Virus record (IMG/VR): IMGVR_UViG_2563366972_000002
Location: 1 to 32,195 of that record
DNA from: a virus
Lineage: Duplodnaviria > Heunggongvirae > Uroviricota > Caudoviricetes
Direction: 5' to 3' (one strand)
Length of the DNA: 32,195 nucleotides
The translations under genes and the position numbers were made by a program. Numbering within the stretch: the first letter of the stretch is position 1; every line of letters begins with the position of its first letter. The notes under the pieces are model-generated. The model worked only from the letters and a program-made list of their open reading frames with translations, had not been told where the DNA came from and did not search any database. Shown here piece by piece: positions 1 to 32,195 of this stretch.

Positions 1-981
1 TTATAACGTCACTCCTCCTTTTAGAGGATTCAGCGCGACGGCATTTTGCAGGTAGTCAGGCGCAAGGTGCGCATAGGCCATCGTCTGCTGAATGCTCGCA
101 TGTCCCAGAATCTGTTGCAGTGCGATTATATTGCCCCCATTCATCATGAAATGGCTTGCGAATGTATGCCGCAGGATGTGGGTTGCCTGATTGGGTGGTA
201 TATCTGGCTTCACTCTGCGTAAAATCCCGCAAAACTTCTCATAATCAACTTTGAATAATTTAGCGCTGGCCTCCTCTTTAACTTTTTTCTCCAGTTCCTC
301 AGAAATCGGCACGGTTCGCTTTTTACCGTTTTTGGTTTTCAGGAAGGTAACCCTGCAATTTGTAATCTGTGCTGGTTTTAGCGTGGCAACTTCCGTCCAT
401 CTTCCTCCAGTGCTCAGACATAAAAGTGCGACAAGTAAGTCATCACCAGCCAAAACATTTAACAGTTTTTCGATTTCTGCTTTTTCCAGGAACGTCATTT
501 CAGGGTTGGCCTCCGCCAGTGGCGGCAGTCCGTGAATTGGGTGTTGCCCGGAAAATTCATCCAATTGAATTAATTTTGTGAACATGCCGGATAATCGGTA
601 CATGTCACGGTTTATCGTTGCGGCACTGATACCATCACGTAGTCGCATGGAACGATAATCCATTAAAGCTCTTTTGCTCATCCGGCTCACTGGTATATCA
701 CCTATGCCGCTGATGGTTTTGAGCAGATGATTAAACTCTTTTGTTCCATGCTCGTGGTTTTGCCCGTGATATTTCCACCAGATGTCCAGCAACTCACTCA
801 AAGTTCGGCGATCTGCTCGCTGACCTGCCCATTCTTTCTGGCTGGCGTAGGCGATTGTGTATCGCTCAAATGCTACAGCCTCAGCTTTTCTTTCAAATTT
901 CCTGCGGATGCGTTTTCCGTCGCGACCGCGAGGTCTAATGTCCACTTCATAGCGTCCATCATCGAGCTTCTTAATTGACAT
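1..981 (-). CDS. int: Tyrosine recombinase / P2-type integrase
   Basis: 336-aa minus-strand ORF. Chosen start is the second ATG (MSIKKLDDGRYEVDIRPRG..., P2 Int-like N-terminus) preceded by GAGGG; the ORF track start at 1011 adds 10 aa. C-terminal HxLRHTFAS...Y region is typical of tyrosine recombinases. Stop codon sits at window bases 1..3. Confidence 0.9.
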   Translation of the reverse strand: MSIKKLDDGRYEVDIRPRGRDGKRIRRKFERKAEAVAFERYTIAYASQKEWAGQRADRRTLSELLDIWWKYHGQNHEHGTKEFNHLLKTISGIGDIPVSRMSKRALMDYRSMRLRDGISAATINRDMYRLSGMFTKLIQLDEFSGQHPIHGLPPLAEANPEMTFLEKAEIEKLLNVLAGDDLLVALLCLSTGGRWTEVATLKPAQITNCRVTFLKTKNGKKRTVPISEELEKKVKEEASAKLFKVDYEKFCGILRRVKPDIPPNQATHILRHTFASHFMMNGGNIIALQQILGHASIQQTMAYAHLAPDYLQNAVALNPLKGGVTL

Positions 982-1050
982 AAGAAAGCCCTCTGACGCT
1001 GTATTCACCATCTTGGTAACAAATGGTGAAAATGTAATGTTTATAGAGTG

Positions 1051-1344
1051 TTAACCAGTCTGTTTTTCGGAGTGGTCTGATTCTGTTGGTTTTTGCCCAA
1101 TGTGTGCGAGAGCCGGCGCGATCTGACCAGCTTGTGGTGACGTATCACCAGTCATTAACCAGAGCGTATATTTTTTAAATAAAGGCGTATTTGTGACTCG
1201 CATAACGATGCTGAGACCAGGGTCTTTATGCCCACTTTCGTAATTTTTGACTGTTCCTAGAGCTATCCCGCTAATTTCGCTGAATTTCGCCTGTGTTAAG
1301 CCTTCTGCTTTCCTAATCGCTTTCAGTTTTTCGAATGTCTGCAT
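1051..1344 (-). CDS. C: Immunity repressor C (P2 C-type)
   Basis: 97-aa ORF divergent from cox. N-terminal HTH-like segment (LTQAKFSEISGIALGTVKNYESG) and C-terminal QIAPALAH motif as recalled for P2 C; position immediately upstream of int. Confidence 0.8.
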   Translation of the reverse strand: MQTFEKLKAIRKAEGLTQAKFSEISGIALGTVKNYESGHKDPGLSIVMRVTNTPLFKKYTLWLMTGDTSPQAGQIAPALAHIGQKPTESDHSEKQTG

Positions 1345-1496
1345 TTGACAGTAACCTATTGGTGACTTATATTCCCGTCAAAAGGTTGTGTGTTGGTGAC
1401 CTTTTGAGTGTGTTAGCCAGTCCCTAGAAAGGACAGGGGCGACCTAGAAGGGACTGGATCTAATAAGGGTAACACGAAAGCAAAAAGGGCTAATCA
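1345..1496. promoter_or_regulatory. Lysis-lysogeny switch region (divergent early/repressor promoters with candidate operator repeats)
   Basis: Intergenic between divergent C and cox. Direct repeats CTAGAAAGGAC (1424..1434) and CTAGAAGGGAC (1444..1454) spaced 20 bp apart; 8-bp inverted repeat CCAGTCCC (1417..1424) / GGGACTGG (1450..1457). Confidence 0.5.
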
Positions 1497-1769
1497 ATGG
1501 AAGTCAATGACTATGTGATTCAGTACCCGATTGATGCGGTACATACGGTTAAGTTTGCAGAGTTACTTGGTAAGCCAGAAACGGCTGTAGTCAAGATGGT
1601 AAAAGAGAATAAATTGCCAGTTATTGAGCTTCGTGATCCAAGTAAGCCGAACGCTCGTGTCGGTGAGAAGTGGGTTTTCATTCCAGAGTTTAATCGCGCT
1701 GTACGAGAGGCGTTTTATAACCGACCAGTTGAACAGCGTGATGCATGGCTTTTGTGGATGGGGTTGTGA
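1497..1769 (+). CDS. cox: Cox-like excisionase / early repressor
   Basis: 90-aa ORF, first gene of the rightward early operon; similar to P2 Cox in size, position and C-terminal W-L-x-W-x-GL motif (from memory). Confidence 0.75.
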   Translation: MEVNDYVIQYPIDAVHTVKFAELLGKPETAVVKMVKENKLPVIELRDPSKPNARVGEKWVFIPEFNRAVREAFYNRPVEQRDAWLLWMGL

Positions 1770-1771
1770 TT

Positions 1772-1942
1772 ATGAGTGAACCGCGTTGTATTGCTCAGTT
1801 ACTGCGTAACGAAAGCCCCAGGGCGATTGACTTCACCATCCCCCACGGTAAGGGGCGTAAGGGAATCATTATCCGCACCAAAAAACAGAGTCCGTTAAAA
1901 AAGGCTCTGACCTTTCTGAAAAGCCGGAGGGTATGGAAATGA
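1772..1942 (+). CDS. Small hypothetical protein (P2 orf78 position)
   Basis: ATG at 1772 preceded by GGGG; 56 aa. The ORF track offers an alternative start at 1745 inside cox. Weak call. Confidence 0.35.
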   Translation: MSEPRCIAQLLRNESPRAIDFTIPHGKGRKGIIIRTKKQSPLKKALTFLKSRRVWK

Positions 1943-2439
1943 CAGTGATGACGCTCAATCTCGTTGAAAAACAGCCAGCAGCTATGCGCCGGATAATTGG
2001 TAAGCATCTTGCCGTTCCTCGCTGGCAGGATACATGTGATTATTATAATCAGATGATGGAGCGCGAACGGTTAACGGTTTGCTTCCATGCTCAGTTAAAA
2101 CAGCGTCACGCAACGATGTGTTTTGAAGAAATGAACGACGTCGAACGTGAACGACTGGTATGTGCAATTGATGAATTGCGTGGTGCATTCTCAAAACGCC
2201 GTCAGGTTGGCGCAAGTGAGTATGCATATATTAGTTTTTTAACAGTCAGTCAGCGTCGTACTTTATTTATGCATGCCGGATTGACTGAAAAAGAATTCAA
2301 CCAGCCATACTGGCGAATTAATGAAGAGTCATGTTACTGGCGTGATGCTTTATTCCGTGCATTACGTGAATTATTCAGTCTGTTTGAGTATGCACCGACA
2401 ATTCTGACGTCGGTAAAACCAGAGCAATATCTGCATTAA
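1933..2439 (+). CDS. B: Replication protein B-like (helicase loader in P2)
   Basis: 168-aa ORF at the P2 B position and size; GGAGG RBS upstream. Confidence 0.7.
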   Translation: MEMTVMTLNLVEKQPAAMRRIIGKHLAVPRWQDTCDYYNQMMERERLTVCFHAQLKQRHATMCFEEMNDVERERLVCAIDELRGAFSKRRQVGASEYAYISFLTVSQRRTLFMHAGLTEKEFNQPYWRINEESCYWRDALFRALRELFSLFEYAPTILTSVKPEQYLH

Positions 2440-2502
2440 GTAATTAACCAGAGTTTTTAACGCACTTAATTGTGCGGGGCTTCTTTTTACCTGGAGAAAG
2501 TC

Positions 2503-2727
2503 ATGCATACAGTTTCTGAAAATCAGTGCGGTAAATACGCATTACTGCTGCAACAGGCCAGAACCGAAGCACAGGCCGACGCAGCGACGCGCTTTTCTTC
2601 TCATCTTGACGCCATGATTCGCCATATCACAAAGGCGGAGTTATCCCGCGTGGAGATAGTCGAGCTGCTCAGTCAGGAGTCGGAAAAATTTCACAATATC
2701 GGATTGTCTCGCGGGGAGGTGCTTTGA
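2503..2727 (+). CDS. Hypothetical early protein (P2 orf80 position)
   Basis: ORF with ATG at 2503 preceded by GGAGA; stop overlaps the next start (TGATG). Confidence 0.5.
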
Positions 2728-3029
2728 TGTCCTGTTCTCGTTCAGTTGTATTACTGAATAACGCCTTAAAAATCGCCGTTATGAAAAATGGCGATTTATC
2801 TCTTATTCAACTTGGTCTTGATAAAGAAAAACGCGAAATAACTGAGTCTGTTATCGCGATTTATCAGAACGAATTAAATCTCCTGTCTGATGTGGTCAAT
2901 TTACTTGTTAAACGCGCTGTATTTCACAAGCAAATCTCCTCCGTGGACGAACTGACGAAATTAACGACAGAAATTGCCAGCTATTGCGCTGATGAATTTA
3001 AAAAACTTAACGACAAAAGGAGCTGGTAA
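2727..3029 (+). CDS. Hypothetical early protein (P2 orf81 position)
   Basis: ATG at 2727 preceded by GGGGAGG. The ORF track start at 2724 is a TTG. Stop overlaps the next start (TAATG). Confidence 0.55.
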   Translation: MSCSRSVVLLNNALKIAVMKNGDLSLIQLGLDKEKREITESVIAIYQNELNLLSDVVNLLVKRAVFHKQISSVDELTKLTTEIASYCADEFKKLNDKRSW

Positions 3030-3253
3030 TGCCGGACAACGTGGATTTTATTCAGGAACAACAGGCTGAATTACTGGAGCGCCAGATTAACGCGGCAAGG
3101 GTAAAGCATTGCGGTGTTTCTGCGCTGGTTTGCGAAGAGTATGACGCGCCAATACCTGCTGCCCGTCGTGCGGCTTATCCGTCAGCCACGCGTTGTGTTT
3201 CCTGCCAGTCAGTCTTTGAAGCAAAAAACAAACATTACCGGAGAACGGCATGA
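3029..3253 (+). CDS. TraR/DksA-family C4 zinc-finger protein (P2 orf82 position)
   Basis: 74 aa with a CxxC...CxxC arrangement (C28, C35 then C56, C59) characteristic of TraR/DksA-type zinc fingers; AAAGGAG RBS. Confidence 0.65.
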   Translation: MPDNVDFIQEQQAELLERQINAARVKHCGVSALVCEEYDAPIPAARRAAYPSATRCVSCQSVFEAKNKHYRRTA

Positions 3254-3525
3254 GTATTCGTATTGAAATTGGCGAACGTTATGTCGTTACCAGTGACAGC
3301 TTTCAGTTTATTCTCCACGAGAAAAAGAGAGCGGAAAGCGGTAAAAACGCCGGTCAGGAATGGCTGGCGGTGGTTGGTTATTACCCGAAATTAAGCCAGC
3401 TCGTTTCCGGCCTGATGCATCACGATATTCTGACCGGAAGCGCAAAGTCTTTTGCTGATTTAAACGCGCAGGTTGAGCAACTCAGCAAGCGTTGTTCAGA
3501 GGCTTTTGGCTCATATGGCCGTTAA
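3250..3525 (+). CDS. Hypothetical early protein (P2 orf83 position)
   Basis: 91-aa ORF, translationally coupled (ATGA) to the upstream gene. Confidence 0.55.
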   Translation: MSIRIEIGERYVVTSDSFQFILHEKKRAESGKNAGQEWLAVVGYYPKLSQLVSGLMHHDILTGSAKSFADLNAQVEQLSKRCSEAFGSYGR

Positions 3526-5794
3526 AGCCTCCGGGCGTTTTGTCCCTCCGTCAGCATTTGCCGCAGGCACCGGTAAGACGTTTACCGGTGCTTATGCATG
3601 GAACACGCCACGCGAGGCTGTCGGGCGCGAAAGACCCCTTACACGTGACGAGATGCGTCAGGTGCAAGGTGTTTTATCCACGATTAATCGCCTGCCTTAC
3701 TTTTTGCGCTCGCTGTTTACTTCACGCTATGACTACATCCGGCGCAATAAAAGCCCGGTGCACGGGTTTTATTTCCTCACATCTACTTTTCAGCGTCGTT
3801 TATGGCCGCGCATTGAGCGTGTGAATCAGCGCCATGAAATGAACACCGACGCGTCGTTGCTGTTTCTGGCAGAGCGTGACCACTATGCGCGCCTGCCGGG
3901 AATGAATGACAAGGAGCTGAAAAAGTTTGCCGCCCGTATCTCATCGCAGCTTTTCATGATGTATGAGGAACTCAGCGATGCCTGGGTGGATGCGCATGGC
4001 GAAAAAGAATCGCTGTTTACGGATGAGGCGCAGGCGCATCTGTATGGTCATGTTGCTGGCGCTGCACGTGCTTTCAATATTTCCCCGCTTTACTGGAAAA
4101 AATACCGTAAAGGACAGATGACCACGAGGCAGGCATATTCTGCCATTGCCCGTCTGTTTAACGATGAGTGGTGGACTCATCAGCTTAAAGGTCAGCGTAT
4201 GCGCTGGCATGAGGCGTTACTGATTGCTGTCGGGGAGGTCAATAAAGACCGTTCTCCTTATGCCAGTAAACATGCCATTCGTGATGTGCGTGCGCGCCGC
4301 CAGGCAAATCTGGAATTTCTTAAATCGTGTGACCTCGAAAACAGGGAAACCGGCGAGCGCATCGACCTTATCAGTAAGGTGATGGGCAGTATTTCTAATC
4401 CTGAAATTCGCCGGATGGAGCTGATGAACACCATTGCCGGTATTGAGCGTTACGCCGCCGCAGAGGGTGATGTGGGGATGTTTATCACGCTGACCGCGCC
4501 GTCAAAGTATCACCCGACACGTCAGGTCGGAAAAGGCGAAAGTAAAACCGTTCAGCTTAATCACGGCTGGAACGATGAGGCATTTAATCCAAAGGATGCG
4601 CAGCGTTATCTCTGCCGTATCTGGAGCCTGATGCGCACGGCATTCAAGGATAATGATTTACAGGTCTACGGTTTGCGAGTCGTCGAGCCACACCACGACG
4701 GAACGCCGCACTGGCATATGATGCTTTTTTGTCATCCACGCCAGCGTAACCAGATTATCGAAATCATGCGTCGCTATGCGCTCAAAGAGGATGGCGACGA
4801 AAGAGGAGCCGCGCGAAACCGTTTTCAGGCAAAACACCTTAACCGGGGCGGTGCTGCGGGATATATCGCGAAATACATCTCAAAAAACATCGACGGCTAT
4901 GCACTGGATGGTCAGCTCGATAATGATACCGGTAGGCCGCTGAAAGACACAGCTGCGGCTGTTACCGCATGGGCGTCAACGTGGCGCATTCCGCAATTTA
5001 AAACGGTTGGTCTGCCGACAATGGGGGCTTACCGTGAACTACGCAAATTGCCTCGTGGCGTCAGCATTGCTGATGAGTTTGACGAGCGCGTCGAGGCTGC
5101 ACGCGCCGCTGCAGACAGTGGTGATTTTGCGTTGTATATCAGCGCGCAGGGCGGGGCAAATGTCCCGCGCGATTGTCAGACTGTCAGGGTCGCCCGTAGC
5201 CCGTCGGATGACGTTAACGAGTACGAGGAAGAAGTCGAGAGAGTGGTCGGCATTTACGCGCCGCATCTCGGCGCGCGTCATATTCATATCACCAGAACGA
5301 CGAACTGGCGCATTGTTCCGAAAGTGCCGGTCGTTGAGCCTTTGACTTTAAAAAGCGGCATCGCCGCGCCTCGGAGTCCTGTCAATAACTGTGGAAAGCT
5401 CACTGGTGGTGATACTTCGTTACCGGCTCCCACACCTTCTGAGCACGCCGCAGCAGTGCTTAATCTGGTTAATGACGGTGTCATCGAATGGAGTGACCCG
5501 GAGGTCGTGAGGGCACTCAGAGGTGCATTAAAACACGGACTGAGAAGACCAAACCGTCAGCAAAGAAACGGAAGTATGTTAAAACCGCATGAAATTGCAC
5601 CATCTGCCAGACTGACCAGGTCTGAACGATTGCAAATCACTCGTATCCGCGTTGACCTTGCTCAGAACGGTATCAGGCCGCAGCGATGGGAGCTTGAGGC
5701 GCTGGCGCGTGGTGCGACCGTAAATTATAACGGGAAAAAATTCACGTATCCGGTCGCTGATGAGTGGCCGGGCTTTACTGGCAGTACCACATAG
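3515..5794 (+). CDS. A: Replication initiation protein A (rolling-circle HUH endonuclease)
   Basis: Large ORF. Start chosen at ATG 3515 (MAVKASGRF...) to match the P2 A N-terminus; the ORF track start at 3473 adds 14 aa. Contains HUH-like motif PHWHMMLF and the tyrosine motif GYIAKYISK. Confidence 0.9.
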   Translation: MAVKASGRFVPPSAFAAGTGKTFTGAYAWNTPREAVGRERPLTRDEMRQVQGVLSTINRLPYFLRSLFTSRYDYIRRNKSPVHGFYFLTSTFQRRLWPRIERVNQRHEMNTDASLLFLAERDHYARLPGMNDKELKKFAARISSQLFMMYEELSDAWVDAHGEKESLFTDEAQAHLYGHVAGAARAFNISPLYWKKYRKGQMTTRQAYSAIARLFNDEWWTHQLKGQRMRWHEALLIAVGEVNKDRSPYASKHAIRDVRARRQANLEFLKSCDLENRETGERIDLISKVMGSISNPEIRRMELMNTIAGIERYAAAEGDVGMFITLTAPSKYHPTRQVGKGESKTVQLNHGWNDEAFNPKDAQRYLCRIWSLMRTAFKDNDLQVYGLRVVEPHHDGTPHWHMMLFCHPRQRNQIIEIMRRYALKEDGDERGAARNRFQAKHLNRGGAAGYIAKYISKNIDGYALDGQLDNDTGRPLKDTAAAVTAWASTWRIPQFKTVGLPTMGAYRELRKLPRGVSIADEFDERVEAARAAADSGDFALYISAQGGANVPRDCQTVRVARSPSDDVNEYEEEVERVVGIYAPHLGARHIHITRTTNWRIVPKVPVVEPLTLKSGIAAPRSPVNNCGKLTGGDTSLPAPTPSEHAAAVLNLVNDGVIEWSDPEVVRALRGALKHGLRRPNRQQRNGSMLKPHEIAPSARLTRSERLQITRIRVDLAQNGIRPQRWELEALARGATVNYNGKKFTYPVADEWPGFTGSTT

Positions 5795-6097
5795 CTGAAT
5801 ACTTTAATTGACGCTGAAACTATCAGAGGGGATGTGTTTGATTAAATAAACAATGTGTTGAGATCTACTTACTGGGTTGTTGATAAGAAAATTTAGCTCT
5901 TGGTCAGCAAGAGGTTATACTGATTGCGATTAGGCTAGGGATAACATGGGCAATTTCTGTTGTTGGAAGCTGGGTTTTACGAGCGAAAAAAGTATGTGAT
6001 TTGTGGTTTTGCCCTTATAGTATGCGCAATTTAGGAGTTAAAACTATAACCATAAGCTTTAATTATTTCTACTTTTTAGGTATGTCCGGAGGCTCTC

Positions 6098-7093
6098 ATG
6101 ACTACTAAGCCAATGAGTCGACTATATGAAAAAATCAGCAAGGCGGGGTTTAGCCGTTCATTTATACGCAAAGTCTTACCTTCATGGTGGGACGACAGCC
6201 TAGCTGATACACCTTCAGGTAAGCAGTACGCTAGCCTTCATTTGGCTCGTGTTTTTAGTTTGTCTCCAGAAAGTCTCAAGGATGGTTCTGAATCTGCGTC
6301 TTTCAACCTTGGTGGAAATCATCGCTTTAAACATCGTGTAAATCTTGGTGAGGAAGACCTGAATGTTGCTACTGCCGTTGCATATTCTGCGGCGAGGATT
6401 GTAGCAGAGAATTTCAGTATCCCGTTTAATCCAAACGCAGAACTTAATTGGCAGGCAGTGAGGGATAAACTGCTCAGCGATAAAAAGTGGGTGGATTTGG
6501 CTTCTCTGATTGGTTTTTGCCATTCGTTAGGCATTCCTGTTGTCTACATTAAGAACTTTCCAACGGGTGCGGCAAAAATGGCTGGCCTTGCATTAAGTGT
6601 ATCTGGTAGGCCAGTAATTGTTTTAACCCAAGCTAAAACTCATGGATTTATGCTATTTGATTTGGCTCATGAGCTTGGTCATATTGCACTAGGCCATCTC
6701 AATGATCTCAATGGGGGGGTTCATGTTGATCGCAAAATTGAAGCGCAGTCTACTAACAATCTTGAGGTGGCAGCTAACAAATATGCCTTTGGTTTGATTG
6801 GTGGAAAAGAGACTTTGAGAATAGCACCTACAAGGGGCTATCTCACAGGTGAAAAATTGGCTAGAGCTGCGCTAGCATATGGTACACAGCATTGCATAGA
6901 GCCAACTCATGTAGCTTTGAACTATGGTCACAATTTAGGGCACTGGGGAGTGGCTGTTAACGCTGTTAAAAGTATTTGCGTGGGACAACCGACGGACCAA
7001 TCTTTAGCTAGGCAGCTCATGATGGATGCCATCGATCACGAAAATATTAATGACGACGACTTAGAACTTTTAACGACGCTATGTGGGGTTTAA
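6098..7093 (+). CDS. ImmA/IrrE-like (M78-type) HEXXH zinc metallopeptidase with about 130-aa N-terminal extension; cargo gene 1
   Basis: 331 aa. HELGH at residues 191-195 (6668..6682), followed by H200, preceded by the GIPV...G...RPVIVL...FMLFDLAHELGHIALGH context typical of ImmA/IrrE peptidases. GGAGG RBS 5 nt upstream. Lower GC (about 43-45 percent by eye) than the phage backbone. Lies where P2 carries tin/old. Confidence 0.6.
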   Translation: MTTKPMSRLYEKISKAGFSRSFIRKVLPSWWDDSLADTPSGKQYASLHLARVFSLSPESLKDGSESASFNLGGNHRFKHRVNLGEEDLNVATAVAYSAARIVAENFSIPFNPNAELNWQAVRDKLLSDKKWVDLASLIGFCHSLGIPVVYIKNFPTGAAKMAGLALSVSGRPVIVLTQAKTHGFMLFDLAHELGHIALGHLNDLNGGVHVDRKIEAQSTNNLEVAANKYAFGLIGGKETLRIAPTRGYLTGEKLARAALAYGTQHCIEPTHVALNYGHNLGHWGVAVNAVKSICVGQPTDQSLARQLMMDAIDHENINDDDLELLTTLCGV

Positions 7094-7096
7094 GTA

Positions 7097-7738
7097 GTGA
7101 TCGTTCTTTCAGACAATGATGTCATTTTGAAACTAGCGCAGTGTAATTTACTCCGTTACCTTCCTGAGATTTTGGAAGAGGATCCGCGAGGCATCTATGT
7201 TAGTCCGACGGCTCGTTTTCAATTATTACCGCGCAATACTGATAAAGCCATTAAGAAGTGCGGTAGTGTGGCTATTTACGAAAATGTGGAAAGATTTCTA
7301 GGAAGTGTGCAAGTTATTGATGAAATCAGAAACGATGATTTGCTGATTAAACTTGGTGAGATACCACACATAGATGTCGGCGAACAACAGCTTTTAGCTG
7401 CATGCGTTGAGCAACCAGGAGCTTTGTTCATGACAGGTGACCGTCGATGTTTGCAGGCTGTGATGGACAATCAGACTATTGTCGCTACGGTTCATGCGCG
7501 TCTAATTGACTCAGTAATAACCTATGAGAGTGCTCTTTTGCTTTCTGTTCGCGTTTTAGGATTTGAGACTCTATATCAACAACTACAAACGAACCCGAAT
7601 CCAGATGCAATGCTGAGGATGGCTATGCGTTCTCGCAGCTCAGAAGATGTTTGTGGCTGCTTCTTTTCTTATACGCGCCCTGTATACGATTATCTGGCCT
7701 TTAAACAACATTTACCGGATCGTGCTTGGTTGCTTTAA
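7097..7738 (+). CDS. Putative PIN-like nuclease; cargo gene 2, partner of the metallopeptidase
   Basis: 213-aa ORF with a GTG start 3 nt after the gene 1 stop and in the same frame; GGGG 8 nt upstream. Acidic residues spaced like a PIN fold: N-terminal VLSDNDVILKL (D6/D8), E26-E28, HIDVGEQQLLAAC (D93), ALFMTGDRR (D115). The fold assignment is inference from motif pattern only. Confidence 0.4.
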   Translation: MIVLSDNDVILKLAQCNLLRYLPEILEEDPRGIYVSPTARFQLLPRNTDKAIKKCGSVAIYENVERFLGSVQVIDEIRNDDLLIKLGEIPHIDVGEQQLLAACVEQPGALFMTGDRRCLQAVMDNQTIVATVHARLIDSVITYESALLLSVRVLGFETLYQQLQTNPNPDAMLRMAMRSRSSEDVCGCFFSYTRPVYDYLAFKQHLPDRAWLL

Positions 7739-7801
7739 TCTATCCGTAATGAGTGTTTAGCGCATCAATTTGCATGAGTATATGATGCACGAATATTATA
7801 T

Positions 7802-7827
7802 AGCCCGTCAGTAATGGCGGGCTTTTT
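7802..7827 (+). terminator. Rho-independent terminator downstream of the cargo cassette
   Basis: Hairpin AGCCCG(7802..7807)-loop-CGGGCT(7818..7823) followed by a T-run ending at 7827. Confidence 0.6.
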
Positions 7828-7871
7828 ACTATCTGGTGCATCTGCATCAAAACCGCCCCATGAAGCGGGCG

Positions 7872-7890
7872 GGCGAGGCGGGGAAAGCAC
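7872..7890. other. cos cohesive-end site (19-nt P2-type sequence GGCGAGGCGGGGAAAGCAC)
   Basis: Exact 19-mer present at 7872..7890 inside a GC-rich non-coding stretch immediately upstream of Q, matching the recalled P2 cohesive end and the expected position between old and Q. Confidence 0.7.
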
Positions 7891-8030
7891 TGCGCGCTGG
7901 CGGTGGTGCTGATTTTATTTTTTCAGCGTCTCAGCGCGTCGTGACGGCGCTTAGTCTGCCCGTTGAGGCGTTGGTGTGTCTGCGGGGTGTTTTGTGCGGT
8001 GGTGAGCGTGTGAGGGCGTGATGACGGGGT

Positions 8031-8054
8031 GTAAAAAAGCCGCCCGCAGGCGGC
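8031..8054 (-). terminator. Rho-independent terminator following Q (minus strand)
   Basis: Hairpin GCCGCC(8039..8044)-CGCA-GGCGGC(8049..8054) with an A-run at 8033..8038 on the plus strand, which is a U-run after the stem on the minus-strand transcript. Confidence 0.55.
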
Positions 8055-8059
8055 GATGT

Positions 8060-9094
8060 TCAGCCGTTGTCAGTGTCCAGTGAGTAGTTTTTAAATCGGA
8101 TGACCTCCTGACCGAGCCAGCCGTTTATCTCGCGGATCCTGTCCTGTAACGGGATAAGCTCATTGCGGACAAAGACCTTTGCCACTTTCTCAATATCACC
8201 CAGCGACCCGACGTTCTCCGGCTTGCCGCCCATCAACTGAAAGGGGATGCGGTGCGCGTCCAGCAGGTCTGCGGCGCTGGCTTTTTTGATATTAAAAAAA
8301 TCGTCTTTCGTCGCCACTTCACTGAGCGGGATAATTTTAATGCCGTCGGCTTTCCCCTGTGGGGCATAGAGAAACAGATTTTTAAAGTTATTGCGGCCTT
8401 TCGACTTAACCATGTTTTCGCGAAGCATTTCGATATCGTTGCGGTCCTGCACGGCATCAGTGACGTACATGATGTATCCGGCATGAGCGCCGTTTTCGTA
8501 ATACTTGCGGCGGAACAGCGTGGCCGACTCATTCAGCCAGGCAGAGTTAAGGGCGCTGAGATATTCCGGCAGGCCGTACAGCTCCTGATTAATATCCGGC
8601 TCCAGCAGATGAAACACGGAGCCAGGTGCGAAGGCTGTCGGCTCGTTGAAGGAAGGCACCCACCAGTAAACATCCTCCTCCACGCCACGGCGGGTATATT
8701 TTGCCGGTGAGGTTTCCAGTCTGATGACCTTGCCGGTGGTGCTGTAACGCTTTTCCAGAAACGCATTGCCGAACACCAGAAAATCCAGCACAAAGCGGCT
8801 GAAATCCTGCTGGGACAGCCACGGGTGCGGGATAAACGTTGAAGCCAGAATATTACGTTTGACGTAAATCGGTGATCTGTGATGTACGGCAGCACGCAGG
8901 CTTTTTGCCAGACCGGTAAAGCTGACCGGTGGCTCATACCATCTGCCGTTACTGATGCACTCGACGTAATCCAGAATGTCACGGCGGTCGAGTACCGGCA
9001 CCGGCTCGCCAAAGGTGAATGCTTCCATTTTCGGGGCGCTGGCGGTCATTTTTTTTGCCGCAGGTTGCGGTGTTTTCCCTTTTTTCTTGCTCAT
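8060..9094 (-). CDS. Q: Portal protein
   Basis: 344-aa ORF, the P2 Q size, adjacent to cos and overlapping the P stop (ATGA). Confidence 0.9.
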   Translation of the reverse strand: MSKKKGKTPQPAAKKMTASAPKMEAFTFGEPVPVLDRRDILDYVECISNGRWYEPPVSFTGLAKSLRAAVHHRSPIYVKRNILASTFIPHPWLSQQDFSRFVLDFLVFGNAFLEKRYSTTGKVIRLETSPAKYTRRGVEEDVYWWVPSFNEPTAFAPGSVFHLLEPDINQELYGLPEYLSALNSAWLNESATLFRRKYYENGAHAGYIMYVTDAVQDRNDIEMLRENMVKSKGRNNFKNLFLYAPQGKADGIKIIPLSEVATKDDFFNIKKASAADLLDAHRIPFQLMGGKPENVGSLGDIEKVAKVFVRNELIPLQDRIREINGWLGQEVIRFKNYSLDTDNG

Positions 9095-10866
9095 CAGTAA
9101 AACTCCAGAATGGTGGATGTCAGTGGGGTGCTGATACCGGCGGTGAGTGGCTCATTTAACAGGGCGTGCATGGTCGCCCAGGCAAGGTCGGCGTGGCTGG
9201 CTTCCTCGCTGCGGCTGGCCTCATAGGTGGCGCTGCGTCCGCTGCTGGTCATGGTCTTGCGGATAGCCATAAACGAGCTGGTGATGTCGGTGGCGCTGAC
9301 GTCATATTCCAGACAGCCACGACGGATAACGTCTTTTGCCTTGAGCACCATTGCGGTTTTCATTTCCGGCGTGTAGCGGATATCGCGCGCGGCGGGATAG
9401 AACGAGCGCACGAGCTGGAACACGCCGACACCGAGGCCGGTGGCATCAATACCGATGTATTCGACGTTGTATTTTTCGGTGAGTTTGCGGATGGATTCCG
9501 CCTGGGTGGCAAAGTCCATGCCTTTCCACTGGTGACGCTCAAGTATTCTGAATTTGCCACCGGCCACCACCGGCGGTGCCAGTACCACGCATCCGGCGCT
9601 GTCGCCACGGTGTGACGGGTCGTAACCAATCCATACCGGGCGGGAGCCGAACGGATTTGCGGCAAACGGCGCATAGTCTTCCCATTCTTCCAGTGTGTCG
9701 ACCATGCAGCGTTGCAGCTCCTCGAACGGGAACACCGACGCCTTGTCGTCAACAAATTCACACATGAACAGGTTTTTAAAATCGTCGGCGCTGTTTTCAC
9801 GTTTGAGCTGCTCAATGTCGAACAGCGTGCAGCCACCTTTCAGGGCGTCCTCAATGGTGACAATCTGCCGCCACTGGCCGTCCGCACAGAGAAGACCTCC
9901 GGCAAGGGCGTTATGACTGACGTCGATTTCCACGCGTTCGGCGGCGCTGGCGCGTCCCCGGTTGAACAGTTCACCCGACCAGAACGGGTAGGCGTCGTGC
10001 GCCAGCGTGGACGGGGTGGAGAAATAGGTCGAGCGCAGGTGACTCTGTGAGGCCATACCAGATGCCACCTTACGCAGTACCTGAAAATTCGGGATCCAGA
10101 AAATCTCGTCGACGTACAGGTCGCCGTTATGGCTCTGTGCGGTGTTGGAGTTGGTGCCGAGAAAAATCAGTTTTGCGCCGTTATTGCCCAGGACAATCGG
10201 GTCACCGGTCAGGTCAACGTCAACCAGCCGGGCAAAGGCGATGATGTATTCACGGAACACATACGCCTGCGTTTTACTGGCCGACAGAAAAATCTGGTTA
10301 TGGCCGGTTTTCAGGGCGCGCAGCAGCGCCTCGCGGGAAAAATAAAACGTCGCGCCAATCTGGCGGGATTTCAGGATATCGCGGATGCGGTGCTCAAGCC
10401 CGGCACGATACCAGTGCAACTGATAGTCGAAAGACTGCTCAAAGAAAATCTGCTCCAGCTTTTCGATGGCCTCGTCACTGAAAAAATTCTTTTTCGGTTT
10501 GCGACGCCCGCCTTTGTTGCGGTTAGCGACGTTCGGATTAAGGTCTGCCTCGTTGCCGGTCTGGCTGTAGCGGTTGACCCGTGCCAGTCGTTCAATCTGG
10601 CGTCCCAGCAGGTCAATTTCCTTGAAGTCACCGCCGGTTTTCTGCGGTTTGATGATGAGCTGGGTCAGCCGCGCTTCCAGACTCATTTCGACACGGCTGA
10701 TGGGGGCAACGCTGTCCCAGCCGTCGCGCTGTTTCCAGCTCTGCACCGTCGGGCGTTTCATCTGCAACATGGCGGCAATCTGCGGCACGGAAAACCCCTG
10801 CCAGTACAGCAGCGCCGCCTGACGACGCGGGTCGTGTAAAAGAGTGGTGTCTGTGGTGATGGTCAT
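9094..10866 (-). CDS. P: Terminase large (ATPase) subunit
   Basis: Start chosen at ATG 10866 (MTITTDTTLL..., GAGG RBS), giving 590 aa, the P2 P length; the ORF track start at 10896 adds 10 aa. Confidence 0.9.
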   Translation of the reverse strand: MTITTDTTLLHDPRRQAALLYWQGFSVPQIAAMLQMKRPTVQSWKQRDGWDSVAPISRVEMSLEARLTQLIIKPQKTGGDFKEIDLLGRQIERLARVNRYSQTGNEADLNPNVANRNKGGRRKPKKNFFSDEAIEKLEQIFFEQSFDYQLHWYRAGLEHRIRDILKSRQIGATFYFSREALLRALKTGHNQIFLSASKTQAYVFREYIIAFARLVDVDLTGDPIVLGNNGAKLIFLGTNSNTAQSHNGDLYVDEIFWIPNFQVLRKVASGMASQSHLRSTYFSTPSTLAHDAYPFWSGELFNRGRASAAERVEIDVSHNALAGGLLCADGQWRQIVTIEDALKGGCTLFDIEQLKRENSADDFKNLFMCEFVDDKASVFPFEELQRCMVDTLEEWEDYAPFAANPFGSRPVWIGYDPSHRGDSAGCVVLAPPVVAGGKFRILERHQWKGMDFATQAESIRKLTEKYNVEYIGIDATGLGVGVFQLVRSFYPAARDIRYTPEMKTAMVLKAKDVIRRGCLEYDVSATDITSSFMAIRKTMTSSGRSATYEASRSEEASHADLAWATMHALLNEPLTAGISTPLTSTILEFY

Positions 10867-11039
10867 GAATACCTCGCCGTGATGAATACACGGCAAGGCT
10901 ACTGAGTCGCGCCCCGCGATTCGCTAAGGTGCTGTTGTGTCAGTGATAAGCCATCCGGGACTGATGGCGGAGGATGCGCATCGTCGGGAAACTGATGCCG
11001 ACATGTGACTCCTCTAATCACTATTCAGGACTCCTGACA

Positions 11040-11894
11040 ATGGCAAAAAAAGTCTCAAAATTCTTTCGTATCGGCGTTGAGGGTGACACCTGTGACGGGC
11101 GTGTCATCAGTGCGCAGGATATTCAGGAAATGGCCGAAACCTTTGACCCGCGCGTCTATGGTTGCCGCATTAACCTGGAACATCTGCGCGGCATCCTGCC
11201 TGACGGTATTTTTAAGCGTTATGGCGATGTGGTCGAACTGAAGGCCGAAAAGATTGACGATGATTCGGCGCTGAAAGGCAAATGGGCGCTGTATGCGAAA
11301 ATCACCCCGACCGATGACCTTATCGCGATGAACAAGGCTGCGCAGAAGGTCTATACCTCAATGGAAATTCAGCCGAACTTTGCCAATACCGGCAAATGTT
11401 ATCTGGTGGGTCTGGCCGTCACCGATGACCCGGCAAGCCTCGGCACGGAATACCTGGAATTCTGCCGCACGGCAAAACACAACCCCCTGAACCGCTTCAA
11501 ATTAAGCCCTGAAAACCTGATTTCAGTGGCAACGCCTTTTGAGCTGGAATTTGAAGACCTGCCTGAAACCGTGTTCACCGCCCTGACCGAAAAGGTGAAA
11601 TCCATTTTTGGCCGCAAACAGGCCAGCGATGACGCCCGTCTGAATGACGTGCATGAAGCGGTGACCGCTGTTGCTGAACATGTGCAGGAAAAACTGAGTG
11701 CCACTGAGCAGCGCCTCGCTGAGATGGAAACCGCCTTTTCCGCACTTAAGCAGGATGTAGCTGACAGGGCGGATGAAACCAGCCAGGCATTCACCCGCCT
11801 GAAAAACAGTCTCGACCACACCGAAAGTCTGACCCAGCAGCGCCGCAGCAAGGCCACCGGCGGTGGCGGTGATGCCCTGCTGACGAACTGCTGA
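11040..11894 (+). CDS. O: Capsid scaffold protein
   Basis: Start chosen at ATG 11040 (MAKKVSKFF...), giving 284 aa, the P2 O length; the ORF track start at 10974 is an upstream in-frame extension. Confidence 0.85.
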   Translation: MAKKVSKFFRIGVEGDTCDGRVISAQDIQEMAETFDPRVYGCRINLEHLRGILPDGIFKRYGDVVELKAEKIDDDSALKGKWALYAKITPTDDLIAMNKAAQKVYTSMEIQPNFANTGKCYLVGLAVTDDPASLGTEYLEFCRTAKHNPLNRFKLSPENLISVATPFELEFEDLPETVFTALTEKVKSIFGRKQASDDARLNDVHEAVTAVAEHVQEKLSATEQRLAEMETAFSALKQDVADRADETSQAFTRLKNSLDHTESLTQQRRSKATGGGGDALLTNC

Positions 11895-11952
11895 CCGGCG
11901 TCAGTCAGTCCGGGAAAACCTTCACGATTAACCCTTAATTTCAGGAAAAACT

Positions 11953-13026
11953 ATGCGCCAGGAAACCCGCTTTAAATTTAATGCTTACCTGTCCCGTGTT
12001 GCCGAACTGAACGGCATCGACGCCGGTGATGTGTCGAAAAAATTCACCGTTGAACCGTCGGTCACCCAGACCCTGATGAACACCATGCAGGAGTCCTCTG
12101 ACTTTCTGACCCGCATCAACATTGTGCCGGTCAGCGAAATGAAAGGGGAAAAAATTGGTATTGGTGTCACCGGCTCCATCGCCAGCACCACCGACACCGC
12201 CGGTGGCACCGAGCGTCAGCCGAAGGACTTCTCGAAGCTGGCGTCAAACAAGTACGAATGCGACCAGATTAACTTCGATTTTTATATCCGCTACAAAACG
12301 CTGGACCTGTGGGCGCGTTATCAGGATTTCCAGCTCCGTATCCGTAACGCCATTATCAAACGCCAGTCCCTTGATTTCATCATGGCCGGTTTTAACGGCG
12401 TGAAGCGTGCCGAAACCTCTGACCGTAGCAGCAATCCGATGCTGCAGGATGTGGCGGTCGGCTGGCTGCAGAAATACCGCAATGAAGCCCCGGCGCGCGT
12501 GATGAGCAAGGTCACTGACGAGGAAGGGCACACCACCTCTGAGGTCATCCGCGTGGGTAAGGGCGGTGATTATGCCAGCCTTGATGCACTGGTGATGGAT
12601 GCGACCAACAACCTGATTGAGCCGTGGTATCAGGAAGACCCTGACCTTGTGGTGATTGTGGGGCGTCAGCTACTGGCGGACAAGTATTTCCCCATCGTCA
12701 ACAAGGAGCAGGACAACAGCGAAATGCTGGCCGCTGACGTCATCATCAGCCAGAAACGCATCGGTAACCTGCCGGCGGTACGCGTCCCGTACTTCCCGGC
12801 AGATGCGATGCTCATCACGAAGCTGGAAAACCTGTCCATCTACTACATGGATGACAGCCATCGCCGCGTGATTGTGGAAAACCCGAAACTCGACCGCGTG
12901 GAGAACTACGAGTCAATGAACATTGATTACGTGGTGGAAGACTACGCCGCCGGTTGTCTGGTGGAAAAAATTAAGGTCGGTGACTTCTCCACACCGGCTA
13001 AAGCGACCGCAGAGCCGGGAGCGTAA
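11953..13026 (+). CDS. N: Major capsid protein
   Basis: 357 aa, the P2 N size, positioned between O and M. Confidence 0.9.
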   Translation: MRQETRFKFNAYLSRVAELNGIDAGDVSKKFTVEPSVTQTLMNTMQESSDFLTRINIVPVSEMKGEKIGIGVTGSIASTTDTAGGTERQPKDFSKLASNKYECDQINFDFYIRYKTLDLWARYQDFQLRIRNAIIKRQSLDFIMAGFNGVKRAETSDRSSNPMLQDVAVGWLQKYRNEAPARVMSKVTDEEGHTTSEVIRVGKGGDYASLDALVMDATNNLIEPWYQEDPDLVVIVGRQLLADKYFPIVNKEQDNSEMLAADVIISQKRIGNLPAVRVPYFPADAMLITKLENLSIYYMDDSHRRVIVENPKLDRVENYESMNIDYVVEDYAAGCLVEKIKVGDFSTPAKATAEPGA

Positions 13027-13029
13027 CCG

Positions 13030-13773
13030 ATGACGAGTCCCGCACAGCGCCACATGATGCGGGTCTCGGCAGCGATGACCGCGCAGCGGGAAGCCGCCCC
13101 GCTGCGACATGCAACTGTCTATGAGCAGATGCTGGTCAAGCTGGCCGCAGACCAGCGCACACTGAAAGCGATTTATTCAAAAGAGCTGAAGGCCGCAAAA
13201 AAACGCGAACTGCTGCCGTTCTGGTTGCCGTGGGTGAACGGCGTGCTGGAGCAGGGCAAAGGCGCACAGGATGACATTCTGATGACGGTCATGCTGTGGC
13301 GTCTGGATACCGGCGATATTGCCGGTGCGCTGGAGATTGCCCGTTATGCCCTGAAGTACGGTCTGACCATGCCGGGTAAACACCGCCGCACCCCGCCGTA
13401 CATGTTCACCGAGGAGGTGGCGCTCGCGGCCATGCGCGCCCACGCTGCCGGTGAGTCTGTGGATCCCCGCCTGCTGACGGACACCCTTGAACTTACCGCC
13501 ACGGCTGACATGCCTGATGAAGTGCGTGCAAAGCTGCACAAAATCACCGGTCTGTTTCTGCGTGACGCTGGTGATGCCGCCGGTGCGCTGGCGCACCTGC
13601 AACGTGCGACACAGCTCGACTGTCAGGCAGGCGTCAAAAAAGAGATTGAACGACTGGAGCGGGAGCTGAAACCGAAGCCGGAGCCGCAGCCCAAAGCGGC
13701 CACCCGCGGCCCGCGTAAGACCCGGAGCGTGACACCGGCAAAACGTGGACGCCCGAAAAAGAAAGCCAGTTAA
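13030..13773 (+). CDS. M: Terminase small (endonuclease) subunit
   Basis: 247 aa, the P2 M size, with a basic K/R-rich C-terminus. Confidence 0.85.
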   Translation: MTSPAQRHMMRVSAAMTAQREAAPLRHATVYEQMLVKLAADQRTLKAIYSKELKAAKKRELLPFWLPWVNGVLEQGKGAQDDILMTVMLWRLDTGDIAGALEIARYALKYGLTMPGKHRRTPPYMFTEEVALAAMRAHAAGESVDPRLLTDTLELTATADMPDEVRAKLHKITGLFLRDAGDAAGALAHLQRATQLDCQAGVKKEIERLERELKPKPEPQPKAATRGPRKTRSVTPAKRGRPKKKAS

Positions 13774-13872
13774 CAACCGAATGCGCCCCGCGCCAGGGCG
13801 GCACGCCGGTCAGTGAGGGTGAATCACCTGACACTGCACCGGCGTCCACCGCCCGACTTTTCAGAGGTAGTC

Positions 13873-14382
13873 ATGATGACGCTGATTATTCCGCGAAAGG
13901 AGGCTCCCGTGTCCGGTGAGGGTACGGTGGTCATCCCGCAACCGGCAGGCGACGAGCCGGTGATTAAAAACACGTTCTTTTTTCCCGATATCGACCCGAA
14001 GCGCGTCCGGGAACGTATGCGCCTTGAGCAGACCGTCGCCCCCGCCCGTCTGCGTGAGGCCATCAAGTCAGGCATGGCGGAGACAAATGCGGAGCTGTAC
14101 GAGTACCGCGAACAGAAAATTGCCGCCGGTTTTACGCGTCTGGCGGACGTCCCGGCGGACGACATCGACGGTGAAAGCATCAAAGTTTTTTACTACGAGC
14201 GCGCCGTGTGTGCGATGGCGACCGCGTCGCTTTATGAGCGTTACCGCGGCGTGGATGCCAGTGCGAAAGGTGACAAGAAGGCTGACAGCATTGACAGCAC
14301 CATTGATGAACTGTGGCGGGATATGCGCTGGGCGGTGGCGCGTATCCAGGACAAGCCGCGCTGCATCGTGAGTCAAATCTGA
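13873..14382 (+). CDS. L: Head completion/stabilisation protein
   Basis: Start chosen at ATG 13873 (MMTLIIP..., GAGG RBS), giving 169 aa, the P2 L size. Confidence 0.8.
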   Translation: MMTLIIPRKEAPVSGEGTVVIPQPAGDEPVIKNTFFFPDIDPKRVRERMRLEQTVAPARLREAIKSGMAETNAELYEYREQKIAAGFTRLADVPADDIDGESIKVFYYERAVCAMATASLYERYRGVDASAKGDKKADSIDSTIDELWRDMRWAVARIQDKPRCIVSQI

Positions 14383-14585
14383 TGAAGACCTTTGCGCTAC
14401 AGGGCGACACGCTCGACGCCATTTGTGTCCGGTATTACGGGCGCACTGAGGGCGTGGTTGAGACCGTGCTCGCCGCAAATCCGGGACTGGCTGAACTGGG
14501 TGTGGTGCTGCCACACGGCACCGCCGTCGAACTGCCCGACGTTCAGACCGCGCCCGTGGCTGAAACTGTCAATCTGTGGGAGTAA
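14382..14585 (+). CDS. X: Tail protein X
   Basis: 67-aa ORF starting MKTFALQGDTLDAI, overlapping the L stop (ATGA); the ORF track entry 14313..14585 is the same frame with an upstream extension. Confidence 0.8.
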   Translation: MKTFALQGDTLDAICVRYYGRTEGVVETVLAANPGLAELGVVLPHGTAVELPDVQTAPVAETVNLWE

Positions 14586-14588
14586 CGC

Positions 14589-14870
14589 ATGACAGCAGAA
14601 GAAAAAAGCGTCCTGTCGCTTTTCATGATTGGGGTGCTGATTGTTGTCGGCAAGGTGCTTGCCGGTGGTGAACCCATCACCCCGCGTCTGTTTATCGGGC
14701 GCATGTTGCTCGGTGGTTTTGTCTCGATGGTTGCCGGTGTTGTTCTGGTGCAGTTTCCTGACATGTCACTGCCTGCGGTGTGCGGCATTGGCTCCATGCT
14801 GGGTATCGCCGGTTATCAGGTGATTGAGATTGCCATTCAGCGCCGCTTTAAGGGCAGGGGGAAACCGTAA
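14589..14870 (+). CDS. Y: Holin
   Basis: 93 aa with hydrophobic transmembrane segments, immediately upstream of the endolysin. Confidence 0.8.
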   Translation: MTAEEKSVLSLFMIGVLIVVGKVLAGGEPITPRLFIGRMLLGGFVSMVAGVVLVQFPDMSLPAVCGIGSMLGIAGYQVIEIAIQRRFKGRGKP

Positions 14871-15367
14871 TGCCGGTAATTAACACACATCAGAATATCG
14901 CCGCCTTTCTCGACATGCTGGCCGTGTCCGAAGGGACGGCGAATCATCCGCTGACGAAAAACCGGGGCTATGACGTGATAGTCACCGGACTGGACGGGAA
15001 GCCGGAAATTTTCACCGACTACAGTGACCACCCGTTCGCGCATGGCCGACCGGCGAAGGTGTTTAACCGTCGCGGTGAAAAGTCCACGGCATCCGGTCGC
15101 TATCAGCAGCTTTACCTGTTCTGGCCGCACTACCGCAAACAGCTTGCCCTGCCGGATTTCAGTCCGTTGTCACAGGACAGGCTCGCCATTCAGTTGATCC
15201 GCGAACGCGGTGCACTGGATGACATCCGGGCGGGACGCATTGAGCGCGCTATTTCACGCTGTCGCAATATCTGGGCGTCCCTGCCGGGAGCCGGTTACGG
15301 TCAGCGTGAGCATTCACTGGAAAAACTGGTCACCGTCTGGCGTACCGCTGGCGGCGTACCGGCTTAA
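14870..15367 (+). CDS. K: Endolysin (lysozyme)
   Basis: 165 aa, the P2 K size, within the lysis cassette. Confidence 0.85.
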   Translation: MPVINTHQNIAAFLDMLAVSEGTANHPLTKNRGYDVIVTGLDGKPEIFTDYSDHPFAHGRPAKVFNRRGEKSTASGRYQQLYLFWPHYRKQLALPDFSPLSQDRLAIQLIRERGALDDIRAGRIERAISRCRNIWASLPGAGYGQREHSLEKLVTVWRTAGGVPA

Positions 15368-15381
15368 ACGGAGTAAACACC

Positions 15382-15807
15382 ATGAAGAAATTATCCCTTT
15401 CACTGATGCTGAACGTGTCGCTGGCGCTGATGCTGGCACTGTCCCTGATTTACCCGCAGAGCGTGGCCGTCAGTTTTGTCGCTGCCTGGGCGATTCTGGC
15501 GACGGTTATCTGTGTGGTTGCCGGTGGTGTCGGCGTGTATGCCACTGAGTATGTGCTGGAACGCTACGGGCGGGAGCTGCCGCCGGAATCGCTGGCCGTG
15601 AAGATTGTCACGGCGCTGTTTTTGCAGCCGGTGCCGTGGCGCAGACGGGCGGCGGCTCTGGTGGTGATGGTGGTGACGTTTATCTCGCTGGTCGCTGCCG
15701 GGTGGATTTTTACTGCGCTGATTTACCTCGTGGCGTCGCTGTTCTTCCGGCTGATACGTACGGCCTGCCGTCAGCGTTTTGAGGGGCGGGAACTATGTCA
15801 AAGCTGA
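15382..15807 (+). CDS. lysA: Lysis accessory membrane protein LysA
   Basis: 141 aa, strongly hydrophobic multi-pass membrane protein at the P2 lysA position. Confidence 0.75.
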   Translation: MKKLSLSLMLNVSLALMLALSLIYPQSVAVSFVAAWAILATVICVVAGGVGVYATEYVLERYGRELPPESLAVKIVTALFLQPVPWRRRAAALVVMVVTFISLVAAGWIFTALIYLVASLFFRLIRTACRQRFEGRELCQS

Positions 15808-16220
15808 TGATTGTGCTGGTCGTGTTGTTATCACTGGCGGTGGCCGGTCTGTTTCTGGCGAAGCATGAAAACGCCAGCCTGCGCACCTCGCTGGACAGGG
15901 CGAACAACGTCGCCAACGGGCAGCAGACGACCATCACCATGCTGAAAAATCAGCTTCATGTTGCCCTCGCCAGAGCAGACAAAAACGAGCTGGCGCAGGT
16001 GGCACTGCGTCAGGAACTGGAGAACGCGGCGAAGCGTGAAGCACAGCGCGAGAAAACCATCACGAGGTTACTGAATGAAAACGAAGATTTTCGCCGCTGG
16101 TACGGCGCTGGCCTGCCTGATGCTGTGCGCCGGTTGCACCAGCGCCCGGCCTGCACCGACGCCAGTGATTGTCGCCAACGCCTGCCCGAAAGTGAGCCTT
16201 TGCCCGATGCCGGGCAGTGA
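15795..16220 (+). CDS. lysB: i-spanin (Rz-like) LysB
   Basis: 141 aa with an N-terminal transmembrane segment followed by a charged coiled-coil-like region. Confidence 0.75.
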   Translation: MSKLMIVLVVLLSLAVAGLFLAKHENASLRTSLDRANNVANGQQTTITMLKNQLHVALARADKNELAQVALRQELENAAKREAQREKTITRLLNENEDFRRWYGAGLPDAVRRLHQRPACTDASDCRQRLPESEPLPDAGQ

Positions 16221-16365
16221 CCCGGAGACGAACGGCGATTTAAGTGCCGATATCCGACAGCTTGAGAACGCGCTGGCGCGCTGTGCCAGCCAGGTAAAAA
16301 TGATTAAACACTGTCAGGACGAAAACGATGCTCAAACCCGACAGCCTGCGCAGGGCGCTGACTGA
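16075..16365 (+). CDS. lysC: o-spanin lipoprotein (Rz1-like) LysC, starting inside lysB in another frame
   Basis: 96 aa. Signal peptide with lipobox-like LCAGC and a Pro-rich mature part; begins within lysB in the +1 frame and extends into R. Confidence 0.7.
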   Translation: MKTKIFAAGTALACLMLCAGCTSARPAPTPVIVANACPKVSLCPMPGSDPETNGDLSADIRQLENALARCASQVKMIKHCQDENDAQTRQPAQGAD

Positions 16366-16795
16366 TGCCGTCACGGTGCTGAAAACAAGCCCCGAGATGC
16401 TGCGGATATTCGTGGATAACGGGAGTATTGCCTCCACACTGGCGACGTCGCTGTCATTCGAAAAGCGTTACACGCTCAATGTCATTGTGACCGACTTTAC
16501 CGGTGATTTTGACCTGCTCATCGTGCCGGTGCTGGCGTGGCTGCGGGAAAATCAGCCCGACATCATGACCACCGACGAAGGCCAGAAAAAGGGCTTCACG
16601 TTTTATGCGGACATCAACAATGACAGCAGCTTTGATATCAGTATCAGCCTGATGCTGACCGAGCGCACGCTGGTCAGTGAGGTTGACGGCGCGCTGCATG
16701 TGAAGAATATCCCGGAACCCACGCCGCCGGAGCCCGTCACCCGCCCGATGGAGCTTTATATCAATGGCGAACTGGTGAGCAAGTGGGATGAATGA
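16328..16795 (+). CDS. R: Tail completion protein R
   Basis: 155 aa at the P2 R position. Confidence 0.8.
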   Translation: MLKPDSLRRALTDAVTVLKTSPEMLRIFVDNGSIASTLATSLSFEKRYTLNVIVTDFTGDFDLLIVPVLAWLRENQPDIMTTDEGQKKGFTFYADINNDSSFDISISLMLTERTLVSEVDGALHVKNIPEPTPPEPVTRPMELYINGELVSKWDE

Positions 16796-17240
16796 GTTTA
16801 AGCGTTTTGAAGACCGGCTGACCGGACTTATTGAATCGCTGTCACCGTCAGGGCGTCGGCGACTGAGTGCCGAACTGGCGAAACGTCTGCGGCAGAGTCA
16901 GCAGCGTCGGGTGATGGCACAGAAAGCCCCGGACGGCACCCCCTACGTGCCACGCCAGCAGCAGAGCGCCAGAAAAAAGACCGGTCGCGTTAAGCGAAAA
17001 ATGTTTGCGAAACTTATCACCAGTCGTTTTTTGCATATCCGCGCCAGCCCGGAACAGGCATCAATGGAGTTTTACGGCGGGAAGTCACCGAAAATCGCCA
17101 GTGTGCATCAGTTCGGTCTGTCGGAAGAAAACCGGAAAGACGGTAAGAAAATTGATTATCCGGCGCGTCCCCTGCTCGGCTTTACCGGTGAGGATGTGCA
17201 GATGATTGAAGAGATTATCCTGGCTCACCTCGACCGTTAG
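16788..17240 (+). CDS. S: Tail completion protein S
   Basis: 150 aa at the P2 S position. Confidence 0.8.
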   Translation: MNEFKRFEDRLTGLIESLSPSGRRRLSAELAKRLRQSQQRRVMAQKAPDGTPYVPRQQQSARKKTGRVKRKMFAKLITSRFLHIRASPEQASMEFYGGKSPKIASVHQFGLSEENRKDGKKIDYPARPLLGFTGEDVQMIEEIILAHLDR

Positions 17241-17306
17241 TTGTGCCATTCCCGACACCTCATCGTCACATTGCCGCCGGTATGACCCGGCGGCATCCTT
17301 CCCGTT

Positions 17307-17942
17307 ATGAACACTCTCGCAAATATCCAGGAACTCGCGCGCGCACTGCGCAACATGATTCGCACCGGCCTTGTCGTCGAAACCAACCTTAAAGCCGGTC
17401 GCTGCCGTGTGCAGACCGGTGGCATGTGCACCGACTGGCTTCAGTGGCTGACCTGTCGTGCCGGTCGTTCGCGCACATGGTGGGCACCTTCCGTGGGGGA
17501 ACAGGTGCTGATTCTGGCCGTGGGCGGTGAACTCGACACGGCGTTCGTTCTGCCGGGGATTTATTCCGGCGATAACCCTCCGCCGTCTGCGTCGGCGGAT
17601 GCCCTGCATATCCGTTTCCCTGACGGGGCGGTGATTGAGTATGAACCTGAAACCAGTGCACTGACGGTAAGCGGAATTAAAACGGCCAGCGTGACGGCTT
17701 CTGATTCTGTTACTGCCACGGTGCCGGTGGTCACGGTGAAAGCATCAACCCGCGTTACCCTGGACACACCGGAGGTGGTCTGCACCAACAGGCTGATTAC
17801 CGGCACGCTGGAAGTGCAGAAGGGCGGGACGATGCGCGGCAACATTGAACATACCGGCGGTGAACTTTCATCAAACGGGAAGGTACTGCATACCCATAAA
17901 CACCCCGGCGACAGCGGCGGCACAACCGGGAGTCCTTTATGA
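17307..17942 (+). CDS. V: Baseplate spike/assembly protein V
   Basis: 211 aa at the P2 V position. Confidence 0.85.
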   Translation: MNTLANIQELARALRNMIRTGLVVETNLKAGRCRVQTGGMCTDWLQWLTCRAGRSRTWWAPSVGEQVLILAVGGELDTAFVLPGIYSGDNPPPSASADALHIRFPDGAVIEYEPETSALTVSGIKTASVTASDSVTATVPVVTVKASTRVTLDTPEVVCTNRLITGTLEVQKGGTMRGNIEHTGGELSSNGKVLHTHKHPGDSGGTTGSPL

Positions 17943-18286
17943 CAGCGCGTTATCTCGGAATGAATCGCAGTGATGGCCTGACTGCCACTGACCTTGAGCA
18001 TATCAGCCAGAGTATCGGCGATATCCTGCGTACGCCGGTCGGCTCGCGGGTGATGCGTCGTGATTACGGCTCGTTGCTGGCATCAATGATTGACCAGCCG
18101 CAGACCCCGGCGCTTGAGTTGCAGATTAAGGTTGCCTGTTACATGGCCGTGCTGAAATGGGAACCCCGCGTCACCCTGGCATCCGTCACCACGGCGCGCA
18201 GCTTTGACGGTCGAATGACAGTTACGTTAACCGGCCAGCATAACGACACCGGCCAGCCACTTTCGTTAACCATCCCTGTGAGTTGA
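17939..18286 (+). CDS. W: Baseplate wedge protein W (gp25-like)
   Basis: 115 aa, overlapping the V stop. Confidence 0.85.
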   Translation: MTARYLGMNRSDGLTATDLEHISQSIGDILRTPVGSRVMRRDYGSLLASMIDQPQTPALELQIKVACYMAVLKWEPRVTLASVTTARSFDGRMTVTLTGQHNDTGQPLSLTIPVS

Positions 18287-18290
18287 AACC

Positions 18291-19199
18291 ATGCCGATTA
18301 TCGACCTGAACCAGCTACCCGCACCGGATGTGGTTGAGGAGCTGGACTTTGAAACCATTCTTGCCGAACGCAAGGCGACACTGATTTCCCTTTACCCGGA
18401 AGACCAGCAGGAGGCGGTCGCCAGTACCCTGACGCTGGAATCCGAGCCTCTCGTCAAACTGCTGGAGGAAAATGCTTATCGCGAGCTTATCTGGCGTCAG
18501 CGTGTGAATGAGGCCGCACGGGCGGTAATGCTGGCCTGTGCCGCCGGTAATGACCTTGATGTGATTGGTGCCAATTACAACACCACGCGCCTGATTATCA
18601 CCCCGGCAGATGATTCGACCATTCCGCCGACACCGGCAGTGATGGAGTCTGACACTGATTATCGTCTGCGTATTCAGCAGGCGTTTGAGGGCTTAAGCGT
18701 CGCCGGGTCGGTGGGAGCCTATCAGTATCATGGTCGCAGTGCTGACGGGCGTGTCGCGGATATCTCTGTCACCAGTCCGTCTCCGGCCTGTGTCACCATC
18801 TCTGTGCTGTCCCGCGAAAATAACGGTGTCGCATCCGAAGACCTGCTGGCTGTGGTACGTAACGCCCTTAATGGCGAGGACGTCAGGCCGGTGGCCGACC
18901 GCGTGACCGTGCAGTCTGCCGCCATTGTTGAATACCAGATAAACGCCACGCTTTACCTTTACCCTGGTCCCGAAAGCGAACCCATCCGCGCTGCCGCCGT
19001 GAAAAAGCTGGAAGCGTACATCACAGCACAGCACCGGCTGGGGCGCGACATCCGTCTGTCTGCCATTTATGCCGCCTTGCATGTGGAAGGCGTGCAGCGT
19101 GTCGAACTGGCTGCACCGCTGGCCGATATCGTGCTTAACAGCACGCAGGCGTCTTTCTGTACCGAATACCGCGTCGTGACCGGAGGCTCGGATGAGTGA
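18291..19199 (+). CDS. J: Baseplate protein J
   Basis: 302 aa at the P2 J position. Confidence 0.85.
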   Translation: MPIIDLNQLPAPDVVEELDFETILAERKATLISLYPEDQQEAVASTLTLESEPLVKLLEENAYRELIWRQRVNEAARAVMLACAAGNDLDVIGANYNTTRLIITPADDSTIPPTPAVMESDTDYRLRIQQAFEGLSVAGSVGAYQYHGRSADGRVADISVTSPSPACVTISVLSRENNGVASEDLLAVVRNALNGEDVRPVADRVTVQSAAIVEYQINATLYLYPGPESEPIRAAAVKKLEAYITAQHRLGRDIRLSAIYAALHVEGVQRVELAAPLADIVLNSTQASFCTEYRVVTGGSDE

Positions 19200-19722
19200 T
19201 TCGCGACTGCTGCCGACCGGCTCATCACCGCTTGAAGTTGCCGCCGCAAAAGCCTGTGCGGAAATTGAAAAAACGCCGGTCAGGATTCGTGAACTGTGGA
19301 ACCCGGACACCTGCCCGGCAAATCTGCTGCCGTGGCTGGCGTGGGCGTTTTCGGTCGACAGATGGGATGAAAAGTGGCCGGAAGCGACAAAACGCGCCGT
19401 TATCCGCGATGCCTATTTCATCCACTGTCATAAAGGCACTATCGGCGCAATCCGGCGTGTGGTGGAGCCGCTCGGCTATCTCATCAACGTGACGGAGTGG
19501 TGGGAAAACAGTGACCCGCCAGGCACCTTCAGGCTTGATATTGGTGTACTGGAAAGCGGTATCACAGAGGCAATGTATCAGGAAATGGAACGGCTGATTG
19601 CCGATGCCAAACCTGCAAGCCGTCACCTTATTGGTCTGAACATTACCCGGGACATTCCCGGCTACCTGTTCGCCGGTGGTGTGGCTTACGACGGCGATGT
19701 AATTACGGTTTACCCCGGATAA
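19192..19722 (+). CDS. I: Baseplate protein I
   Basis: 176 aa, overlapping the J 3' end. Confidence 0.85.
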   Translation: MSDSRLLPTGSSPLEVAAAKACAEIEKTPVRIRELWNPDTCPANLLPWLAWAFSVDRWDEKWPEATKRAVIRDAYFIHCHKGTIGAIRRVVEPLGYLINVTEWWENSDPPGTFRLDIGVLESGITEAMYQEMERLIADAKPASRHLIGLNITRDIPGYLFAGGVAYDGDVITVYPG

Positions 19723-19732
19723 GTGAGGAATA

Positions 19733-22051
19733 ATGAGCACAAAATTCAGAACCGTTATCACCACTGCCGGTGCAGCAAAGCTGGCAGCGGCAACCGCGCC
19801 GGGAGGGCGGAAGGTCAACATTACCACGATGGCCGTCGGGGATGGCGGTGGTAAATTGCCTGTCCCGGATGCCGGACAGACCGGGCTTATCCACGAAGTC
19901 TGGCGACATACGCTGAACAAAATCAGCCAGGACAAACGAAACAGTAATTATATTATCGCAGAGCTGGTTATTCCGCCGGAGGTGGGCGGTTTCTGGATGC
20001 GTGAGCTTGGCCTGTACGATGATGCGGGAACGTTAATTGCCGTGGCGAACATGGCCGAAAGTTATAAGCCAGCTCTTGCCGAAGGCTCAGGGCGTTCGCA
20101 GACCTGTCGCATGGTCATCATCGTCAGCAGTGTGGCCTCGGTGGAGCTGACCATTGACACCACAACGGTGATGGCGACACAGGATTACGTTGATGACAAA
20201 ATTGCAGAGCACGAACAGTCACGACGTCACCCGGACGCCTCGCTGACCGCAAAAGGTTTTACTCAGTTAAGCAGTGCGACCAACAGCACGTCTGAAACAC
20301 TGGCCGCAACGCCGAAAGCGGTAAAGGCCGCCTATGACCTTGCTAACGGGAAATATACCGCACAGGACGCTACCACAGCGCGAAAAGGTCTTGTCCAGCT
20401 CAGTAGTGCCACCAACAGCACGTCTGAAACGCTCGCCGCAACACCAAAAGCGGTAAAGGCCGCGTATGACCTTGCTAACGGGAAATACACTGCACAGGAC
20501 GCCACCACAGCGCGAAAAGGTCTTGTCTAGCTCAGTAGCGTCACCAACAGCGATTCTGAAACGCTTGCGGCAACGCCAAAGGCGGTAAAGACAGCGTATG
20601 ACCTTGCTAACGGGAAATACACTGCACAGGATGCCACTACAGCGCGAAAAGGTCTTGTCCAGCTCAGTAGCGCCACCAACAGTGATTCTGAAACGCTGGC
20701 CGCAACATCAAAAGCGGTGAAGTCTGCCTATGACAATGCTGAAAAACGTCTTCAGAAAGATCAGAACGGTGCGGATATTCCGGGAAAGGATACCTTCACG
20801 AAAAATATCGGTGCCTGTCGTGCTTATAGCGGCGCTTTGAGCACTGAAGCCGGAAACTGGACAACCGCTCAGTTTATTGAATGGCTGGATTCCCGTGGTG
20901 CATTTAATCATCCGTACTGGATGTGCAAAGGCTCCTGGTCATATGCAAATAACAAAATCATTACGGATACCGGATGTGGTGATATCCACCTGGCTGGTTG
21001 TGTCGTCGAGGTCATGGGAATTAAATCTGCAATCACTATCCGAGTGACCACGCCGACAACATCAAGTGGTGGCGGTACAACCAGCGCGCAATTCACTTAC
21101 ATTAATCATGGGGACGGCTACTCCCCCGGCTGGCGTCGTGACTGGAATCGTCAGGGCGACGCAATGACCGGAACGATTAATCAGGACGGCGGAAGCCAGA
21201 ATGCCTATATGTCTACGGCCTTATGTTCAGGCACCAGAGGCGGCAAAAAATATCTCAGAAAGTTTCGTGGTGGAGAAGGAGACACTATCTGGCATGAAAC
21301 AGTACAGGGCGGGGTAGTTCGCTGGGCGACTGGTAATACTGATGCTCAGGAAGAATTATCACTCAGCTCCGCTTATGGTCTCCGTTCAAGAGGTGAAATT
21401 ACATCACTCAGTGCTAATGGTCTGCGCATTGCTTATGGCAATTATGGATTCTTTATCAGGAATGATGGCGGCAGCACATATTTAATGCTGACGGCCTCTG
21501 GCGATAAATTTGGGACATGGAACGGTTTAAGACCGCTGACTATCAATAACGCCAATGGCGGAGTGTCAATGGGGCATGGCCTGAGTGTTACAGGTGATAT
21601 TGTCTCAAGTACCAAAGTACGTGCCGGTAGCGGGAAAAAGTTCACGGTCAGCAGCAGCAATACATCCACGAAGGAAGCCGCATTCAATTTGTGGGGAAAC
21701 TCAAGTCGTCCTGTGGTGGCTGAATTAGGTGATGATGCAGGCTGGCATTTTTACAGTCAGAGAAATACAGATAACAGCATCACTTTTGCTGTTAACGGGC
21801 AGGTATCACCATCTAACTATGGCAACTTTGATTCACGCTATGTCCGGGATATCCGGCTTGGTGGTGCTGCCACATACAAACCTGCGAACAATGGCATGAC
21901 ATGGACACATCAGGCACCGTCCGGGTGTGTATATTCCGGGATTATTGTTCAGGATACCGGCTCAAACTCTGCCGATAACATTGGTGGCGTATATTACAGG
22001 CCAGTACAGAAATATATTAACGGGACATGGTATAACGTGGCGCAGGTATAA
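19733..22051 (+). pseudogene. H: Tail fibre protein H, one continuous frame interrupted by a single in-frame TAG at 20528..20530 (either a nonsense-disrupted gene or a sequencing/assembly artefact in a repeat)
   Basis: The ORF track entries 19733..20530 and 20717..22051 are in the same frame; translating 20531..20716 by hand gives no further stops. The TAG sits where the other three repeat copies have CAG. The 20717 start in the ORF track is an internal GTG. Confidence 0.65.
20264..20734 (+). repeat. In-frame tandem repeat inside H, about 3.6 copies of a 132-bp (44-aa) unit
   Basis: Copies begin at 20264, 20396, 20528 and 20660, each encoding QLSSATNS(T/D)SETLAATPKAVKAAYDLANGKYTAQDATTARKGLV with a few substitutions; the fourth copy diverges after about 20731. 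Confidence 0.85.
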
Positions 22052-22054
22052 TTT

Positions 22055-22582
22055 ATGCAGCATTTGATAAATATAATGGCAGGTAATCCAAAAACGGTTG
22101 AACAATATCAATTGACAAAAGACTTTGATGTTGTCTGGTTTTTTTCAGAAGATGGTAAGAACTGGTACGAAGAACAAAAGTATTTTGCTGATGACACGCT
22201 AAAAATAGCGTACGACAAAGATAATATCATCCGCTATGTGGAAAAGGATGTGACAGCTATCAGACCGGATGGATTAAGTGTTGTTGAAGTGGCGGATATT
22301 ACTGCTAACCGACGGGCGGACATTTCAGGGAACTGGATGTTTAAGGACGGTACAGTGATTAAACGCATTTATACGGCAGAGGAATTGCAGCAGCAGGCAG
22401 AAAATCGGAAAGCCAGACTTCTTGCAGATGCTGAATCCGTGATTTTGCCGCTGGAGCGCGCGGTCAGACTGAACATGGCAACAGATGAGGAGCGCAGCCG
22501 ACTGGAAGCATGGGAACGCTACAGCGTTCTGGTCAGTCGTGTGGATCCTGCAAATCCTGAATGGCCGGAAATGCCGCAATAA
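22055..22582 (+). CDS. G: Tail fibre assembly chaperone
   Basis: 175 aa immediately downstream of H. Confidence 0.8.
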
Positions 22583-22887
22583 GTTGTATGAACTCTGGTG
22601 TGAGCTTACATACCTATAGAACAGAGTAAAGCCTAATCTGACAGTCCGCTCTGTGCCAGAAGCGGACATATCTTCAGATATCCTTATGGTGAAAAAACAC
22701 AGCCATTAATTATTGTTTAATATTAATAATCAAAGTATGTTATAGTTTCATTTGCAAGGAAAATCTCATCAGAAAAATGCTTTATCACAGTGCCAAAAGT
22801 GGATAATCTATCACCCATTCATCTAGAGTTCGTTAGGTTTCTTTATCATTCGATTCAATCTTCTTATACAAGGAGTAGTTAGTCTCT

Positions 22888-24162
22888 ATGAGTGTCATAA
22901 AAGATTTTTTAGAACAATATAGCAAGCAGTATGATTACTATTCTGAGTTGGCAAAAATAGGCTCAAGCTTGCTCGAGCAGGAATTGGAAAAGAGAGGGAT
23001 TAAAGCCATAGTTTCATTCAGAGCTAAGCGACCAGACCGCTTAGAACAAAAACTTAATCAAAGAAATGAAAAGTCAGCATATGCAGATGTTGCTAATATA
23101 TATGAAGATATTGTCGACCTGGCCGGTGTTCGAGTAGCTTTATATTTTCCAAAAGATAGAGAAGTAGTTGATGAAACTATTAATTTTTTATTTAATGTCC
23201 GGAAAAAGAAAAACTTTCCAGAAGCATCTTATAAACCTAAATTTGAAAAAAGGTTTTCTGGTTACTGGGCATCTCATTATCGTGTCAATTTGAAAAACTC
23301 TAACCAAAATAATAAGCGTTACGAAAGTGCATTATTTGAGATTCAAGTAGCATCGGTTCTTATGCATGCCTGGTCCGAAGTCGAACATGACCTTGTTTAC
23401 AAACCTCTAGCAGGCGATTTATCTGAAGAGGAACTTGCAATTCTAGATGAGATTAATGGATTAGTGCTTACTGGCGAAATAGCTCTTGAAAGACTTCAAA
23501 AAGCCATAACAAAAAGAACTAAAGAAAAAGATAATATTTCAAATAGATATGAGTTAACGAGTTTTATAACCAACTCACTAAATAAGAATTATATAAGCAA
23601 ACTTAAATTAGGTGATACTAAAATTTTATTTAATTATCTCAAGGGTAATTCTAGCATAAGCGTCAGTGAACTTTCTGAATATTTGCGTAAAATTAATCAA
23701 AGTGAAAAAGAAACAATCACAGATCAATTGCTTCTTATGTTTATTAATGATTCATACAAGAGCGTTGGAGGTAATTTAAAACTTTCAAATTATTTCAAAC
23801 GTGCTCTTGGGGAACATAAGGATGTATCAGGGTTTGAGTCATTTGTTAAAACATGGATTTTACTAGAAAAAGCAGTCTCTTTAATTCATAATCAAAACAA
23901 TCGCCAGCACAAAAAATTCTTCACCGCAAAATTTGAGCCATTGGTTTCTGACGGAGTGCTGACGCGAGAAGAGTCATTTGAACTAAACTATTTTAAAAGA
24001 ATCAGAAATAACTTACTTCATGGTATAGAAACACCTAACGATGAAGAGCTAAACGAAATGTTCGTTAGATTGTTAGCATTAACTGAGAAGGTTATCTCAT
24101 CTATTAAAAATGATGATGATAAAGCTAAATTGCTCAAAGAATTAAAGACGTTGAGTGATTAA
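22888..24162 (+). CDS. RelA/SpoT-family nucleotidyltransferase (toxSAS-like) with Cys-free C-terminal domain; CapRel-like fused toxin-sensor candidate at the Z/fun locus
   Basis: 424 aa. N-terminal half carries the RelA/SpoT synthetase-fold motifs in order: SFRAKRPDRLEQKL, DIVDLAGVRVALYF, GYWASHYRV, EIQVASVLMHAWSEVEHDLVYK. C-terminal about 230 aa is K/N-rich, has no cysteine, and includes RIRNNLLHG. AAGGAG RBS. About 28-30 percent GC by eye, against about 50 percent in the flanking phage genes. Confidence 0.65.
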   Translation: MSVIKDFLEQYSKQYDYYSELAKIGSSLLEQELEKRGIKAIVSFRAKRPDRLEQKLNQRNEKSAYADVANIYEDIVDLAGVRVALYFPKDREVVDETINFLFNVRKKKNFPEASYKPKFEKRFSGYWASHYRVNLKNSNQNNKRYESALFEIQVASVLMHAWSEVEHDLVYKPLAGDLSEEELAILDEINGLVLTGEIALERLQKAITKRTKEKDNISNRYELTSFITNSLNKNYISKLKLGDTKILFNYLKGNSSISVSELSEYLRKINQSEKETITDQLLLMFINDSYKSVGGNLKLSNYFKRALGEHKDVSGFESFVKTWILLEKAVSLIHNQNNRQHKKFFTAKFEPLVSDGVLTREESFELNYFKRIRNNLLHGIETPNDEELNEMFVRLLALTEKVISSIKNDDDKAKLLKELKTLSD

Positions 24163-24330
24163 AATATGAGATAAAAATCATTGTCATAGACTAATTATTG
24201 TTTTGTATTCAGAGCCTGAATCTAAGCAGAATGATATGTCCGCTCCTCGCTCAAAGCAGACTGTCAGATTTGATAGCTTTTGGGCTAAGTAAATTGTCAG
24301 TCGGAAAATGAGTGAGTACAAATCAGGACT

Positions 24331-24356
24331 GGCGGGCGAATTGCCCGCCTTTTCTT
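24331..24356 (+). terminator. Rho-independent terminator downstream of the toxSAS-like gene
   Basis: GGCGGGC(24331..24337)-GAAT-GCCCGCC(24342..24348) followed by TTTTCTTT. Confidence 0.7.
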
Positions 24357-24453
24357 TATCTGTTGTTTCATCCACTGACCAGCCAGGTCAAATAGCGTCT
24401 CATGCTCTGCACAACAGAAAATAGTTGCACCCATTAACCACGGAGTTAAACGG

Positions 24454-25644
24454 ATGAGTGACTATCATCACGGCGTGCAGGTGCTGGAGATTAACGACGG
24501 CACCCGCGTCATTTCCACCGTATCCACGGCCATTGTCGGCATGGTCTGTACGGCCAGCGATGCGGATGCGGAAACCTTCCCCCTCAATAAACCGGTGCTG
24601 ATTACCAATGTGCAGAGCGCAATTGCAAAGGCCGGTAAAAAAGGCACGCTGGCGGCGTCGTTACAGGCCATCGCTGACCAGTCAAAACCGGTCACCGTTG
24701 TTGTGCGCGTGGAAGACGGCACCGGCGACGACGAGGAAACGAAACTCGCGCAGACCGTTTCCAATATTATCGGCACCACCGACGAAAACGGCCAGTACAC
24801 CGGACTGAAAGCCCTGCTGGCGGCAGAGTCGGTTACCGGCGTTAAACCGCGTATTCTCGGTGTGCCGGGGCTGGATACCAAAGAGGTGGCTGTTGCACTG
24901 GCATCAGTCTGTCAGAAGTTGCGCGCTTTCGGGTATATCAGTGCATGGGGCTGTAAAACCATTTCCGAGGTGAAAGCTTACCGCCAGAATTTCAGCCAGC
25001 GTGAGCTGATGGTCATCTGGCCGGATTTCCTCGCATGGGATACGGTCACCAGTACCACCGCCACCGCGTATGCCACCGCCCGTGCGCTGGGTCTGCGCGC
25101 TAAAATCGACCAGGAGCAGGGCTGGCATAAAACGTTGTCCAATGTCGGGGTGAACGGTGTTACCGGCATCAGCGCCTCTGTATTCTGGGATTTGCAGGAG
25201 TCCGGCACCGATGCTGACCTGCTTAATGAGTCTGGCGTCACAACGCTGATTCGCCGCGACGGTTTCCGCTTCTGGGGTAACCGTACCTGCTCTGATGACC
25301 CGCTGTTCCTCTTTGAAAACTACACCCGCACCGCGCAGGTGCTGGCCGACACGATGGCTGAGGCGCACATGTGGGCGGTGGACAAGCCCATCACCGCAAC
25401 GCTGATTCGCGACATCGTTGACGGCATCAATGCCAAATTCCGTGAGCTGAAAACAAACGGCTATATCGTGGATGCGACCTGCTGGTTCAGCGAAGAATCC
25501 AACGATGCGGAAACCCTCAAGGCCGGAAAACTGTATATCGACTACGACTATACACCGGTGCCTCCTCTTGAAAACCTGACCCTGCGCCAGCGTATTACCG
25601 ATAAATACCTGGCAAATCTGGTCACTTCGGTTAACAGCAATTAA
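24454..25644 (+). CDS. FI: Tail sheath protein
   Basis: 396 aa, the P2 FI size; GGAG RBS. Confidence 0.9.
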   Translation: MSDYHHGVQVLEINDGTRVISTVSTAIVGMVCTASDADAETFPLNKPVLITNVQSAIAKAGKKGTLAASLQAIADQSKPVTVVVRVEDGTGDDEETKLAQTVSNIIGTTDENGQYTGLKALLAAESVTGVKPRILGVPGLDTKEVAVALASVCQKLRAFGYISAWGCKTISEVKAYRQNFSQRELMVIWPDFLAWDTVTSTTATAYATARALGLRAKIDQEQGWHKTLSNVGVNGVTGISASVFWDLQESGTDADLLNESGVTTLIRRDGFRFWGNRTCSDDPLFLFENYTRTAQVLADTMAEAHMWAVDKPITATLIRDIVDGINAKFRELKTNGYIVDATCWFSEESNDAETLKAGKLYIDYDYTPVPPLENLTLRQRITDKYLANLVTSVNSN

Positions 25645-25656
25645 GGAGCCTGACCG

Positions 25657-26175
25657 ATGGCAATGCCGCGCAAACTCAAGTTAATGAACGTCTTTCTGAA
25701 CGGCTACAGCTATCAGGGCGTCGCGAAGTCCGTCACGCTACCAAAACTGACCCGTAAGCTCGAAAACTATCGCGGTGCGGGAATGAACGGCAGCGCACCG
25801 GTAGACCTCGGCCTTGATGACGATGCGCTGTCAATGGAGTGGTCGCTCGGTGGCTTCCCGGATTCGGTTATCTGGGAGCTTTACGCCGCAACCGGTGTGG
25901 ATGCCGTGCCGATTCGTTTTGCCGGTTCTTACCAGCGCGACGATACCGGCGAAACGGTGGCCGTCGAAGTGGTCATGCGTGGACGTCAGAAAGAAATCGA
26001 CACCGGCGAGGGGAAACAGGGAGAAGATACCGAGTCGAAAATCTCTGTGGTCTGCACCTATTTCCGGCTGACGATGGACGGTAAGGAACTGGTCGAAATC
26101 GACACCATCAACATGATTGAGAAGGTGAACGGCGTCGACCGGCTGGAGCAACACCGCCGCAATATCGGCCTGTGA
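25657..26175 (+). CDS. FII: Tail tube protein
   Basis: 172 aa, the P2 FII size; AAGGAG RBS. Confidence 0.9.
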   Translation: MAMPRKLKLMNVFLNGYSYQGVAKSVTLPKLTRKLENYRGAGMNGSAPVDLGLDDDALSMEWSLGGFPDSVIWELYAATGVDAVPIRFAGSYQRDDTGETVAVEVVMRGRQKEIDTGEGKQGEDTESKISVVCTYFRLTMDGKELVEIDTINMIEKVNGVDRLEQHRRNIGL

Positions 26176-26231
26176 TTTTCATCCGGTCAGCCAGGCTGAC
26201 CGGTTAACCCCGATTCAGAAGTGAGAAAACC

Positions 26232-26507
26232 ATGAACAAAGAAAATGTGATTACCCTGGACAATCCGGTCAAGCGTGGAGAGCAGGTCATCGAACAGGTC
26301 ACGCTGATGAAACCCAGTGCCGGGACGCTGCGCGGTGTCAGTCTGGCTGCGGTCGCGAACTCCGAAGTCGATGCACTGATTAAGGTGCTGCCGCGCATGA
26401 CGGCACCGATGCTGACCGAGCAGGAAGTCGCCGCACTGGAACTGCCTGACCTTGTGGCGCTGGCCGGTAAGGTGGTCGGTTTTTTGTCGCCGAACTCGGT
26501 GCAGTGA
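26232..26507 (+). CDS. E: Tail assembly chaperone E
   Basis: 91 aa ending just after a T TTT TTG slippery heptamer. Confidence 0.8.
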   Translation: MNKENVITLDNPVKRGEQVIEQVTLMKPSAGTLRGVSLAAVANSEVDALIKVLPRMTAPMLTEQEVAALELPDLVALAGKVVGFLSPNSVQ

Positions 26508-26659
26508 CGTTTCCGAAAAATCTGTCGGTCGATGACCTGATGGCGGATGTGGCAGTGATATTTCACTGGCCGCCATCAGAACTGTATCCCATGAGCCTGA
26601 CCGAACTCATCACATGGCGCGAAAAGGCGCTCCGGCGAAGCGGAAACACGAATGAGTAA
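26232..26659 (+). CDS. E': E+E' tail assembly chaperone made by programmed -1 frameshift at 26480..26486
   Basis: Slippery heptamer T TTT TTG in X XXY YYZ register relative to the E frame. The -1 frame stays open from 26486 (VAELGAVTFPKNL...RRSGNTNE) to the TAA at 26657..26659, overlapping the T start. Confidence 0.7.
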
Positions 26660-29099
26660 CAATGTAAAATTACAGGTATTGCTCAGGGCTGTTGACCAGG
26701 CATCCCGCCCGTTTAAATCCATCCGTACAGCGAGTAAGTCGCTGTCGGGGGATATCCGGGAAACACAAAAATCACTGCGCGAGCTGAACGGTCACGCATC
26801 CCGTATTGAGGGATTCCGCAAGACCAGCGCACAGCTTGCCGTGACTGGTCATGCACTTGAAAAGGCTCGGCAGGAAGCCGAAGCCCTTGCCACACAGTTT
26901 AAAAACACTGAACGTCCGACCCGTGCTCAGGCGAAAGTGCTGGAATCCGCAAAGCGTGCGGCGGAGGACTTACAGGCGAAATATAACCGCCTGACGGATT
27001 CCGTTAAACGCCAGCAGCGGGAACTGGCCGCTGTGGGAATTAATACCCGCAATCTTGCACATGATGAGCAGGGACTGAAAAACCGTATCAGTGAAACCAC
27101 CGCACAACTTAACCGTCAGCGCGACGCGCTGGCGCGTGTCAGTGCGCAACAGGCAAAACTTAACGCAGTAAAACAGCGTTATCAGGCCGGAAAGGAACTG
27201 GCCGGAAATATGGCCTCAGTGGGCGCAGCCGGTGTGGGGATTGCGGCGGCGGGAACGATGGCCGGAGTTAAGCTGCTGATGCCCGGTTATGAGTTTGCGC
27301 AGAAAAACTCAGAATTGCAGGCCGTGCTCGGTGTGGCAAAAGACTCCGCCGAAATGACCGCGCTCCGCAAGCAGGCGCGCCAGCTCGGTGACAATACTGC
27401 CGCCTCGGCAGATGATGCAGCCGGTGCGCAGATTATTATTGCGAAAGCCGGTGGGGATGTTGATGCCATTCAGGCGGCAACGCCGGTCACGCTGAACATG
27501 GCGCTGGCAAACCGTCGCACGATGGAGGAAAACGCCGCCCTGCTGATGGGGATGAAATCTGCCTTTCAGCTTTCAAACGATAAGGTTGCTCATATCGGGG
27601 ATGTTCTCTCCATGACGATGAACAAAACCGCCGCCGATTTTGACGGCATGAGCGATGCGCTGACCTATGCCGCACCTGTGGCAAAAAATGCCGGTGTCAG
27701 CATTGAAGAAACCGCCGCAATGGTCGGGGCGCTGCATGATGCAAAAATCACAGGCTCAATGGCGGGGACGGGAAGCCGTGCCGTGTTAAGCCGCCTGCAG
27801 GCACCGACGGGAAAAGCATGGGATGCACTCAAAGAGCTTGGAGTGAAAACCTCAGACAGCAAGGGAAACACCCGGCCAATATTTACCATTCTGAAAGAAA
27901 TGCAGGCCAGTTTTGAGAAAAACCGGCTCGGTACTGCCCAGCAGGCTGAATACATGAAAACTATTTTCGGGGAGGAGGCCAGCTCAGCCGCCGCCGTGCT
28001 GATGACTGCCGCCTCAACCGGAAAGCTGGACAAACTGACCGCTGCGTTTAAAGCCTCAGACGGGAAGACCGCCGAGCTGGTAAATATCATGCAGGACAAC
28101 CTAGGCGGTGACTTTAAGGAGTTTCAGTCCGCTTATGAGGCGGTGGGGACTGACCTGTTTGACCAGCAGGAAGGCGCACTGCGTAAGCTCACGCAGACGG
28201 CCACAAAGTATGTGTTAAAACTCGACGGCTGGATACAGAAAAACAAATCACTGGCGTCAACCATCGGCATCATTGTCGGTGGTGCACTGGCGCTGACTGG
28301 TGTCATCGGTGCCATTGGCCTCATAGCCTGGCCGGTTATCACCGGCATCAATGCCATCATCGCGGCAGCAGGCGCAATGGGGGCAATCTTCACGACGGTT
28401 GGCAGTGCTGTTATGACCGCCATCGGGGCGATTAGCTGGCCGGTTGTGGCCGTGGTGGCCGCCATTGTCGCCGGGGCGTTGCTTATCCGTAAATACTGGG
28501 AGCCTGTCAGCGCATTCTTTGGCGGTGTGGTGGAAGGGCTGAAAGCGGCCTTTGCGCCGGTGGGGGAACTGTTCACGCCACTGAAACCGGTGTTTGACTG
28601 GCTGGGCGAAAAGTTACAGGCCGCGTGGCAGTGGTTTACAAACCTGATTGCTCCGGTTAAAGCCACCCAGGACACCCTGAACCGTTGCCGTGACACGGGC
28701 GTCATGTTCGGGCAGGCACTGGCTGACGCGCTGATGCTGCCGCTTAATGCGTTCAACAAACTGCGCAGCGGTATTGACTGGGTACTGGAAAAACTCGGTG
28801 TTATCAACAAAGAGTCAGACACACTTGACCAGACCGCCGCCAGAACTCATGCCGCCACGTATGGCACCGGTGGTTATATTCCGGCGACCAGCTCTTATGC
28901 AGGCTATCAGGCTTATCAGCCGGTCACGGCACCGGCTGGCCGCTCTTATGTGGACCAGAGTAAAAACGAATATCACATCAGCCTGACGGGTGGTACTGCG
29001 CCGGGGACACAGCTCGACCGCCAGTTACAGGATGCGCTCGAAAAATACGAGCGGGATAAACGTGCGCGCGCCCGTGCCAGCATGATGCATGACGGTTAA
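26652..29099 (+). CDS. T: Tail tape measure protein
   Basis: 815 aa, the P2 T size; coiled-coil N-terminal region and Gly/Ala-rich hydrophobic segment. Confidence 0.9.
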   Translation: MSNNVKLQVLLRAVDQASRPFKSIRTASKSLSGDIRETQKSLRELNGHASRIEGFRKTSAQLAVTGHALEKARQEAEALATQFKNTERPTRAQAKVLESAKRAAEDLQAKYNRLTDSVKRQQRELAAVGINTRNLAHDEQGLKNRISETTAQLNRQRDALARVSAQQAKLNAVKQRYQAGKELAGNMASVGAAGVGIAAAGTMAGVKLLMPGYEFAQKNSELQAVLGVAKDSAEMTALRKQARQLGDNTAASADDAAGAQIIIAKAGGDVDAIQAATPVTLNMALANRRTMEENAALLMGMKSAFQLSNDKVAHIGDVLSMTMNKTAADFDGMSDALTYAAPVAKNAGVSIEETAAMVGALHDAKITGSMAGTGSRAVLSRLQAPTGKAWDALKELGVKTSDSKGNTRPIFTILKEMQASFEKNRLGTAQQAEYMKTIFGEEASSAAAVLMTAASTGKLDKLTAAFKASDGKTAELVNIMQDNLGGDFKEFQSAYEAVGTDLFDQQEGALRKLTQTATKYVLKLDGWIQKNKSLASTIGIIVGGALALTGVIGAIGLIAWPVITGINAIIAAAGAMGAIFTTVGSAVMTAIGAISWPVVAVVAAIVAGALLIRKYWEPVSAFFGGVVEGLKAAFAPVGELFTPLKPVFDWLGEKLQAAWQWFTNLIAPVKATQDTLNRCRDTGVMFGQALADALMLPLNAFNKLRSGIDWVLEKLGVINKESDTLDQTAARTHAATYGTGGYIPATSSYAGYQAYQPVTAPAGRSYVDQSKNEYHISLTGGTAPGTQLDRQLQDALEKYERDKRARARASMMHDG

Positions 29100-29113
29100 G
29101 GAGGTGACGAAAA

Positions 29114-29593
29114 ATGATGCTCGCGTTAGGTATGTTTGTTTTTATGCGCCAGACGCTGCCACACCAGACCATGCAGCGTGAATCAGATTATCGCTGGCCG
29201 TCAAATTCCCGTATCGGTAAACGGGATGCCTTTCAGTTTCTCGGTGTTGGCGAGGAAAACATCACGCTGGCCGGTGTGCTTTATCCCGAACTGACCGGCG
29301 GCAAGCTGACGATGACCACGCTCAGGCTGATGGCAGAGGAAGGCCGGGCGTGGCCGTTGCTGGATGGCACCGGCATGATTTACGGCATGTATGTCATCAG
29401 CAGGGTGAGTGAAACAGGGAGTATTTTCTTTGCAGACGGCACACCCCGGAAAATTGATTTTACGCTGTCGCTCATTCGCGTTGATGAATCACTGGCCGCG
29501 CTTTATGGCGATATCGGTAAACAGGCGGAATCGCTCATCGGTAAGGCTGGCAGTATGGCGACCAGATTCACGGGTATGACGGGGGCGGGATAA
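29114..29593 (+). CDS. U: Tail protein U
   Basis: 159 aa at the P2 U position; GGAGGTGA RBS. Confidence 0.85.
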   Translation: MMLALGMFVFMRQTLPHQTMQRESDYRWPSNSRIGKRDAFQFLGVGEENITLAGVLYPELTGGKLTMTTLRLMAEEGRAWPLLDGTGMIYGMYVISRVSETGSIFFADGTPRKIDFTLSLIRVDESLAALYGDIGKQAESLIGKAGSMATRFTGMTGAG

Positions 29594-30756
29594 TGCTGGA
29601 TGCGCTGACATTTGATGCAGGCAGTACGCTGACGCCGGATTACATGCTGATGCTCGACAGCAGGGATATTACCGGCAATATCAGTGACCGTCTGATGAGC
29701 ATGACCCTGACGGATAACCGGGGCTTTGAGGCTGACCAGCTTGATATTGAACTGAACGATGCCGACGGGCAGGTCGGGCTGCCGGTTCGTGGCGCTGTCC
29801 TGACGGTGTATATCGGCTGGAAAGGTTTTGCCCTGGTATGCAAAGGGAAATTTACCGTTGATGAGGTTGAACACCGGGGCGCACCGGATGTGGTCACCAT
29901 CCGCGCCCGGAGTGCAGATTTCCGCGGGACGCTCAATTCCCGCCGGGAAGGCTCCTGGCATGACACCACGCTCGGTGCGATTGTTGAGGCGATAGCCTCC
30001 CGTAACAGGCTGGAAGCCAGTGTCGCTCCGTCACTGGCCGGAATTAAAATCCCGCACATCGACCAGTCGCAGGAGTCTGATGCGAAATTCCTGACCCGTC
30101 TTGCAGAACGCAACGGCGGTGAGGTGTCGGTAAAAATGGGAAAACTGTTGTTTCTCAAAGCGGGGCAGGGGGTGACGGCCAGCGGTAAAAAAATCCCGCA
30201 GGTCACCATCACCCGCAGCGACGGCGACCGCCATCATTTTGCGATTGCTGACCGTGGAGCCTATACCGGCGTAACGGCAAAGTGGTTACACACCAAAGAC
30301 CCGAAACCACAAAAGCAGAAGGTAAAACTGAAACGCAAAAAGAAAGAAAAACACCTGCGCGCACTGGAGCACCCGAAAGCGAAACCGGTCACGCAGAAGA
30401 AAGCGCCAAAAGTACCGGAAGCGCGCGAAGGTGAATACATGGCCGGTGAGGCTGACAACGTTTTTGCCCTGACTACGGTATATGCCACGAAAGCGCAGGC
30501 CATGCGCGCCGCTCAGGCGAAGTGGGATAAACTGCAACGGGGTGTGGCGGAGTTCTCCATCAGCCTGGCTACCGGTCGGGCAGATATTTACACGGAAACA
30601 CCGGTTAAAGTGTCAGGCTTTAAGCGCGTCATAGACGAGCAGGACTGGACAATCACTAAGGTGACACATTTTCTGAATAATAGCGGCTTCACGACGTCCT
30701 TGGAGCTTGAGGTCAGGCTTTCTGATGTGGAGTACGAAACAGAAGATGATGAGTGA
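29593..30756 (+). CDS. D: Tail protein D
   Basis: 387 aa at the P2 D position, overlapping the U stop. Confidence 0.85.
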   Translation: MLDALTFDAGSTLTPDYMLMLDSRDITGNISDRLMSMTLTDNRGFEADQLDIELNDADGQVGLPVRGAVLTVYIGWKGFALVCKGKFTVDEVEHRGAPDVVTIRARSADFRGTLNSRREGSWHDTTLGAIVEAIASRNRLEASVAPSLAGIKIPHIDQSQESDAKFLTRLAERNGGEVSVKMGKLLFLKAGQGVTASGKKIPQVTITRSDGDRHHFAIADRGAYTGVTAKWLHTKDPKPQKQKVKLKRKKKEKHLRALEHPKAKPVTQKKAPKVPEAREGEYMAGEADNVFALTTVYATKAQAMRAAQAKWDKLQRGVAEFSISLATGRADIYTETPVKVSGFKRVIDEQDWTITKVTHFLNNSGFTTSLELEVRLSDVEYETEDDE

Positions 30757-30837
30757 TGTTTTTGTTTTATCTGTTTGTTTTATAAGGATAAATTAACTAA
30801 AATGGCACCATCAACAAAACCGGAAGAGGTGCTCGCG

Positions 30838-31056
30838 ATGTTTCATTGTCCTTTATGCCAGCATGCCGCACATGCGCGTACAAGCCGCTATATCACTGAC
30901 ACGACAAAAGAGCGTTATCACCAGTGCCAGAACGTGAATTGCAGCGCCACGTTCATCACTTATGAGTCGGTACAGCGATACATCGTGAAGCCGGGAGAAG
31001 TCCACGCCGTGAGGCCGCACCCGTTGCCGTCAGGGCAGCAAATTATGTGGATGTGA
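30838..31056 (+). CDS. ogr: Late-gene transcriptional activator Ogr (zinc finger)
   Basis: 72 aa starting MFHCPLCQHAAHARTSRY with a C-x2-C...C-x4-C arrangement; the ORF track start at 30775 is an upstream extension. Confidence 0.85.
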   Translation: MFHCPLCQHAAHARTSRYITDTTKERYHQCQNVNCSATFITYESVQRYIVKPGEVHAVRPHPLPSGQQIMWM

Positions 31057-31066
31057 TCACAAAAAT

Positions 31067-31094
31067 AGCCCCTCAGTTGAGGGGCTTTATTTAT
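31067..31094 (+). terminator. Rho-independent terminator after ogr
   Basis: AGCCCCTC(31067..31074)-AGTT-GAGGGGCT(31079..31086) followed by TTATTTAT. Confidence 0.7.
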
Positions 31095-31184
31095 GGTCGA
31101 TGTGGACGCTATGTGGACAGTGCTTGATATAAATCCATTTATATCATCAGGTTAGGTGCTTTTTTGTGACACCATCCCTGTCTT

Positions 31185-31211
31185 CCCCCACATGATGTGG
31201 GGGTTTTTTTT
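31185..31211 (+). terminator. Rho-independent terminator upstream of fieF (likely host-derived, or at the att junction)
   Basis: CCCCCACA / TGTGGGGG stem followed by a run of eight T (31204..31211). Confidence 0.6.
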
Positions 31212-31292
31212 ATCCTCAATTTGCCTGCTGCTTAATGCATTGCAGATGATTTGCTTCCGTTATACTAGCGTCAGTTGATAGCGGGAGTATTT

Positions 31293-32195
31293 ATGAATCA
31301 ATCTTATGGACGGCTGGTCAGTCGGGCGGCGATTGCTGCGACGGCGATGGCTTCGTTGCTATTGCTGATTAAAATTTTTGCATGGTGGTATACCGGGTCG
31401 GTGAGTATTCTCGCCGCGCTGGTGGATTCGCTGGTGGATATCGGCGCGTCGTTGACGAATTTACTGGTGGTGCGATATTCCCTGCAACCTGCCGACGATA
31501 ATCACTCGTTTGGTCACGGTAAAGCAGAGTCCCTCGCGGCGCTGGCGCAAAGTATGTTTATCTCCGGTTCGGCACTATTCCTGTTTTTGACGGGTATTCA
31601 ACATCTGATATCTCCAACACCGATGACAGATCCAGGCGTCGGGGTTATCGTGACAATTGTGGCGCTAATTTGTACGATTATCCTTGTCTCGTTTCAGCGT
31701 TGGGTGGTGCGCCGGACGCAAAGCCAGGCGGTGCGGGCTGATATGCTACATTACCAGTCTGATGTTATGATGAACGGCGCAATTCTGCTGGCGCTGGGGT
31801 TGTCCTGGTACGGCTGGCATCGCGCCGATGCTCTGTTTGCATTGGGAATCGGCATCTATATTTTATATAGCGCGTTACGCATGGGATATGAGGCGGTACA
31901 GTCATTACTGGATCGCGCATTGCCTGATGAGGAACGGCAAGAAATTATTGATATCGTGACTTCCTGGCCGGGTGTTAGCGGCGCTCACGATCTTCGCACG
32001 CGGCAGTCAGGGCCGACCCGCTTTATTCAGATTCATTTGGAAATGGAAGACTCTCTGCCTTTGGTTCAGGCACATATGGTGGCGGATCAGGTAGAGCAGG
32101 CTATTTTACGGCGTTTTCCGGGATCGGATGTAATTATCCATCAGGACCCCTGTTCCGTCGTACCCAGGGAGGGTAAACGGTCTATGCTTTCATAA
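31293..32195 (+). CDS. fieF: Cation-efflux pump FieF (YiiP), CDF family; host chromosomal gene
   Basis: 300-aa ORF starting [16 protein letters not shown]... and ending ...[18 protein letters not shown], recognised as E. coli FieF/YiiP; multiple transmembrane segments. The ORF track start at 31275 is an upstream extension. Confidence 0.85.

Follow-up and report, generated by a model that had tools for sequence, protein, structure and literature searches.

A two-gene cassette located between gene A and cos of a P2-like prophage encodes a zinc peptidase of the M78 (ImmA/IrrE) family, followed closely by a predicted PIN-like nuclease. The two genes have been kept together across distantly related bacteria, and their catalytic motifs are intact. 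We judge the chances somewhat better than even that the cassette is a toxin-antitoxin (TA)-like module serving as anti-phage cargo, with superinfection exclusion or abortive infection (Abi) as its outcome. The window referred to throughout is the whole stretch of viral DNA analysed, 32,195 nucleotides in length; the features discussed are collected in Table 1.

Table 1 Coordinates of the cassette, its genes and control elements, and the flanking backbone genes in the 32,195-nucleotide window.
Feature	Position	Strand	Details
gpA (gene A, replication endonuclease)	3473-5794		
Variable cargo cassette, P2 hotspot 1 (gene A end to cos)	5773-7836	.	Defined by homology breakpoints and GC
Upstream non-coding block, promoter/operator-like	5981-6046	+	66 nt; defined by conservation
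-10-like TATAGT	6016-6021		Conservation only
Gene 1 ribosome-binding site (RBS), GGAGG	6088-6092	+	
Gene 1, M78 (ImmA/IrrE-type) zinc peptidase	6098-7093	+	331 aa
Gene 2, PIN-like predicted nuclease	7097-7738	+	213 aa
Intrinsic-terminator-like hairpin and T-run after gene 2	7802-7829	+	Hairpin 7802-7823
cos (presumed), P2 sequence	7872-7890		19 nt, GGCGAGGCGGGGAAAGCAC
Portal gene	8060-9094	-	
Portal and terminase genes Q and P	8060-10896	-	Other flank of the cargo slot

A variable cassette occupies the A-to-portal slot of a P2-like prophage

A P2-like prophage makes up the window, and approximately 80% of its length aligns to phages Wphi and P2 at approximately 97% identity. The cassette follows gpA and is succeeded by the string GGCGAGGCGGGGAAAGCAC, which we take to be P2 cos, and then by the portal and terminase genes on the opposite strand. 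The same string also borders the hotspot constructs in Table S2 of Rousset et al. 2022. The A-to-portal slot houses tin, old and four of the new defence systems described by Vassallo et al. 2022, and was reported as a defence hotspot by Rousset et al. 2022. Rapid turnover of this slot in P2, with mostly defence cargo, is supported by Vassallo et al. 2022, by comparison with other P2-like phages and by PMC13586616.

Homology to the P2-like phage vB_YpM_50, as determined by sequence comparison, ends at position 5772 and resumes at position 7837. The slot of vB_YpM_50 contains a DUF3850 protein and a hypothetical protein, and a Fic protein is the cargo in other P2-like phages. In such phages the flanks match those of the window, but the cassette does not. 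The GC content of the upstream spacer (0.366), gene 1 (0.438) and gene 2 (0.430) is lower than that of gpA (0.532) and of Q and P (0.557); overall, the cassette lies between 0.37 and 0.45, compared with 0.53 to 0.56 for its flanks. Its layout is simple, with two genes on the same strand followed by a terminator-like hairpin. Thus, the initial annotation was right to place two open reading frames in the tin/old slot beside cos, and to describe them as a different cassette with a GC content below that of the backbone.

Gene 1 encodes an M78-family zinc peptidase

The product of gene 1 was matched by the Peptidase_M78 profile (PF06114) over residues 143 to 235, with a score of 31.5 bits (E = 1.7e-7) against a curated cut-off of 22 bits. 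The sequence HELGHIALGH spans residues 191 to 200. This HEXXH motif and the downstream helix that supplies the glutamate ligand (E..AN.FA) are both intact, and together constitute the signature of ImmA/IrrE proteases. Across 38 homologues sharing 40 to 85% identity, residues H191, E192, H195, H200, E223, A226, N227 and A230 show no variation, and HE(L/I)GH is retained in five distant partners. Additionally, a fold test revealed a resemblance to solved M78 proteases of the CapP/IrrE-like kind. The identification of gene 1 as an M78/ImmA-IrrE peptidase is therefore supported, as had been proposed on the basis of its HEXXH motif; H191 and E192, put forward earlier as targets for mutation, are correctly numbered.

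The protein comprises an N-terminal helical region (residues ~1 to 60), a linker (~61 to 84), the peptidase core (~85 to 235) and a C-terminal helical domain. Five helices and an invariant LLPxWWDD motif make up the N-terminal region. The linker is flexible, is predicted with low confidence and carries a conserved KFKHR motif (residues 76 to 80), while the C-terminal domain finishes in a conserved acidic tail, INDDDLELL (residues 317 to 325). The LLPxWWDD motif, the KFKHR linker and the acidic C-terminal domain all lie outside the peptidase core and are specific to this family. A profile search using the N-terminal domain returned a repeat-protein artefact as its sole match, and no helix-turn-helix (HTH) was detected in gene 1 by Pfam. 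The PADLOC models that match gene 1, namely capP, RmrA (14 models) and PD-Lambda-2_B, do so over the peptidase core only, with E-values between 1e-6 and 5e-2.

Gene 2 is predicted to adopt a PIN-like fold

Gene 2 initiates at a GTG codon 3 nt past the stop codon of gene 1. Searches of its product against Pfam, NCBIfam and PADLOC returned nothing at E <= 1, and in PHROGs it belongs to a family of unknown function. An AlphaFold model generated from 37 homologues was confident (pLDDT 91, pTM 0.88) and revealed a PIN core with a helical insertion (residues ~37 to 90) and a C-terminal helical extension (~156 to 213). When this model was submitted to Foldseek, the top 16 matches were PIN/VapC proteins, with probabilities of 0.87 to 1.00 and weak E-values of 0.06 to 1.

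An alignment of 71 relatives of gene 2 (23 to 50% identity) revealed eight invariant residues: D6, D8, K12, G95, E96, G114, D115 and E144. Of the acidic members, D6 and D8 follow strand 1, E96 resides in a helix, D115 (within a TGD motif) follows strand 3 and E144 follows strand 4, and the predicted strands at residues 2 to 4, 110 to 112 and ~139 to 141 fit these positions. In the model, this acidic pattern fits that expected of a PIN active site. Compared with a minimal PIN core the protein possesses ~110 more residues, some of which are conserved (P167, D170, S191 and K203).

A single member of the 71 relatives touches the Pfam PIN family PF01850 (E = 0.004), and none has a match in NCBIfam. 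Across the wider family PADLOC yielded scattered matches to PDC-S70, SIR2 and HEC-01B, at E-values of 2e-4 or weaker. Matches of the family to Cas12a and RbcX, obtained by sequence-profile searching of the PDB, were spurious and were dropped. Assignment of gene 2 as PIN-like is supported by the predicted structure and the motif pattern, and is not detected by sequence profiles. The PIN-like partner of the initial annotation thus stands with respect to the predicted fold and the acidic residues D6, D8, E96, D115 and E144, but not with respect to a sequence-profile match to a PIN family.

An exhaustive profile search with gene 2 retrieved 1,220 representatives at E <= 1e-3 and 518 at E <= 1e-10, each representing a cluster at 50% identity. 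Nearly all members of the family are 200 to 220 residues in length. The gene 2 family is a large one that is missed by Pfam, NCBIfam and PADLOC v2.0.0.

Alternatively, since its catalytic motif is strictly conserved, the gene 1 peptidase could be the effector, a Lit-like protease whose target is a protein of the host or of a phage, or else an anti-defence factor; gene 2 would then serve as a sensor or adaptor built upon a degenerate or RNA-binding PIN-like fold. A precomputed Pfam label, Peptidase_U49 (the Lit family), on one distant partner pointed in the same direction. However, the label was not reproduced upon re-scoring, where the same protein scored against M78 (E = 0.0057) and M48 alone, and the link to Lit was accordingly dropped. 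Moreover, gene 2 keeps its acidic residues without exception down to 23% identity, which argues for an active enzyme rather than an adaptor. We regard an effector or anti-defence role for the peptidase as decidedly improbable.

The two genes are consistently paired

To define the association between the genes, we considered 19 loci retrieved through homologues of either gene. A gene 2 homologue is immediately preceded by a full-length homologue of gene 1 in all 19, which originate from Enterobacterales, Methylococcales, Crenothrix, Janthinobacterium, Zoogloea, Thiodictyon and Herbaspirillum. The same was true of more distant gene 2 relatives (27 to 33% identity), for which the upstream gene at each of five loci matched gene 1 along its whole length (E = 1e-57 to 1e-112). 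Locus L029 displays the same arrangement. Gene order and tight spacing are kept in 25 of 25 related loci, with intergenic distances ranging from -20 to +33 nt and a 4-nt overlap as the commonest configuration; the gap in the window is 3 nt.

Pairwise identities for gene 1 and gene 2 are strongly correlated (r = 0.98 over 24 pairs) and near-equal in value, indicating that partners have not been swapped within the family. This co-divergence shows that the pair is co-inherited. It is compatible with a physical interaction between the two proteins, although it does not constitute proof of one.

A conserved upstream block resembles a promoter

The non-coding block upstream of gene 1 is 86 to 92% identical between cassettes in which the third codon positions of gene 1 are only ~33% identical. 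It is conserved among enterobacterial cassettes, and moves with the cassette into non-P2 contexts (loci L009 and L010). The GGAGG RBS of gene 1 is supported by an alignment of seven cassettes, in which GGAGGCTCT(C/T)ATG is invariant. In relatives, the inverted repeat ATAGTTATGA...TCATAACTAT brackets the -10-like element. The copy in the window is degenerate, and neither inverted nor direct repeats were found in the upstream spacer of the window; a sigma-70 scan found no promoter on the plus strand. Judging from its conservation, the block probably acts as a promoter and contains operator sites, as would be expected if the operon were autoregulated. Downstream of gene 2, the terminator-like stem comprises nine base pairs, six of them G-C, and is followed by TTTTT. 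An Rfam Trp_leader match over this hairpin was sub-threshold (22 bits against 41) and was rejected.

The pair is carried by diverse mobile elements

Homologue searches returned E-values down to 1e-217 for gene 1 and 1e-135 for gene 2. Exact copies of the gene 1 protein were identified on 629 public contigs and of the gene 2 protein on 554, from E. coli, Salmonella and other Enterobacteriaceae together with one metagenomic phage contig. Of 5,426 complete E. coli genomes, 12 carry an identical cassette (at least 99.7%). In the genome from this set that was read (H8), it occupies the same slot of a P2-like prophage and is annotated as 'ImmA/IrrE family metallo-endopeptidase' and 'hypothetical protein'. 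No match was obtained when the cassette was compared by megablast with 50,697 phage records. Diverged pairs, with protein identities of 55 to 73%, fill the A-to-portal slot of P2-like prophages whose gpA is just 36 to 65% identical; their hosts are an Enterobacterales MAG, Enterobacter soli, Citrobacter and Klebsiella.

The pair is also found on other elements. It lies straight after the integrase in a Methylococcus locus (L002), on an island with a primase, and in Herbaspirillum (L004) it follows the integrase gene of a filamentous-phage-like element of the Zot type. At a further locus it adjoins P4 cII and Beta_protein genes, and in Rouxiella its surroundings are a prophage remnant, with a BstA-like gene nearby.

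The occurrence of the pair beside integrases in various types of mobile element, combined with the same TA-like anatomy, would also be expected of an addiction module that stabilises the prophage or mobile element through post-segregational killing and has no role against other phages. Against this, an integrated prophage would gain little from plasmid-style addiction, and the P2 slot, as noted above, turns over fast and is dominated by defence cargo. An addiction module without a protective role appears quite unlikely to us.

In integrative elements, immA-like genes typically sit after the integrase. The pair takes up precisely this position in L002 and L004, a placement that is typical of such genes (PMC10440598) and would be consistent with an ImmA/ImmR-type switch over induction or excision of the element, to which gene 2 would be an accessory. 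This explanation is weakened because no Xre-type repressor gene lies beside the pair in any locus read; specifically, no Xre-family repressor was found between gpA and cos, nor in L002, L004 or L024 to L029. Additionally, the pair in P2-like phages is located in the slot for cargo genes, a long way from the C/Cox switch, and the partner of the peptidase is a PIN-like protein rather than an HTH repressor. A switch of the ImmA/ImmR type consequently seems hardly probable at all.

Comparison with characterised and predicted systems

An architecture comprising a peptidase and a PIN-like protein was predicted as a TA type by Matelska et al. 2017 (PMC5499597), whose predicted set includes three-component combinations of an HTH protein, DUF955 (COG2856) and a PIN-like protein (DUF4411, COG2405, PIN_14, PIN_20 or PIN_26). 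As in that work, a DUF955/M78 gene lies upstream of a gene for a PIN-like protein of the VapC-like group, in which three to five acidic residues are conserved; in the window, the DUF955 protease gene and the PIN-like gene follow one another in this order across the 3-nt gap. Unlike the DUF4411 systems, however, none of the 71 gene 2 relatives matches Pfam DUF4411 at E <= 0.01. In Ernits et al. 2023 (PMC10440598), antitoxins with an ImmA domain form a hub whose partners include PIN-like toxins, and 'Rosmer-like' ImmA-antitoxin TA systems correspond to node D25 of the NetFlax network.

RosmerTA (RmrT/RmrA) is a validated defence system whose antitoxin possesses a Zn-peptidase (Millman et al. 2022). 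Like RosmerTA, the cassette is a two-gene module of mobile elements in which one partner contains an M78/ImmA zinc-peptidase domain. The 14 PADLOC RmrA profiles match gene 1 partially, over 40 to 90 residues of the peptidase core (E = 2e-6 to 5e-2). In contrast to RosmerTA, gene 1 carries distinct conserved domains at its N terminus (LLPxWWDD) and C terminus and lacks a Pfam HTH, and gene 2 matches no model of PADLOC-DB v2.0.0, those for RmrT included, at E <= 1. By current models, therefore, the toxin does not qualify for RosmerTA membership, and the similarity of the antitoxin appears to be at the domain level only.

PD-lambda-2, a validated TA-like defence system of E. coli mobile elements with an Xre-peptidase component (Vassallo et al. 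2022), likewise possesses an ImmA/IrrE peptidase-domain protein, and the PADLOC model PD-Lambda-2_B matches the peptidase core of gene 1 (E = 9.9e-6). However, it consists of three genes, one for a HigB-like toxin, one for an Xre-peptidase with toxicity of its own and one for a P4-antitoxin-like protein, and contains no PIN-like component. As validated defences with ImmA-type antitoxins, RosmerTA and PD-lambda-2 count in favour of an anti-phage TA-like reading of the cassette.

The pair also departs from several other classes. In contrast to VapBC, the upstream partner is a 331-residue metallopeptidase and not a small VapB of the AbrB, RHH or Phd type; gene 2 itself is ~80 residues longer than VapC, with which it has no detectable sequence similarity. 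Unlike CapH/CapP, IrrE/DdrO and ImmA/ImmR, there is no separate gene for an Xre repressor substrate beside the pair, and the partner is PIN-like. Neither a CBASS nor a repair regulon is found beside it, unlike CapH/CapP and IrrE/DdrO.

Table S5 of Rousset et al. 2022 lists P2 loci described as 'Peptidase_M78 + hypothetical' (WP_000208725 and WP_000636521). The proteins annotated on the present cassette are WP_000208724 and WP_000636522; from the adjacency of these accession numbers we infer that the two pairs are near-identical. The M78 locus is absent among the candidates in two of the four parts of Table S2. A tested 'Peptidase + TM' candidate listed there (pFR104) is unrelated, comprising a 160-residue peptidase and a membrane partner, and the PIN-containing DefensePredictor systems DS-3 and DS-5 have different architectures. 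A literature search found no paper naming or testing the gene 1-gene 2 family.

The novelty claimed for the pair in the initial annotation was overstated: the architecture had been predicted (PMC5499597) and noted (PMC10440598), defences with ImmA-type antitoxins had been validated, and a locus is present in Table S5 of Rousset et al. 2022.

Proposed mode of action

In a TA-like anti-phage module, our preferred reading, gene 2 would be the toxic effector, a metal-dependent nuclease of the PIN-like type whose target is most likely RNA. Gene 1, translated together with it from one operon, would control it. In the uninfected lysogen, gene 1 would hold gene 2 inactive, most likely by direct binding. 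The M78 protease activity of gene 1 would provide a switch that responds to a signal, as such activity does in ImmA, IrrE and CapP. Stress or an infecting phage would supply a cue that alters the state of the protease, through cleavage of gene 1, gene 2 or their complex. The freed gene 2 nuclease would then cut RNA, bringing the growth of both cell and phage to a stop. The active site of gene 1 is strictly conserved, suggesting that proteolysis forms part of the switch, since a pure binding antitoxin would have no need of it. A protease-gated Abi or TA-like module, as originally proposed, is the best reading of the cassette, and its function in this capacity is plausible.

If proteolysis is involved, an activation cascade must also be weighed. 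Here gene 2 would be a pro-nuclease, kept inactive by its own insertion or C-terminal extension, and a phage-sensing gene 1 would cleave it into activity. The catalytic residues of the peptidase are invariant family-wide, so proteolysis appears to have been selected, and gene 2 carries the partly conserved residues past the minimal PIN core noted above. Moreover, the M78 proteases ImmA, IrrE and CapP are site-specific and signal-activated (PMC5499597, PMC10440598). Conversely, the known substrates of M78 proteases are HTH repressors and not nucleases, and an arrangement in which a large controller precedes a translationally coupled effector is equally typical of antitoxin-toxin pairs. We therefore consider such a cascade unlikely, and take the same view of the broader proposal that the pair founds a large unannotated defence family (~1,200 clusters at 50% identity) in which an M78 protease proteolytically licenses a PIN-like pro-nuclease. 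If true, a licensing cascade would differ mechanistically both from antitoxins that act by binding and from the repressor-cleaving switches of ImmA, IrrE and CapP.

Significance of the pair

The pair is an uncharacterised addition to the known class of M78-peptidase-controlled toxin modules, and the cassette is a reasonable candidate defence module, sited where defence cargo is expected. Should it prove to be an addiction module only, the finding would be routine. If the cassette protects, however, a widespread family that is invisible to Pfam, NCBIfam and PADLOC v2.0.0 would join the defence catalogue, recognisable in every locus read as a ~210-residue PIN-like protein beside a specific ~330-residue M78 peptidase. 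A protective cassette would also provide a tractable E. coli/P2 model for the role of the intact M78 domains in 'Rosmer-like' antitoxins, for which signal sensing, self-cleavage and toxin cleavage are the candidates.

A conserved non-coding block 5' of the peptidase gene

The 5' flank of gene 1, which encodes the M78 peptidase, contains a non-coding block that is 86-92% conserved, compared with approximately 33% at the synonymous sites of the genes downstream. In the relatives' copies of this block, a 10-bp inverted repeat flanks a TATAGT -10 element on both sides.

Features of the prophage and of related loci
Feature	Sequence	Coordinates	Strand	Context
Conserved non-coding block	Window	5981-6046		5' of peptidase gene; counterparts upstream of gene 1 in L007, L008, L009, L010 and L029
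Tail-fibre gene H	Window	19733-22051	+	Broken by in-frame TAG at 20528-20530
424-aa protein	Window	22888-24162	+	Between tail-fibre assembly gene and sheath gene FI
Extra cargo, ~3 kb	L006 (P2-like prophage, Enterobacterales MAG)	7637-10612		Between gene pair and portal gene
Distant gene pair	L025	5060-6672		Adjoins P4-type cII and Beta_protein genes
Distant gene pair	L026	2087-3768		Adjoins P4-type cII and Beta_protein genes

Further cargo and the tail-fibre gene

The 424-aa protein occupies the second P2 cargo slot, at the Z/fun position. It possesses an N-terminal RelA_SpoT nucleotidyltransferase domain (residues 45-172; Pfam E 1.4e-13), while PADLOC returned only a weak match, to PDC-S33 (1.5e-8). 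The protein looks like a candidate fused toxin-antitoxin defence protein of the toxSAS/CapRel type.

Gene H reads GLV*LSS at the internal stop and GLVQLSS in the next copy of the repeat. Because the TAG splits the gene into two ORFs sharing one frame (19733-20530 and 20717-22051), the sequence suggests that this prophage may be unable to produce functional tail fibres.

Distant gene pair and a natural allele of gene 1

L025 and L026 hold a distant copy of the pair formed by gene 1 and gene 2. Its peptidase carries a precomputed Peptidase_U49 (Lit) label, which was not reproduced in a fresh Pfam scan. Given that P4-type cII and Beta_protein genes adjoin this pair, P4-type satellites may be further carriers of the two genes.

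A natural frameshift allele of gene 1 was identified in an E. coli assembly as P0331 and P0332 (accessions MCZ6347226/MCZ6347225). The gene is split after residue 208, so that the HEXXH motif lies before the break and the E223 ligand beyond it. Should gene 2, encoding the PIN-like predicted nuclease, be intact beside this split gene, it would argue against gene 1 acting as an essential antitoxin.

Follow-up and report, generated by a model that had tools for sequence, protein, structure and literature searches.

The window analysed here, a stretch of 32,195 nucleotides, is identical to sequence of scaffold KB733034.1 of Escherichia coli KTE48 (GCA_000352305.1) and consists largely of a P2-like prophage adjoining a host gene (Table 1). 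The late genes of this prophage follow in the order Q P O N M L X Y K lysABC R S V W J I H G FI FII E/E' T U D, after which comes ogr. When the 38 annotated proteins of the related prophage ETEC1721 were used as tblastn queries, the 36 other conserved P2 proteins and FieF aligned essentially end to end with no stops or gaps, the gpA alignment ending 11 residues before the C-terminus of the ETEC1721 query. The one exception is the tail-fibre gene H, for which the 764-aa ETEC1721 protein aligned across 19733-22048 with exactly one stop. Two cargo ORFs are also present in the prophage, one a gene with a RelA_SpoT domain and the other an M78-peptidase gene.

Table 1. Features of the KTE48 prophage and of its tail-fibre gene H (positions in the window)
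Feature	Position	Strand	Remarks
P2-like prophage	1..31197	.	from int to ogr, adjoining fieF; right end inferred from where Logan contigs stop
int	4-981	-	integrase, then C, cox, B, A
gene I	19192..19722	+	baseplate wedge protein, attachment partner of the fibre; intact; 100% identical over 176 aa to the ETEC1721 homologue
gene H	19733..22051	+	tail-fibre gene, P2-like (Peduovirus-type) prophage; 772 codons plus stop, one interruption
truncated H product	19733..20530	+	265 aa, ELG03066.1; N-terminal adaptor, two whole repeats and the opening residues of a third
Phage_fiber_2 units	20246..20773	+	four tandem 132-bp (44-aa) units; amber codon in unit 3
amber codon	20528..20530	+	TAG, codon 266 of H; derived T at 20528, ancestral CAG (Gln)
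orphaned distal H	20531..22051	+	remaining repeats, shaft, Gp34_trimer-like domain and receptor-binding tip; annotated from GTG 20717 as 444-aa ELG03067.1
gene G	22055..22582	+	tail-fibre assembly chaperone (Caudo_TAP), 3' of H; intact
ogr	30838-31053		last prophage gene
fieF	31293-32192		host gene beside the prophage; full length

Around the stop, the window has GGT CTT GTC TAG CTC AGT AGC at 20519-20539, with the TAG falling at 186173-186175 of the scaffold record and the T of position 20528 at 186173. The ORF that begins with the ATG at 19733 terminates at this TAG after 265 amino acids. Past it the same frame stays open through to the TAA at 22049-22051, giving 772 sense positions and a terminal stop, which bears out the description in the first-pass annotation of a single in-frame amber in an otherwise open H frame of about 773 codons. 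The gene is 98.1% identical in DNA over 2,319 bp to its best intact 772-aa relative, annotated as 'tail fiber protein'. Because both halves of H are homologous to intact 772-aa tail-fibre proteins, the interrupted frame is not a chance ORF. The gene contains 25 CAG codons, and a stop would result from about 3.8% of the single-base changes that are possible in it.

The domain architecture was read from an intact relative more than 98% identical to H. On it, Pfam places PF12571 at residues 1-151 (E 1.3e-58), four copies of PF03406 from residue 170 (E 2.3e-78) and PF21446, Gp34_trimer-like, at 541-604; PF12571 is also recorded on the 265-aa KTE48 product. PF12571 and two PF03406 repeats thus lie ahead of the TAG, with PF21446 and the C-terminus beyond it. 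According to a P2 cryo-EM preprint, the fibre is a gpH homotrimer whose N-terminal adaptor binds the C-terminus of gpI and is followed by two repeat domains, and the P2 literature has adsorption mediated by gpH, with gpG required for gpH assembly. The KTE48 gene has the PF12571 adaptor, the Phage_fiber_2 repeats and the order I - H - G within a complete late-gene set that mark a P2-type gpH, and it departs from that type in its frame, which is interrupted by one internal TAG at codon 266. Judged by its sequence, the H locus of KTE48 is a pseudogene or amber allele, and it would not count as a functional gpH member unless suppressed.

The stop lies within a tandem repeat. Tandem Repeats Finder reports a single array at 20279-20734, with period 132, 3.5 copies and 89% matches. 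In the phase used by the first-pass annotation the units begin at 20264, 20396, 20528 and 20660 and their first codons are CAG, CAG, TAG and CAG, so that the third 132-bp copy does have TAG where copies 1, 2 and 4 have CAG, as had been reported. In this phase unit 3 is identical to unit 2 at 118 of 132 positions and to unit 1 at 109 of 132; its 78/132 identity to unit 4 understates their similarity, as unit 4 overruns the array there. The bases flanking T20528 match copy 2 over 24+10 nt and copy 4 over 21+12 nt. In the motif G(F/L)(T/V)QLSS, which recurs in every repeat of H and of its relatives, codon 266 takes the place of the invariant Gln. The further claim that the stop sits exactly at a repeat-unit boundary depends on the phase chosen: Tandem Repeats Finder has the array begin at 20279, and Pfam sets the start of its first Phage_fiber_2 repeat at residue 170, 8 residues ahead of the Gln of the first repeat (residue 178). 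The phase of a tandem repeat is arbitrary, so emphasis on the boundary has no significance, and a special status of the TAG position within the repeat was rejected as an artefact of phase. Repeat number varies among H genes, P2 having two repeat domains and strain cq9 six.

The TAG allele is rare to the point of being a singleton. The 265-aa product is found on one NCBI contig only, that of KTE48. Its annotation there is hypothetical protein A1S5_00338 (ELG03066.1), and the 444-aa ORF downstream of it is A1S5_00339 (ELG03067.1). A 63-bp stretch around the TAG has no exact match among 5,426 complete E. coli genomes; 182 of these genomes carry the stretch, the best matches one base off, and none of the 182 has the TAG. 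One of these best matches, that of strain cq9, differs from KTE48 over the 63 bp only at 20528, where it has C and KTE48 has T. A 24-mer bearing the TAG was likewise without a match in contigs drawn from one genome per species, in the IMG/VR viral contigs and in the JGI metagenome contigs. The Gln at 266 is present in all 14 intact 772-aa relatives of the same 90% cluster, which together occur on more than 180 contigs. The 772-aa KTE48 protein repaired to Q266 is absent from the protein collection, an absence that is expected since short-read contigs break in the repeat. Literature searches yielded no mention of KTE48 and nothing relevant on premature fibre-gene stops in P2-like prophages. Going by these sequence comparisons, the TAG allele is most likely private to E. 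coli KTE48 or to its sequenced culture.

The rest of the gene indicates how old the stop may be. Compared with seven close intact H genes, from each of which it differs at 44-64 positions, KTE48 H has six private substitutions, namely the TAG and five synonymous changes; the stop is thus its only private non-synonymous change among the eight close H genes. The five synonymous changes cluster at 21940-22015, and they are shared, with no mismatches there, by contigs of a sister prophage described below (the C-type contigs) and by SRR29952140. Relative to the closest complete-genome relative, 32 of 44 differences in H are synonymous, as are 18 of the 21 that lie downstream of the stop. There is no sign of accumulated decay in H, and the stop is therefore very recent. 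The event would have been a recent G:C-to-A:T transition that converted CAG to TAG at codon 266. A Dcm hotspot was considered as its origin and rejected, the ancestral context being GTCCAGCTC and not CCWGG. The mutation could have arisen in laboratory culture instead of in the wild.

We consider it quite probable that the locus records a recent, strain-private nonsense mutation that knocked out H in an otherwise intact prophage. The first-pass annotation had named a nonsense-inactivated prophage fibre among its options, and that option has gained ground: the gene is of the P2 gpH type, the stop is unique to the strain and the other conserved P2 genes tested are intact. The second option was that the true base is C and that the T is a consensus error, of sequencing or assembly, in a repeat that assembles poorly. 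Such an error would suit a singleton allele in a draft assembly of 2012-13, and the region is a difficult one, since many 'partial' tail-fibre proteins of the 90% cluster end in the repeat at contig edges and Logan contigs break there too. But the homologous position is C in copies 1, 2 and 4, with T in none of the three, and as no other repeat copy has T, mixing, collapse or misplacement of repeat reads cannot create T20528. The window, moreover, has no Ns or gaps in its 32,195 nt, and H has no other private non-synonymous change that would suggest a poor consensus.

An algorithmically different assembly also bears on the base. Logan provides k=31 de Bruijn assemblies of SRA runs, in which the allele is read from where contigs end and not from the base itself. 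Two versions of the window, one with T and one with C at 20528, were each put through a simulation of the k=31 unitig graph. With T, the upstream unitig ends at 20404 and the downstream unitig starts at 20641, the only repeated 31-mers nearby coming from identity between copies 2 and 4. With C, copy 3 shares identity tracts of 35 and 34 nt with copies 2 and 4, respectively, and the ends shift to 20401 and 20643.

Both kinds of ends occur among the Logan contigs. SRR639955_89 (20,549 bp) covers 5382-20404, has 0 mismatches to the window over those 15,023 bases and holds an H fragment of 224 aa, and SRR639955_41 (10,557 bp) covers 20641-31197, again with 0 mismatches. The two contigs, each present in 4 samples, therefore both end as the T allele predicts, with 0 mismatches over 25.6 kb. 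SRR639955 is presumed to be the KTE48 run; if so, this assembly and the published one rest on the same reads and the same DNA preparation. In two other samples, contigs SRR30592889_2858 and SRR30592933_31769 end at 20401 with an H fragment of 223 aa, and SRR30592889_91916 and SRR30592933_67339 start at 20643, which is C-type on both sides. These C-type contigs differ from the window by 1-2 SNPs in about 15 kb (2 in 15,020 bases, at 8876 and 17985) and by 0 in 4,409 and 3,821 bases. The C-type samples look like large or mixed assemblies, where another element could shift contig ends. A contig bearing the T was also sought in Logan through a 31-aa antisense ORF whose end lies at the newly formed CTAG, and none was on record.

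That both flanks shift exactly as a single C/T change predicts is hard to explain otherwise. On this modelling, the simplest reading is that a second assembler, working on the presumed KTE48 runs (SRR639955), also sees T, and a sister prophage about 99.99% identical to that of KTE48, in the unrelated samples SRR30592889 and SRR30592933, most likely still has CAG. The case for an error, already short of a donor copy with T, is further weakened by ends at 20404 and 20641 and not at 20401 and 20643 in contigs from 4 samples, the base being deduced from those ends; we regard an artefact as distinctly unlikely. Contig ends of k=31 Logan assemblies could in this way be used, without reads, to infer a SNP allele inside a repeat that no contig spans.

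With the stop taken as a genuine mutation, its consequences can be predicted. In a non-suppressing host, translation would end after 265 residues, leaving the adaptor for gpI and about two repeats, and the truncated gpH would be without the remaining shaft and the C-terminal receptor-binding region. Re-initiation past the stop was considered and rejected, as the first in-frame start is the GTG at 20717, 186 nt downstream, with no Shine-Dalgarno, and the resulting fragment would be without the baseplate adaptor. Transcriptional polarity, brought about by 1.5 kb of H message left untranslated, may also lower expression of the downstream gene G. In classical P2 genetics, the V-W-J-I-H-G transcription unit was defined by means of amber polarity, and reduced expression of G would be expected here on the same grounds. 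The prophage would still be capable of stable lysogeny and of making heads and tails, and its cargo would still be expressed. The particles released would have no functional fibres and would fail to adsorb, leaving the prophage defective in horizontal spread. This defective phenotype is predicted from the domain architecture and from classical P2 genetics; a single SNP probably abolishes infectivity.

The repeat raises the question of whether the loss would be permanent. Every one of the 132 possible one-unit (132-bp) deletions that remove T20528 restores an intact H of 728 codons, and gene conversion over a short patch, templated by copy 2 or copy 4, would restore CAG. The T also creates CTAG, and T:G mismatches in a CTAG context are substrates of very-short-patch repair, which favours C. 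If the mutation is reversible by such routes, revertant infectious phage could arise well above the frequency of simple back-mutation. That the amber serves as an easily reversible 'off' state of prophage infectivity, and not as a dead end, nonetheless seems a long shot to us. H genes found in nature function with anything from 2 to 6 repeats.

A further alternative is that the amber is read through, either by a suppressor tRNA of KTE48 (for example of the glnV/supE type) or by basal misreading by tRNA-Gln, and that the prophage stays infectious. The first-pass annotation was right that a glutamine-inserting suppressor would restore the ancestral residue: with Q266 invariant in all relatives, it would regenerate the ancestral protein exactly, and tRNA-Gln is a documented near-cognate misreader of UAG in E. 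coli. But ARAGORN finds no tRNA gene in the window, by which a phage-borne suppressor tRNA was rejected, and KTE48 appears to be a natural and not a laboratory strain. A singleton allele with a CAG sister also fits a fresh mutation better than a maintained suppressed state. Basal UAG readthrough of about 0.02% would fall far below the need of a virion, taken to be 18 gpH chains in six trimeric fibres. The base after the UAG is C, whereas purines favour suppression and readthrough; CUN codons after UAG may, according to what the lacI data of Miller and Albertini are said to show, be an exception to the purine rule. Published work puts basal UAG readthrough in E. coli MG1655 about 500-fold below the 12% UGA value, or roughly 0.02%, reports that tRNA-Gln misreads UAG as a near-cognate in E. 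coli, and identifies a purine after UAG as a favourable context for suppression and readthrough. A search of the literature for the prevalence of natural amber suppressors found nothing relevant. We give suppression very little chance.

Programmed recoding, in which a regulated leaky UAG would yield a short and a long fibre protein, has nothing to recommend it beyond the in-frame arrangement itself and next to no chance of being right: none of the 182 complete genomes with the stretch and none of the 14 intact relatives has the stop, the nearest sister prophage apparently has CAG, the +4 base is C, and a stimulatory RNA structure 3' of the UAG was rejected because the 103 nt from it (20528-20630) fold no better than shuffled sequences (z = 0.04). 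On sequence grounds, non-conservation has already effectively refuted it.

Our preferred reading, a recent knockout of H, has close parallels. Laboratory amber (conditional-lethal) mutants in P2 gene H were reportedly described by Sunshine et al. 1971, Lindahl 1974 and Lengyel et al. 1974. They share with KTE48 the gene family and a UAG within H, and the same phenotype is expected of both, namely fibre-defective tails, rescue on suppressor hosts and polarity on G, which for KTE48 is a prediction. Unlike those mutations, the one in KTE48 is spontaneous and lies in a resident prophage of what appears to be a natural isolate. The gene also differs, being a four-repeat, 772-aa variant with a different C-terminal half, to which P2 H aligns over about 37% of the gene.

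The locus further resembles prophages that decay by point mutation, in which a single mutation disables a virion gene and leaves the genes for cargo and immunity untouched. Compared with typical cases, KTE48 stands at the very earliest stage, with one SNP, all 36 other conserved genes tested intact and an apparently intact sister in other samples. The rpoS amber alleles of K-12 lineages are CAG-to-TAG changes under supE/glnV suppression, and KTE48 shares with them both the CAG-to-TAG change and the regeneration of the wild-type protein that a Gln suppressor would bring; it differs in having a pyrimidine at +4 and in that the window encodes no suppressor. Programmed viral readthrough, as in the Q-beta A1 protein and retroviral gag-pol, involves conserved stops, some with stimulatory contexts or structures. 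The KTE48 gene has in common with these an in-frame stop inside a longer virion-protein frame, but its stop is a singleton with no downstream structure.

The event is thus a new instance of a well-known and ordinary kind, and its significance is small and mainly practical. It is only mildly unusual, in that the first step of inactivation has been caught together with an apparently intact twin and that its position in a repeat offers easy reversion. As such it illustrates cleanly how prophage domestication begins, and the apparently intact sister copy allows a comparison. Scoring of completeness by gene content would probably call this prophage intact, as the 36 other conserved genes tested are present and full length. 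In annotation, A1S5_00338 and A1S5_00339 are better treated as the two halves of one tail-fibre pseudogene than as two 'hypothetical proteins'.

Between G and FI, the gene for the sheath, lies a cargo gene that is a candidate for a defence or toxin function of the toxSAS type. Residues 42-181 of its product form a RelA_SpoT or small-alarmone-synthetase-like domain (Pfam E 1.4e-13) that is also matched by PDB 2be3 (E 1e-6), while PADLOC returns a weak match of the protein to PDC-S33. The C-terminal ~240 residues match no family. A tblastn search of 50,697 phage records with this protein returned a single, distant match in a Vibrio phage, and the gene is therefore without a close homologue among sequenced phages. 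Of the 5,426 complete E. coli genomes searched, 3 records representing 2 strains contain it. The exact protein is carried by 54 contigs, and relatives of at least 90 % identity are found in Serratia, Dickeya and Mangrovibacter, among others named.

The same gene is present at 99.4 % DNA identity in E. coli YY76-1 (positions 5245-6519 of locus L011), on the margin of the degraded remains of a prophage rather than in a P2-like prophage. This remnant contains pinE, tfaE and IS26 and adjoins the paoABCD genes. Its location there implies that the gene moves between unrelated prophage backgrounds.

Cargo is also found between A and Q, in the form of a two-gene module. The product of its larger gene, 331 aa long, has an IrrE/Peptidase_M78 domain and weakly matches the RmrA, CapP and PD-Lambda-2_B models. 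The neighbouring gene encodes a 213-aa protein that matches no family. In related prophages this place is taken by cdtABC, an AAA ATPase or other genes.

Cargo genes of the prophage and differences of its sister prophage
Feature	Window position	Strand	Change	Location
Two-gene cargo module	6098-7093 and 7097-7738	+		between A and Q (P2 old/tin hotspot)
Sister-prophage SNP	8876		T>G	portal gene
Sister-prophage SNP	17985		C>T	W
Cargo gene, 424 aa	22888-24162	+		between G and sheath gene FI (P2 Z/fun hotspot)

A sister prophage, recovered as contigs SRR30592889_2858 (L022) and SRR30592933_31769 (L023) from unrelated, 2024-numbered SRA runs, differs from that of KTE48 by two SNPs over 15 kb and has the same cargo genes. 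The positions at which its contigs end indicate that its H retains an intact CAG codon.

The extent of the KTE48 prophage can be read from the Logan contigs of SRR639955, the run presumed to be the strain's own. These stop on the right at window position 31197, between ogr and fieF, and on the left about 145 nt past the integrase stop codon (some 145 nt before window position 1). Both stops fit a prophage with the same att core, 31 nt or longer, on either side, and they place a prophage of ~31.3 kb immediately upstream of fieF.

The 3′ end of H carries five synonymous substitutions within 76 bp (window 21940-22015, plus strand), a cluster that probably marks a short tract of recombination. KTE48 alone has the five among eight close H genes, but they recur in the Logan contigs spanning this interval, namely the sister contigs of SRR30592889 and SRR30592933 and SRR29952140. 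The G protein encoded beside this end of H is just 76 % identical to that of the related prophage ETEC1721.

Many database proteins of the H tail-fibre cluster annotated as partial stop within the 44-aa repeats (window 20246-20773) at contig edges, showing that short-read assemblies routinely break there. At its end (...NGNTLHRMPPQREKVLSS) the 310-aa Shigella sonnei 53G protein EFZ53078.1 is out of frame, pointing to either a frameshift or a misassembly within its repeat.

The T of the H amber codon creates the palindrome CTAG (window 20527-20530), a tetranucleotide that E. coli strongly avoids and in whose context very-short-patch repair acts towards CCAG. A heteroduplex with a neighbouring repeat would thus be biased to restoration of CAG. 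Being palindromic, the site also places a TAG on the minus strand, where it ends a spurious 50-aa antisense ORF (20527..20679).

Follow-up and report, generated by a model that had tools for sequence, protein, structure and literature searches.

The sole gene between the tail-fibre assembly gene G and the sheath gene FI of a P2-type prophage is predicted to encode a 424-aa fusion of a RelA/SpoT-type pyrophosphokinase (RSH SYNTH) domain with a C-terminal HEPN domain. This makes the gene a promising candidate for a single-gene anti-phage system that is new and not a copy of CapRel. In the reading that we prefer, at a probability of roughly 0.55, the product is a self-contained dual-enzyme anti-phage protein of abortive infection, with the RSH domain as the primary effector and a C-terminal region that restrains the RSH domain and adds an RNase activity in most lineages. 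The window, i.e., the whole stretch of 32,195 nucleotides that was analysed, is an almost complete P2-type Peduovirus prophage, whose structural genes are 95–97% identical to those of Yersinia phage P37, vB_YpM_46 and Escherichia phage P2_AC1. The features of the locus are as follows.

22055–22582: G (tail-fibre assembly), Caudo_TAP match with an E-value of 1.5e-34.
22584–22672, no strand: left inverted repeat of the P2 Z-region, ungapped core 22635–22672, aligning with the 'left inverted repeat' of AJ512680.
22717–22746, plus strand: weak promoter-like site (TTAATA, 18 nt, TG-TATAGT; 9/12 match), about 140 nt upstream of the ATG.
22870–22875, plus strand: Shine-Dalgarno-like AAGGAG, 12 nt 5' of the ATG, read directly from the sequence.
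22888–24162 including the stop codon, plus strand: whole gene of the predicted 424-aa RelA/SpoT (RSH SYNTH)-HEPN fusion.
22888–23442, plus strand: predicted RelA/SpoT-type pyrophosphokinase (SYNTH) domain, residues 1–185.
23116–23118, 23263–23265 and 23338–23340, plus strand: codons of D77, Y126 and E151, respectively.
23443–23823, plus strand: seven-helix middle region, residues 186–312, a candidate hinge or sensor.
23824–24159, plus strand: predicted HEPN domain, residues 313–424.
24004–24021, plus strand: Rx4H motif R373-N-N-L-L-H378.
24233–24325, no strand: right inverted repeat of the P2 Z-region, ungapped core 24233–24270, corresponding to the 'right inverted repeat' of AJ512680 and AJ512683.
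24331–24359, plus strand: intrinsic terminator GGCGGGC-GAATT-GCCCGCC with a T-run, hairpin 24331–24349, upstream of FI.
24454–25644: FI (sheath), with tail sheath domain matches.

The ORF at 22888–24162 (plus strand, 424 aa) is the single sizeable one in the G-FI interval, in agreement with the original prediction made from the sequence, and no separate antitoxin ORF accompanies it, as had also been stated. Its start codon was confirmed by the homologues, all of which start with MSVI or MKVI, and the AAGGAG hexamer bears out the claim that the gene has a ribosome binding site of its own. The ORF has a GC content of 0.325 and the interval between the boundary repeats one of 0.32, compared to about 0.56 in the structural backbone, and GC3 is 0.26 in the fusion ORF versus 0.68 in FI. 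Thus, the description of the gene as AT-rich cargo swapped into the G-FI (Z/fun) hotspot held. The gene shows the marks of P2 Z/fun cargo, namely the position between G and FI, Z-region inverted repeats on either side and an atypical AT-rich composition. To the extent that the record AJ512680 (for Nilsson et al. 2004) and PMC9519451 describe it, P2 fun(Z) and other Z-region cargo likewise consist of one or two AT-rich genes at the same site between the same flanking inverted repeats; the fusion protein itself is unrelated to these. The locus of fun in P2 has been described as a second defence-enriched hotspot of P2 (Vassallo et al. 2022, PMC9519451).

Residues 1–185 have the sequence of a bona fide RSH SYNTH domain with an intact predicted active site. 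The Pfam family RelA_SpoT (PF04607) matched residues 45–172 with 51.6 bits and an E-value of 1.4e-13, well above the gathering cut-off of 27 bits, so that the profile search proposed as a check on the N-terminal part was positive; a RelA_SpoT match was also obtained for 22/22 homologues scanned. As had been claimed, the motifs stand in canonical order: RAKRPDR (45–51), DLAGVRV (77–83), GYWASH (125–130), EIQ (151–153), HAWSEVEH (160–167) and YK (171–172). All of them are invariant across the alignment of the 22 homologues. Among 86 deep representatives, R45, D77, G125-Y126, H130 and Q153 are each present in 86/86, and K47 and E151 in 85/86. The catalytic set is present, with the Mg2+-coordinating Asp (DxxGxR), the acceptor-stacking Tyr (GY), the Glu of EIQ and the ATP-binding R-x-K, and the N-terminal domain has the SYNTH fold. 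By motif position, D77 and Y126 match D90 and Y128 of FaRel2, two residues that experiments have shown to be indispensable for toxicity and tRNA labelling. Since, according to Kurata et al., no signature in the sequence tells tRNA-targeting enzymes from nucleotide-targeting ones, the acceptor substrate is not deducible from sequence.

By sequence, the PDB entries closest to the protein are housekeeping small alarmone synthetases (SAS), which are non-toxic. RelQ/RelP (YjbM/YwaC) gave the best sequence and fold matches for residues ~40–181 and share the same catalytic motifs. These are single-domain housekeeping proteins of ~200–230 aa, whereas the fusion protein carries a 240-residue C-terminal extension with a predicted HEPN domain and is encoded in a phage hotspot. 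In PADLOC-DB v2.0.0, no system model matched over the full length; the only match was a weak, N-terminal one to the candidate PDC-S33 with an E-value of 1.5e-8, covering residues 23–163 and positions 49–175 of the 349 of the profile.

The last ~110 residues are predicted to form a HEPN domain whose catalytic motif, Rx4H, is conserved. First, this part of the protein contains an Rx4-6H motif in which a polar residue follows the Arg, as HEPN proteins do, and R373-N374-x-L-L-H378-G379 is invariant in the alignment of the 22 closer homologues. Second, it has the all-alpha fold of HEPN domains: residues 157–424 are predicted to be all-helical, with no strand after residue 156, and the C-terminus matches HEPN proteins. 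Profile searches against HEPN families gave mixed results. The single 424-aa protein itself gave no match to a HEPN family in Pfam at E<=1; among the 22 homologues, the C-terminal part matched three independent HEPN families, HepT-like in 16/22 (best E-value 3.7e-6), DUF4145 in 12/22 and HEPN_Swt1 in 8/22, mostly below gathering scores. Some homologues carry a precomputed HepT-like match, and distant members of the family match HepT-like or RiboL-PSP HEPN families, again mostly below gathering scores. HEPN RNases require dimerisation, and metal-independent RNA cleavage by such a dimer would be a plausible output of this domain.

The original prediction had described a fused multi-domain protein whose C-terminal half might hold an unknown sensor of the CapRel kind. 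The first part stood, while the second gave way to the predicted HEPN domain with its Rx4H motif. The prediction had also drawn on the lack of cysteines to set the C-terminal half apart. The 424-aa protein indeed contains none, yet the argument does not discriminate, since the pseudo-ZFD of CapRel also lacks them.

CapRel is defined by this pseudo-ZFD, a three-stranded antiparallel beta-sheet with a connecting helix, and by a YXXY neutralisation motif (PMC9712102). In contrast to this C-terminal beta-sheet, the fusion protein has an all-helical bundle followed by the predicted HEPN domain with Rx4H, and a search of residues 186–424 for YxxY found none. Thus, a C-terminal architecture of the CapRel kind was not borne out. 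The family profile, searched against PDB chains, retrieved RelQ, RelP and YjbM and no CapRel chain (7ztb/9erv) even at E<=10, and the sequence of the fusion protein is nearer to RelQ/RelP than to CapRel. With 424 aa, it is also longer than the solved CapRel chains of ~343–344 residues, and a further conserved catalytic centre sets it apart from CapRel (e.g., CapRel-SJ46; Zhang et al. 2022, PMC9712102).

CapRel is activated when it directly binds a capsid protein of the phage, and it pyrophosphorylates tRNA. The fusion protein might follow the logic of CapRel all the same, with the RelA/SpoT domain as the sole effector, a tRNA pyrophosphokinase, and the C-terminal half as a non-catalytic antitoxin or sensor of phage proteins that happens to have a HEPN fold. 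We regard this as doubtful. Besides the missing beta-sheet and YXXY motif and the profile search, the conservation of the putative RNase centre speaks against it: among the 86 deep representatives, whose mean column identity is 32%, R373 is kept in 84/86, N374 in 76/86 and H378 in 78/86, and such conservation across phyla would hardly be expected unless the residues serve catalysis or bind a specific ligand. The broader notion of a defence protein that resembles toxSAS, is fused and regulates itself is still plausible, with an architecture unlike that of CapRel and a further catalytic domain.

Homologues were searched over 5.8 billion proteins. Gammaproteobacteria, Bacteroidota and Calditrichia yielded full-length homologues (~420 aa), with identities as low as ~52%. 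An exhaustive HMMER search with residues 185–424 alone yielded 258 clusters at 50% identity, nearly all of them 410–450 aa long with the match starting at ~185; longer variants still have RelA_SpoT upstream. A split two-gene version, suggested by C-terminal proteins of 250–280 aa, was rejected: these all start with MHAWSEVEH at the internal M159 and come from partial contigs, and they are therefore truncated gene calls. Thus, the RelA/SpoT-HEPN fusion is obligate in the family.

Both centres are maintained in the family to different degrees. An intact NTase signature is seen in 84/86 deep lineages, compared with ~76/86 for the HEPN dyad. In ten lineages the HEPN dyad is degenerate (H to D, F, T, Q or Y, or R to K or N), and 10/10 of these retain the full NTase signature. 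The NTase deviates in only two lineages (K47N and E151G), and the HEPN dyad is intact in both. These counts indicate that both centres are under purifying selection, the NTase independently of HEPN catalysis.

This pattern bears on a further alternative, in which the protein is a fused toxin-antitoxin (TA) system resembling type VII (cf. HepT/MntA and FhepTA), with the HEPN RNase as the toxin and the RelA/SpoT NTase as an antitoxin in cis that acts by ATP-dependent covalent modification or by blocking dimerisation. If the NTase merely restrained HEPN, lineages with a dead dyad would not be expected to keep a perfect NTase site, as they do in this family, unlike in HepT/MntA. The enzymes differ as well. 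HepT/MntA and the fused FhepTA employ a minimal NTase, an AMP transferase, and the fusion protein has a RelA/SpoT-type pyrophosphotransferase; in FhepTA/HepT, AMP is accepted by a Tyr next to the RNase motif, and this Tyr becomes oligoAMPylated (PMC7641770, PMC13000451). No such Tyr stands beside the motif here: H378 is followed by G-I-E-T-P, the family reads RNxLLHG(I/V)ETP, and position 380 is I, V, T, K or R across the family, never a conserved Tyr. No Pfam match to MNT families was obtained for the fusion protein or the 22 homologues. The linker of FhepTA has 3–5 residues, whereas a helical middle domain of ~125 residues separates NTase and HEPN in the fusion protein. RSH enzymes pyrophosphorylate the ribose 3'-OH, and to our knowledge no protein acceptor is known for them. 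On this evidence, a TA system of the type VII kind is quite unlikely. In its proposed way of working, the fusion is most like a self-contained module of the toxSAS/CapRel type or of the NTase-HEPN type, yet it lacks the features that define either. A likeness of another sort exists to AbiA (PDB 8oz7), an abortive-infection polymerase that likewise has a C-terminal HEPN domain; its N-terminal enzyme is a reverse-transcriptase-like DNA polymerase and not an RSH pyrophosphokinase.

The distribution of the family is extremely patchy, with 469 of ~185,600 species genomes containing a member. These genomes are dispersed among Enterobacterales, Vibrionales, Neisseria, Bacteroidota, Lachnospiraceae and Paenibacillus, as well as Cyanobacteria, Actinomycetes, Acidobacteriota, Chloroflexota and Spirochaetes. 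The cluster of the 424-aa protein at a level of at least 90% has members in E. coli, Klebsiella, Serratia, Dickeya, Rahnella, Mangrovibacter and Zymobacter, annotated with generic names throughout. Thus, the family has spread horizontally, with transfer across genera. The identical protein was found at the same G-FI position of P2-like prophages in 8/8 of the draft-assembly places listed, which include two tail-fibre variants. Among 5,426 complete E. coli genomes, the fusion gene occurs in only three records, and ~1,050 of these complete records have the same flanks around other cargo (such as Shedu, DUF4145, DUF6615 or HTH with acetyltransferase). None of 50,697 phage genome records encodes a close homologue.

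The gene is solitary and has no conserved partner. In Serratia, Vibrio and Rufibacter and at 61 species-representative loci, the neighbours differ in identity, strand and spacing. As candidates for a conserved partner or antitoxin gene, the only recurrent neighbours at the 61 loci, an ABC-F ATPase (9 loci) and endonuclease III (6 loci), were rejected; they reflect synteny and no functional module, because both are restricted to related Lachnospiraceae. In the Lachnospiraceae, the gene lies amid housekeeping genes whose synteny is conserved, a setting less usual for defence genes. About one tenth of the neighbours within two genes on either side are of defence or mobile-element type, including HamA (twice), DUF4145 (three times), AriA/AAA_21 (three times), MADS, a McrB-like gene and integrases; the remainder are housekeeping genes.

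A role outside defence was weighed, namely that of an alarmone synthetase for lysogenic conversion, whose (p)ppGpp would tune host physiology such as stress tolerance or prophage maintenance and whose HEPN domain would be a nucleotide-binding regulator. It would fit the solved structures that match best, the source annotation 'GTP pyrophosphokinase', the chromosomal, housekeeping-like synteny of some clades and the label 'putative lysogenic conversion protein' given to the cargo in GenBank records of the Z-region. We consider it very improbable in view of the fused RNase-type domain with its conserved catalytic dyad, the patchy distribution with cross-genus transfer, and the presence of Shedu and other defence genes in the same hotspot elsewhere.

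We infer an anti-phage role for the fusion protein, together with its toxicity, substrates, auto-inhibition, trigger and sensing domain. In the preferred reading of a dual-enzyme abortive-infection protein, the protein would be auto-inhibited in the lysogen by intramolecular packing of the C-terminal region, and upon infection by another phage it would shut down translation. The RSH domain would provide its primary, indispensable activity, an ATP-dependent 3'-pyrophosphorylation directed at tRNA CCA ends or at adenine or guanine nucleotides, as in toxic small alarmone synthetases. The NTase is taken as the primary activity because the lineages with a dead HEPN dyad all keep it. The HEPN domain would contribute additional RNA cleavage in most family members and may also serve as a regulatory or sensing module; a purely passive C-terminus is disfavoured, since RNxxxH is conserved in ~88% of the lineages. 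The full-length AF2 model is of moderate confidence (pTM 0.58), and the most conserved segment (161–200) is poorly modelled in it, so that interdomain geometry and auto-inhibition are without structural support.

Rather than acting side by side, the two enzymes could form a closed circuit within one protein, either through a nucleotide switch or through blocking of RNA 3' ends; we judge this unlikely. In the first version, an alarmone-like nucleotide made by the RelA/SpoT domain would serve, in cis and in trans, as the switch that activates or inactivates the HEPN RNase. This would amount to a second-messenger immune system in one protein, possibly guarding against phage-encoded alarmone hydrolases. 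In the second version, the RSH domain would pyrophosphorylate RNA 3' ends after HEPN cleavage and phage 'healing' and would thereby block religation by phage repair enzymes. Either version, if true, would be a mode of action undescribed for RSH or HEPN proteins.

No paper describing a RelA/SpoT-HEPN fusion was found in a literature search with little coverage of subscription journals, and neither a PADLOC model nor a name in the source exists for it; the novelty is thus provisional. The fusion is unmentioned in the 2013 survey of HEPN proteins, the RSH classification of 2020, the 2017 paper on polyvalent proteins, the paper on Tn7 cargo and two papers on P2 hotspots. 'RelS-RelI', considered as a relevant precedent, proved to be a RelE-like toxin and was set aside. 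Toxic RelA/SpoT enzymes and HEPN RNases are among the main translation-targeting weapons of bacterial immunity, known separately and here obligately joined. The partnership of NTase and HEPN, so far known for minimal NTases (type VII TA), would extend to the alarmone-synthetase branch of the Pol-beta superfamily. With both sites conserved and the NTase outlasting the HEPN dyad, the family raises the question of which domain is the effector and which the regulator. As the only cargo of a P2 hotspot in Enterobacteriaceae whose link to defence is documented by experiment, the gene is a single-gene defence candidate that can be tested directly in E. coli.

Finally, the boundaries of the cargo were analysed. 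The original prediction had assigned the gene a promoter and a terminator of its own, and neither assignment survived. The scan for promoter-like sites found 5 where 6.7 ± 3.2 were expected from shuffles, i.e., consensus matches at chance level and no enrichment. The strong terminator hairpin at 24331–24349 lies in the backbone and is shared with P2-like prophages that carry other cargo; its stem is conserved in the prophage of NCTC9088, which has Shedu as cargo. The inverted repeats are imperfect, with cores of 38 nt at 87% identity and a longer extent when gaps are allowed. They were considered as the ends of a new mobile cassette, a notion that was dropped: they are the inner part of the annotated Z-region repeats and also occur with other cargo. 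Since repeats and terminator are shared with prophages of other cargo, and the repeats are annotated in AJ512680 and AJ512683, both belong to the known backbone of the P2 Z-region. When the locus is aligned with a P2 prophage that has Shedu as cargo, homology extends across the left arm and then breaks off; it sets in again within the right arm and persists past the terminator as far as FI.

Proteins at least 90% identical to the RelA/SpoT (NTase)-HEPN fusion protein encoded by the window were found in E. coli, Klebsiella, Serratia, Dickeya, Rahnella, Scandinavium, Mangrovibacter and Zymobacter palmae. The last of these belongs to the Halomonadaceae. This distribution implies that the gene was transferred across families very recently. 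The low GC content of the gene (32%) matches none of these hosts.

The gene cassette at 22644..24261 of the window was also present in E. coli YY76-1 (locus L001, 6001-7618) with 99.4% identity. This copy does not lie within any P2 prophage, and E. coli T16R likewise carries the cassette outside any P2 prophage. In YY76-1, the cassette is flanked on one side by a GIY-YIG gene and a capsid-fragment remnant of a different prophage and on the opposite side by a LysR fragment and the pao operon. Of both inverted-repeat arms bounding the Z-region cargo, i.e., the P2 hotspot between G and FI, only the inner ~29 nt were present. The homology between the two loci breaks symmetrically, each time inside one arm, which suggests that the arms are involved in cassette movement and do not serve solely as flanking sequences for homologous exchange. 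Outside the cargo, the stem of the terminator upstream of FI (24331..24349) was fully conserved between the window and the P2-like prophage of NCTC9088 (L008), which carries a different cargo, while the loop differed (GAATT in the window vs. TGGTT in NCTC9088).

Cargo types of the Z-region hotspot are found together elsewhere, since a DUF6615 protein is encoded immediately upstream of the window-protein homologue in Rufibacter (L007, 4100-4903), and in E. coli VTB96775v the P2 Z-region holds a DUF6615 protein as its alternative cargo. Among 50,697 phage records, the sole match was a distant relative annotated as hypothetical (27.6% over residues 72-271; PQ189320.1, 6778-7317) in Vibrio phage 10N.261.45.F7_PE002A. 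This Vibrio element is very small; at 8.1 kb, the record is shorter than expected of a phage genome and possibly represents a satellite.

Within the protein family, residues 161-200 (window 23368..23487) were the most conserved stretch (conservation index of 0.74-0.78), with the pattern AWSEVEHDLVYKP..G.LS..E.AILDEINGLVL.GEIALERLQ. The same residues showed the lowest confidence of the full-length AF2 model (pLDDT <50 at 161-176 and 191-194). This combination would be consistent with a role of the segment, where the NTase meets the helical region, as a conformational switch or as an interaction surface.

The other P2 hotspot (tin/old position), which is bounded by gene A and the portal gene and has a GC content of 0.43-0.45, contained two adjacent ORFs:

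6098..7093, + strand, 331-aa protein with an ImmA/IrrE-type Peptidase_M78 domain (domain match 1.7e-7)
7097..7738, + strand, 213-aa protein without a match in Pfam or PADLOC

These ORFs are possibly a second defence cargo of the prophage; the 331-aa protein gave weak PADLOC matches to capP, RmrA and PD-Lambda-2_B.
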